Shown here one piece after another: positions 1 to 64,000 of a stretch of DNA of 64,000 nucleotides. Position 1 is the stretch's first letter; each line of letters begins with the position of its first letter. This DNA comes from Magallana gigas (lineage: Eukaryota), in NCBI RefSeq assembly GCF_963853765.1, contig NC_088858.1, positions 8,680,001 through 8,744,000 of the forward strand, in the 5' to 3' direction. The translations under genes and the position numbers were made by a program. The notes under the pieces are model-generated. The model saw nothing but the letters and a program-made list of their open reading frames with translations. It was not told the origin of the DNA and ran no database searches.

Positions 1-600
1 AGTACAAATGTATTAAATCTTAGAAAATCTTCTTCTCTACTCCCATATATATTTGTTAAAAACTAAATGCATGATTATGATGTCCATGAGGCCCTCTATC
101 AAAATTGTGAAATTCATGACCCCTGGGTCAGGGGTTCAGGCTCTAGGGTGGGGCCAATATGGCCATATAGTAAAAATGTATTAAACCTTAAAAAATCTTT
201 TCTACTCCCACACATGTGGGCAAAAAACTGAATACATGGTTATGATATCCACAATCTCCTTTACCTAAATTGTGAAATTCATGGCCCCTGGGTCAGGGGT
301 TCAGGACATGAAGGGGGGGGGCAATATAGCAATATAGTGTTAATAATATATAATGTTTAAAAATTTTCTTCTCTATTCTCACACATCTGTATAAAAAAAC
401 TGACTAATAATTATGTTTACCAGGAAGTCCTCTACTGAAATTTTAATTTTCATGTCCCCCTCAAGGATGGGTTTTGACTCTAGGGCAGGGCCAAAATGGA
501 TGTATAGATGTTAATGCATATAATGCTAAAAAATTATTTTATTTACTCCCACACACCTGAAAGGAAAACTGAATTCATGATTTTGTAGACCAGATCTTTT
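1..600. repeat. ~166-168 bp tandem satellite, about 3.5 progressively degenerate monomers, Cg170-like
   Basis: ATGTATTAAA at 8 and 176; CCCTGGGTCAGGGGTTCAGG at 121 and 286; TTCTCTACTCCCA-like motif recurs each unit. Resemblance to the Pacific oyster Cg170/166-bp satellite is from memory, not from a search. Confidence 0.85.
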
Positions 601-783
601 AGTTTTTCACCAAAATAATAGGTTTCACAGTTCTTTTTGAAATGTGGTCGTCATTACAAATTATATTTTTTTTACTTCAGTATGAAACCTAATTAATTAG
701 ATGCATATATGAGACTCCATGACAAGTTTGTGTATGGGATATATGCTACTCAGGTGACCGTTAAGGCCAATTGGCCTCTTGTT
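1..783 (+). mobile_element. Right end of a non-autonomous Helentron-type (HINE-like) element carrying the satellite array
   Basis: Ends in ACTCAGGTGACCGTTAAGGCCAATTGGCCTCTTGTT (748-783), with the 14-bp palindrome AGGCCAATTGGCCT (764-777) next to a T-rich target. The same terminal motif occurs in reverse at 46437-46480. Class assignment is from known oyster HINE structure. Confidence 0.65.
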
Positions 784-1234
784 ATTATTTGCAATGCTGC
801 AAGAATGCATTTCTAATGATAAAATAAAATTTGAGTGCCAGTCGTTGAGTTTTAAGCAAGATACAGGGCTCACAATTCTTCGTCGTGTAAACAAGGCTCG
901 TGCCCTGTTTTTGTTTACATGTGTTCAATATACCAGTAAAAATCTTTTTAAAGCTGGTTTCTCTATCTTATTATTCATTTTAAGCATAAATAAACAGTTC
1001 CTAACGATTAACACATTTATTTTAGGTCTAAAACTGGAATATTCACTTCAACATTCGAAATGTAAACAAACGCTTTGTTTACATAGCGAAAAATTGTAAG
1101 CTCTGTAACTCGCTTATATCTCATCAAACGACACTCAAATTTTGGTTGCTTATTAAAAATGCCTTACTGAAGCATTGTAAACATTAAAATCAAAAAAATA
1201 ATTTTTGACCAAAATCGTGACCATGCCCCTTTAA
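784..1234 (+). mobile_element. Kolobok-like (TTAA) non-autonomous DNA transposon, right part; left part displaced by the HINE insertion
   Basis: Ends TCGTGACCATGCCCCT+TTAA (to 1234), the reverse complement of the TTAA+AGGGGCATGGTCACGA start at 53642. Internal sequence (ACAAGGCTCGTGCCCTGTTTTTGTTTACAT, GGTCTAAAACTGGA) is shared with 53700-53960. Confidence 0.8.
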
Positions 1235-4200
1235 CAGAGCTGCGCTATGTAATACTGCTTTTTGGGGTAACCATACAAAAACAAATCATACCTTTACAGG
1301 TATATATATTCATATACATGTGCATTTAATTTTTCCAACATTGTAAACTTTTTGTATGGTGCACGTGGCGACAAACCTTCAAAATTGACAACTGAATTAT
1401 GAAAACTAATGTGAATGATAATATGAATACAGCATTTCACTAATTTTTCTTTTTTATTAGTTTTGTCCAGACAAAAGCAAAACACAGACGTTATCAATAT
1501 AACGAAATGATACGAACAAAGGAGGAAGGAAGTTGTCACCAGAGAATGACTACATCTGTGTCTGACGTCTGTGCATCTTATAGAGGAAGTCCTGCACACT
1601 TTCAAAATGTCATTGGAATAAGTTATTATCAACTATCATACATCGATGTGTCATAAAACCTCAAATCACGTGGTATTCTAATATGGAGTTTGTACAGACC
1701 TATTACCTGTAACTCAGCTTTACAAAATGAAATAAGTTAAGAAATCTTTCAACATAGGTATAATGACTCTTCTACTGAATGATCAGGATGCAGAAAAATA
1801 CCGTATTGAAAAATCACTTTTTCGCGTGACTTAAAAACACAGGGTTAGATTGACGACTTCCCAAGAGCAGAGTATCTTTCTAGACTCTCTACGGAGGGAT
1901 CGAAATGACTGACCACCAACATATAACTTCAAATGCAGTGATGGATAGGTACTGTATTAAATTGATCGCCGTCCAATCGTAACTCTTCTCTGACTAACGT
2001 AACGTGATGTCCTTAAATTGCTCGTCGGTGGTCGGCCAATGGTAGATTGGGACGTATTGGGAGTTATTGAGCAATAGTTGTCCGTCACCAAAGGGCGGGG
2101 TCATTAAGTGTATTTTTTATATACAAAACCCGTCGTTCTCTATATATGTCTTTTACACTCCTTTACGTGTTCTCCACGCCAGTATGCAATCTGAGATCAA
2201 CTACTTATGGTTTTGATATGAAAAGATGGTTTTTGCAACATATTCTAGACAAGTTTTTAATATGCAAAAAATAAAAAAAGGATGAAACTGTCGATTTGAT
2301 GTATCTATATACTCCTGCGTATTCATGTTAAACCCATCGGAGTGGCTCATGCTTTTGGCGTGTTGTGCAATAATGACTGAAGACCTAGATTTAAAACGGT
2401 AAACCACAAACAAGAAATTAAATGACATATACATTTACAAATGTAAGAAAACAGACAGTTGTTTGAAATTTAAAAAAAGATTGATTTTTGCTTCAAAGAG
2501 TTTAATATGTTTCAACAAATAATTGGATCATTTAAAAAACAACCTAAAATGCTCGGACAGTATTCTGCTGTGGTCAATGGACAATGAAACTATTTTCGGG
2601 CTAGCAGAATAATTCCTATGGTCAAACAGTCCACGTGATGTTTAGTGCACGATGGAGCATTTCATGGATGACGTAAATGTCTATGCTTGATCACATGATG
2701 ATGATGAGACATGACAAATATTAGTCTGGACGATAGTGGGCAAACGGCCCTTTGTTCCGCCTTAAACGGGGGCGTAGTTAAGAACAGCCGGTTCCAGGTA
2801 TTATGCAGATCACAACCAGAGAAGAAAAATCAACACAATCGATCGATTAAGGAAAACCGTTTCTGAAAATTTATTATTCAAATTAATTATTGCGATAATT
2901 ACACATTTGCATAAAAACCTCTATAACTATTTCTACAAAATCGTTTGACAAAAATACAACTTGTACAATTACCAGCTAAAACGATTTAACTCTTTATATA
3001 ATGTGAATAAACAAAGTAACGGTAAACTGAATCGGAGCACACATGTGTAGGATCCCCAAGGCAGGGTAGTAGTCGTTATGTGGAACGTATACTGTTAGAT
3101 TACTTCAGATCGTGCTTGAACACAATCCCCAAATATGCATTCAGTTTAAAGCTAAAATTAATGTATTTAGAATGCATATGTATTTTGCAATACTTACATT
3201 TTCAAAAGTATATTACTCTATTTTTTATTTTGTCTGTGAATTAACCAGAACATTCAACAGTTTTACACCTTGCAAATGGATTAGACAAATTAATAACAAA
3301 AAAAATGCAAACAACAACTAAAAAACCGAAACTTATCACACCCAACAGGCTGCCAAAAACCCCACTATTTTTTATTTTATCTTTTTGCATTCAAATGTAT
3401 CAACTCTTGTTTTAAAACACAATCAATCTTACAATGGTACATCATTCAACTTTCCCTGATGTAAAATACGTTTAATTTATGTTCTGTCTTAATTTCATCA
3501 CAACTCTACACTCGTCTGTACATATCCCTCTGACTTATTGTACACACAGGGCCAGTCGTGTTTTTCTTGGGGGTGAACATAATTATAATTCAAGCCTTTA
3601 AACACGCTTACTTTCGCCTACAGAAAACTATATGCAAATTGGCTCAAGTTTTACGGTGCATTCACGCTGACAACTCCTTTGCACCATTATTGATATCATA
3701 AGCTTGGAAGGTTTACTTAATTAAGCCGCCTGCGGTCTGGTTGATTTGGTAAAGTCTGGCGTTTATTTACCAATATACGTATTATTATAAGAAAAATTGT
3801 TTCCATTTGACATCAGTAGCCATCGTTGTCTTATAAAGGAAACATCCAAGATTAGTGTAGGTTTTGTAACAATTTCATTGGAAGTGAGTTGAGTGCAAAT
3901 CGCATGTTCCGAGGTCAGGGTTACATTAAAAGGTCTATTTAAAGTCATAGGTCCAGTGAATCTGTATACTAGTATGACAGCAACATTCTATAATTTGTAA
4001 TGAACCGTTCAATCGAAAACAAAACTTCACAATAAAATAGATAAATATATACACTCTATTTCTGTCCTAGCTGTGCTAAAAATCTTGGTTGATTGATTTA
4101 TGACTTCAGATTGAACAAAAAAATACGTCGTACACACTAATCATATTGAATATGGCGTAAATGTTTATCACTCCACATATGCATTATGAATTTTAAAGGA

Positions 4201-7200
4201 TTTCTGTAGAACATGTTTTGAACTTCAAAGTTCAAAAAGACTATTGTTTACCACTCTGAAAAAAGCTCTTTTGGAACATCCGACGCAATATCTCTCTAAG
4301 ACAGCTTGGATAGCCAAATTATCATAAGATTAAACCATTTCCCACTGTGATAATATTTTTCTCTTAAACTCTTTTTGAAATTAGATGGGTAACATTGAAA
4401 ATGAATTATATGTACAGATCTGTTATATGTTCGTCAAAGATGAAGCGTAAGTATTGTGCTATAATGAGAGAGAGACTGAGAGAGAGAGAGAGAGAGGGCG
4501 CACCATTTTTAGCTGTATGTCACAGAACGAACCCTTAACATTATGGTGGTTCACACTGTACCAATTATAACCATTTCGGGACGGGTGAGTCTAAATGCAG
4601 TATAACCTAGCAAAACTATAATGTTACACTCAATTTTGTAAATACAAGTACATTCTCTGGAAATAAATAAACATAATCCTAATCGATACGTGTCTGATTA
4701 ATTACACCTGGTACGAGAGACGACACAGTGCAATGCATGTACATCGTACATATTGCGCAACACAAATCAAGATCCATTATCAAAGACCAAAAATCTCCGC
4801 TTTATCTTAATACATGCAGAGTTGTTGTTTTCGTCTGAATTCACGACTGGCTAGAAGGAATAACAGAACATCAGTACTTTGTCCCCGGGAGACAATAAAA
4901 GATATATGTGGAAGATAAGTATACAGGTGGCCCCGTGCTATCTTGTTAAACCACTCAGTTCATAATAGACAAATCGAGTCATTCGGACATTCCTCATATA
5001 AAATTTTTGTACTGTGAAATTAACATAAAACCCGCACGAAAAATGGGAGATGGCTACATTATTGCAGCTAGAACCATATATGAAACAATGAATTGAAACG
5101 CGAACAATTATTAAAAGCAAAATAGAAAGAAAAGGCATTGTACCAGAATAAAAACACACTTAATAATGTCCAACAAACAGACAACACTATAAGTACACTA
5201 TTAGTCCGGATCCACATTCTTATCCTTTTATAAGATTTACTCGTTAGCCAATCATTTCAACACAAGCATTGCATAATTGTTCATCATGAAATGAGGACTT
5301 CATGAATGAATCGTATAGAACGTTTAAAGAAGTTTTTATGATGCCTTACATTTTTACAAGATTTACAATGTATCAATTCAACTTTCAGCAAGCAATGGAT
5401 TCATGTTTTCTAAATGTTGTACATGCATTGATCTACACGGGGTTTTTCACTCGATCTACAAAAATCTCGTGAAAAGGTTGGCAAAAATATAAACTGTTGT
5501 TGTTCCAACAATGAAAATACACAAAAACGTGTGTACAAAAAGTCTAGAGTGTGTTTTTTTCGCGGTCTGATGTCAAGCGGATTCCTGGCTGACAAGAAAG
5601 AGGTGTGTCTAATGTCCTTAACTTTGTGTCTAAATAAAACGAATGATATTCATCATTCAAATTAAATTCCAATGTTAGGTAAAGTACACGATGTTTTATA
5701 TTGAATTATAAATAAAAAGATTTTAAAAGTTTTTGTTCTATGCATACATCATTCGACTTTTACAAGTGAATAAATAAAATGCATGTATTGAAAAAAAAAG
5801 ACATAAGAATGTCTTTTATGGTAAAATCGGTCGACTACCATTTGTAAAATGTTCATAGAAAGAAAATAGACCGGTTTCTTTATATATTGACAGTGAATAC
5901 TACTTTCTAAATCGCTCGAAATATCTTTGATGGATAAATGATACAAACAAGTCTTAGTTATCAATCTACAAATTTAAACATATCTACTCGCACCTAACCT
6001 GCAAAAAGGCAATTGCATTGTCTAATCAAAATAATAGTCAAGTACTAATGTTTATTATAAAAAAAATTCAATGTAAAGCTTGCTATAAATTTCAATCATG
6101 TGACTTTTTGTGTCATGCATGAATGAAAAATGTATTGCAAAATGTATAGAGTATATGCCGCTTGTAAAAATACCATCGTTATCATTCACGTATCTTTGGA
6201 ATCATTATAATTGTATGCAAAGATACGTTTATATATTGCGTGAAACTATAGAATCGTTTATTGGCCATCAGTGACGTTTTTCACAACAGAGGTTGCAATG
6301 TTAGATGGCTTCTTTACACATTTCATTGGCAAGCATGTGTTATATGTTATTTACATGTCATAGACTCCCAACAAGTTCACTTTCAGAGTAGATGAATGCC
6401 AACAACAAAACTAGGGATTCAAAGGCCCAAGCTTTAATTATTCTTGTATTAATTAAGAAATGTGGGATGACGTGTCATATTTTTTATTTTGTAATTCCGT
6501 ACACACCTTGTACATGCTGAATATTAAGTACTCTGCTTCAAAGAGTTGATGCTTTCTAACACAGCTGCGTCAATGGTGTGACCAAAATTCAAAACCAACG
6601 AATCCAAAGAATTCGCAAGTATTTTGACAACCACGGTATTTTGAAAACCACATTAATCAGGTGAATGAAGCAATGGTTACGTGGAAATAAAACGGTCTGT
6701 CTCGGGAGAAGGATCAGAACTAGGGTTAGGTCGTTGCATTCCAAAATGTTCCTCCGGCATTGCTTTCGTTTTAATATATGTACATATCATTTATACTTGA
6801 AAAAAAAATTGTGGCGATGATTCTTCGTTTTCTTGTGGAAAGGTTTTTATGTGGTCAAGACTTTGACATGAGACGATTTACAGTGTATTTTTTGTCATGC
6901 TGTTTGATAAAGTGTGTACACAAATATGTAACAACAACATAAAAAGAGATAAATAATCTTACCATGTAGCCAGTAACTGCCAATTTTCGACGAGCTTATT
7001 GGCGTAATGAATTTTCTTGTTGTCGTAATTGTAAATAGGGAAATATTTACGGCAAAAAAAGGTAAAATGATACAATCAAATTTGTATCAAACTCGATTTC
7101 ATACTCCAAACATTTACATCCAAAACGCAAATGATAGCTTAAGAATGGATCAGTAAAGTTTCACTTTTTTCATGAACTAATGAGCCCAGACGCCAAGGAT

Positions 7201-7452
7201 TGTCGCTAGAGTAAACAGTTGACGGCGAATTCACTTCTACGAGTACAAAAAATAAACACTTTATCATCTTTAACGAAGTCAATCACACAATCACCCCCAT
7301 TTCCGATTTAATGAATTAGATATATGAATCATTATTTCGTATAAGAGCCAATATCTTATGAATTCAGGCGGTAATCTTGTGGAATTATCATTTTTAACGT
7401 GATTTACGTCTTCCAAAATTTAAAAGAAACAGGCGCACTTTTTCTGGTTTTC

Positions 7453-7456
<4 letters not shown>

Positions 7457-7524
<68 letters not shown>
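7457..7524. repeat. (AG)n microsatellite; others at ~4467-4496, 16063-16110, 34199-34242 (TC), 44643-44671, 55505-55610
   Basis: Directly visible dinucleotide runs. Confidence 0.95.
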
Positions 7525-7526
<2 letters not shown>

Positions 7527-9589
7527 AATTATTAACATTCTGATATTCATGTTCAATCATTTTTGTAAATTTTGGCGAGTGATATGCCTAGCACAATGTA
7601 CAACACACATGTCACCGTTTCACAGAGATGACATTAAGTGGCCGATATAGATAGAGGGTCTTTCAAAGGCTAATCAGAATTTGCACTGCACATGCACGAA
7701 CGATAAAATAAATGTATGTAAAACAACTTGATGTCTGCGAACAATGGTATTTATGTGCATTCATTGATATAGATCATTAGGAAGTAGATGTTCCATCATC
7801 GCTATGTACTTAGTTAATAATGACCCTGAATGTCCCTCTCCCTAAACTCCAGGCTGTGTTCATGGTTACACAAGCCTTTTATATATTAATGCAGAGCCTT
7901 ACATTTCTTCGTTAGCAATGTACTAATCTTATAGTCCCCTCGATTACAAAACTGAAGAATGCGACCACAGGGTTAACGAAGCGTGACCATTGTCAGATTT
8001 ATTGACCATGATAACGGAGTAATACACAGAAAACAGTATACAGTGTGGAGCTCATAATCACCCCACACTAGGGTCAGCGAACACAGAGTGACCATCGTCT
8101 GTCTACACAGGGGGAAATTTATGAAAACAACAACGGGGAAGGATAGAAAACCATCAGACAAAACAGCTCCGAAACCCTCAATGTCTTCATACCACATAAT
8201 ACTGATATAAATCTTTCAAATAACCGACCCCTAGTCTGTTTTCTTCTAATGAGCAATGATGGACACGAGTTTTTATGGCCACAAATAAGTTGTTTGTCCT
8301 CAAGCTGAAGCCGAACAATTGGAACAGCTGTTTTGTAAAGGTACTTGGTCTGTACACTTAATCCAAACGGGTAGCAAAAGTTGACAAAAGATAACTGAAT
8401 ACACTTGGATCTCGTTATGAAATGGATAAAGTGATCTACAATACTCTGCAACAGAGGTAATTTGTAGGATTTACGTACAACAAAAATTAACATCCAACAG
8501 AATTTAGATTAATTGACACACTCACACACACCATTCCTTGAAAACGTCATATGAATTATTGCTCGCATATAATGACAGAAATATTTAACTTAATTGCACA
8601 GCACAAATTAAGAAGACAGTCCATATTATTATTTCTTACCTGGTTTTAAAGTATTGCTCACTGGCTCAGATTCACAGAATACATGTGGACACAACAAGAA
8701 GAGAAGAAATATCGATAATCGTCCATAATTATCATAGGCTGGGGCCATGACAGGCGATAAGAGAAGTTGACTTTCAGACGTAAAATCCAAGAACTCTAGT
8801 CATCACTTAAGCACACGACACCCACCATAACCATTCTGTAGGTTACAAAATCAAACACGGGAATTATTGATGGCCGGTGTGTAAAGATGATCGGACAGTT
8901 ATATTTCCCCGTCGAATAATGACCAGTAGTTGGCATATAGTTAGCATGCGTGTTAAGTTTTGAGTAACCAAAAGGCAAAGTCGCGTGAAATAGCGTTATA
9001 TACAGAATTTACCTGGAGGCTATAGTAGTCGCTGTGTTACGCTTGGTTGCAGGTAGGTACGGCCAATACAGTTATACAGAGCTTTTCACCTGAGGATCCG
9101 CTGTTTTTCACTTTTAATCAGATGATATCATTTATATCGGATCTGACACAGGTAAAATACTATTTCGCCAAGTCACCAGGCTGCGTGTTATTCCGTCCCT
9201 TGACCAGCGTTAATGTCAATGTTAACCCGTTTAACTTGTTCGTTCAGAACTGACATCTATCACATTCTGGGTATTAGGATTACCCCTGGTCAATTACTTT
9301 GACCCATCTTTTACAGGTGTTAGAATGTATGAGAAAATGACAAATATACAATTATAGTTATGAAACACGGTTACGATTATTAATAAGTAGTAATGCAATT
9401 CTTATTTTCATGTGTAGGAAAATAGCGTAAAATGTCCAATATTTTAAAGAGACTGTAGCATATGCGCTTGTTTCTTTCATTACTGATATCATTAAATAGT
9501 AAATGTATAATGTATTGTAGCGTTCTACTTGTATATGAAACAAGCGCATATTGGCTCTATGGAAGGCAAACAGTATCAACTTATGCAAA

Positions 9590-10680
9590 CTACCATTTTA
9601 ATACATAACTATCAACTTTTCCCTGCATATTTAACTATTGACATCTTTTCTTCATAGTTAACTATTGACAACTTTCCTTCATACTTGACTACCATATTAT
9701 AATCAACTACTGACAGTTTTTTCTTCACACTTATATTATTGACAGTTTTCTTCATACATAACTATTGACAGTTTTTCTTAATACTTAATGTTTGACATCT
9801 TTTCTTCAAATACTTAAGTACTGGCATTTCTTCCTTATACTAACTACATGTATTGACTATTACCATCTTTTCATTATATTTATCTATTGACATTGACATC
9901 TTTTCTTCATACTTAACTATTGACTTCATACTTAACTACTGACATCTTTTCTTCATACTAACTATTGACATTATTCTTGATGTTAACTTTTGACAACTTT
10001 TATTCAAATTTATCTATTAATATATTCTCTTCATACATAACTGTTGACATCTTTTCTCAAATTCATCATTAACTATTGACATCTTTTCTAAATACTTAAC
10101 TATTGACGGTTTTTCTTTATACTTAATATTTAACATCTTTTCTTCAAATACTTAAGTACTGGCATTTCTTTCTTATACTAACTACATGTATTGACTATTG
10201 GCAACATTTCATTATATTTATCTATTGACATCTTTTCTTCATACTTAACTATTGACTTCATACTTAACTACTGACATCTTTTCTTCATACTAACTATTGA
10301 CATTATTCTTGATGTTAACTTTTGACATCTTTTATTCAAATTTATTTATTAACATATTCTTTTCATACTTAACTGTTGACATCTTTTCTTAAATTCATGA
10401 TTAAATATTGACATCTTTTCTAAATACTTAACTATTGACAAATTTCTTAATACTTAACTATAGACATCTTTTCTTCACTCTTAACCATTAACATATTTTC
10501 TTCACACTTAACTTTTGACATCTTTCTAAATACTTAACTATTAAGTAAACATCTTTCCTAAATACTTAACTTTTAAAATCCTTTCTTCTTACATAACCAT
10601 TGACATCTTATCATCATATTTACAATAAATATTATTTCTTCATAATCTACTATTGATATCTTGTCTTCATGCTTACCTTT
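9590..10680. repeat. Degenerate ~23-25 bp minisatellite (consensus ~CTTAACTATTGACATCTTTTCTTCATA) with a 338-bp higher-order duplication
   Basis: Dozens of AACTATTGACA variants. The unique variant block TACTTAAGTACTGGCATTTC...ACTACATGTATTGACTAT occurs at 9811 and 10149. Confidence 0.9.
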
Positions 10681-11166
10681 TGGTATTTTTTGCATTGCTT
10701 CAATTTTAAATCAAAAATGATTTCACTGGACTCCTCTTTATATGGAAATAAAACAATTTGTTGACATAATCAACCTAATTAAAGCTTTTTAATCTTTATA
10801 GTGTAATCCGATGGGAAAAAAAACAACGCATTATAACAAGAAATAATCTTTTTATTGAACCTAACCCCTTAGGGAAGTACATGGTAAAACCACTCTATTT
10901 TCTGTCACGGAAACAGACAATTTTAAAAACGTGCAAAATAATATATTTTTCTTATGCAACTATATTACGGTCTTGATATTGATATTGTCGAGAATAATAA
11001 TTGACATTGTGTAATTCCATAGAACGTTTGTTCCATTTGTTCGCAACAATTATCAACATCCTAAAATCTTGTTTATTGACTTATTTGAAAACCTCGTACA
11101 TTTTATCTTACTAAAAATGAAAATGAAAGCTTAGATATTTTTGACTCATAGTGTGTAATGTAACAA

Positions 11167-11421
11167 GGGTGTCCAAGTAGCGCTTGTGGACAATGGACTC
11201 GTATCTCACCGCTGCGACCCGAGTTCGATCATGATGATTGTTTGTACAATATAGGGTATGGCGGTCGCCCGCTTGTAGACGTAGGTTTTCTCCGGGTAGT
11301 TCCGCTTCCTCTCACTCCAATGGCCCCCTCGTGCCAACATCCGTGCCAAAAAGAGATATTAATATAAGTTGTAGAACTTGTTTATCAATTGTTTTAAACA
11401 AATAAGTTCAGTTTATACTTT
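11167..11421 (+). mobile_element. Degenerate tRNA-derived SINE
   Basis: tRNA-like head with B box GAGTTCGATC (11221), the central motif GGTTTTCTCCGGGTAGTTCCGCTTCCTC typical of invertebrate SINE cores, and an A/T-rich tail. Confidence 0.65.
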
Positions 11422-11446
11422 ATAATCAAATAATTCTCCATTTTAA

Positions 11447-11773
11447 GGTGGAATAACACATCTTCATAAAATGGCTAACTCTGATCGAAATTACATTTTG
11501 TTTTATTAAAAGGATTTTATCGCGACATATAACTTACCTCATGGCCGAGTGGATAAATTGTCGGGGTTATGATCCGTACATACCGAGTTCGAATCCCACA
11601 GGGGCTTTTGTTGTTACTTACTGAATTGATTTTTTTAAATATTCATTTTTTATTCCCAATTTGCAAATTTTTCACTTATTTGACTTATGTATAGTTTATT
11701 TATCATTATATCTTTCATAATCAAATAATTTACAGTTAATTTGAGTGACTTTTTCCAGGTGTGTTATTCCATC
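11447..11773. mobile_element. 327-bp MITE flanked by TTAA (Kolobok-like) containing a tRNA-like segment
   Basis: TTAA(11443-11446)+GGTGGAATAACAC ... GTGTTATTCCATC+TTAA(11774-11777): 13-bp TIR with 1 mismatch. Internal A box TGGCCGAGTGG and B box GAGTTCGAATCC at ~11542-11596. Confidence 0.75.
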
Positions 11774-13002
11774 TTAAAACAGTTTCTATTTCAAATTCAG
11801 AATAAATCCAAAAGATTCTTTTATATTAATTCTATTAGCAAGTGAATATGTACATGCATGTGAGTTTGTTTATTCACGAATGAGTAAAACCATCATACAC
11901 ACGTGTCTCTCTCTACAATTCATAATACAAAATCACTGCACTGTGTTTTCAGGACGGTGGCGGCAGTAACATATTCATTTAGTCTATCGATGTTTATAAA
12001 CATTAGTCTCATTGTTCATAACAAATTTGGAATTCCAAAACAGTCAATAAAAATTGGGAAAAACACAATGTTAATTTGTACGAACTTGACCTCAGCCGAC
12101 CAGTTTTTGAGTGATTAAACTCTCAGACAATAATGCAATACCAAGAAACTAAGAAACGTATGCATGCATCATTCCTTTTTTTACTTGGCATTTTTTTTTT
12201 TACATTCAATTTTTAAAAAAATGCTTTCGGTGTTTTATGGGGACATGAAGGTACTAGTAGCTAGCATCGCAAAAAAGAAATACGTAACCCAAATCAGCAA
12301 GCTTTAATTTTTTTCCTACCCCAAGCTTTGCTACCTTGGTATCTAGTATCAAATACCAAAAAGCGTCTTACCTTTTTATATTTACAACGACCTTTAAATC
12401 TTCACTTTGATTATTCATATAACGTAAGAAAATTTGTTAATTATTGCCAATCGGCACGTTCTGTTGAAGGAATAGCTAATTCTTCCATCTCTGAACCGTG
12501 CAGCCGATGGAGTTGTTCGCAATGCATGAAGCTAAAATTGATCGATCGCAAAATAATTCACACAAAATCAACATCAAAAGTATGTTAAAAAAGACATCAA
12601 TAAAAGATGTTTACAAACATTATCCATTAAAGGTAATTATATTATATGTCGATATCTATAAGATACAATTATTTAGGGCTACTATATAGTATCCAATTTA
12701 TTTAAAGAAGTTTTAAAATCAAAGGTTAATAGGGTACGTTTCAGTCTTTTCAGTCTTGTCAGTTTCTTTATAATTAAACCACTGCCGTTTTTTTTAAAAG
12801 AAGCATTCTTAGAGTATTGCATTAGCAATAAATGCGTGTCCCCTACCCCCCCCCCCCCCCCCAATTTTAAAACAATTGTCGTTTAATGTGCCAAATAGGT
12901 CTGGAGAAAATTCGGTTAAAGATTGTTTAAGACGAAACCGATTGGTTAGCAAAAAAACCAAGTCGTTTAAAAATAAGTTTTTCATCATCTGTGGATCTGA
13001 TA

Positions 13003-13468
13003 CAGAACTGTAGCTCGGCGGAAAATCTGGGTTTATTTATTAAACTAATTTAGGATTATATTTTGTGAATATTTTCGTACCAAAAAATATTCTGCTTTGT
13101 TTACTTGCTTTTAAACTGTGTCCTAAACATCCTAACCGACCTCGGAAAGTGAAGTATGTTAAATTAACGTCGGGACCAAAAGTCGCCACTTTTACCTGTA
13201 AACACACCACCATAGTTCACTTTACGGACAGTCCGACTGGTAAGGGTGTTGTTAAAAAATATTCAGAGGCAAGTAATGACATCTAAAGTAAAATGTGTTC
13301 CTGACAGGAATTCTTTTGGCATTAACATTTTCACAGAATATATTCCGTATTAGGGTAAGTCCAAAACAGTGTGCAACTATTTGTGCGCAATGAATTAATA
13401 AATTTGTATGGTTGGAACTGTAGCTCCGCCGTCCATCAACCCGAATATCCAGTGGAGCTACAGTTCTG
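13003..13468. mobile_element. 466-bp MITE, diverged relative of the element at 32483-33044
   Basis: Perfect 14-bp TIR CAGAACTGTAGCTC (13003-13016 / 13455-13468). The right end contains a 13-bp hairpin (13415-13427 / 13454-13466). Subterminal sequence (TAAGTCCAAA...TTTGTGCGC) resembles 32925-32960. Confidence 0.7.
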
Positions 13469-14765
13469 CATCTTCAATGGGCCCATTCACGTTGATTTGG
13501 ATCCACTGGGTAACTTAAAACACCGGCGTAGCACTTATCCAATCATAGAAACAAGGGAGAGATTTTCAAAAAATAATTAGTTGATTTGTCAAATAAGTTC
13601 TTGGACACGTTTCTCTTAGTGAATCAAGTTTTCTTAAACGAGACGTTCGTTTATCAGCACGTTAACTTAGAAAACATCTGTAGCCCAGATACCTGCTTGC
13701 CCTACAATGAAACAATCATCATGAAGCTACACAGGAAGTTCCACAAACGAAGTCTGGAAAACGAAAGGGGACAGAGTCTAACCCCCCCCCTTCCCGGACT
13801 TCACCGGTAGGGGACTAATAAAGGAGTGAGTGAATCCATGCCTGTAATTTTAAAGTGTTACTTTTATGTTCAAACATAACTTCGTACTAAAAAAGAATTA
13901 ATCTAAAGGAGCTGTTAGATGAAAACTGTGTGCATGATGGACGACAACTCTGATAGATTAAACATTCTGACTTAGCAAGCTAACAGTATATCTAGATATG
14001 GAATGATATTGGCGTAAACAGATTAGATACTTTTAACCTGCTTTACAAAGTGATATTAAAATTATGTATCGATATATTAATATTATCCAATTTCGATGAT
14101 AGGGGCCAGTGGTCTAACCAAATAACTATCGGTATTTGTTCTTGAAAAGCATGAAATATTTGATTTTTATATATATATATCTATTTTCCGTGTTAACAAA
14201 GAAGTTTAACCCAACAGCAGAAAAGAAATTAAAACAGTTCAGTTTTTCCATGCTTTTAAGTTTATTTGTCAAATACAATTCCAAATTCTTTTGAATACGA
14301 ACCGCCTGTAGGTAGGCCTAATGACCTACTTTTTATCCTATATTCATTTTTGCTCTGATATATACATATCTAGTTGAAATCAATTACATAAATTTAATTT
14401 AAGGGAAAAAGAAGAAGAAAAAACTGAATAAAAGTGCCTTTCATTCAAGTATTTCCAGCTCTGCGTTTTTTCATATGAACTGACGACTTACAACCAAAAG
14501 CTCATTATTTTCAAGATTCCATAGGTTTGATCGCAATACCAATAAAACACACTTTACTGGAATGTGGTAAAATATATGGGTCATTATCAAAATATGCAGA
14601 CTTTTAAAATATGTAAAACATGAGAAAATTATTGGTGAAAAAATTACTTTGATTGCAAAAAACACATTTAACAAACAATGAAGTATAACATCTAAAAATT
14701 TGCAAACATTGGAATCTACCATTTGGTTGATAATTAGACTAAAATTTAATGAACTGTGAAAATTT

Positions 14766-16057
14766 GGTCAGTGGTGTAACAGGCATATAGTATAGGAAAA
14801 AATTCTTAAATAAAATAAAATAATTCTTTTAAATTGATGGACATAAAGTTTATATCAACAAACTTCATTTAAAGTTATTAGAATTAGATAACAGAAAATA
14901 TTTGACACATTTACATAGTGACCAACATAACATTTGAGACAAAGTCTTGATGTTACTCAACAAATTTTTAATTTGAGCATTAAAAAGAACACAACTGGAT
15001 TTTTCTTTTAATGGAGCATAAAAAAAACATTATTACTAAAACCGATTTGGTTTGACTTTTCCGATCGCGTCGCGTTCAACTTTTTCAGCTACGTCATACA
15101 TAAACAATACCCGCACCTTAACCACAGTTTTTTTATTGGTGGATTCAGCTTACCGCTGATTGGCTGCTGGTTAACTAAGACTAAATTATGCACGGACAGA
15201 ACAACAACATATCAGAGAATGAAAAACTCACATGGGTACTCGTGACTGTCGAAATTGGGCTATTTTTCGAAAGTGTACACTTGTGATAAAACAATACATA
15301 CGGTACATAACATATATAGCTGTAGCTCTGTGTATAAATTTTGGGTTAGAAAATATAAAGCTACAGTGCATACAATACTTACATGTACAAAAAAAACTTT
15401 ACGGCAATTTGCCGCGTATAAAAATAACACTATTTTTAAAAAATATTTACATCATACCATACCACATTTTGTGCAAATAATCCATTTAAATAATTCTTCA
15501 TTTAGTTTACTACTGTTAATAATTGTAGCTTTACCCGCCCCAAACTTTCTCCTATTAAACAACCTTTAACCGTACTCGGAAAGCGGATCAAGAACTGTAT
15601 TTTTTATGTATGTAAACAAACCAGTGTTCATGTATGGAGCGGGTGATCGGGGGTTCAGAGACAGGTAAAATAAAGAAATCTGCAGTAAATGGTTTGTGGA
15701 TATTTTATTATATATATTTACACCGAAAGTGATAGGGCAACAGAAGAGAAACGAATCGGACACTTGCCTAATGAAGACGCACATGTACAAACCTCCTTGC
15801 ACTCTCCATTTCCGTCTCGTTCTTTCACACCATCGTTCAATACTTTTATTGACTGTCGATTGCCGATCGACAGGTGTAGAAATCGAGGAATTCATACCTA
15901 TCACTTTGACTGGCAAGTTAGTAGGTAATACATGTGCATTATACAGTTACGGTATTTACATGAAATGAACGCTTAGCACATGCAACTTTTAAATATTATA
16001 TTTTTTATAACGCCGTACTCTGGACCGTAGCTTGAGGCTATGGTTTAACGCCCGTTT

Positions 16058-16114
<57 letters not shown>

Positions 16115-17800
16115 AGCACAGAATTTAAACAAACGGGATAGTCGCTTTTGAATGAATAATATTGGGGGGAAATAAACTGTTCTGAGAAATCCTTCAGCTC
16201 TGGCATTGCATAAGCGTATACTGATAACTCGGCCTAAAAATAGGAGTTAACCAATCATATAGTTTTCACACCGGCGGCGTGTATAATTTATGCATGACGT
16301 AGCTGACAGAAATGATCGTGACGCTATAGGAAAAGTCAAACCAAATCGGTTTTGATAATATTGTAAATGCACTGGTGTTTTCAAATATACATGAATCATT
16401 GTCAGTTAATTTTATTTGGAGAAAAATGTACACGTTACACCACTGATTATTATGTTTTACCACTGACTAAAAGTTACACCACTGACCTAGCGATAATAGA
16501 TAAGAGATAAGTGTGTTAAATTTTGTAAAATAAACTAATTTCTTTTTTTGATTGCATTTAAAACATGATAAATTTGATCTTAAATAAAAGTTTTCGTGCC
16601 TCCTTCTTTCATAATCTGAAGATAGACACACTGTTACACCACTTATAATCAGTGTTACACCACTGACACAAAAATGGCATGTAGATGTTTTTTTACATGA
16701 ATTCACTCATTCTTTGATGTTATATTTTTTACTATTGGCATCCACACACTTTTATCCACCTTGTACCGAGTTCGAACTTTCTTCGGCTCATCAATCTCAC
16801 AAACAACATCTTAAATACTATACCAGCTCATATCAATCATACACTTTGGATAATAAAATTGAAATTTCTCCAATTTTCTCCAAAATCTATGCATACAATG
16901 CATATACACTTCCTCTTTGTCTATATATGTTTTTTGAAGCTCAGCTAGCATTTGTTACCTTTAAGTATTTGAAAGATTTTAGTATAACATAATAGGGAAT
17001 GTGAAATGTCAGTGGAATAACATATATTATTGTACACTATAAGTGCATTAAAAAATTTGATTTTTTAATAAAAATATGATGTGGATAATTTCATTTCTTT
17101 ATTAGAATAAATTTGTTTTTACTTTTATCTTTTAATCAAGTATTTAAATGGGTAAAACATAATTAGAGCATACAAAATGTCAATGGTGTTTCAAATAATG
17201 TCAATGGTGTAACAGGTCTCATTTTCCAGATTAAGAAAACACAATTGCAATTAAATAGTCAAGCTTTCTTTATTGTGACAGTGTCTAACTTGTAAAATTG
17301 ATAAATAACAATTGTTCAAAATGCTCAAAATATAAATGAAATGGAAGAAAAAGTAAAATAATTAAATAATGTCATGTGGTGTAACAGTTTTTTCAGTGGT
17401 GTAACAACAATTTTTGGTTACACCACTGACCGTTATACCACTGATGTATCCATAGTAAATGTAGCAGTATGACCCAAGAGAACAGATACTACACGAAGCT
17501 GCATAGCCTATGTTATAATGTGATAAACATTCATCATTTATGTGAAAAACTTTTTTGTTCTTTCATAACAGAAAACCTTAAATAGCACGTTATCCCACTG
17601 ACACAGTTTACATTGTATTTTTCGGAGCATACTAACATTTTCTGCCATATTTTCTATCACAATGATGTCATCACTGATACATTTATCTTTTTAGTAGCAG
17701 GGAATGATGTCACTATGATCTGGGGGATTCCAACTGTAGTACAATATTATTTACTTGATGTATTTTAAGATATTTTTATATAATTTGCCTTGTAACACCA
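14766..17800. mobile_element. Remnant of a DNA transposon or foldback element with repeated CAGTGGTGTAAC-type motifs and an internal 65-bp inverted repeat
   Basis: GGTCAGTGGTGTAAC at 14766 vs GTTACACCACTGACC at 16473; inverted repeat 15038-15102 / 16289-16353; roughly a dozen motif variants between 16430 and 17800. Boundaries are uncertain. Confidence 0.5.
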
Positions 17801-19818
17801 ATGACAAAAATTTTTTGTACAAGCATATATCTCATCAAATTCATTGTTTTTAAAAGAGAACTTGTTAAGGAGCATAGCAGAAATTAAAATATGAATGTTG
17901 TTTTGAAAATTAACGGCGATTTTTGGAATAAAACATCAATATTATTGAAGATATTGTAGGTTAAAGACGTTGGAAAAATTTAATGACAACATAAATTCAC
18001 TGAAATCTCATAACAAATAATATTTTTTTTATACTTTAAGCAGTAAAATTGTCGATTTATTTGTTCAACAATATGGGTTTAAGTTTCTAAAATCCAATGG
18101 TACTGTATATATTCCCCAGAAAATTATTTTTCCCCCTTTAAATTGACACTGACACAAAAGGCTGCATATTTTGATAATGACCCATATACATTTTTTTTTC
18201 ATAAAATTTACCCTCCGAAGATCATTACATGTGTAAAGATACAAGAATTTGTCGTTTCTTCCTAATCACAAAACGTTTTAGAAATAAAGCCATTTTGTGA
18301 TATCGTTAAGCATGGAACAAAAAAAATTTTCAGACAACAATTACAGGGATTATTTTGTTTTGGTAAAATTACAATAAGATTATAATATTTGTGATTTTGC
18401 AACAGAGCAACTATTTTGAATAAAAGGACCAATGATAAGATTACATGTTATAAGTTTCTTCTTTTTAACTATAACTTTTCTAATTACCTGACTAAAGATA
18501 CAACAACAGAAGAACGTGCCCTGTTATATTGAACTGCCCCCAGCTCCAGGTTGCTCGTCATGAAACAACACATCTTACACTGGACATGCAGGGGTCACAG
18601 TTAATCGTTTCCGGCAGAGATCCACCCCCTGGGGTATTGCTTTGTTTTCAGGCGGGGCTGTAAGGGACGGGATGTTAAGTATTACGAGTGTCCTGTTGAT
18701 GATCGGCGTTATGCAATAGTGATTTATAAGTACTTGTAAAACAAAGAGATGGGGGGGGGGGGGTAAATAAAAAATGCTTCTTTTTACAAGCCCCTTATTC
18801 TTTTGCCGAATAAAATGGAAACGACAAAGAATTATCTTCTACAATCTATAATTATAAAAATTAATATAGATCTCTACTTTTATTTTTAATTTAAAACGAA
18901 ACAACTTCATATGAAGATCACTTCTTCAAAATAAAAGAGAATTTTTTTATGTTTAACAATCCACTCCGACTAACTTGTATATATAGATAAAGGTATCGAT
19001 AAATGGATTATAAAGATCAGAATACTATGCTATTGTTCCATTGATCAACAATAGCTGTTATCAATTTCCAGATTATAGCCTGGAATTAACACAGTACCGA
19101 TATAAGCGTCGAAGCCATCCTTCTCAGGTTTCTCGCGATAACGGGTGTTTTAATTACCGACAGTGTTGTGCCAATTCAAGCTCTTATTATTCTTAAATTA
19201 AGGCGAATAATAAAATCACAGTAATGTAGGAAATAAGGGCCATCTTATAAGGTCACAAAGTAAAATAATTTTAATAAGAACGATAGACACTTCACAAGAC
19301 CGCAATAAAAAGAATCAGACATTCATCGCATCCTTTCTTTTTCGCGCTCCTTTCTTCCTGGTCTTTGATGAAGACAACATTGCTTCTCTTCCCTTTTATT
19401 TATCAAACTCTATTAAACGCAATTAATCAATGGGGGAGGAATTTGGAGAACCAGTGCTTGTTTACTAGAATGTTTTTGAGTGTAATTGATAAACTTTTGA
19501 CTAATGCTTAGGGAAACAGCTCTTGAAGCCGACATCGCCGACAGACTACTGGCAAGGAGGGATTGGTGATATTTGGCAAATAAGTAAGGGGGGCTTCCTT
19601 TTATCACGTCTAAAAGCCCCGCTGCCGATCTTAGGTAATGACCATGTTCCTCAATGGAGAAATGTAAATAGCTCGCTGTGTTTGGATTAACGCTGCTCCA
19701 ACATCCGGGTCGCTTTGTTCACTCCATCACTTTGCTCCCTGTCGGTTCGGTGTGTAGGTGTTTGATTCAATCTGTTTTTGAAGTTTCTGAGATAGAGAGA
19801 AATCAGAGAGTCCTGACC

Positions 19819-22800
19819 ATGTTTTACCCACAACAAATGCTAAGTGTTATTATTGCTGGATTCATATCTGTCAAAGGTAAGTTAAGATATATTCTTGTAA
19901 AAGTCATTTACTCCTTCGCGTATGTTTTGTACATAGTTTTAAGAGAGGATGAAGCGTGTAATTTTTCAAGTTCTTACCTTTTTACCTCGATGGTTACTGC
20001 TTTTTTTTTAAAAAATGCCTGTGTTCCGGTATTATGTTAAGTTGAATTTTTAATGTTTTTTTGTGTGTGCGTATTTTTGTTTTCGGAGTGGAGCTTTTAA
20101 AACAGGAAAAGCAATTTACAGGCGTCTAGTGTCTAAATTCAATGCAGCGGTCTTGTGTTCAATTGTGATCGTTAACCCCAGTTATCTGTAACCAAGTGGC
20201 CAATTCTACACACACATGTCTTTCAACTACCGTCGAATGATGGAAACAATCAGGTTCCTGCTAATGCAGCATTAATTCTTAATCGTTATATTGCTTCATT
20301 ACGTTTATTGTGATATAACTACATTCCCCCCACACCAGAGTACCAACACGTGGTTCTTGTTACGACATTTGCACGTTCGTTACATATTTCTAGGTATCGA
20401 TGGACCAAGAAATCTGGTTTTCTCATCCAAGATTCTCACAGACCCTATTGACCTCATGTTGAACGCCAAAAAAAACCCACCATAATACCGACGAAATCAT
20501 CACATTCAGCTTAAAAATCGCTCTATGGGGTCTTGTTATATCGAAACTACAGAGAACTCGGGGGGTTTCTTCTCGTAAAGTGTCTAGATAGTATCAACGT
20601 TACTAAATTATTTGAATTTTTCAAATAAGTTTTAACAAAGTTATTTTTTGTATACGTACTCAAACAGATTTTTGTCTTGCTCGCCATGCCTCAGACGGAT
20701 TTTATTGAAACGCATGTTTGCAATTTATGAGGATATTCAAATTCTAATAAAAGTACTCTAATCCTAAAGGTTTGTCTTATTAAGTCTAGTATGTAAAATA
20801 AGAATTGTTAAGAGACTTTTAGATTATATCTAAAAGTATATATGGAGATAAAAGCTGTATAAGCAAAAGAGCTCGCACCTAGCCTAAGCCAAATTAACAG
20901 AATTCCGAACAGATAAGACACTCAACAAAAAACAATAACTGTATACCCTTTATCTGATAAGTAAACAACAAATCTCTTTATTTTGACTTTCGCTCGTGTA
21001 CCGTTTTCTAATTGGCATTTTTACATTCATGCCGACTGAATAAAAACCATCATCTGTTTCATTTATAAAACAGAAGCAAAGCCTTAAAGAGACAATTCTC
21101 TGAAGAAGCTAACAGAAAGAAATGACACCAAACTATAAAGATCAGAGGCGTTTTGTGGCCGTTTTATCAAAATACAATCCAAAGCAGCAGCTACCATTCT
21201 TAGAAGGGGCGTTTTCAAAAACGATCATCTCTTAGTCATCGCCTTATTATTCCCAGATATGTGTGTTAATAAGAGTAAAATTCTTCAGCCTTTGATATTG
21301 TGCATAATTAGCTGTTCTTCAAATGAGTCCAATGTTATGGTACTCGCCCCATTGTATTAATTGGTTTTCGGATTATTAGGGAGCTAATTGGACATGGAAA
21401 AATCAATTAGTCCTGGAACGAATCTACAGCGCGGTAATGAATACTCAATTTTATGACCGCCTATATCGAAATGAATAAAACCTCTTGTTCATTGGATGCT
21501 GGCTTTATGTCTTTACATACTGTTGCAACCAAATACATGTTTTATGTTCTTGTCGAAAACTATTTGCCTTACATCATACGCTGGCTTCTGTCAACCCAAT
21601 TTCGGAATTTTATTTCGTTTTGTAATCGATGTACGGGGGAATGTCGGGATAACATCTGATCTTGACCGCATGGGTTTGGTTGCTATTATCTACATCATTT
21701 GTCCTCGTGTATTACGAAACCATGGCTATAAATGACGTTATTACTTTGATCAGTCGACGGTATGTTTCCTATAATACAAATAATTCGTCTACTGCCTTAG
21801 CTTATTGCTGTATGTGATGCCATTTGATCGACAGAGGAGTATGCCCAGGCACTTAATAACTGCACCAAATGATATTTTTTATTAAATCATTTGTGTATAT
21901 AATTACCTACAGTATTCCTTAATGCCCACCAATCTAATCGATTAACTGAACGAGAGTTTGATGTACATTTTACAGAACAAAATATAAAAATATACTATAG
22001 GTACGCATGAATTGTTATGTAATTTTTCTGTAACAAGATATTTTGGCACTTATCCATTCAAGAGGTTTTTTTTTAAAACAAGGAAAACATAAAATTTTAA
22101 TGCTTCATACGAAAACGCATAATAATGATTCATCTCATTTCCTTCAGTGTTCACCACACACAAAACGTTGAAGGTATCAATTTCAAATTTTAATTACATG
22201 TTTATATATTATATTGATTCCCAAATTTTTCGATTGCTGCGCGAAAGGAAATGGAAAAAAAAATCTTAAGTCGCATATTTAATGGTGGGTGTCTCGACTG
22301 TAGTTTTCTTATAAGTTCTATATAGTACGAGAATAACGTCGGAGGCTGACTCATAACTCTGTGACCAGTTTGCTATCATTTACTGTTTGAGGTTTGGGTA
22401 AAATCGGCTCTTTCAGACATAACAAAACAGGAGTGTTTTGAATTAAGATTTGAAGATTTAACCTGGCGTTATTTACTGGCGTGGCACACTTTTAGAGGCT
22501 TGCGCCCCAGACAGATGGTTTCTTGGTTTCAACCACCGTTAAAGGCCGAACATTTTACAAACGCCCCCTTTTTTACCTGTACAAACTTCAAAATGATGCC
22601 GCTTGTCAATCAAGTTTGAAACAATAGCACCCAGTTTGATTGACGTGATTGTCCGAGCGTGATCTTGCCAGGTCCGCGGTTTTCTGTTTACTAGCAATTA
22701 ACAACGTGATCTTTGATATCTTCCGTCATGTATTAAAAAGGGGGGATTGAAAATTGATTTTTAAACATTACCAGTATTATGAAAAATAATTATTCAGTGA

Positions 22801-24306
22801 TTGAAAATACGCACAATTTATGTTTGAATTATGTTGAATGTGTGTGAGCTAATAAATTCCACGAAAATGCATGGACAGCTCCAAAACATATAAAATTTTC
22901 TTTTTACAACAAACGTACAATGTGCTACTAAAGCTATATTTACTGGTAATTCACTCAGTCAGAAGTTGGTGCATGTAAACGTCTCTCCATGGAAAACGAA
23001 CTCCATTAATTGTCGACGTATAATGGCTGTCTTTACATTCCACATTCTTACTGATCGTATGGTTTTCTTATACTATTATAATTGTTAAAATTAACTTTTT
23101 AAACATGCAATGTCAAGTGCTAAACACAATGTACTGAGTTATACTTTAATAGCAGAATTAATTTACTGCATTTTTTCATGTGCTTTGCACACGTGTGCTT
23201 AGAGAAAATTCGGACGACAATACCATTTCCGTATAAAATCGCTTCATATGGTCATTAGAACAATAAGATATTTAAACTAAGACCAATTCTGACTAATTCT
23301 CTATTTCCTGTGTATTAATTTGCCTCCTGTGTATAGTGATTAGCAGCGTTCATGACCGCAGGTAGACTGTGAGCCCCGGAGGCTTTCACACCTCTAATAA
23401 TTAAGCCCCGCCCTCACCTGAGATTTACCACCCGGTAAAAATGTTCGGCCTTTAAGGTGTGAAGAGATATAACTGAAACGTCATCGTATGTAATACCAAT
23501 TAACCTCCTCGTGTTTTCTCACCACACGCGAGATTTCAGACGAGATGGAATTCTGCTATGTAAACCTTGTCATGTTTTGTGATAATTAATTCGACAGACG
23601 ATAACTGGAATGCGCATCTTCACCCAAAACCTGTTCTAAGTATTGAAAAGTATCAATTTTCTACAAGCCTAATCTTCCAAGTTTTTGAAATATTCGAGTA
23701 TAGTAGGGTTTCCTGCAAATAGAGCAAAGAGGTGGTGTTTGTTGAAGGTTGATCATAACTGCACATGATATTCCGTTATATAATGTGTGTACATATCATT
23801 TCAGCTGCATGTAGTTATTTTACCCTTTATCTTGTTGCATTTAGTAAATACGACGTATTTTTGATGCGATATCGAATGTCTGATGCACATACATTTGACA
23901 TTTATGGTATATGTCTTATCATTTGAGGAACAAGTGATCGAAGTTGCATTTACCAAACATATGATATACAAAGATTATACAGTATGCCAAAGACTCAATT
24001 TTTCAACCGAGTCCATGCTTTACACAAGTAATACAGTGTGTCACAGACTGACTCCATTATTCAACCAAATCTATGACGTGCTTTACTGAAGTCAACTGCT
24101 GTTTATTAATAAGCTTGTTGGCACAGAAATCTGATGATCTATTACTTGTCTAAGAAAAAAACTTTGTACATTAAATCACGATTCATGAATGATTTAAGGA
24201 ACGAACTATTTTCAATGGTGATTCCTTTAAGACTAGGATGCTATAGGCTTGTTTAATAAAAGGACAAATGCCACGCTGTTAAGGAGGTTATTTATATACA
24301 TGTACA

Positions 24307-24376
<70 letters not shown>

Positions 24377-27300
24377 GAATAAGTCCTTGGTATAGGTAAC
24401 GATATAGAAAAATGTTTTCAGTAGACGATAACACAATAATCCATTTCTTTCAAATTAAATCCAGAGCGCTTTCGCCTGATCGGCTCTTCAGTGGATTTCA
24501 AATTATAACAGAAATAACAAACGTTGACGTCGTTATTATGACGTCATAAAGTAGACAACGTCACGAACAGTGTAAACAATGGGTGCTTTCCATTTAACCG
24601 GCATCGCCGGATTTGCCGGTGTTGCCTTCGTCGCCGATTGCTGGAACGCGCGTCGCCGGCGAGCGATTGTGGCAACGCAATATACCGTTGCTGATTAGGA
24701 AACAATATGGCGTCGATGTTATCATATTCTACAAAACTAGTATTTCTAAAACTACAATTTGTCGTACTACATTGAAATACATTAAAACTGCAAATAGCCA
24801 ACATTTTTGGATCAAATTTTAAGATAGGTATCAGTTTTAAGCTGCAATCGTCATCGTTGGATCATTGTGACGTTGCCAACCGTTCCATTAACGTCGCCGT
24901 TTCACGATAACGTCGCCGGCGAGGCAACGTAAATGGAAAGCGCCCTTTATTTGGAGATGGCGGCAAATATTTTTTACAAACACATGTAAACGTAATAAAA
25001 TATGTACAAATGATATTGTTTTAAAATAAGAGGTTATTGAAATGAAAGCTAAATAAAGTCAATGCAGAATAAATAATGCAATTATCGATTAAGTTTAGGT
25101 TTAAATTTTTTTATGAAATATTGTTCTTTTGCAAGTCGCAGCTGATCACTTTCCTCGCGGACTTTGTAAAATGGAAAAATTTCAAACCGGCCTCTCCCGC
25201 ACATATCAAAATGTTCACTACACGGAGTGTTACGAACAGAAGGATCCCTTATCTGCTGCTTATGTACCCTCACACGGTAGGCTAGTTTGGTCCCTGTTTG
25301 GCCAATGTAATTTTCTCCGCATCCATTACAGGTCATGCAATAAATGATGTTTTTAGATTTGCAGTTCATATTAGAGTTGACTTTGAAAACTGTACCGTTT
25401 TTAAATGAAATTGTTTGTCCTGTCTGAATATAGGCGCAAGTCCCACATCGAGAATCCTCGCATTTTGAAACCCGAAAAATTTCTTTAGTCGAAGTAAATT
25501 TGGCTCTTGTAAGAAGTTTTTTAAGGTTAGGGGGTTGTCGTCTGCTGTAGATAAGATTTTTTTCCTTTATAATATCCTTTAGAATTTTTGACTGATGTAA
25601 AATCGGTAAACAATGCCTCGTGGTATCGAAAATATTATGATTTCTAGGATTGTAGGTTACGACAAACAGGATCTCTGTGGAACTGTTTCCGGGTGTTTTC
25701 TCCCTGTTGAATTTTCGTAGTTCAGAAATAGGTACTTGTTTTGCATTTCGTATGGCTTCAGCCACAAGACCGTCGGGGTATTTTTGTCTACAAAGAAATG
25801 TTTTGAGTTCCTCCAATCTTTTGTTTCTTCTTTCTTCATTTGAAACTATTGTGCATATCCTTCTGGCCATATTAAATGGAATGTTGCGTTTCGTATGAGC
25901 AGGATGACATGAATTAAAAAGAAGGTACTGGTGACTGTCTGTTTTCTTGTAAAATAAATCGGTAGAAATATTGGTATTTTCCTTAATTATTAATACGTCC
26001 AAGAAGGGGAGCTCTTTCTCATTGGTTTCGATCGTGAATTGAATGTTTTCATGCAGATCATTGAGTAACTTGTGAAAATTTAATAAATCGTCGCGTGATC
26101 TGTTCCAAAAAATAAAACAGTCGTCCAGGTAACGCTTCCATTGATTTTTTATGTAATTTGCAAAATCATCTCCAAATATTTCATGGGTTTCAGCATACAT
26201 TTTTTCCTCAAGAAAGCCTAATACCAAGGTTGCATATGTTGGTGCAACTTTAGTGCCCATTGCCGTTCCTTTGATTTGTAAATAGTATTTATCGTCAAAA
26301 AAGAAATGATTGTTTTCAAGAATGAGTTGTAATCCTTCCAATATAAACTCTTTTGGAAATCTTTGGTCAATTTGGTGACCTTGCTTGTCCATCCAGAAAG
26401 AAATTGCTTCTAGCCCTAAGTTGTGCGGAATGTTCGTATAGAGACTAGTGACATCAAAGCTTACTAAAGTGGTGTTGTTTTCCACGGTTTTTGGTAAATG
26501 ATTTAGAAAGTCCATATCGTCGCGGATAAAACTGGGTATTGTATTACATAGTGGTTTTAGAATGATATCAATCAGGTTACTTAGTCTTTGTGTAGGGCAA
26601 GAGGGACCGGCAACTATTGGTCTGAGTTTTAAGTCTCCAGGTTGTGGTAATTTGATATAACTCGAATTTATTTTTTCCATCCCGTCTTTTAGTTCCTTTG
26701 ATTTGTGAATTTTAGGAAGTCCATAAAAATTACTATTCTTTGTTTCAAAGTTGACCAGATAATCCATTTCTTTTTCAGTCAAGTGATTTTCAAATTTTTT
26801 AGTGAATCGTTTAATTTTGTTCATGGTTTTACTGACTTCACACTCCTCAATTTCTCTATAGAAATGACCATCGTTGAGTTGTTCGAGGATTAATTTGTTG
26901 TAGTGTTCTTTATCCAGTATCACAATGGTTCCTCCTTTATCCGCTTGTTTAATTATAATGGAATCGTCTTCTATAAGACTTTGAATTGCATTACGTACTT
27001 GACTGCAAATATTGTTTTTTACTGGAACGTTGCTTTCATTAGTATGCGCTGCACTTTTAAGACAATGTATATATTCCTCTAAGTGTTTATCCCTATTTGG
27101 ATTAGGCTTAAACTTACTTCTGTTTTTCACTAGAGATACATCCGTGCTATCAGAGTCCTGAAAAAATTCCATCAGTCTTAGTTTACGGCAGAATTCTTCA
27201 GTGTCTTTGATAAGATCTGTGGTATTTCTTTGCGGCGTTGGCGTAAACTTAAGTCCCTTTTCTAGAAGTTTAATTTCAATTTCAGTAAGATCCCTTGATG

Positions 27301-30300
27301 AAATATTGATGATGTGGGGATCTATGTCCGTGTCTTCTCTTTGACTTAATGCCACCTGAGATTGTGTGTTTTGTGACGACCTTTGTGATACGGTCCTTTC
27401 TACAAAAAATGATTGGGGTTGGTATTTTGTTGATGGTTTTGATAGCTATCTGAATTTGATCGTTCACTGCGAGATCTATCCTCATTTTGTTGACGTTCAT
27501 TAGTATGTGAATGACGTGTTGGACCATGGGCTGGGCTTTGAGATTTCCTTGTCTGGGGGCTGGTGTGCCGTGTATTGTTACTCGAGTGACCTCTGTTCAA
27601 TCTTCGTGTATCATTTTTTTGATGGCCCGTTGTTCCAACTACATCAGCGTACGTTCTTCCGGTCAATTGCTTCTCCTGTTGTTTTGCAGTTTGTTCCTGC
27701 TTGCTGCTGTTTTGTTTTCTTTCCTGTTTTGGTTTATGTTTAGATTTCACTGTCTCACTTCCATACGTTTTTTCATATTCTTCCAACCACTTACGTTTCT
27801 TATCCAAAATCTGTTCCGACTTAGCAGCTTCACGGGAGATCTCTTTTTGCCATAGATCTTTGAGTTGGTCTTTTATCTCGCCGTCTATTCTTTGCTCTAT
27901 AATATTCTGAATGTCTTTGTCACATTTGTCGTATTTTGTTTTGTATTTAGGGATCCGAATGCGGAGCAGGGTGATTTCTGCTTCCATTTTCTGCAGAGCT
28001 AGATTAACTTTAATCTTTGTTTCTTCTTCCGGTTCATTTCTTACACTTTTAACCCTATATTTCATAGGAAGGATGATATTCTCTCCCTGTTTCCATTGTT
28101 TGTATGTGTTCGCTAAATGTTCACTCCGGATTGCATTCCAGTATGCTTGTTTTCTTTGATTCAGAAGATTGTTCCATTCAGAAATTAGTTCCTTCTTCTT
28201 TTTAAAAACTTCACTTTGTGAATCAAATATATTGCGATTTTCTAGCAAAATGTCGACATTTGTTCTTGGTAGGTTGTCATCGTTCAAACATGATTGAAAA
28301 ACTCCCTTTTCAAATCCAAAGTTATACTGACTTATAATTGTGTCGAGTTTTCCGTCACAAGAATTAAGTTTGTCCTCTAACTTTACACATAACTCGGAAA
28401 GAATTCCTACCTTCGTATCCAAATTAGCAATTTTGCTTGTAATTTCCTCTAAGACGTTGTCGTGATTGTTTGTAGATTTCGATCTTGTTTGTGTCATCCT
28501 CTTCATATACCAGATATTAAATATAAAAACGAATAAGTCCTTGGTATAGGTAACGATATAGAAAAATGTTTTCAGTAGACGATAACACAATAATCCATTT
28601 CTTTCAAATTTAATCCAGAGCGCTTTCACCTGATCGGCTCTTCAGTGGATTTCAAATTATAACAGAAATAACAAACGTTGACGTCGTTATTATGACGTCA
28701 TAAAGTAGACAACGTCACGAACAGTGTAAACAATATTTGGAGATGGCGGCAAATATTTTTTACAAACACATGTAAACGTAATAAAATATGTACAAATGAT
28801 ATTGTTTTAAAATAAGAGGTTATTGAAATGAAAGCTAAATAAAGTCAATGCAGAATAAATAATGCAATTATCGATTAAGTTTAGGTTTAAATTTTTTTTA
28901 TGAAATATTGTTCTTTTGCAAGTCGCAGCTGATCACTTTCCTCGCGGACTTTGTAAAATGGAAAAATTTCAAACCGGCCTCTCCCGCACATATCAAAATG
29001 TTCACTTCACGGAGTGTTACGAACAGAAGGATCCCTTATCTGCTGCTTATGTACCCTCACACGGTCGGCTAGTTTGGTCCCTGTTTGGCCAATGTAATTT
29101 TCTCCGCATCCATTACAGGTCATGCAATAAATGATGTTTTTAGATTTGCAGTTCATATTAGAGTTGACTTTGAAAACTGTACCGTTTTTAAATGAAATTG
29201 TTTGTCCTGTCTGAATATAGGCGCAAGTCCCACATCGAGAATCCTCGCATTTTGAAACCCGAAAAATTTCTTTAGTCGAAGTAAATTTGGCTCTTGTAAG
29301 AAGTTTTTTAAGGTTAGGGGGTTGTCGTCTGCTGTAGATAAGATTTTTTTCCTTTATAATATCCTTTAGAATTTTTGACTGATGTAAAATCGGTAAACAA
29401 TGCCTCGTGGTATCGAAAATATTATGATTTCTAGGATTGTAGGTTACGACAAACGGGATCTCTGTGGAACTGTTTCCGGGTGTTTTCTCCCTGTTGAATT
29501 TTCGTAGTTCAGAAATAGGTACTTGTTTTGCATTTCGTATGGCTTCAGCCACAAGACCGTCGGGGTATTTTTGTCTACAAAGAAATGTTTTGAGTTCCTC
29601 CAATCTTTTGTTTCTTCTTTCTTCATTTGAAACTATTGTGCATATCCTTCTGGCCATATTAAATGGAATGTTGCGTTTCGTATGAGCAGGATGACATGAA
29701 TTAAAAAGAAGGTACTGGTGACTGTCTGTTTTCTTGTAAAATAAATCGGTAGAAATATTGGTATTTTCCTTAATTATTAATACGTCCAAGAAGGGGAGCT
29801 CTTTCTCATTGGTTTCGATCGTGAATTGAATGTTTTCATGCAGATCATTGAGTAACTTGTGAAAATTTAATAAATCGTCGTGTGATCTGTTCCAAAAAAT
29901 AAAACAGTCGTCCAGGTAACGCTTCCATTGATTTTTTATGTAATTTGCAAAATCATCTCCAAATATTTCATGGGTTTCAGCATACATTTTTTCCTCAAGA
30001 AAGCCTAATACCAAGGTTGCATATGTTGGTGCAACTTTAGTGCCCAATGCCGTTCCTTTGATTTGTATTTATCGTCAAAAAAGAAATGATTGTTTTCAAG
30101 AATGAGTTGTAATCCTTCCAATATAAACTCTTTTCGAAATCTTTGGTCAATTTGGTGACCTTGCTTGTCCATCCAGAAGACGATTCCATTATAATTAAAC
30201 AAGCGGATAAAGGAGGAACCATTGTGATACTGGATAAAGAACACTACAAAAAATTAATCCTCGAACAACTCAACGATGGTCATTTCTATAGAGAAATTGA

Positions 30301-33300
30301 GGAGTGTGAAGTCAGTAAAACCATGAACAAAATTAAACGATTCACTTAAAAATTTGAAAATCACTTGACTGAAAAAGAAATGGATTATCTGGTCAACTTT
30401 GAAACAAAGAATAGTAATTTTTATGGACTTCCTAAAATTCACAAATCAAAGGAACTAAAAGACGGGATGGAAAAAATAAATTCGAGTTATATCAAATTAC
30501 CACAACCTGGAGACTTAAAACTCAGACCAATAGTTGCCGGTCCCTCTTGCCCTACACAAAGACTAAGTAACCTGATTGATATCATTCTAAAACCACTATG
30601 TAATACAATACCCAGTTTTATCCGTGACGAAATGGACTTTCTAAATCATTTACCAAAAACCGTGGAAAACAACACCACTTTAGTAAGCTTTGATGTCACT
30701 AGTCTCTATAAGAACATTCCGCACAACTTAGGGCTAGAAGCAATTTCTTTCTGGATGGACAAGCAAGGTCACCAAATTGACCAAAGATTTCCAAAAGAGT
30801 TTATATTGGAAGGATTACAACTCATTCTTGAAAACAATCATTTCTTTTTTGACGATAAATACTATTTACAAATCAAAGGAACGGCAATGGGCACTAAAGT
30901 TGCACCAACATATGCAACCTTGGTATTAGGCTTTCTTGAGGAAAAAATGTATGCTGAAACCCATGAAATATTTGGAGATGATTTTGCAAATTACATAAAA
31001 AATCAATGGAAGCGTTACCTGGACGACTGTTTTATTTTTTGGAACAGATCACACGACGATTTATTAAATTTTCACAAGTTACTCAATGATCTGCATGAAA
31101 ACATTCAATTCACGATCGAAACCAATGAGAAAGAGCTCCCCTTCTTGGACGTATTAATAATTAAGGAAAATACCAATATTTCTACCGATTTATTTTACAA
31201 GAAAACAGACAGTCACCAGTACCTTCTTTTTAATTCATGTCATCCTGCTCATACGAAACGCAACATTCCATTTAATATGGCCAGAAGGATATGCACAATA
31301 GTTTCAAATGAAGAAAGAAGAAACAAAAGATTGGAGGAACTCAAAACATTTCTTTGTAGACAAAAATACCCCGACGGTCTTGTGGCTGAAGCCATACGAA
31401 ATGCAAAACAAGTACCTATTTCTGAACTACGAAAATTCAACAGGGAGAAAACACCCGGAAACAGTTCCACAGAGATCCCGTTTGTCGTAACCTACAATCC
31501 TAGAAATCATAATATTTTCGATACCACGAGGCATTGTTTACCGATTTTACATCAGTCAAAAATTCTAAAGGATATTATAAAGGAAAAAAATCTTATCTAC
31601 AGCAGACGACAACCCCCTAACCTTAAAAAACTACTTACAAGAGCCAAATTTACTTCGACTAAAGAAATTTTTCGGGTTTCAAAATGCGAGGATTCTCGAT
31701 GTGGGACTTGCGCCTATATTCAGACAGGACAAACAATTTCATTTAAAAACGGTACAGTTTTCAAAGTCAACTCTAATATGAACTGCAAATCTAAAAACAT
31801 CATTTATTGCATGACCTGTAATGGATGCGGAGAAAATTACATTGGCCAAACAGGGACCAAACTAGCCGACCGTGTGAGGGTACATAAGCAGCAGATAAGG
31901 GATCCTTCTGTTCGTAACACTCCGTGTAGTGAACATTTTGATATGTGCGGGAGAGGCCGGTTTGAAATTTTTCCATTTTACAAAGTCCGCGAGGAAAGTG
32001 ATCAGCTGCGACTTGCAAAAGAACAATATTTCATAAAAAAATTTAAACCTAAACTTAATCGATAATTGCATTATTTATTCTGCATTGACTTTATTTAGCT
32101 TTCATTTCAATAACCTCTTATTTTAAAACAATATCATTTGTACATATTTTATTACGTTTACATGTGTTTGTAAAAAATATTTGCCGCCATCTCCAAATAT
32201 TGTTTACACTGTTCGTGACGTTGTCTACTTTATGACGTCATAATAACGACGTCAACGTTTGTTATTTCTGTTATAATTTGAAATCCACTGAAGAGCCGAT
32301 CAGGCGAAAGCGCTCTGGATTAAATTTGAAAGAAATGGATTATTGTNNNNNNNNNNNNNNNNNNNNNNNNNNNNNNNNNNNNNNNNNNNNNNNNNNNNNN
32401 NNNNNNNNNNNNNNNNNNNNNNNNNNNNNNNNNNNNNNNNNNNNNNNNNNNNNNNNNNNNNNNNNNNNNNNNNNNNNNNNNNCTGTAGCTCCCGGTCTGA
32501 AAAAATTCGGATGGACGACCTGGGAGCTACAGTGCCTCCCATAGTAAAAAACTGCAATTTACGGCGCACAAAAAAATGCGCTAGGTTTTGACTGATTAAT
32601 CTCATCTACGATCACATTCTGTACAAATATTTAATCCCAAAAAATTCCTCGGACATTTTACTACATATATTGTCACTTCACTTGCCTCTGATATTCTTTT
32701 AAACACCATCCCCCGCCTTGTCAATTAAAAGTGGTGCATGTTTGTTTACATTTAAAAATGGCGACTCTCGATCTCGACGTAAATTAACATACTTCATTTT
32801 CCGAGGTCGGTTATCATGTTTAAGAGAAGGTCTGAGGCAATTAAAGTGATGATATCAGTAGTAAATTTGCTGAAGAATTTTATGGTTCTAATTATTTTTA
32901 CAGAATTTGTGTGAAAATAAGGTCAATAAGTCCAAACTTAGCGCAATTTTTTGTGCGCCGTAAATTGCAGTTTTTTACTATGGGAGGCACTGTAGCTCCC
33001 AGGTCGTCCATCCGATTTTTTTCAGACCGGGAGCTACAGTCCTGCAGCTACTTATGAACCAGCAAAGATTACTTTTTAAGCACTTAATCTTTTTATTCGA
33101 TAGAAAGAATACCAATTCCCCCACGTCTAGACGTTTTGATAGAGAACTAGGATCTAATAATTGTGATTTTATTGAAGAATTCGTGGATTTCGTGCATGCA
33201 GAGGACCTTCAATGCAAAAAAACAAAGCACAAAAAGCCTCAATACACAAAACGATAACGGTGGTTTTGGAGTACGTAAATCTTTGCATTAATACGACCTT

Positions 33301-34195
33301 TTTCTTGTATTTTTGGAAGGTGAAAGGGTTCATAAAATCAATCTACTTCAGTATCTTTCATCTAAGCTGAGAATTTTCACCAAAAAGAAAGGGCACCAAG
33401 CAGGTGCGATATGTGCGAACGTTCCGGAGATAACAACGTTCCTTCCAGAAATCTCTACTATATTTCCAAAGTGATGACATCAAAATGCATGCTCGTCATC
33501 ATGTTCGCATATAGGGATGGAAAACAAATAAACAAAGTTTTCTATTTTTGAGAAAAAAAAAAATTAATGCAATGATACTACATTCATGTAATCTCCAACG
33601 AATGTCGGCTAGACAAATCTTGTTTAGATGCCAACCCCATTTGCAGATGTAAAAAGCACACAGCAAATAGAAGCTCAATTCTCGAAAAAATGGACATTTA
33701 ATGTTCTATTCCGACTGGTTTGTCCTGTAATCAACTCAAGGCAGTGGTAGGGGGTGCACGAGTGAAGTTACGCTATAATCTCTCTTCAAGACACCAAGAA
33801 AGTACGAATCGTGCATGGAATATTTTCTTACCATAACGAAAACCGGTGTAAATTATTCGAGAACAGTTATATATCCAAAGATTAAGCACAACACAGCGCG
33901 TTAAGAATTCACGGTATTCTTTCAATTTTTGATCTATATTATTTACCAGCTCTGGGGTTAGACGTTTTTTCTTTATCTCTAGATCCATCTCCAGACATAA
34001 GACGTGATCAGGATACAGGCTCTATATAAACTCAAATCTCTCAATTTACTCAGTTGATGTTGGTTTTTTGAAATAGTTGATTTCAAATATATTTTTGTTA
34101 GGTTGTTACTTTAAAGTGACAGAAAATATAAAAAACAAACAAATTATACATCCCCGCGAATAGAAATATTTACAAAATTACTTGTATTAAGAAGC

Positions 34196-34245
<50 letters not shown>

Positions 34246-37200
34246 ATAAATCTCTCTATATCGATCTTTTCAGCACAAGTCATCCAGCCCATCAACGTAA
34301 CGGGAGCCGCCGGGACTCAGGTTACCCTGCCATGTCAAGTCAGAAATGTCGGCCTATATGATAGTGTAAGTATTGATCATCGTTGTATGTTATCAACAAC
34401 TTGTACGTGTAATGAACTAGTATTACATGTAATAAACGAGTGTTACACGTAATAAACTAGTATTACAAATTACAAACGAGTCTTACCTGTGGGGACATAT
34501 TACAATCCAGTTTGACTTCTTGCAATAGCTGCTATACAATTAAACTCATCATAAAAGAATAATAAATACATGTGTTAGTATTTGATTTTCAAACTAGTCT
34601 TGGCGATTTTAAATGTGTATGGCATATTATATACGAAATGAATATTACCACATCACACATGCAATTTATAAATTGTATTGAGTTCTTACATGTAAGAAGC
34701 AAATATAATGCATGACAAATCAAAGCTGTTATCAAAAGTCAAATTACAGTTTACCATTGTAAAATATATAATTATAAACTGATACAATGTATTTTCAAGG
34801 TTGTGTGGCAAGGGTCCTATCAAGAGCCAATATCGGTCAACGACAGAATAGTAGCCATGGAATCCATGAAATACGAAATCAAACAAAAGCACAGTGGTGA
34901 CTGGAGTCTGACCATATCCAATCTAAAGTCCTCAGACCAAGCAAGATACACGTGCATGAAGGGTGCAACAGAGGTCCAGGTTGTGGACCTTTGGATCAAA
35001 GGTATCAAACTTATTTATAGACGATACTTATGTCTATATTATAAATAATGTATTGTTTGTCAATAATTTCAAATACACTAATTTCGAGACACCGAGACAG
35101 TGGAAAATAGACATCTATTTTATTTGAAGTTAAACTTTGCAAGTATGGATGGTACTTGCAAAACGTTAGTTTACATACTGCATTGCTAGGCAAATGCCAT
35201 GGAAACGTCCAATGTTAACTTTGAACATATAGAAATTGTTAATTTGATAACCAACAATATCTTTCAAAATGTTATTGATAGACCTCTTATATAAAGAGAA
35301 TGTACAAACTCAGAATAAAATCGTTGTGAGTCTTGGTTTTATAACTGTCTGTGTTTTAGCACCGCCACGCATACTGGACCAGAACAAGACAATCGATTCG
35401 TTTGTGGGGGAGACCGTCATGCTTCGTTGTCAGGTCACGGGGATCCCCCCACCCACGGTCAAGTGGTACAAGGAAATTATGGACAGCGGAGAAACAATTC
35501 GTGAAGGTAGACATGCTATCATTTATCATTATTACTGTAAATACTAACTGAAATATAATGTCACAACAACAGCTTACTTATAATAGAAATGTTTCAAACT
35601 GCCAGTTCAACAGAGGACATAAATAAATCATTTAGTATGAAATAGATAAGAACTAGAAGCAATCTTGAAACAAGTATTTATTGTTGTGATTATTCATTGA
35701 TGTTATTATTAAAACACGAGGAATCGGTCAAACACAATATAGATATTGAAAGTGCAGTACAATACAGCGTACATGACAAAATATAGATAGGTAGAAAAAT
35801 TTACAAAAGATGAACTTCAATAAATAAAGATAAATTAATCACAGTGAAATATACAATATGTAAATTGTACATGTTATGCGACGACTACGTGTTCTTTTAA
35901 ATAACACAAATATTAAAAGTACTAAAATATCTTTACATTTTGTTTTGTAGACCTCGGAATAACAGGCGCCTATTTCTCTTTGACACTGTCTGAGGACTCT
36001 GGAGGAATTTACATCTGTCAGGCAGATAATGGAATTCAACCCAAGGCAGACAGACACTTCCGCATCAGTGTTGAATGTAAGGTTTATGTTCTTTAGATAA
36101 AGGTCCCGGAACAGCAGTGTTTGATGTGTAAAATAATAAGACAGATCTTTACTGTAAATACATCACTCTTGCAATGGTGTCCTTGCATGCTGTATGTTAT
36201 AACAAAGTAAATTTATGGAATCTATTGATACACAGCAACTGCTAGATAAACTGCAGTGTATATTACTGTTGTGCAACTCAAAACGTCAAAAAGAATTTGG
36301 TTAAATACACCGTTCAGTTATTTTCACTACCATCAAAAAACAGTTTTCTTTTTAGTAGTAGGGTAAAAGCCCAATACAGTCTTTGTTGAACTGAATGAAA
36401 TTTATATTTTATTTAATTTTGTCATTGACAGTAATGCCAATCATAACAGTGTCCATGAAACAAATAAAACAAGAGCAAGGGAAACCTACCAGGCTACAAT
36501 GTATGGTAGAAGGACATTCTCTGGGTAAAGTAAAGTGGTTTTACAAGGGGAGGCGAATTGTAAGAGACGACCGAATCACCTTCTCCGCCCACAACACCTC
36601 ATCCAATGTCGTCACCTACTTCATGGCCATCCAATCTCTGGAGTCTGGGGACTTCGGTATTTACACCTGTAAGGTGTCCAACAACGCTGGAAGTGCGGAG
36701 GCCCAGGTTGAACTCGTTGAAATACTTCCGGGTAAGAGTCTGGAAGACAATGCTATTAAAGGCATACTGATATCCTATAGTAGTTTTGCCCCCCCCCCCC
36801 CCCCCAATACTTTTATCTAATCAAAATGAATATCAAAATATAAATTATTGATTGAATGTTTCAAAAATAAATCCAAAGTATCCTAAAGAACGTGGCTGCT
36901 GTGTTTTTAGTTCAATAACTTTAAGAAATTTCAACTTTGTTTGGTTAACAGAGATAAAAGCAACAAGATGTGAGAAACTGAACAATGAACACTGTGTTGG
37001 CATTCTACAGTCCAATTTCACATTGTTTCCGAACAGTCGAGGGGACAAAACTCTAGAAGAAGCTTCAGTAATGTTTGAACAATCTTTCGTCGTAGTCAAA
37101 AGTACGTGTAGTAAATACTTGCTGCCGTTTCTCTGTGGGACCTACTTCCCGCCCTGTGTTAATGACAGCATTATTCCACTGTGTCCCTACCTCTGTGACC

Positions 37201-39867
37201 ACAGCCAAGCCGGCTGTATGGAATCATTTAAGAAATACGGAACCACGTGGTCATATAACTGTATAGACTCTTACCATCAGCTTAACAAAAGCAAAGAATG
37301 TTTAGGAATCAGTGGGGTCGAAAAAATAGGTAAGACAATAGGTGCCATATACTGTAGATAATCCTATTCTTTAACTTGTAATTTGAAGTTCATGTATTTT
37401 TAGAATATAAACTGTTTAACACTTCTCTAAACATGTTTGATTAATTAAGGAACGTGTTTAAGGATGAAACATGTGAAATGTTTTAGAGCTAAACATATTT
37501 TTACACTTTACTGAATGTTTTAATCATGTTTTATGAAAAGTCAAAAATACGACTTTTTTTTGTCATGATATCAATCTAACCTCTTTTGCATATTTATTTT
37601 CCTGAAGTATTGGTAGATTGATGAAAATATTTGAATTTCTTTTTCAGCTCCATATATCAAAGTAACTGATGTGTCTGACGACCAAGTTCTACAAAAAGGA
37701 GACAAACTAAATTTACACTGCAACTTCATATCTAATACTGACTATACCATTAAATGGTACAAGATCAGCAAGAATTCGTACATCTCTCGACCGGAGAAAA
37801 ACGAAGGTAACCAATTTGACAACGTTTCTTCCATGAAGCATAACCTTCAGATGATGCAATTTTAAATTCCATTCTAGCATTTTTGCCAAAGATAAAATTA
37901 CTCATGATCAGATACGTATCTGTCTGTGATGAAGATTCTTCTCTATACAAACAAATACAACGAAAAACTATATGATACGGTCGCACAGATAAAATGTAGA
38001 ATCAACATTTCTTATCAATTTTTAGTTGGAAGCGAGGAAAATTATGCAATAGGAAGCGTAAAGGACGCTGATGCTGGAGTGTATGTTTGTGAAGCTTCGA
38101 ACACCGCGGGAGTGACAGATTCAAGAAATATAACGGTGGACGTAGAATGTGAGTATTATCTGTAAACTCAAGCATTCCATGCGCATAAAAACAACCCGCA
38201 GAGGTACATGTCATACGCAAAACAAACGACTGTGCTCTGAAAGAGCGGCATTCCCTAAAAAATAATACATTATATGTTAAAAGATGAAGATTTCACCGCT
38301 GTGAAATGATAACCAAATTAGTTGATTCATTGTGGGCAATTTTTTTATTCTTCTGGTATTTCCCTTGTTTCTTGTGTGACATGCAATGAATGGAATGCTA
38401 TTAAATTAAGTAGGATTTTTTTTTTTGATTTAAAACAATCGTATTTAGCTAAGAAATGTGTCGCAGGATAAACAAACATAGTACACCTGCTATTTTTTTT
38501 TTCTTTTAGTCGCTCCTAAAGTGACCATTCAGCCAGAGGTGGCTCTAATGACCGGACTGGACATGATCCTTAAATGTGACGTTCAAGGAAATCCCCCGCC
38601 AATCGTCACATGGAGCAAAGGGACCAGAAAGTTGTCCACGGGGCGACAGATGCACACTAAATACTCTTTTACTTATACATTGAAACTAGCAGACATGAAT
38701 GTAGCCCATTTAGGAAAATATAACTGTTCTGCTACAAATATTCTAGGAAGTGACTTTGGAATAACATCAGTAAAAGGTAGATATATGAATTTTTCATGAA
38801 AACTAAATAAATATTTTTAAAGAGCAATAAGAGAACGGAATGAATGCAGTATTTTATACCATATTATACATTGTATTTCACTATCTCGCAAAAAATAAAA
38901 GTGGTCCATTATAGTTTGAAATAATTTGCTCTCACGTTAATTTAGGCATTTGGAATATTCCACCTTGGTTATATAGTTAACACTTGTATTGTCTCGTGAT
39001 TTTTATTAGATTATGGCAAACCAATGAAAGAATCAAAGCCAGAATTCGAAGTTATTTCATCAAATTCAACAACTAAAACAACACCACAAGACACTCAGCC
39101 AGAAACTCAGCCAAATAGGGAGAGCAGCACGGCGCAAATAGCTGGGGGTGAGTGGAGGACATACAGCGTATTGTTGTTTTGAAATGTTTAGAGCTACGTT
39201 TTACGAGTATTTTATTTATCTAAAGAACTGTGGCTCTACGGGAATTCCGGGTTGATGGACCTAGTGTGGGTTTTTTTTTAACTGTGCATCCCTTGCTAAA
39301 AATTTGAAGGGATGTAAATATCCACTTGAGATTCGATACTTAGGTGGCCGATGTGTTACGTTGGCCTTTTTTGTACGCCAAGTTATTACTAATTTTTTGT
39401 TTAGGGTAAAAAATGATTGCTAGGCAATAATTATTATATTATGATTATTCTAATCATGGATTAAGAATAATGGAAGGACAGTATTGACCATTTGTTTTTC
39501 ATGGATTTGCGAGAAAGTTTTAAAAATCTTCTTCTACGATGTATTTTCTTATAATCTAATGAAAATTTATTTTGAAAAAAAAAATGTGTCTAGGGCATTT
39601 ATACGTTTGGTTGAAACAAAGAACATGCAAATGCAAAAACCAGGCGCCATGGCTTATTTCTTTATTCGATTTTTGTTTGCATGCCATAAAAGATAGGATA
39701 TTATGCAATACGTAAATGTGCAATTGCTTTGACCATTAACATATTTTTATTTGTATTTTGCAGAAAAATCGAGAGAGAGCCAGGCTGTTACGAATCAATG
39801 TCAGACTTCATATTTGTTCTTCTCTTTATTACTAACTATATTTACAATGAAAGTATTACATCACTAA
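19819..39867 (+). CDS. Secreted, probably GPI-anchored Ig-superfamily protein with an internal Frizzled cysteine-rich domain (SP-Ig3-Fz-Ig2-stalk-GPI), ~697 aa
   Basis: Exons 19819-19876, 34274-34365, 34800-35001, 35360-35506, 35951-36076, 36432-36731, 36952-37329, 37648-37806, 38026-38148, 38510-38776, 39010-39147, 39764-39867. All are GT-AG with compatible phases; total 2094 nt with no internal stop. Ig motifs (L-x-C, W, Y-x-C) occur 5 times. The 36952-37329 exon has the 10 Cys of a Fz CRD (FLCGTYFPPC). N-terminus MFYPQQMLSVIIAGFISVKA|Q; hydrophobic C-terminus YLFFSLLLTIFTMKVLHH*. Exon 1 lies 14.4 kb upstream (Kozak GACCATG, donor GTAAGT) and is the least certain join. Confidence 0.85.
24310..24372. 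repeat. (TA)n microsatellite abutting the 3' end of the Penelope-like element
   Basis: Pure TA run directly followed by AAACGAATAAGTCC, which is also found inside the element at ~28527. Confidence 0.95.
24458..24497 (-). ncRNA. Minimal type-I hammerhead ribozyme (copy 1, 3' pseudo-LTR)
   Basis: Minus strand reads AATCCA-CTGAAGA-GCC-GATCA-GGC-GAAA-GCGC-TC-TGGATT: core CUGANGA and GAAA, helix I AATCCA/TGGATT, helix II GCC/GGC, palindromic helix III AGCGCT, CUC cleavage triplet. Confidence 0.9.
24581..24945. mobile_element. 365-bp MITE (possibly PIF/Harbinger-like) inserted in the 3' pseudo-LTR of PLE copy 1
   Basis: TIR GGGTGCTTTCCATTTA / TAAATGGAAAGCGCCC (16 bp, 1 mismatch, imperfect to ~30 bp). 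The empty site GTAAACAAT|ATTTGGAG is seen at ~28726-28742. No clean TSD (3 extra T on the right). Confidence 0.85.
25082..27409 (-). CDS. Penelope-like reverse transcriptase + Cys-rich linker + GIY-YIG endonuclease (intact ORF2, likely reached by -1 frameshift from ORF1)
   Basis: ORF track gives 757 aa from a GTG at 27355, but the frame is open up to ~27445. PLE N-terminal motif IINISSRDLT..LLEKGLKFTPTP; RT motifs SFDVTSLY, GTAMG, RYLDD; linker CEDSRCGTC; endonuclease IIYCMTCNGCGENYIGQT, then H..H of the CCHH motif. Confidence 0.95.
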   Translation of the reverse strand, partial: FFVERTVSQRSSQNTQSQVALSQREDTDIDPHIINISSRDLTEIEIKLLEKGLKFTPTPQRNTTDLIKDTEEFCRKLRLMEFFQDSDSTDVSLVKNRSKFKPNPNRDKHLEEYIHCLKSAAHTNESNVPVKNNICSQVRNAIQSLIEDDSIIIKQADKGGTIVILDKEHYNKLILEQLNDGHFYREIEECEVSKTMNKIKRFTKKFENHLTEKEMDYLVNFETKNSNFYGLPKIHKSKELKDGMEKINSSYIKLPQPGDLKLRPIVAGPSCPTQRLSNLIDIILKPLCNTIPSFIRDDMDFLNHLPKTVENNTTLVSFDVTSLYTNIPHNLGLEAISFWMDKQGHQIDQRFPKEFILEGLQLILENNHFFFDDKYYLQIKGTAMGTKVAPTYATLVLGFLEEKMYAETHEIFGDDFANYIKNQWKRYLDDCFIFWNRSRDDLLNFHKLLNDLHENIQFTIETNEKELPFLDVLIIKENTNISTDLFYKKTDSHQYLLFNSCHPAHTKRNIPFNMARRICTIVSNEERRNKRLEELKTFLCRQKYPDGLVAEAIRNAKQVPISELRKFNREKTPGNSSTEILFVVTYNPRNHNIFDTTRHCLPILHQSKILKDIIKEKNLIYSRRQPPNLKKLLTRAKFTSTKEIFRVSKCEDSRCGTCAYIQTGQTISFKNGTVFKVNSNMNCKSKNIIYCMTCNGCGENYIGQTGTKLAYRVRVHKQQIRDPSVRNTPCSEHFDMCGRGRFEIFPFYKVREESDQLRLAKEQYFIKKFKPKLNR
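27400..28506 (-). CDS. PLE ORF1: 368-aa protein with N-terminal coiled coil and basic, low-complexity C-terminus
   Basis: Uninterrupted ORF. First AUG downstream of the ribozyme is at 28506 (MKRMTQTRSKS). Heptad-like LEEITSKIANLDTKVGILSELCVKLEDKL; R/S/Q/N/H-rich tail. Function is inferred only. Confidence 0.8.
   Translation of the reverse strand: MKRMTQTRSKSTNNHDNVLEEITSKIANLDTKVGILSELCVKLEDKLNSCDGKLDTIISQYNFGFEKGVFQSCLNDDNLPRTNVDILLENRNIFDSQSEVFKKKKELISEWNNLLNQRKQAYWNAIRSEHLANTYKQWKQGENIILPMKYRVKSVRNEPEEETKIKVNLALQKMEAEITLLRIRIPKYKTKYDKCDKDIQNIIEQRIDGEIKDQLKDLWQKEISREAAKSEQILDKKRKWLEEYEKTYGSETVKSKHKPKQERKQNSSKQEQTAKQQEKQLTGRTYADVVGTTGHQKNDTRRLNRGHSSNNTRHTSPQTRKSQSPAHGPTRHSHTNERQQNEDRSRSERSNSDSYQNHQQNTNPNHFL
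28612..28651 (-). ncRNA. Minimal type-I hammerhead ribozyme (upstream pseudo-LTR), helix II variant GCC/GGT
   Basis: Same motif as 24458-24497, but the plus strand reads CTTTCACCTGATCGGC, turning the G-C pair next to the core into G.U. Confidence 0.85.
28868..30178 (-). pseudogene. 5'-truncated, disrupted PLE RT-EN copy 2
   Basis: Near-identical to copy 1 from FWMDKQ onward. 7-bp deletion at ~30068, TGT>TGA at 29007-29009, extra T at ~28892-28899. Confidence 0.9.
30175..32065 (+). pseudogene. 5'-truncated inverted PLE RT-EN copy 3
   Basis: Starts at EDDSIIIK (~aa 128 of ORF2). An A>T change creates TAA at 30347-30349; the remaining 566-aa frame is open to 32065. Confidence 0.9.
32282..32321 (+). 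ncRNA. Minimal type-I hammerhead ribozyme (copy 3)
   Basis: AATCCA(32282-87) CTGAAGA(32288-94) GCC GATCA GGC GAAA(32306-09) GCGC TC TGGATT(32316-21); predicted cleavage after C32315. Confidence 0.9.
32347..32482. other. Assembly gap (136 N)
   Basis: Run of N. Confidence 1.
32483..33044. mobile_element. ~560-bp MITE with ~100-bp TIRs, each TIR containing its own hairpin
   Basis: 32483-32585 is the reverse complement of ~32937-33039 with few mismatches. Each arm has CTGTAGCTCCC...GGGAGCTACAG. Right terminus GAGCTACAGTCCTG; the left few bases are in the gap. Confidence 0.9.
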
Positions 39868-40045
39868 CAATCTATACATGAAATTATTCCACAAGTGCCA
39901 TATATTACACAAATATCACGTCCTTCGTGCGTTGTACAAATTTTTATCTAATTTAATCATTACGATTTTTGCATAGTTAATGCATTGCATAAAAATATAT
40001 GAAGTATTAGATATGGTCGTTCATACATGTACTTGTACAATCATT

Positions 40046-40168
40046 CTGTCATGTTGTAAATTTTGGATTTACCGAGTGTACGTAAATACAAAATGTACAA
40101 GTTAGTTGTCATGTTGTAAATTTTGTATTTACTGCCACCAGGTAAATTCAAAATTTACAACATGACAG
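40046..40168. repeat. 123-bp miniature inverted-repeat element just 3' of the Ig-Fz gene stop
   Basis: Perfect 20-bp IR CTGTCATGTTGTAAATTTTG (40046-40065 / 40149-40168), extending to 29 bp with 1 mismatch, plus an internal direct copy at ~40108. Confidence 0.75.
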
Positions 40169-41678
40169 TTCATTAAGTATAAGCTACATTGCATTGTATA
40201 CATTGCTTAATCAGAACGAAATACTCATCTGTAAATATTACATTAGAAAAATATTATTTTGTCATGTTCCTTTTCATTCATGAAATGTTTTTCAGTTTAA
40301 ACCAAGGTCCAAGTTGTGCCTACATTGTCCATTTGACTGTTCATTATACTGTTTACTATCTACATGTATACAAACCAAAACAATAGCCATATGCATGTAT
40401 TCCTTTTTCACCATCTGCCATATTTATACGACTGTGATGCTATTCAGTTTATAAAATGATTTTATTTTTGTCCTTTAACTTGTATCATTTTGTATATATA
40501 CCATGAATTGTTTTACATTTGTATATCCTAAAGGGTATTATTCGTCAACGTATTGATGAAATGTTTAGAAGCAATTTAGTTTAAGTCAGTACTCACTTAA
40601 TGTCATTCATGCATGTATGTAAAGAAAACAAATTTGGAATGTCAGATTCATTAAGCATTTCTTGTGGAGTTACAAAATTCTTAATATTAAATCTTTTAAA
40701 AAGTCTTCCATTATGAGTTTGTATTTTCTCATTATATATCACAAGAGTTTATCAAATCCCAAATATTGCGTCATTGAAAATTATATATAAAGCATATCCA
40801 CCTTCCGAATCGCTCATATTTTGAAAATAGTACATGAATATGTCGAATTCTCATGTTAGGATTTGTTACAGGCCCGTAGTGCAAAAACTACACTAATATG
40901 AAACGAAATATAAATTCGATTTTTATTTTAATTCATGCAAACAGTTCTTCGAATTAATTCGATTTTTTTTCCTTTCCTAATTGTAAAGAAAAAAGAAATG
41001 AATGAATACCGGTAATCACTTTCTTATTATAAATGTAGATTACGTACATAAACTACTATCCAGTTCTCATTATCTACTTTCTTCGGAAAAAAATACCAAC
41101 GGTGATGTTGATTGTTTCGGAACACCCGACCCCCTTCATAAAATAAGCAAATGAATATTATCCTCGGTCTCCATTCTACTTTCTACATTAGTTTTGATTT
41201 CAAATTTTTTAAATATATTTATAACTATCTGTTTAGACGCTAGCAATAGGTTCGTTAAAAAAAAAACCCACGTAAATATAAATTAGAATTAAAGACATGT
41301 CATAATTTGGAATGCTAATACTAGTACATAATGAATAAACTAAGATTTTATAACGAGAAGATATACACGTATTGCTTTGCAACTGCGTAAATACATTGAA
41401 GTGTAGGTACTTGTGTGAAAATCCTTGAGTGACGTATGTCACTGGTTACAAGCATAGTATATGTTACATACATTATAGTACAACAGTGCAGTTTTCCGGG
41501 ACTAGTCGTATTTTCATGATATAGCTTACATTAGGATTTTCACCTTGAACTAGGCGGTGATAAGGGGCGTTTTATCAAACAACTAAAAACAAATGTCAGC
41601 CCATTATCGCCAAATGCAGGTTTAGTGGACATTAAGAGGAGCGAATTAACTTTGAAAGCTGCATCGACAGTTTGAAAA

Positions 41679-43459
41679 ATGTCTGGCACACGAGTTCTTG
41701 TAGCCATGGATGGCAGTGAAAATTCCGCTATGGCGTTGAAATGTGAGTATAAACCTTGTCTTCTCGTATTTTATTGTGAGACATGTTAAACTGTATGCTA
41801 ATACGTGCATACATGATGTATGCAAAACATTTTTATATAAAGGACAAAAATCTATGGCAGGTGCTCGTTCTAATTCTAATTGCCATCAAACAAGGCATCG
41901 CAAATTAGGACAAATCGTGATTAGATTTAGATATGAAGATTGACATTTGAAAAAGTTTTTAACTTATATATTGTAAAAACTCTCTGAAAACATGATTCAT
42001 GTGGAGTAATAATTTCAAACGGCCTTTGTTCGTGTTATCTTATCCTTGGTCAAGATTGTTTATGAATGAACATTTTTAAATAAGAAATAGAAAATACAAA
42101 ACACACCATGGGGGGAAAGCCGGTATAAATAGTATCTTTATCTGACTTACTCGGCACTTGTATACGATAAATGATCCTACAGTCACGTTCAATTACCTCT
42201 GCGAATCATCAACTACTCCAACGAACAGAAACATGCGGTTTTTATTCTCATCCGCTGAGTATATTATGTGTAAAACCCTGTTTTCCAAAAATTAAAATAA
42301 GTTAAATTCATTTTTCTCACGCCCTAAAGTATAGCTAACTTTACACATGATTTTTCTTTTTTTTAAAGAATTTTCAATGGTGTACTATTTCTATGTTCAT
42401 ATAAATATTTATCTCCTGAATCTGTTAGAGTCATTACACGGCATATATTGTGCATATTTTGACTTCGAAATGATTGACAACTGTCTGGTGTTTTCAGATT
42501 ACGTGGAGAGTATTCACAAGCCAGGGAACTATGTGATACTGGCTCACTGTGCAGAGTACCTGAACCTTAACTATGGAAGTATGTACACATATAATATACA
42601 CCATAAATACCACAGGACTAAACGCCTTATCAATCTGTCATTTACTTGCAAATCATTCCAATCATGATTGGAGCATGTTGTTTCCAGTTCTTTGATGGTC
42701 GTCTAATTTGTGTTAGTGAAAAATATTTCCCATGTAGCAAACAGTTACTTGACCAAATTAGCGGAAGGCGGATGTAATGTAATGATATCCCGTACATACT
42801 CTTTTTCTGAGTGCCATCCTGTTATATGGTTACAAAGATACACTGCGATTGACGTGCACTGATTTTGGTTTGCAGTGGTTTCGTTGTCCCAGGCAGACCC
42901 TTCCGTAGTGGAGAGAACAATAAACGAGGAGGAAAAACGAATCCACACCCTCATCGAGCATTTGAACAATATTCTAAAAACTCACAATGTAAGTCACCCC
43001 CTTTTTCAACTTCACATGATTTTCAAAAATATTTTTTTATGATCTAGTTACATGTACCTATTCACTAGTATTTAGATAATGGTACATGTAACCGTCAGTC
43101 TTTTCTTCATAGAATTTTAGCCAAAGACATTATTTTACATATATTAGAAGGAAAAAGGGAAGTTAAGGTGGTTAATGATACCATGTATATCAAATGTTCC
43201 TAAATTATCATTAAGAAAGAGACAACCTACGTTTCAGATGACGGGAGAAGTAGTCCGGATACAGGGAGGTGATCCGGGTCACCAGATTGTGGAAAAAACC
43301 AAAGAGATGAACGTGGATTTCCTAGTAACCGGGTCACGTGGTCTGGGGAAGCTCCGGCGGACGTTGATGGGGAGTGTCAGTGATTACCTGGTTCATCACG
43401 CCCACATCCCTGTCATGGTGTACAAACATACGGACAAGGTGCACGACAAACACCAGTGA
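41679..43459 (+). CDS. Universal stress protein A-like (USP copy 1), 159 aa
   Basis: Exons 41679-41742, 42498-42578, 42876-42988, 43238-43459 (480 nt, in frame). VLVAMDGSENS; VILAHC; ATP-binding motif VTGSRGLGKLRRTLMGSVSDYLVHHAHIPV. Confidence 0.92.
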
Positions 43460-43716
43460 ACAAACCGTGGGTGTGTCTGTGTATGTGCGAGTGTGTCTGC
43501 GTATGTGTGAATCAGTGTGTAATAAGTGTGTATAAAGTACTGTGTAAAGTGCGTAGTATTTGACTGCTGTCTTCCAGATTTCCAAGTGGTTGTGATGTTA
43601 AATTATCCAAAATTGAAAACACATGCTTATATCATTGTTAGATGCAAGATAAGCCAATAAAAAATGATAAAAGACTTCATGATTGCACTCATGTAGTACG
43701 AGGTGCCATACATGTT

Positions 43717-43877
43717 TATACAAGGAATAAGTAATCATTCTTTGAGTATTATGAGGTGATCAAATACGCCGGGAGAGATCAAATCCAATAACGCCCGAAG
43801 GGTGTTGTGATAGATTTTAAAATATTTGATCACCACATAATGTCCAAAGATTCAAAGAATAATTCCTTGTAACTTAT
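43717..43877. repeat. Imperfect foldback repeat with central CCCGAAGGG loop
   Basis: AAGGAAT..TTCTTTGAGTATTATGAGGTGATCAAATA pairs imperfectly with TATTTGATCACCACATAAT..TCAAAGAA..ATTCCTT. Confidence 0.6.
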
Positions 43878-44640
43878 ATTTAAATTATTTTCAGTAACTG
43901 TACGACTAAATATTTATAGTCATTCATGAACTGTATTGGAATATACATTACAAAATCGATTTGTACTGCTATCTAAGACAAAGACACTGGAAAATGTAAG
44001 GATGTATTTTTACGACAAACGTATAATAATATTTTCCTAAATTATGTGTTTGATTGGAGACTTTATTCAACGTTTTTGCAGAATTATAAAAAATGAGGGT
44101 GTGAGGGTCTCTGTGACGTCTGTATGCCTGTCCATGCCACATTTCTAAACACTCTATATCTCTCATTCCTGTAATGTGATATATCAAACGACATTAACAA
44201 ATAATATTTTGTTCTGCTCTTTAAAAAACCACTTAACTATATATCCTTGTTTACACACCGAATAATTTTTAGCCGGGCTCTCCTGGCTATAGGCAGGCAA
44301 ATCGCCAATGATACTATAAATACCACAAATAAACAAAAAACCAAACAGCGTCAAGGTAAAGCTTCCGCTATACCAAATAGATACACAAAGAACCACGTTT
44401 TGTCAAAAGTGTTGGCATTTTGTTTCTTTACTATGCATTTTGGACACATACAATGCGCATGAATTTCCATGAACTACTTTGCTGCGCGATGAAGAAACGG
44501 GGATTGAATATATAATGCTTGTTGCAAAATTCAAGGCAGCAACTGTTGAACTTTTTAACTTCTACTAGACAGACATATTTTTTGTTTATAGCCGCTTACA
44601 AAATTTGGTCGCTCTCTGATGCTTTGCCGACATTAAAAGC

Positions 44641-44674
<34 letters not shown>

Positions 44675-45498
44675 TTTTCAGTCTTTACTACACAATATGC
44701 ATAAAGACACACCAAAAGAGCCCGGCTTTCAGTACTTCAGTACTTTGATTATTGCTAGCGCTCTCGAGCGCTAGCAACCACGCTAGTCTTTTTCACTGGA
44801 ATACGCATGCTCGACTCCATAGTAGGGGATTCTGGGAATATCGTACTTCTACAGACAAACTGTACCATTTGAATTTCGTTTTATCATCTTCATATTAAGT
44901 TTTGTGTTTGATTGTAAATGTCAAAAAGTAACAGTAGCTTAGGTCTTATAATGCAAGGTTATTTTAAATATTATAATAAAAATAAATGTCTTATCTTAAA
45001 TTCCTTCAAGCTCGAAAAGCAACCTCGGATCTGTTTTCCGAGCTTGCCGGAAAGGCCCGAGAATATACGATTGCTACAAAACAGTACCAATGGTTCTTGA
45101 AAATGTTCACCTCGAAATTGAAATTATAGTAGATATATAATAATTAAGGCACAGTCAATAAGTTATGCCATTGCCGATGTGAAGCTCACTCTAAAATCAC
45201 AATTCTAAATCTAAATCGATTCAGTTTAAATCAATGTTTTCGAAATCTGCTTCTGTGTTTTATGATGGCTACAGCGCTAGCTCACCAATCTTTTTAAAAG
45301 ATAAGCTTGTAGAGAAATTACCGTATTCAAAGTCAAATACTAATATTAACATTTTTGTGAATTGTTCCACAAATATTAAAACTATATGTTAAACTTAGCA
45401 ACCTGTTAAACTTATCCAACTAAATCTTACACCGTAAAATATGATGCTGCAAATAACATCGTTGGATTCAAAAGGGATCTATACACGATATCAGCTCA

Positions 45499-45909
45499 CA
45501 CTGGCGTCGGAAGCAAATTGAAAGTGGGGGGGCTAAACTAATCCTCAGAAATATTGAGAAAAAAGTAATTCCCAAAATCATGGAAATCCTAATCCGTGGG
45601 GGGGGGGGGGGGGGGGTTGAGGGGAGTATACCTATACTTCCAAAAAAAAAAAATACTTACCCAAATTTTTTTCCGCAAAATCATGAAATTCCTAATCCGG
45701 GGGGGGGGGGGGGGGGGGGGGCGCTAGTATGCTTCTGAATCCAACTTCTCAATCTTTCAAGGTACATTTTGGAACAATAATCTTTCCTGCGAGGAAAAAG
45801 TGGGGGGCTGAACCCTCTATCCTGCTATGTTTCTAATGGTTAGGTATAACTTTGCAAAAAAAGTGGGGGGGCTAAGCCCCCCCTAGCCCCCCCGGTTCCG
45901 ACGCCTATG
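45499..45909. mobile_element. 411-bp MITE with poly-G tracts
   Basis: TIR CACTGGCGTCGGAA / TTCCGACGCCTATG (2 mismatches); flanked by a 5-bp direct repeat GCTCA (45494-45498, 45910-45914). Confidence 0.75.
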
Positions 45910-46436
45910 GCTCAACATTTCAAATTTTATTTTTCCGTTTTTAATGTTAAGAGTGGTTAGTATGGGTGCTTTTAAATTTTTAAATTCAATTTGAAAGTCA
46001 TATATTGAGTAAAAGCAAAATAAAGAGTTCGAAACTATTTGTTCCGTAAACAAAACTTGACTTTTGTTATAATGCATAGGTGTTGTATTGGTATAACTTT
46101 AATCAAATGTTGCTATCTTCTGTTGATAATATTATTTTGTCAAAGAAATAGTAATTTCTTTACTTTACATTATTTGTAAACAAATAAAAGACTCGAGTTT
46201 TCTTTACATAACAATTAATTCTTACCTTTGTGTCTCTCTCTCGTATCTTCTAACAGTCAAATTTTTGTCAATCATTCAAAATGCAGAAGTAAACCATTTT
46301 ATGCATAAAAAATAAATTTTTGATTGTTTCTAGGTTTCTTTATTATCTATATTAAATAAATGTAGGAAAAATATCACTGCACATAGCATGTGAATGTATC
46401 AGTGAAATATATGCTGTACTAGTATAGCATTTAAAA

Positions 46437-46700
46437 AACAAGAGGCCCAGGGGCCCCGTCATTCACCTGAGTAACATTACCCTATTCAAATGGATTGCTC
46501 CATACATTTTAAAAGGGCTTTGACGATTGAACTGCAAAAAATAATATTTGCCATAGCTTAGTAATAATGAATTTTCAAAGAATAATATCTCTTTAATTCT
46601 TTATCGAGGAGACATGAACCATTGACCTCTGACCTTAACGATTATTTCAAGGTCACCTTGAATCGCAGTTTCTCCTTTACCGAGGTTTGCCGATGTTGAT
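46437..46700 (-). mobile_element. HINE/Helentron-type relic (terminus only clear)
   Basis: AACAAGAGGCCCAGGGGCCCCGTCATTCACCTGAGT is the reverse complement of a variant of the terminus at 748-783; TGACCTCTGACC motif follows. Inner boundary uncertain. Confidence 0.55.
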
Positions 46701-47266
46701 ATTATAGAGGCAATTAGAAAGAATTGATTTCTTCTGGCTACTAAAATAGACACAAGACTTTGATATGTATTTTTACAGCCATGTGCAACATCGTTCTAGA
46801 TATCACATCCTACATGAGTTTTAAGGTTTCAAAGTTTTGATTACCGTAAATCAAACCTCAAACCCATTTTTTCATGGGCTCAATTGTTAATGTAAATTTG
46901 AACAGTAGACCGTTCTTGTTCTTTTTTTCCTTTGCCCATATTTGACACCGAAGAAGAAAACAATCAAGAAAAAAATCGAAGAATTTGTCTCTTTCTCCTT
47001 AATGCTAGTAATTGAAAATGGTTATGATAATTTAATTAATACATGTTCCATGATTAAAAAAAAAACTCAATTTTTTCATGAACAATCAGTCTGTAATGTA
47101 TATTTTTTCTTTTTAGAATGAGTATACCACGATACAATTTCAATACTTATAAACTGTTTCTCCACTCAACTTTTAATATATGACACGTGCTCCCAGACTT
47201 CAGAGAGATAGATTTTAATGTAGACATCAACGAATGGCACATCTGGTCAGAAAGCGCAGGGGTCCA

Positions 47267-47392
47267 GGCCCCGGGGCCATAAAAGTTAGATGAGCTCACT
47301 TTTGATCTCAGTCTCACTTTTACAAAAGGAATATATGGTGAAAAAGACTGAGATCAAAAGTGAGCTCGTCTAAGTTTTATGGCCCCTGGGCC
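47267..47392. mobile_element. 126-bp foldback MITE ~400 bp upstream of USP copy 2
   Basis: ~48-bp arms GGCCCCGGGGCCATAAAAGTTAGATGAGCTCACTTTTGATCTCAGTCT with 3 mismatches; a diverged half copy at ~49075-49120. Confidence 0.8.
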
Positions 47393-47791
47393 AGAAATTC
47401 CACAACAAAGACCTATCTAAAAAGAACGAAATGTTTAATGTTCGTTTCGGTAAACAGAATAATGTCGTAATTTACCTTCCTCTGACATGAAGGGGTAGTA
47501 TTCAACAAGGCACGTTTAAATACCAAACTGAAGTAAAAAATGCATAATGGTTGTCCACTAAAGAAAATATTATAAAAAGTGTCAATCTGATTTTGACAAA
47601 CTTTTCAAGGTCTATACACCCCTCCCGTTTCCTCTACCATAGTGACCCGGATATGTTTGTTACAGACGTTCAAATTACAGACTTTCAAATCGAGCGGATA
47701 TTTACTGATTTATGGCAAACGATGTCGTTAGATAACAGATAACATTGTTTATCATTTCAATAATTGTCGGGGTTGTAGGAAGGATACAACA

Positions 47792-50411
47792 ATGAGGACA
47801 ATTCTTATTGCGATGGATAGCAGCGAAAATTCTTTATACGCCTTTAAACGTGAGTTGTGGTGAAAGTTTTAATTCAATATTTAGTCCTCAATGGGTTGTT
47901 CATCTTCTCATCTTTCATTTAAGATAAAACTTCGTACTTATTAAGTTATAGATAAGATAGGTACACTTTAAGAAATCGATAGTTATCTTGAAAATACAAA
48001 ACTTACTTATTTATGCTATTTTAAACATTACAATTTTATGTTCTGCCTCTCGAGCTGCACATTGCCTTTACCACTCCATCTACGCTAGCTAGCCAAGTTT
48101 CTGATTCATTTTTCTCATCTCCCATCTTCATTTCCCTTCATTTCTCATCAAGATGAGAAAAACGAATCGGACACTTGGCTACTGAAGATGCCCCCCCCCC
48201 CCAATGAAAGAATATGAATATACAGTAGGATGACTTATTTGTGTACACACAACAAGGAAGTATGCACACAATCATTTCTTTTATTCAAATGCAGTATGAA
48301 ATTTTATGCTAAATCTGAACAAAATACTTGGTTTTTTTTATCGATATACACGTAGCTTAGGGTTTCAAATTAAGTAAAAAGAAATAAAAGTTATTTTATC
48401 ACCTTTGACGCCCAAGATTTTAAACCTGGTGTATGTTATACTCTTATAACAATATCACACAAAAATCACAAGATATTCTCTGCTTTACACTACTGATATT
48501 GCTGTGTATTTGAGTGAAGATCAAGAAGAATAGAAAATTGAACATTTTTTAACTTGCAAATTGTTATCATCTGAGGGGGGAATATCATTAAGAGCAATGA
48601 CCCTAATTTGCCGGATTTTAAACAAACTTATCTTTATCCGAGATAGGGATTGTAAAGGGATAAATGATATGCTGTTTTGATATCGCGTTTTTAACTTTTT
48701 TTAAAATTTCATTTATGAATGAAGAGTATGCAGAGAAGTTTCATCAAGATGACAATTACGTCATAGCAGCGCACTGCGTCCATTACACCATCACTAATCC
48801 GGAAGGTAAGCGTTTTTAGAGTCACGTACAATAGAGTTACGTGCAATATATTAAATATATAGTGTATGAATGCAAACTGAAAAAAAATCGCCTATTCAAA
48901 TGTGTCACTAATTCGAATACGCAGTATCAAGTTTTTTATATTTAATATGTAATATTACGTATTTGGATATGTGATACTAGATATGTGATACTATAGTATC
49001 ACCAATTCGATTAGGTGATATTCCTAAATCACAATAATACTTAAAGGGCGCCTCATACACTATTCTACAAAAAAGGGAGACTAAGATCAAAAGTTAACTC
49101 ATAAAAGTTTTATAGCTCCTATTATTACGATTTGACACACTACGCAGACCACTTTTAAAATCTTTTCTTTCGACTTGATAGCTAACTTCGTTACTTGTCC
49201 CGAGATTTATAGACAGACAAACTGTTGGTGTACGAGGTATTGGGTGAGGATTGTTACGTAATAACAGTGTACTGCTTTTCGTAGATTATTGGTAAAAACT
49301 ATGCCCAAAAAAGTGACCTAAACTAAGCAGTCTGTTGTTGACTCAAAGAATAAATATATTTGTACACGTATGATGCTGCAAATAACACCAGTGGATGTGA
49401 AATATCTCTTTCTTATGACAATGAAATGTATACTGTATTGTTATACGCCATGTAAAACATTACTATAAAACTCTATACGAAAAAAAGTCCAGCATTTTGA
49501 CTGTTTGACTGGAACTGTTAGATTGGAACTGTTAAAATCGACTGTTAAAAAAGACTGTTGATCGGTGACGTCACATTCCGCGAAAACGTGTTATTGATTA
49601 GAAGGGGTATAACAAAACAGTTGTTGACTGTGTCTCGGGCAACAGTTGATCTGTCGGACCGGCTCGCAATCTGTTGCCCGCGGCCTTCGGCCTTGGGCAA
49701 CAGTTTGCGAGCCGGTCCGACAGATCAACTGTTGCCCTCGACCCCAGTCAACAACTGTATACTATAGTATCGGGAAAATATAGCAGTTATACCATTTGAA
49801 CAAGGATGCATTTTATCATCCAGATTTGCAGGCTGTCATTCTTTTCCTATATTTAAGACATACCATATACAACTTTTTTGTATTGTTTAGAAAACTAATA
49901 CAGTTATATAGTTATTCTATCTTTAAAGTCTGTCATTGTTGTGCTTAGAATTGATAACCAGTACAAAGGACGAAGAGAAGATAAGAAAAGTATTTGAAGA
50001 AGATGAGAAAAGAATATTATCTGTGTTGAATGATATGGAGGCTCTTCTTGCAGAAAACAAGGTATTTTCCATGATTCATTGGTTTCACTATGTTTGAAAG
50101 AATTTACATTATAGATATCGTTTGAACAAGAACAAAACCCCATAAAGCTGACATTATTTCATAAAACCTACACGCTTATAACTCAATATTTTTCATGGTA
50201 TTCTCCACTACAGATATCCGGTGAAGTTGTCAGACTGGAGGGACAGCCCGAGACGTCCATTCTAGCAAAAGCAGAGGAGGTCCAGGCAGCCATGATTGTG
50301 ATGGGGTCACGTGGTCTTGGAACAATTAGACGGACTATTCTAGGAAGCGTCAGTGAATATGTCCTTCATCATTCGCACGTACCAGTCATGATTTGTAAAA
50401 TAAAATCTTAA
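47792..50411 (+). CDS. Universal stress protein A-like (USP copy 2), 149 aa
   Basis: Exons 47792-47849, 48725-48805 (weak AAG acceptor), 49949-50061, 50214-50411 (450 nt). [14 protein letters not shown]; VIAAHC; [30 protein letters not shown]. Confidence 0.88.
49618..49757. repeat. 140-bp nested palindrome (foldback element) in USP2 intron 2
   Basis: 43-bp arms 49637-49679 / 49695-49737 with 1 mismatch; central GGCCTTCGGCC mini-hairpin; outer 13-bp IR CAGTTGTTGACTG / CAGTCAACAACTG. Confidence 0.85.
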
Positions 50412-52031
50412 AAATCTAGCTAGAAAGCTTATTGTGTGTTTAATTATTCATTTATTTATTCATTCACTATAGTTTTTGGCTTATGGCATTTCTTCTTCAT
50501 GGACTTTTTGCCAAAGACCTTGTTTTACATATCTTAACAGTTAAGATGTTTGATACCTTGATTGTGGTAGGTCGTGAGTTCTACCTCACTCAATGAATCA
50601 GCAGTGATTGTATTGGTGTCAAGGGCAATATTGTCCTTTTATATGCATTTCCCTTAATTTACTTCTTTGATATAATTACAAAAATATATTCGATATATAA
50701 AAGTTCTGAGGGTTTTTTTGTGTGTGCGTAAGGGTTATATGTAGTATTGTTGTTTTGTGGTATTTTTATTGTAAAAATTGCGATCATTAAGGATTTATTC
50801 TGCTCTTATCCTACCATCAACTTTAAATACTTCTAACTAGCGATTACGATAGGAAAAAAGCTTACAAGACTCTTAAAACAAGTCTTAAAATAGAATATAC
50901 ATATTGACTTAATAATAATTTAAAAAATATTTTCTTGGCCATCACAAATTTCTTGCCCATTTTTTCCTCCATTTTTTCTACAGAAAATTATCATACATTT
51001 TTAACCAATAGTGCAAGTAACAAATGATGACACGTCTTTAGGTACATACTCCTATAACGAAATTATGTGTGGGTTGATTCTAGGCCAGTTTTGCAAAATG
51101 AAGAGTCCTTCATAAATTCAGTTTAAAATTAACTTATAAGATCCTTGAAATCGGATGAACTTCTATTCAAAATATGCAAAAGTATGATAGCACGTTCTGT
51201 AACAGCATTGTGATCCAACAGCAATAATTTACTTTCTGCTGATTTTATGAGTATTCTGGGCCGAATGAAGTTGGTCTTCAAATGCAAATTATTGTTTGCA
51301 CCACTCATCATAATTTTGAACCATTGTGTTTTGAGCAATTTTATTATGTAATTTCAGACTTTATAGAATTGCTTCACATAATTATGGTAAAGTTAGAATT
51401 ACAAATGTAATATAAGACAAGAGGTGATTAAATAACTGTTCTTTTGACAAGTGGTTTAATATTTCTTTGTTCCCAATAAATAATTTCCTTTTGTACATAA
51501 TTAATTTTAAAACGTTTAAATGCTATCAAGACTGGCATTATATATAGGTTATGCCAAACAGCGAATATTTGACCCAATCCAGATGGTTTAGACTTTGAAA
51601 AAAAAATAGCTACTATTGTATACGTCTGAATGTTTGCAACATCTAATGCATTCTATGAACACATGGATTAAAAATGTATGGTGAGACAGGATCTCCTTGG
51701 CTTCATCCTCTATTGACTTAAAAGTAAAATATCGGGGGCGGGGGGGGGGGATCAGTTCTTACTGAATTATTGGTTGGATGGTTGGAAACAGCTGAGTTTT
51801 ATGCAATGGTACACTGTATTATGGGCATCATCACGGCTGAGGGCAATGTCTTCTCTCTTTTTTTAGATTGAGCTAAAGTACACCGATGAGTTAAAGATAA
51901 AACAGATAGTAGTTATCAGTGATGTCAATTAAATTGTGTTACACATAAATAGATAACACGTGAAATAATGCACCGCCATCAAAATGAAATTTAAAGACGC
52001 AGATTCCAGGTAAAACTTAAAAATAAGCCCG

Positions 52032-54332
52032 ATGAAGAACGTGTTAATAGCAATGGACGGTAGCAAGCAGTCTGTGTTTGCGTTTAACCGTAAATATATG
52101 TTTTTTTTATTGATTTATAACCACTGTTGAGACTGTAAATCTTATGTACAACTATTATGTGAAAAAAGGGTGGATTAAACGGACAATATACCGGATGGTT
52201 TGATTGTTAAAATAACAGCAAGAACATTCATGATAGCAGACGATAAAGTAAATTTTGTACTACACTCAAGAAAAAGATCAATAAAAGATACGAGGAAATC
52301 TCCCAAAATAGCAATAGTCAATCAAAATTCAATTCATTTTCCAAACGCTAACCCACACAATTTTCAACTGTTTGGTGGGATATTTAATGTGCCATAAAAA
52401 TCAAAACTTTAATATAGAGCTGATGTGCTTAAAATGATAATATTTTGAATATATCAGTCTTTATGAAAATGTTCCAAGAACATTCTACAGTGCTTCAAAA
52501 TTTAAACTCAATATTTAAAAAAAATTCTTGAATATATTAGGGAATAAAACATCCCGTTTCGTTTGTTCGTTGCAGAATACGTGAAGACGTTGCACCAGGC
52601 GGACAAATATGTGATAGCGGCTCTGTGTGCCGAATACACGGGGGTGGATTCTGGAGGCGAGTCCGCTGGCGGTAGAGGGGATAGGGCATTATCATAAAAA
52701 CAAATTATCTAGGTGGAATGGGACACCCTCATTTTGTGAAAATTAACTTCTATTTTGTATTTTTTTTCCCACACGCTTGTTTGTCTAACAAGCGCAATTG
52801 GTAAAAGTTAAATATAGATCTAAAAGTCACGTGTTCAAAACTGATTAGGATTTTTACAATTTTACCTTTGTAAATAAGAACTTTCAAAATGCATATTTTG
52901 TTCAGAAATTGCATTATTTGTAGATTTGAAACATTATTTATTTTGAACTGAATTGAAACTTAAAAGTGCCCCATACCACCTTTAAAAGATTAAAATTATG
53001 CTGTATAATTGGTATTCAATCAAAATTGAATTTATGATTTAGATTGTGTAACCTTTTTGCACTATTTTACATTTACAGTTCTGTCGATTACCCAGGTGGG
53101 GTTTGACGTCATTGAGGGTTTGTTACAAGAAGATGAAAAACGGATACTGTCAACTCTGAATGATATAGAGTCCCTCCTGATAGAGAATCAGGTTAGAGTA
53201 TAGTAGAAAAGAGAGAGTCACTCTTAGCTATTCCTATTTATACTGACTGTTATTGAACGCCCTGTCGAGGTTATTCGACGCTCCCTGTAACGGTGAAAAA
53301 CTTCGGACTTTTTACGAATCTAAGCACAAAGCATTGACCTTTTCCTACAGTTACTTAAACATGAATTTTTAAGCTCCCCCCCCCCCCCTTAATTTAGGCA
53401 CTGAAAGTCTCGCAAACGTATTCCTTATTCCTTAATCTATTTCGTTGCCCGTGAAGATCATAAGGGTGGGTAGATCGGCTTACTCCAACGCCCGATTTTA
53501 AGAAAGCCATAACGAGCCTTGAAGGAATCAATACATTATATTAATATACATTCGCATTTCTTTATATTTCCTTGGTGGCGCTGAATGGCTAGTACTACAC
53601 AGATGCTTCACACTTACGTAGTCATGTTGTAAAGTTAGAATTTAAAGGGGCATGGTCACGAATTTTGTCAAATTCTATTTTTCTGTTTTTATTATTTATA
53701 ATGCTTTACGAATGCATCTCTAATGACCAAATAAAATTTGCGTGTCAGTCGTAGAGTTATAAGCAATACACAGGACTCACAATTCTTTGTCATATAAACA
53801 AGGCTCGTGCCCTGTTTTTGTTTACATAGGTTAAATATACCAGTAAAAAATCTTTTTCAAGCTGATTTGTCTATCTTCTTAATCATTTTAAGCATAAATA
53901 TACAGTTTCTAACATTTAACACATTCATTTTGGGTCTAAAACTGGATATTTCCTGCAACATTGAAAACGTAAACAAAAGCAATACGTGTATTGAAAGGTT
54001 ATTTTGAAAAAGAAATACTAGTATTTATTGGTTTTAAAAGGTGGAAAGGAGATTTATATTACTTTGTTTTTTATTATTTTTGGTTTTTTTCCTTCTCAAA
54101 CTCTGCAATTTTTCAGTTAGAAGGTGAAGTTATCCGACTAGAGGGCATCCCAGGGGTCGCCATAATATCAAAAGCCAGAGAAGTAAACGCGTCCATGATC
54201 GTTATTGGATCACGTGGTTTCGGGAGGATAAGGCGGACATTGATGGGGAGTGTCAGTAACTTTGTAGTCCATCACTCCCCCGTACCAGTAGCACTGTGTA
54301 AATACGAAAAAAGGGCGACAGAAGTTCCGTGA
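52032..54332 (+). CDS. Universal stress protein A-like (USP copy 3), 155 aa
   Basis: Exons 52032-52089, 52576-52656 (GC donor), 53079-53191, 54117-54332 (468 nt). MKNVLIAMDGSKQS; VIGSRGFGRIRRTLMGSVSNFVVHHSPVPV. Confidence 0.88.
53642..54000 (+). mobile_element. Kolobok-like MITE, left part (same family as 784-1234), in USP3 intron 3
   Basis: Starts TTAA+AGGGGCATGGTCACGA; aligns by eye with 784-1085 and then loses similarity; right TIR absent. Confidence 0.8.
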
Positions 54333-55157
54333 ATGTGTCTCGATCATTTAATTTTCTTGTGTTAACAAATACTGAATTTATTTATTGATTGAATAAATAT
54401 GATCTGTGTGTTCACGTCTTTGATTTATCCCGATTTAAAAATTTTTGCAATAATGAATTTGATGCTTTCTTCATTTACAATTTTCCATTTTTACATGTTT
54501 TTAAAGGTCACTTTTAAAAAGATAACTATAGTCTTTAACAAATGATGTTTAAATAAAGACATCAATGAAAACTGTTTTATTACAAAATTTAATATGAGAA
54601 GTAATAAAATAACAATCACTGTTTACTGTAAAAAATATAAGGAATTTAACTTTTCGACGTAATTCAAAAACATACTCTGTTGACAATATGTTTGAGTGAT
54701 ATTATGCATGGTTTTATTCCAGATCCATCGTTAAGCAAGATGATAGTAAACAGTTACACGTAGTGTTATAAAAATAATAGTTATCATAGTTAAACAAAAA
54801 TGCTAAGCTTCTGCACAAGTTCAAGTGTCTTAATACCATTAGTCTTAATTCAAAAGTAAAACTGTGTGCCACAGATTAATGCACAGTAAAAAAATCTCTC
54901 TCCTGTCATCTCTCTCTCTCTTTCTCTCCCTCTCTTTCATGTAAATAACCCTCATATCAACATCAAATTATTCCTGTTATTGAAACAGTTTAACAACAAC
55001 ATCTGAAGTGCTACTGGAATGAAATGATGAGTTTTCATACAAACATCTCTCCTTTATATCTTGTGTTTAATGTTTATATCATTCAAACATCTTACTGGGC
55101 ACCTTTCATTCCAAGCTTGAGTATATGAAACACAAACATCTCAAAGGAGACATTCTG

Positions 55158-55501
55158 CTATATACTGTCATAGGCGGAGGACTCTTGTCTGCAGCAGCTG
55201 AAGGTGAAGATCATTCCATCCTGCAAAAGTTCAAAGAGTCAATTTAACATGACATTCTGTAATATTCATCAATCAGTTTTAGTTGAATGAAGAAAAAGAG
55301 AGTTCAACATTTCAGCATTACTACAGACAACTCACGGCTATAAGCACGGGAAGGTCTATCCAGAACGCAGAGTGGGGTATCAGATCCTGTCCTTTGTGTC
55401 CCCTCGTGAAGTTACAGGCACACCCAAAGATACAGTAGATGCTGATGCTCACAAAAAATCTGAGGAGAATTGGCTTTTTTATAACCAAAGGTTTATCAAC
55501 T

Positions 55502-55566
<65 letters not shown>

Positions 55567-57318
55567 TGAGACAGAGAGATAGAGAGAGCGAAAATGAGAG
55601 AGAGAGATAAGACATGGGAAGACAATTGAATAGATCTAGCAGGAGTCTGTATACTCACATAATTATAAGGACAGTCCCTGCACTGAGGCTGGTATCAAAA
55701 GTCGCGGGAGGGACCAGATTTATGCATGCCCCATCATACTCTGCCGATATCTTGTACTGTTATGACAAATTTAAATTTACCAGGTATTAGCATTGTCGAG
55801 TTATACACTGAGGCAGCTTTTATAGTGTACATAATGTTTTACTTTGAAACCAATTAATACATAAAATAATTGCATACCATTATCTTCAACGGTAACTACC
55901 AAGTTAGATAATCCAAATTTTATTAAGTAACGGTATTTTACAAAATGTAATTTTAATTAGTTTATTGGTTTGCTGACCTGGCATTTAAGGGTAGTGTTCG
56001 AGCAAGAAAGATTAGACATTAGATTGGCTATCTTCGGAATGGTTGCTCCTGCAGCATTAGGCTTCCACACAGCTTGTAGATTACATGTCAACTCCACAAC
56101 AGTTGTCAAATTATATGTGATGTTGCTGGTAGTATATGAAACCGAGTCCAACGTTGCAATGATTTTGTCACCTAAAAACAAATTTTACAATTTGGAAACA
56201 AATTTTCATTCTAAATACCAAGAAATTATTGAATTATACCATCAATTGTTTCCCCATAGAACTAGTTATTATAGTTTGCCATAAATCATTTATTTCAGGA
56301 CTATAAAATACTAGCAAAATATTTATTAAATGCAGTATTAAGTAGATTAATTACTCCATGAACATGGGGAAACAAAATACAGAACAAAATGGAAGTAGAT
56401 GGACTATCCAATGATCAATTTTTTTTTTGGGTTGAGATTTTTAGATACCTTTTGCAGCATGGGAGAATGGGTCCTGTGTGTAATTGCCAATTGAGAATAC
56501 CGCGGTGTCGTTTTTTCCTGTAAAATTGGATGCCTGCACACAAGCACTTGACGATCCACTGCATATTGTAGGTATCTTATTGCAAAACGACAACGTAATT
56601 TTACAGGTAACATTGATGTTCGGTCCAGCAAGACAGCTCTGGTTCACTCCTGCATAGGTCCATGTCCTATAAAAAATATATATGATATGTATGTTGAAAG
56701 CGGAGTAACTCGTATAACTTTACGCGACTTTACGTCGCACCCACACAGTATCACGTGATTTACCATACAACAACAACATTCATGGAGGACATTCGACAAG
56801 AGCTTACTGTTCTATAAATAGAGATGTGAACGGACTTACTGAGAGGTAATTACACTTCCAATTACAGAGCTCATAAATGATATTAAAAAATATTGCATGT
56901 AAATTGCTGAAAGAGCCATTTTCAACCGATATGGACCCATGTACACCCCGAATAGGCCTATAGCCTGGTATAAAATTAAAATCCTATGATCACGTTTTGA
57001 CTGTATATTTCTTGTGTTTCATGGATATAATTATTCAAAATTCGCTATTTCGTCTTAAAACATAGCTGAGGTAGGGGTTTTAAAAGAGAGAAGACGATTA
57101 GGGCCTACCATAAACATTTTCCGGGGTTGTTATTTTTTCTTTACCATGTTTACCATACCGTACCCTGTAGATAGAGGTGTAACATTATATCCTAGAGGTC
57201 CGCTGCATGTCAGGTCTGCTCCGATTGCTGCACTTAAATTAACGAGGAAACAATAAAGAAAAGTCCAGTGTGTATATTTGCTGATAAAACCAAGAGATTT
57301 CATATTGAACCTTGGCAT
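55158..57318 (-). CDS. Cation-dependent mannose-6-phosphate receptor / ATG27-like type I membrane protein, ~283 aa
   Basis: Exons 57318-57164 (weak donor GG|GTACGG), 56666-56449, 56171-55978, 55756-55659, 55459-55336, 55220-55158 (852 nt, in frame). Signal peptide; Cys-rich lumenal domain (GYNVTPL, SACVQ, VELTC, CQY..GAC); TM LSAGTVLIIIFFVSISVYCIFG; family tail GQDLIPHSAFWIDLPVLIADG; terminal YDSI sorting motif. Confidence 0.82.
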
Positions 57319-57585
57319 GTGACAAATCCCGTGACTCGCTTCAAATGAAAAATGGAGTCATAATATGGCGGGAAATTTCAAATGTGTTCTTTTAAAAAGA
57401 ATATGCTTTAGACTTAAGGTATGGTTCATTTAATCAAATATCTCTCTGTTACCTGTGGCAGCCAGAACACATAATGTACCGTTAAAGCTGAATTTTCAAG
57501 AATCATCTGGTATTAAGGTATACGTTTACTCAGAATGAAAATAAATTCCACTGATGATAATGAAAAACCATATATTGTGTGTTAA

Positions 57586-58299
57586 GATTGGCTGTTCGTT
57601 CGCTCTAAAACGCGTTTGCCCTTGACGCCGTTCGCTCTAGTTTTCGTTCACCCTAGGTCCGTTCGCTCTTGACGCCATTCGCACTGTGTCCGTTCGCCTT
57701 AATTTTATATAGGATTAATTAATTTATATATTTTTGTGTATGCTGGTCAATTTAAACATTTTGAAAGATACATATATAATTAATAAAAACAATACCGCCC
57801 TTTCTACTTCTACATAATAATCACCATGGTTGACAGTAGTTTAATACAGTTACATGTTCCATTTCCGTATATATCTCATTTAGAGATCAAAGGATTGTGT
57901 TATGTAAATTCTTTAAAGATAGAATAGGTGATAATCATCTGCTAAGCTTCTGAATGAGCCAATAAAAGTCTCAAATTCTTTAATTGTTTAAAAACACCAA
58001 GCGAATCATTATAAAGACAAGGAGACGGTTATCGACAATGTACGGCAATAAAATCTTGCAATTAACGTATACCAATTACGTCGTTTTTTATGAAAGAAAA
58101 ACATATTATATATGAATAATTAATAAAAGTTAACAAGTTTTAAGTTAAAAGTAAATGAAATAATTTATAATATTGTTTATTCATAAATAAGGAGCGAACG
58201 AGGTTTAATGCAAACAATTATTTGGGCGAACGGTAATTAGAGCGAAGTAGAGCGAACAGACTAAGGCGATCATGTGGATAGGGCGAACGCATCCGATAC
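57586..58299. mobile_element. 714-bp non-autonomous DNA transposon, Mutator-like by TSD length
   Basis: Direct repeat TGTGTGTTAA at 57576-57585 and 58300-58309; clusters of GTTCGCYC at the left and RGCGAAC at the right; imperfect TIR. Confidence 0.7.
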
Positions 58300-61200
58300 T
58301 GTGTGTTAAAGACCTATCATGGTAGTGCTATTTTTCACTTTCAAAAAAATAGGTCAATGACCTACTTTTTGAGATAATGACCATTGAATATTTTTTGAAA
58401 ATTTAAGAAATGTCCCTAAAAATTTTACACTAGGATTGAAATTTTCTTAATTGTTAAAATAATACAAATTGATAAATTCTTTTAAAAATGAAGTACAGTT
58501 TATGAAGTGCAGTGACACTAAACAGACACAAAACAGAAAGTTTCATTCACAATTTTTATGAATATTCCAGTCCGAATTTCCTCTATCAGTTTTCAATTTC
58601 CTTCCCTTTTTTGATTCAATTTCCTCTGTCAGTTTTCAAATTCCTTACCTTTTTTGATTCAATTTTACAAAAAACTGAATGATGATGATACCAAAACATT
58701 TATAGCTTTAAACTAGGTATATTGACCTTACTCTACGGGCATAAAAGTTATATAAGGTCAATGATCAAAATTTTGAGATATAGTGTCTTTTATCATTTTA
58801 AAGCATTTTTCAATATTTTTGTAGTGTGTGCCATTCAAATATCTAAACGAAAAAGTGCGATAAAACCAACAGAAAATATGCAAAATTATGTTGATTAACA
58901 TAAAATCTTAACTTTGAATATTACAGTACTACCAAAAAAATTTCAGTGAAAACAAAATCTGAAAATTTTATTCCGAATTTCCTGTTTTGCTTAAAGTCCA
59001 ACTTTGTTTGAGCCTAATTCCATAATATAGTAAAAATATCAAATGGTTTGTCAATAATAATTCATTTCATAAACACTTTTAGTGTTTAGAACAAATTTTA
59101 CTCATGACATTTAACTTTATAACAATCCGAATTTGAGAACTCAAACCCTGAGTAAACAACGTCCTTAAACTTGTTTTTATTGAACGCACAATTTTTTATG
59201 AAAACTGGGATTGGATATTAAATAGTCATATAAATAGGCAACTTCCTGTCACATTGGTCAATGATTAAATTGTCACCATCAATTACTATTATGAATTCCA
59301 ACAGAGGGGATGTATTTTCAGACTAGATGAGAGGGGATCGCAAACCATGTCAGTACATGTGAAAAGAAAAATGAGTTTTGATAGTGTCCTATCAATGAAT
59401 GTGTGTACCCTACACGTTTTAGTAAATGAGTACCCATTGGTTTGCTAATTGCTACCAGTTATTCTCTCTGTTGGTCTTGGTTTGCGTATTTTTGCAAGTT
59501 AAGTGTTTCCTAAACAATATCGTACTATAGTCTTCCCCAAGTTATTGCTTCCATCACTTTTTGATGATTTTTAATAAAAATACACATACCTGTGAAAGAA
59601 ATGCTGTTGAAATCGATAAAAGGGAAAATATCCAAGATATCTTCATTGACAAATTATATTTTTCACCCATAAAAATTCACAGGGACGAAAACAAAATTCT
59701 TACGGAGATTTATAATGGAAATATTTACATCTTTTCTCCATTTGGAAGTACGTCTCGGGACACCTCGCACAATTTTTCAACGTTATCATCCGGGCTTATT
59801 AATGGCTGATGCAATTCAGAATCCCCGTAGACTTTCTATTTTGGGATGTGTATTAAAACCTGAAGTGGTAGAGGGGGCGTTTTCAAAACAGATAATCTGG
59901 ACATTTTTCATATTAGTGGATTAACGTAGTTTGAATTCAAAGGTATTTATGATTATCGAAATATCAAGCGAAAATTGGTGGAAGCAAAAACTCGGGACAG
60001 AGTATAGTGAAAATGTTGTTTGCAATGATAGATATATATTGTCGGAATAATATTTACGTGTACCTTTTAAATGAAATAAATATCATAAATATATACATGG
60101 CATGATTGGGACATCCTGTATCTTTTATAATAATACATCAATCTCTATGAATTTTAAAGAAAAATGTAACAGTCCCTCTTGTCTCACAAAATCTGTTGAA
60201 GCACACATGGTTTGATGTATATAGTCATATGACATGATATGAGGATATAGATAAAGAATTGATTTTCAATGTACATTATGTAGCTGGTTGATTATCTTTA
60301 GAATTATTCATAACCACATGTAAGTCAACAGAGCTTTGATAATTTAAAAAACCATACAATTACAGTTTGGACTTTGTACACATACACTTCATGTACTTGA
60401 AAAATACTTGAAAAGTACTCGACAGTATTTGAACTTTGGTCCAATGAACTACAGATATTGCATCACATTCATTCAACATCATTCATTGTTTGTGCAATTA
60501 TTTTGCTTGATTTATTTATAGATCTGTTTATTCAAAGGAGAAAGACCCTATAAATCCACCATATTCTTATTATACATGTATAACAAACAGTGCAGGGTGA
60601 TTTAATACATACAGAATTCTGATTAGCTTGAGGAAATCGATTTACATAGGTCTTCAAGTGAGTATATGTAAATGTACATACATGTATATCTATTGAAATC
60701 TACAATTATATATTTCTTTTCAGTATTTGTAACGATGATAACTGTTAAAATTCATGTGATTATAAATACATATGATAGTACATTACTAGACTTGTGATAG
60801 AGGAAGTTGTGTTAATGAACAGGACAGACACCATCATGCATTGACATGCAATATGCCTGGAAGATATGCGTCTTTTTAAAAAAAAGGAAAACATTCATTC
60901 TGTAGACTGTATGTCAAAACTGTATAGGTTGGGCTGGTAAGTGCATAATCTTGTACAGGAGAGAAGCAGTATTATCCAGACTTTTATAAACTGAATTTGT
61001 GAGATTATCATAAACTGAGTTAGTTTACTATAGGTAGTATTTGTTTACATGTAAATGTACCGTTGTTAACTGCTCATTGGAGCACGACATTGGCCTGGTA
61101 AGATATACCGGTATGTCTTGTACTAGTTTATAAATGTTTTTAAGGTAGACGTATTGTGCCTGCATTTCTTTGATGTGTGGACAAACAGGAATTTACAGTA

Positions 61201-61504
61201 GCTTAACTTCAGAATCAATATTTGATCAATGTATAAAAGGATAAAAAATGTAATCTAATGTTTAGATTGTTATTTATAAACTAGTACATGTACTTCTAAG
61301 AGAATCTGTTGGTTTCAGGAGAGTGTCTGCATATTATGGAGGAATAATCCATGTAGATTTAATGAAATATATTATTTTTAATATTAAAGATATTTACAGT
61401 AGAATAATATTTTTGATATTAAAGATATTTACAGTAGAATAAGATGCATAAAATGTTATAACTTAGATATTAAAATATTGAAATATATCATGATTGGTAG
61501 ATAG

Positions 61505-61535
<31 letters not shown>

Positions 61536-62361
61536 CAAATAACAAAAATTGTCTATGTCCTGAATGATTTCCTTGTGTATGTCTTTATGTTGTTTTGAAA
61601 ATGATGTAAATACTTGCCTCAAAAGCGATAAACCATAAATAAAATAATATTAAAGTAGGATTGGTCAGACACTTGTTCTGTCATTTAATGATTTAGGTCA
61701 TTGGGATAGAGAACATTTAAATTTGACTGCATATTGTCTCTGTAACGTTGTTCCTGTCAAAACAAACATGTCAGACCGAGACGGTGACCCAAATTTTGTG
61801 TTTAATTTCCATGTTCAGTGACTTCTGAATAATATTTGATTTAAAAGGACTTGGCTAATTTGTTTTTCATAACATTGTTTATTTGTATTACATAGTACAG
61901 GTATGTATAGATTCATCATACATGTTACTGATAGGATGAATTATGATATGCCTAATGTCAGATGTAAATACATGGTACATGGTATATGAACAGATAAGGT
62001 TAAAATGGTTAGATACTGCTGTTCACATTATATGGTTGTTCCAAGTATGTTTCAGTAGTACATGTATAGGTGTCTCTTTGTAATAACACATTGTGGTATT
62101 CATCATCATAAGTAGATATTCTTCTGACTAGTCAAATTTTTTACAACAGTTATAAAAAAAATTAATGTATGCTTCCATTTTGACATTTACAGAGCGTTAG
62201 ATTCAGCAGTAATATTTGTAGATAAAGAAAAATACACTGACATAGCATCCTTGTAAAAATTATGTAATCTATTCCAGTAATATAGAAAATTATTCAGTCT
62301 TATTTGGAAAGTATAACCTTGGCCATTCGTATGTTTCAGAGTTTGAGACAGGGACACCAGC

Positions 62362-63769
62362 ATGTTTAAAGTTGCGGCCAAGTTTGTCCATGTGACCAAT
62401 GATGGGGTGAGGGTGGCCCGGCGAGCGGTGGGGACCTACACGCGGTACGCCTACTTCTCCCTCACCGACAGGAAGGGGAGACAACATGGAGAGGGCTCGC
62501 TGAAGAACATCAGGCCCTACGAACCCAAGTATGACTTGGAGTATGACTCTCCGGAGGACTACCTCCTCTCACAGGTTAGAGAAATCAGTGTATTTAAGCT
62601 GTTCTGCTGTTTAATTCTATTAGCAATATTCAAGGTATCTTAGAAAACTTTGTTTAATATGTACTGGTAATTAATATCTTTTTTTTTTTTTTTTTAGAGT
62701 TTCTTGTAATTATGAATCATTTTGCAATATGATCTTCAACCTATGTGAAAAATAATGGATTTTTTTTTTAATGCTTGACCAAAAGCACTATATATTAAGA
62801 TGATTAAATTTCAATGTCAGACTACCAATTTTTGCATTAGAATTGAAAATAAATTGTAACTATGAACTTGTAAAGCTGTGATAAAACATTCTTGCTTAAA
62901 CCAATGTTGCATTTAAAATACATCAATTTACAGTAAAAGCCACAAAAAATGTTTCATTTCTCAGGCCCTGCTGCATCAGGTTAAATTATTTGCCTCTGAT
63001 TATTTTTTTTTTGGCCATATTGTATATTAAATATCTCAATTTTAAGTTGAAATAAGATATTAAACTAGTCCTTATTGTAAACCTTGCAATAAAAATAAAA
63101 TACACGGCAGCTGTATAAAATTTTTAAATTTCTGGTTGAGATTCAAAAGATTAATTTTTTTTAGCTTGAAAAACAAGTACATGTATTCACCAGCTGACAT
63201 TTTTTTTTTCATCAGTGGAGCACCAACCCCTGGCCCTACTTATACTACCGGGTACTGATGGCGTGTTATTTTGTCTTCATGGTATTCTACACAGCCATCG
63301 TAGGGACACTGAAAGCCAAAATGCTGATCATGCTTACTTACTGGTCATTCTACATCCTGACCGCTTGCCAGATTCTCAGGGCCGTCAACGTATGGCACTT
63401 CATCCAACTCAAGAACCGCAATCATGGTCAGTTGTCATTTATGTGGGCAAGATAATCATCAAAGTGCAATAAGTTGTTAAATCCTTATTTGGTTTGGTAT
63501 TTAAACATTAATGTTGCAATGTTATGTGATGAAAAATTGAAAGAATACCAATGTATAATTTTAAAGAAGTACATGTACTACGTAATTCATTAATGAAAAA
63601 AAGAGAGAATAGCATCTTATAAGGAATTTACATTACAAATTCTGATTTACAGATATTCAGGAAAAGTTGAAAGGAAGTCGTAGAATCAAATGTCAGTGGC
63701 TGTTGTATAACCTAAGTGCAGGGTCTGCTCCTATAGTAACCTTCTTGTTCTGGACTATCGCTTATGATG
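62362..63769 (+). CDS. Rolling stone-like multipass membrane protein, 5' partial (continues past the window)
   Basis: Exons 62362-62574, 63216-63426, 63653-63769 in phase. YLLSQ|WSTNPWPYLYYR, MLIMLTYW and QWLLYNLSAGSAPIVTFLFW match my recollection of rolling stone family motifs; no search run. Confidence 0.75.
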
Positions 63770-64000
63770 GTGGGTAGATTTGAATGCAGTCTTAACTGAT
63801 GAATACTTTGATTAATTTTTATGCTAATGATAATTTTTATTCATTAATTTTTATGCTAATGATAATTTTAATTCATAACAAACATTTCATTCGTAACACA
63901 GTAAGTTTGATGTATTTACAATACATACGATTGATTACGACATGCATATGTTTCATCAAATAAAACATCCAATTGCTTAATGCAAGGTTAGATCTGATAT

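Follow-up and report, generated by a model that had tools for sequence, protein, structure and literature searches.

The IgLON and DIP proteins, a group of GPI-anchored molecules, are the nearest three-Ig relatives of the protein described here. The ectodomain of CAM-1 (Ror) is able to sequester Wnt without its kinase, and in RECK it is the cysteine-knot region that binds WNT7. The Fz-domain architectures treated in reviews are FZD, SMO, sFRP, MuSK, ROR, corin, CPZ, and COL18A1 (PMC6938638). In the stretch of Magallana gigas DNA that we analyzed (the window, 64,000 nt), we found a real, expressed Pacific-oyster gene for an Ig-type cell-surface protein that has an Fz CRD in the middle of the protein and no kinase.

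The gene comprises 12 exons on the plus strand, with a coding sequence from 19819 to 39867 that ends in a TAA stop codon (39865–39867). Exon 1 (19566–19876) consists of a 5'UTR and a coding part (19819–19876) for the signal peptide MFYPQQMLSVIIAGFISVK(A), and ends in phase 1. It was matched over its full length by a Logan transcript contig (L014), the protein N-terminus lies at 19819, and the final bases of the exon recur in loose read ends at 34272. Intron 1 (19877–34273, 14.4 kb) holds Penelope-like retroelement copies, found in the ORF list, and a gap of 136 N (32347–32482). Candidate signal-peptide exons in the 14 kb before exon 2 turned out to be false; the true exon 1 was located via orthologue and transcript N-termini. 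Exons 2–12 have AG/GT borders throughout and form a single open frame up to the stop codon. All 12 exons were matched by the contig at the exact model borders, and each GT..AG joint was present in stranded poly-A RNA reads. Between residues 21 and 697, the spliced model shows no difference from the RefSeq protein XP_011420494.3 (697 aa), which was automatically named 'DSCAML1' and, previously, 'hemicentin-1'. The coordinates that the sequence-only reading had given for the Fz exon, for the span of the gene, and for its end were all correct. Its count of 12 exons also agrees with the RNA data, the twelfth being the signal-peptide exon outside the range it had given.

The 3' end of the gene is equally well defined. 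The open frame of exon 12 stops after 33 codons and, in both the contig and the RNA reads, passes into a 3'UTR colinear with the genome (39868–40089, plus strand; contig aligned over 39763–40089), which continues for at least 222 nt beyond the stop codon and reaches into an inverted repeat (40046–40168). The stranded poly-A reads contain no alternative outgoing joint from exon 11. The ORF list, transcripts, and reads revealed no TM or kinase exons 3' of the stop codon, and ORFs farther along the window belong to exons for Usp domains. Transcripts therefore neither run into TM or kinase exons nor split into two genes, and a merger of two genes is excluded because all joints sit in one transcript.

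In the encoded protein, a signal peptide and three Ig domains precede the Fz CRD; after it come another two Ig domains, a mucin-like Ser/Thr/Pro stalk, and finally a short, hydrophobic tail. All features lie on the plus strand. Ig1 (34274–35001), which is V/I-set-like, is encoded by exons 2 (34274–34365) and 3 (34800–35001), in which Pfam recognized V-set/I-set halves, and an RNA joint connects 34365 to 34800. Ig2 (35360–36076) is divided between exons 4 (35360–35506) and 5 (35951–36076), each of phase 1-1, with Pfam Ig_3/I-set halves and RNA joints both into exon 4 and between exons 4 and 5. Ig3 corresponds to a single phase 1-1 exon (exon 6, 36432–36731; Pfam I-set, E 1.4e-16) that is likewise bounded by RNA joints. 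Exon 7 (36952–37329, 378 nt, phase 1-1) encodes the complete Fz CRD with its 10 Cys. It is followed by Ig4 (37648–38148), made up of exons 8 (37648–37806) and 9 (38026–38148) with Pfam Ig halves and RNA joints, and by Ig5 (exon 10, 38510–38776; Pfam I-set, E 7.9e-16). Exon 11 (39010–39147) encodes the Ser/Thr/Pro-rich stalk, and the coding part of exon 12 (39764–39867), to which it is connected by an RNA joint (39147 to 39764), encodes a candidate omega site S-Q-A, a spacer of 8–10 residues, and the hydrophobic tail. When Pfam was run on single exons, half or whole Ig domains were found in exons 2–6 and 8–10 and Fz (PF01392) in exon 7 alone; on the whole protein, it found one Fz and five I-set stretches. 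Pfam detected no kinase (PF07714, PF00069), kringle, NTR (PF01759), 7TM (PF01534), or TM segment in the protein. The architecture proposed from the sequence, in which neither kinase nor cytoplasmic exons occur, is backed by transcripts, reads, and orthologues with an identical end point.

The N-terminal half had been compared to lachesin-like adhesion molecules, and this likeness held. Ig1–3 aligned end to end with DIP-eta (query residues 6–286 to 20–307, E 5e-25), with DIP-theta and DIP-alpha (E about 1e-22, up to 2e-22), and with neurotrimin (7–283 to 22–288, E 4e-14). A signal peptide and the absence of a cytoplasmic part are further features shared with IgLON/DIP/lachesin proteins, and the C-terminus carries a putative signal of the GPI type found in them. 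Unlike in those proteins, the ectodomain is not exactly three Ig domains but goes on with the Fz CRD, another pair of Ig domains, and a stalk of 50 residues. No close Ig or Fz paralogue was found elsewhere in the M. gigas genome, so the likeness to IgLON/DIP is one of alignment and not an established orthology.

We assigned the CRD to a class using its cysteine pattern, sequence matches, and predicted fold. Its cysteines occupy positions 6, 14, 52, 61, 68, 77, 81, 88, 103, and 116, with spacings of 8, 6, 3, and 6 that conform to the ten-Cys pattern CnCnCX8CX6CnCX3CX6-7CnCnC of Fz domains (PMC6938638). Exon 7 scored 58.3 bits for Pfam Fz (cut-off 32.1; E 1.3e-15). Among PDB sequences, the CRD matched FZD8 (4e-13; FZD8/7/5 together at E about 1e-13), sFRP3 (4e-6), and Smo (>0.008), and no MuSK or ROR CRD was among the matches at E<=1. 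An AlphaFold2 model of the CRD (mean pLDDT 87, pTM 0.82) had as its best 38 Foldseek matches exclusively FZD8/5/7/2 CRDs (rmsd 1.6–2.8 Å), followed by sFRP3; for FZD8 5un5_A, the E value was 5e-9 and the rmsd 1.8 Å over 104 columns. Also conserved with respect to Frizzled and sFRP CRDs is the N-x-T sequon that follows Cys2. Judged by sequence and modeled fold, the oyster CRD is of the Frizzled-receptor type (FZD8/5/7) and not of the MuSK/Ror type, and a link to these receptor kinases, which the sequence-only reading had named as known Ig+Fz combinations, found no support. MuSK also has three Ig domains followed by an Fz-fold CRD in its ectodomain, but the oyster protein lacks TM and kinase, has two Ig domains after the CRD, and is not colinear with MuSK, whose Ig1–2 align to oyster Ig2–3 or Ig4–5 only. 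Ror/CAM-1 combines Ig and Fz within one ectodomain as well, but the kringle, TM, and kinase are absent from the oyster protein according to Pfam.

The closest relative of the CRD was found next door. On a CRD tree, the CRDs of the oyster Ig-Fz proteins form a clade (support 99/93) whose sister group is the SRCR-Fz CRDs of a neighboring DMBT1-like scavenger-receptor gene (XP_034326687/8; support 99/90). The two genes are adjacent and divergent, with 5' ends 10.8 kb apart. The CRDs are 39–42% identical, and the Fz exon of the neighbor (375 nt, phase 1-1) has borders equal to those of exon 7. The remainder of the DMBT1-like protein is different: its CRD is N-terminal and is followed by at least 10 SRCR domains, and it has neither Ig domains nor a hydrophobic tail. 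A paralogue of the same architecture had been considered upstream; a whole-protein tblastn on 40 kb matched the Fz exon only, so that the neighbor, which combines Fz with SRCR, does not represent a duplicate. The sister CRD in the neighboring gene and the matching phase 1-1 exon borders support exon shuffling, as had been suggested from the symmetric exon, and by tree position and exon structure the two Fz exons have a common origin. If this reading holds, the locus represents a clean, fairly recent case in which a symmetric Fz exon is common to adjacent divergent genes with otherwise unrelated architectures. Short CRD relatives also fell near the Ig-Fz clade; ten of these that were looked up are mostly metagenome fragments, together with one Tegillarca and one Hydra protein, and carry no information on distribution.

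Orthologues of the gene were found only in oysters (Crassostrea, Saccostrea, and Ostrea). Those of Saccostrea and Ostrea are 687–692 aa long, and Crassostrea transcript contigs contain ORFs of 689–691 aa starting from a conserved Met; all have the tail end point seen in M. gigas, at which many ORFs in Logan transcripts and the RefSeq models from four oyster species stop as well. The gene is single-copy in the M. gigas genome. Protein identity between oyster genera is 57%. Estimates of dN/dS were 0.15–0.28 overall and 0.09–0.26 in the CRD, and by this measure the gene is under purifying selection. The stalk is the fastest-evolving part (33–73% identity among oysters; dN/dS 0.27–2.0 on few sites) and has no Pfam match. 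A divergent allele of exon 11 was present in the RNA reads.

Inspection of the tail revealed the same layout in seven of seven oyster sequences, namely a stretch of 13–21 uncharged residues with no more than five residues after it. Six sequences have the triplet S-Q-A 8–10 residues ahead of the hydrophobic run, and N-K-A takes its place in the seventh; the candidate omega residue (Ser or Asn) is about 28 residues away from the C-terminus. In M. gigas, the C-terminal end is KVLHH, and the hydrophobic run, at 13–15 residues and with a KD-19 maximum of 1.36, is short by the standard of TM helices. From this rule-of-thumb layout, the mature protein is predicted to be GPI-tethered, in line with the GPI-type tail anticipated from the M. 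gigas sequence and now seen to be conserved across all orthologues.

Taken jointly, these data are best explained, in our view with modest confidence, by a GPI-tethered Ig recognition or adhesion protein bearing a non-signaling CRD that has departed from canonical Wnt capture. The protein would enter the secretory pathway and be held by GPI on the outer cell face. Its Ig domains, given what they resemble, would serve recognition or adhesion, and the CRD would be an added ligand-binding module unable to signal alone. In the Crassostrea/Magallana lineage, the CRD may have drifted from canonical two-site Wnt capture. Its ligand would then more likely be another hydrophobic or protein ligand, or a weakly bound Wnt, than the cargo of a Frizzled-like Wnt trap.

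A membrane-tethered Wnt decoy or co-receptor, as envisaged in the sequence-only reading, is a rather unlikely alternative. In this model, the CRD would capture palmitoleoylated Wnt as in Frizzled and sFRP, and the GPI-anchored Ig scaffold would hold it at the surface, by analogy with the way in which glypicans, RECK, and the kinase-independent C. elegans CAM-1/Ror ectodomain modulate Wnt availability. At least 10 Wnt loci were counted in the oyster. Ror/CAM-1 would be its functional analogue; RECK and glypicans are likewise surface-tethered and non-signaling and contain an Fz-fold module, but the rest of their architecture is unrelated and we found no sequence relation to the oyster protein. 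The model gains from the proximity of the CRD to FZD8/5/7 in sequence and fold, from purifying selection, and from the precedent of RECK, described as a GPI-anchored Wnt modulator with an Fz-like CRD (PMC6338448, PMC12842694). The residues that would contact the ligand give a mixed picture. We mapped FZD8 residues (lists from PMC6873803 and PMC5458758) onto the CRD by sequence alignment at 31% identity. Positions Q71, F72, P74, I78, M122, Y125, F127, and P130 of mFZD8 correspond to Q, S, V, S, F, Y, T, and S in M. gigas, and W129 is kept. Retention of Gln71, Tyr125, and Trp129 speaks for the decoy, but half of the eight fatty-acid channel positions are small and polar (Ser/Thr) in M. gigas, which does not amount to a hydrophobic channel. 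The same replacements are found in Magallana and Crassostrea (Phe72, Ile78, Phe127, and Pro130 to Ser, Ser, Thr, and Ser, with Leu121 replaced by Ser or Thr). Single alanine changes in the lipid groove abolish the effect of Wnt5a on FZD4 (PMC5458758), which also counts against the decoy. Saccostrea and Ostrea, on the other hand, keep most channel residues: Phe72, Phe127, and Pro130 are retained in Saccostrea cucullata and Ostrea, along with Trp129, and S. echinata has Leu at position 72. F72, P74, and F127 are present in five receptor-like oyster Fz CRDs. Outside the channel, Tyr48 is replaced by Ser/Thr and Phe86 by Pro/Gln in every member of the Ig-Fz family, whereas the receptor-like oyster CRDs mostly keep both (Tyr48 in five of five, Phe86 in four of five). 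We take these two residues to be Wnt site-2 contacts of FZD8; Janda et al. in 2012 reportedly listed Tyr48, Phe86, Leu147, Met149, and Asp150 for this site. Compared with Frizzled and sFRP, with which it shares the ten-Cys CRD, the oyster protein in M. gigas thus has half of the channel and the presumed site-2 aromatics changed, and it lacks the 7TM and NTR parts. The proposal of a Wnt binder is weakened by these changes, and Wnt binding by the oyster CRD appears doubtful. The family may nevertheless have started out with a CRD that bound lipid or Wnt, an ability that could still be present, because the CRD is under purifying selection and channel residues are kept in Saccostrea/Ostrea.

A broader version, in which a GPI-tethered IgLON-like adhesion protein, its CRD exon duplicated between neighboring genes, would capture a lipidated ligand (Wnt, another acylated ligand, or a sterol-like one), also strikes us as unlikely. 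If true, capture of such ligands would couple cell–cell recognition to morphogen availability, giving a kind of Wnt co-receptor or decoy that is not known from any animal, and a channel kept in Saccostrea/Ostrea and eroded in Crassostrea/Magallana would indicate a recent ligand change.

A role in immunity is quite improbable. The CRD and Ig domains would in that case bind microbial or environmental ligands, and the protein would be a lineage-specific bivalve pattern-recognition mosaic at the cell surface. The SRCR-rich neighbor, with its sister CRD and divergent orientation, would fit such a role, as would the restriction to one lineage and an evolutionary rate that is fast for a developmental gene and fastest in the stalk. 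Against this, the gene is single-copy with no expansion, its dN/dS bears no sign of an arms race, and the Ig domains resemble those of neural adhesion molecules.

We give similarly little credence to a protein without a GPI anchor, which would be either of type I in the membrane, with 2–5 residues as its cytoplasmic stub, or a secreted matrix protein with an unprocessed tail. A very short-tailed type I anchor is possible in Saccostrea/Ostrea, because their tails have 16–21 uncharged residues and KD-19 reaches 1.9–2.2, and a predicted isoform X1 of Ostrea edulis is without the hydrophobic tail. The shorter and less hydrophobic run of M. gigas, the small-residue triplet, whose distance is as expected in each of the seven sequences, and the GPI anchoring of the nearest three-Ig relatives argue for the GPI signal instead. 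A MuSK/Ror-like RTK with missed TM and kinase exons, or two genes wrongly merged, is scarcely credible: the Ig x3–Fz order is that of the MuSK ectodomain, and the nearest ESM Atlas cluster was a ROR2 fragment (score 0.89, a lead below counting level), but the transcript ends, the Usp-domain exons downstream, the shared end point of the orthologues, the lack of MuSK/ROR CRD matches, and the joints within one transcript all oppose it.

If the reading of a GPI-tethered recognition or adhesion protein holds, a kinase-less, probably GPI-anchored Ig+CRD protein joins the known Fz-domain architectures, and the difference between Saccostrea/Ostrea, with the channel kept, and Crassostrea/Magallana, with half of it polar, offers a natural experiment on the ligand of an orphan CRD. 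The gene is lineage-restricted and assembled from common modules, and its function is a prediction. The sequence-only reading had described the combination of domains as one not known to it. This stood for the literature searched: full-text searches returned no paper on the oyster Ig-Fz protein, its architecture, or accession XP_011420494.3, and the protein is absent from a survey of frizzled-related genes in lophotrochozoans (PMC4669655). It did not stand for databases, as RefSeq already predicts the protein for four oyster species under names ('DSCAML1', 'hemicentin-1', 'titin-like') that mislead and conceal the Fz domain. Kinase-less Ig+Fz mosaics are also predicted, as uncharacterized proteins, in amphioxus and a starfish.

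The Ig-Fz gene already has predicted entries in public databases, with names that are misleading. Its exons 2–12 (11 exons with AG/GT borders) formed a single open frame of 677 codons ending in a TAA at 39865–39867, and the translated model was identical to residues 21–697 of XP_011420494.3 (M. gigas, 697 aa), which is named 'cell adhesion molecule DSCAML1' and was formerly named 'hemicentin-1'. The coding part of exon 1 (19819–19876, plus strand) encodes the signal peptide MFYPQQMLSVIIAGFISVKA. A Logan transcript contig, L014, covered all 12 exons with borders exactly as modelled and remained colinear with the genome for at least 222 nt past the stop codon. Four RNA runs, two of which gave stranded poly-A raw reads, supported every GT..AG joint in their reads and contigs. 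Exon 1 sequence was present in the same runs as loose read ends at 34272, and no other joints leaving exon 11 were found in their reads and contigs. The open reading frames downstream in the window belonged to Usp-domain genes. Because of L014, the RNA joints and these downstream frames, a merger of two genes was ruled out, and the locus is one gene of 12 exons, as the sequence-only reading had it, without a hidden transmembrane or kinase part. The C-terminal halves of two Usp domains (PF00582) were encoded on the plus strand at 43175–43456 (E = 6.5e-17) and 53991–54329 (E = 1.4e-14), probably by two tandem genes.

The domain architecture was assessed with Pfam. Searched exon by exon, Ig halves or whole Ig domains were detected in exons 2–6 and 8–10, and the Fz domain (PF01392, E = 1.3e-15) was confined to the exon at 36952–37329. 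The whole protein contained five I-set stretches and one Fz, with no kinase, kringle, NTR or 7TM domain detected by Pfam, which together with the transcripts confirms the proposed kinase-less Ig+Fz combination. The Fz exon is 378 nt long, in phase 1 at both ends, and encodes ten Cys in the canonical Fz spacing (PMC6938638). All module borders were in phase 1, and each domain unit is therefore phase 1-1, counting the two-exon Ig1 as one.

Over their whole length, Ig1–3 could be aligned with the Drosophila proteins DIP-eta, -theta and -alpha (E = 5e-25 to 2e-22), neurotrimin (4e-14) and IgLON5 (3e-11), in line with the suggested IgLON/lachesin-like scaffold. Titin, DSCAM, Robo and contactins matched through repeated I-set similarity only, and MuSK Ig1–2 aligned out of register. 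The Ig3 and Ig5 exons lack close paralogues in the oyster genome (564 Mb, 29 contigs), where their best matches reached 29–37% identity.

The best HMMER matches of the Fz cysteine-rich domain (CRD) among PDB sequences were FZD8, FZD7, FZD5, FZD2 and FZD1 (E = 4e-13 to 4e-10), followed by FZD4/3/6/10, sFRP3 (4e-6) and Smoothened (>0.008). In this search, MuSK and ROR CRDs gave no match at E ≤ 1. An AlphaFold2 model from 46 CRDs reached a pLDDT of 87, and its 38 top PDB matches were all FZD8/5/7/2 CRDs (rmsd 1.6–2.8 Å). Because these sequence and fold matches point to FZD, the CRD is of the Frizzled-receptor type and not the MuSK/Ror type; a kinship to MuSK/Ror does not hold.

The nearest Fz exon in the oyster genome (42% identity) lay on the minus strand just ahead of the window, at G000:C6:8677122–8677496 of the same contig. 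This 375-nt, phase 1-1 exon belongs to a DMBT1-like gene (XP_034326687/8), in whose protein at least 10 SRCR domains come after an N-terminal Fz. Since the first coding exon of that gene lies on the minus strand of the window (8641–8748), the two genes are neighbours transcribed divergently, and 10.8 kb separates their 5' ends. The 3' border of its Fz exon falls at the same residue as in the Ig-Fz gene. On an IQ-TREE tree of 47 CRDs, seven Ig-Fz CRDs formed one clade (99/93) with the SRCR-Fz CRDs as its sister (99/90), and oyster Frizzled receptors and CRDs of other phyla were placed elsewhere; FastTree on 174 rows agreed. The sister CRDs and the phase 1-1 exons with a common 3' border lend direct support to an exon duplication or shuffling between the neighbours, in one direction or the other, and the suggested exon shuffling holds. 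Proteins with 4–15 CRDs from shrimp, corals and others ranked top in the CRD search. At G000:C5:18201974–18215660, at least eight Fz-domain exons, some with stops, stand in tandem within 14 kb and probably belong to a multi-CRD gene of that kind.

When the Fz exon was used in an exhaustive HMMER search, it matched a 690-aa Saccostrea protein in which Fz has the same position. With this protein as query, RefSeq predictions were retrieved from Saccostrea echinata, S. cucullata and Ostrea edulis, along with dozens of 2.5–3.2-kb Logan contigs that carried the whole open reading frame without introns and are therefore assembled transcripts. No full-length relatives outside Ostreidae were found in the HMMER CRD, RefSeq and Logan searches, and no paper on the gene in the full-text literature searched. 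Among the 150 best CRD matches, the only other Ig-bearing proteins were uncharacterised predictions from amphioxus (Branchiostoma P0041/P0208, five Ig and 3–4 Fz) and starfish (Acanthaster P0103, four Fz and Ig), in which Pfam detected no kinase domain. Their CRDs were not sister to the oyster CRD (IQ-TREE), and Ig+Fz mosaics therefore arose more than once. Pairwise dN/dS between M. gigas and three other Crassostrea transcripts was 0.15–0.28 overall and 0.09–0.26 in the CRD. Identity between oyster genera was 46–73% by domain, the stalk evolving fastest between species.

The fatty-acid channel of FZD8 is formed by Gln71, Phe72, Pro74, Ile78, Met122, Tyr125, Phe127 and Pro130, with Trp129 (PMC6873803), and single alanine changes at the FZD4 equivalents abolish the Wnt5a effect (PMC5458758). 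These positions were mapped using HMMER and MAFFT alignments, including the oyster's own Frizzled CRDs. At the eight positions, M. gigas and other Crassostrea had Q, S, V, S, F, Y, T and S. The Saccostrea and Ostrea Ig-Fz CRDs retained Phe/Leu72, Phe127 and Pro130, and all five receptor-like oyster CRDs (L015, L017, L019, L020, L021) retained Phe72, Pro74 and Phe127; a sixth, L022, was divergent. Tyr48 and Phe86, which we take to be Wnt 'site 2' contacts, were replaced by Ser/Thr and Pro/Gln, respectively, in all Ig-Fz family members and the DMBT1-like neighbour, and were present in five and four of the five receptor-like CRDs. Canonical two-site Wnt capture by the M. gigas protein is unlikely given these changes at the channel and at Tyr48/Phe86, and the proposed Wnt binder is doubtful, although the residues kept in Saccostrea and Ostrea speak in its favour. 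Lipid binding by the CRD may be ancestral. Overall, the sequence-only reading was partly supported.

All seven oyster sequences had a small-residue triplet near the C-terminus (S-Q-A in six, N-K-A in one), followed by an 8–10-residue polar spacer, 13–21 uncharged residues and at most five residues to the end. Such an arrangement is that of a GPI-attachment signal; IgLONs and DIPs carry a GPI anchor. The best 19-residue Kyte–Doolittle mean of the M. gigas tail was 1.36, below the usual need of a membrane-spanning helix. By layout and inspection, the predicted GPI-type tail holds across the seven sequences. In the predicted 780-aa isoform X1 of Ostrea edulis (P0263, XP_056022777.1), five tandem 24-residue stalk repeats replace the hydrophobic tail; this is possibly a soluble form of the orthologue. 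RNA runs X2 and X20 showed an allele of stalk exon 11 whose first 38 nt (39010–39047) diverge; it was detected as a joint 38776>39048 with an insert of 32 different letters.

GC content was ~34% across the window. The 14.4-kb intron 1, between exons 1 and 2, was full of Penelope-like elements: a 757-aa RT-endonuclease frame (25082–27355) and an ORF1 (27400–28629), both on the minus strand, and two partial copies in opposite orientations (29007–30047, minus; 30365–32065, plus), followed by an assembly gap of 136 N (32347–32482). The exon 2 acceptor is preceded, at a distance of ~28 nt, by a (CT)n microsatellite of ~46 nt (34200–34245), where reads seem to be cut. At the end of the 3'UTR (40046–40168), a 55-nt inverted repeat (87% complementary, 13-nt loop) had a very high RNA depth (~1700, versus 40–400 over the exons) and joints on the opposite strand. 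It resembles a MITE-like repeat family that is transcribed at numerous loci.
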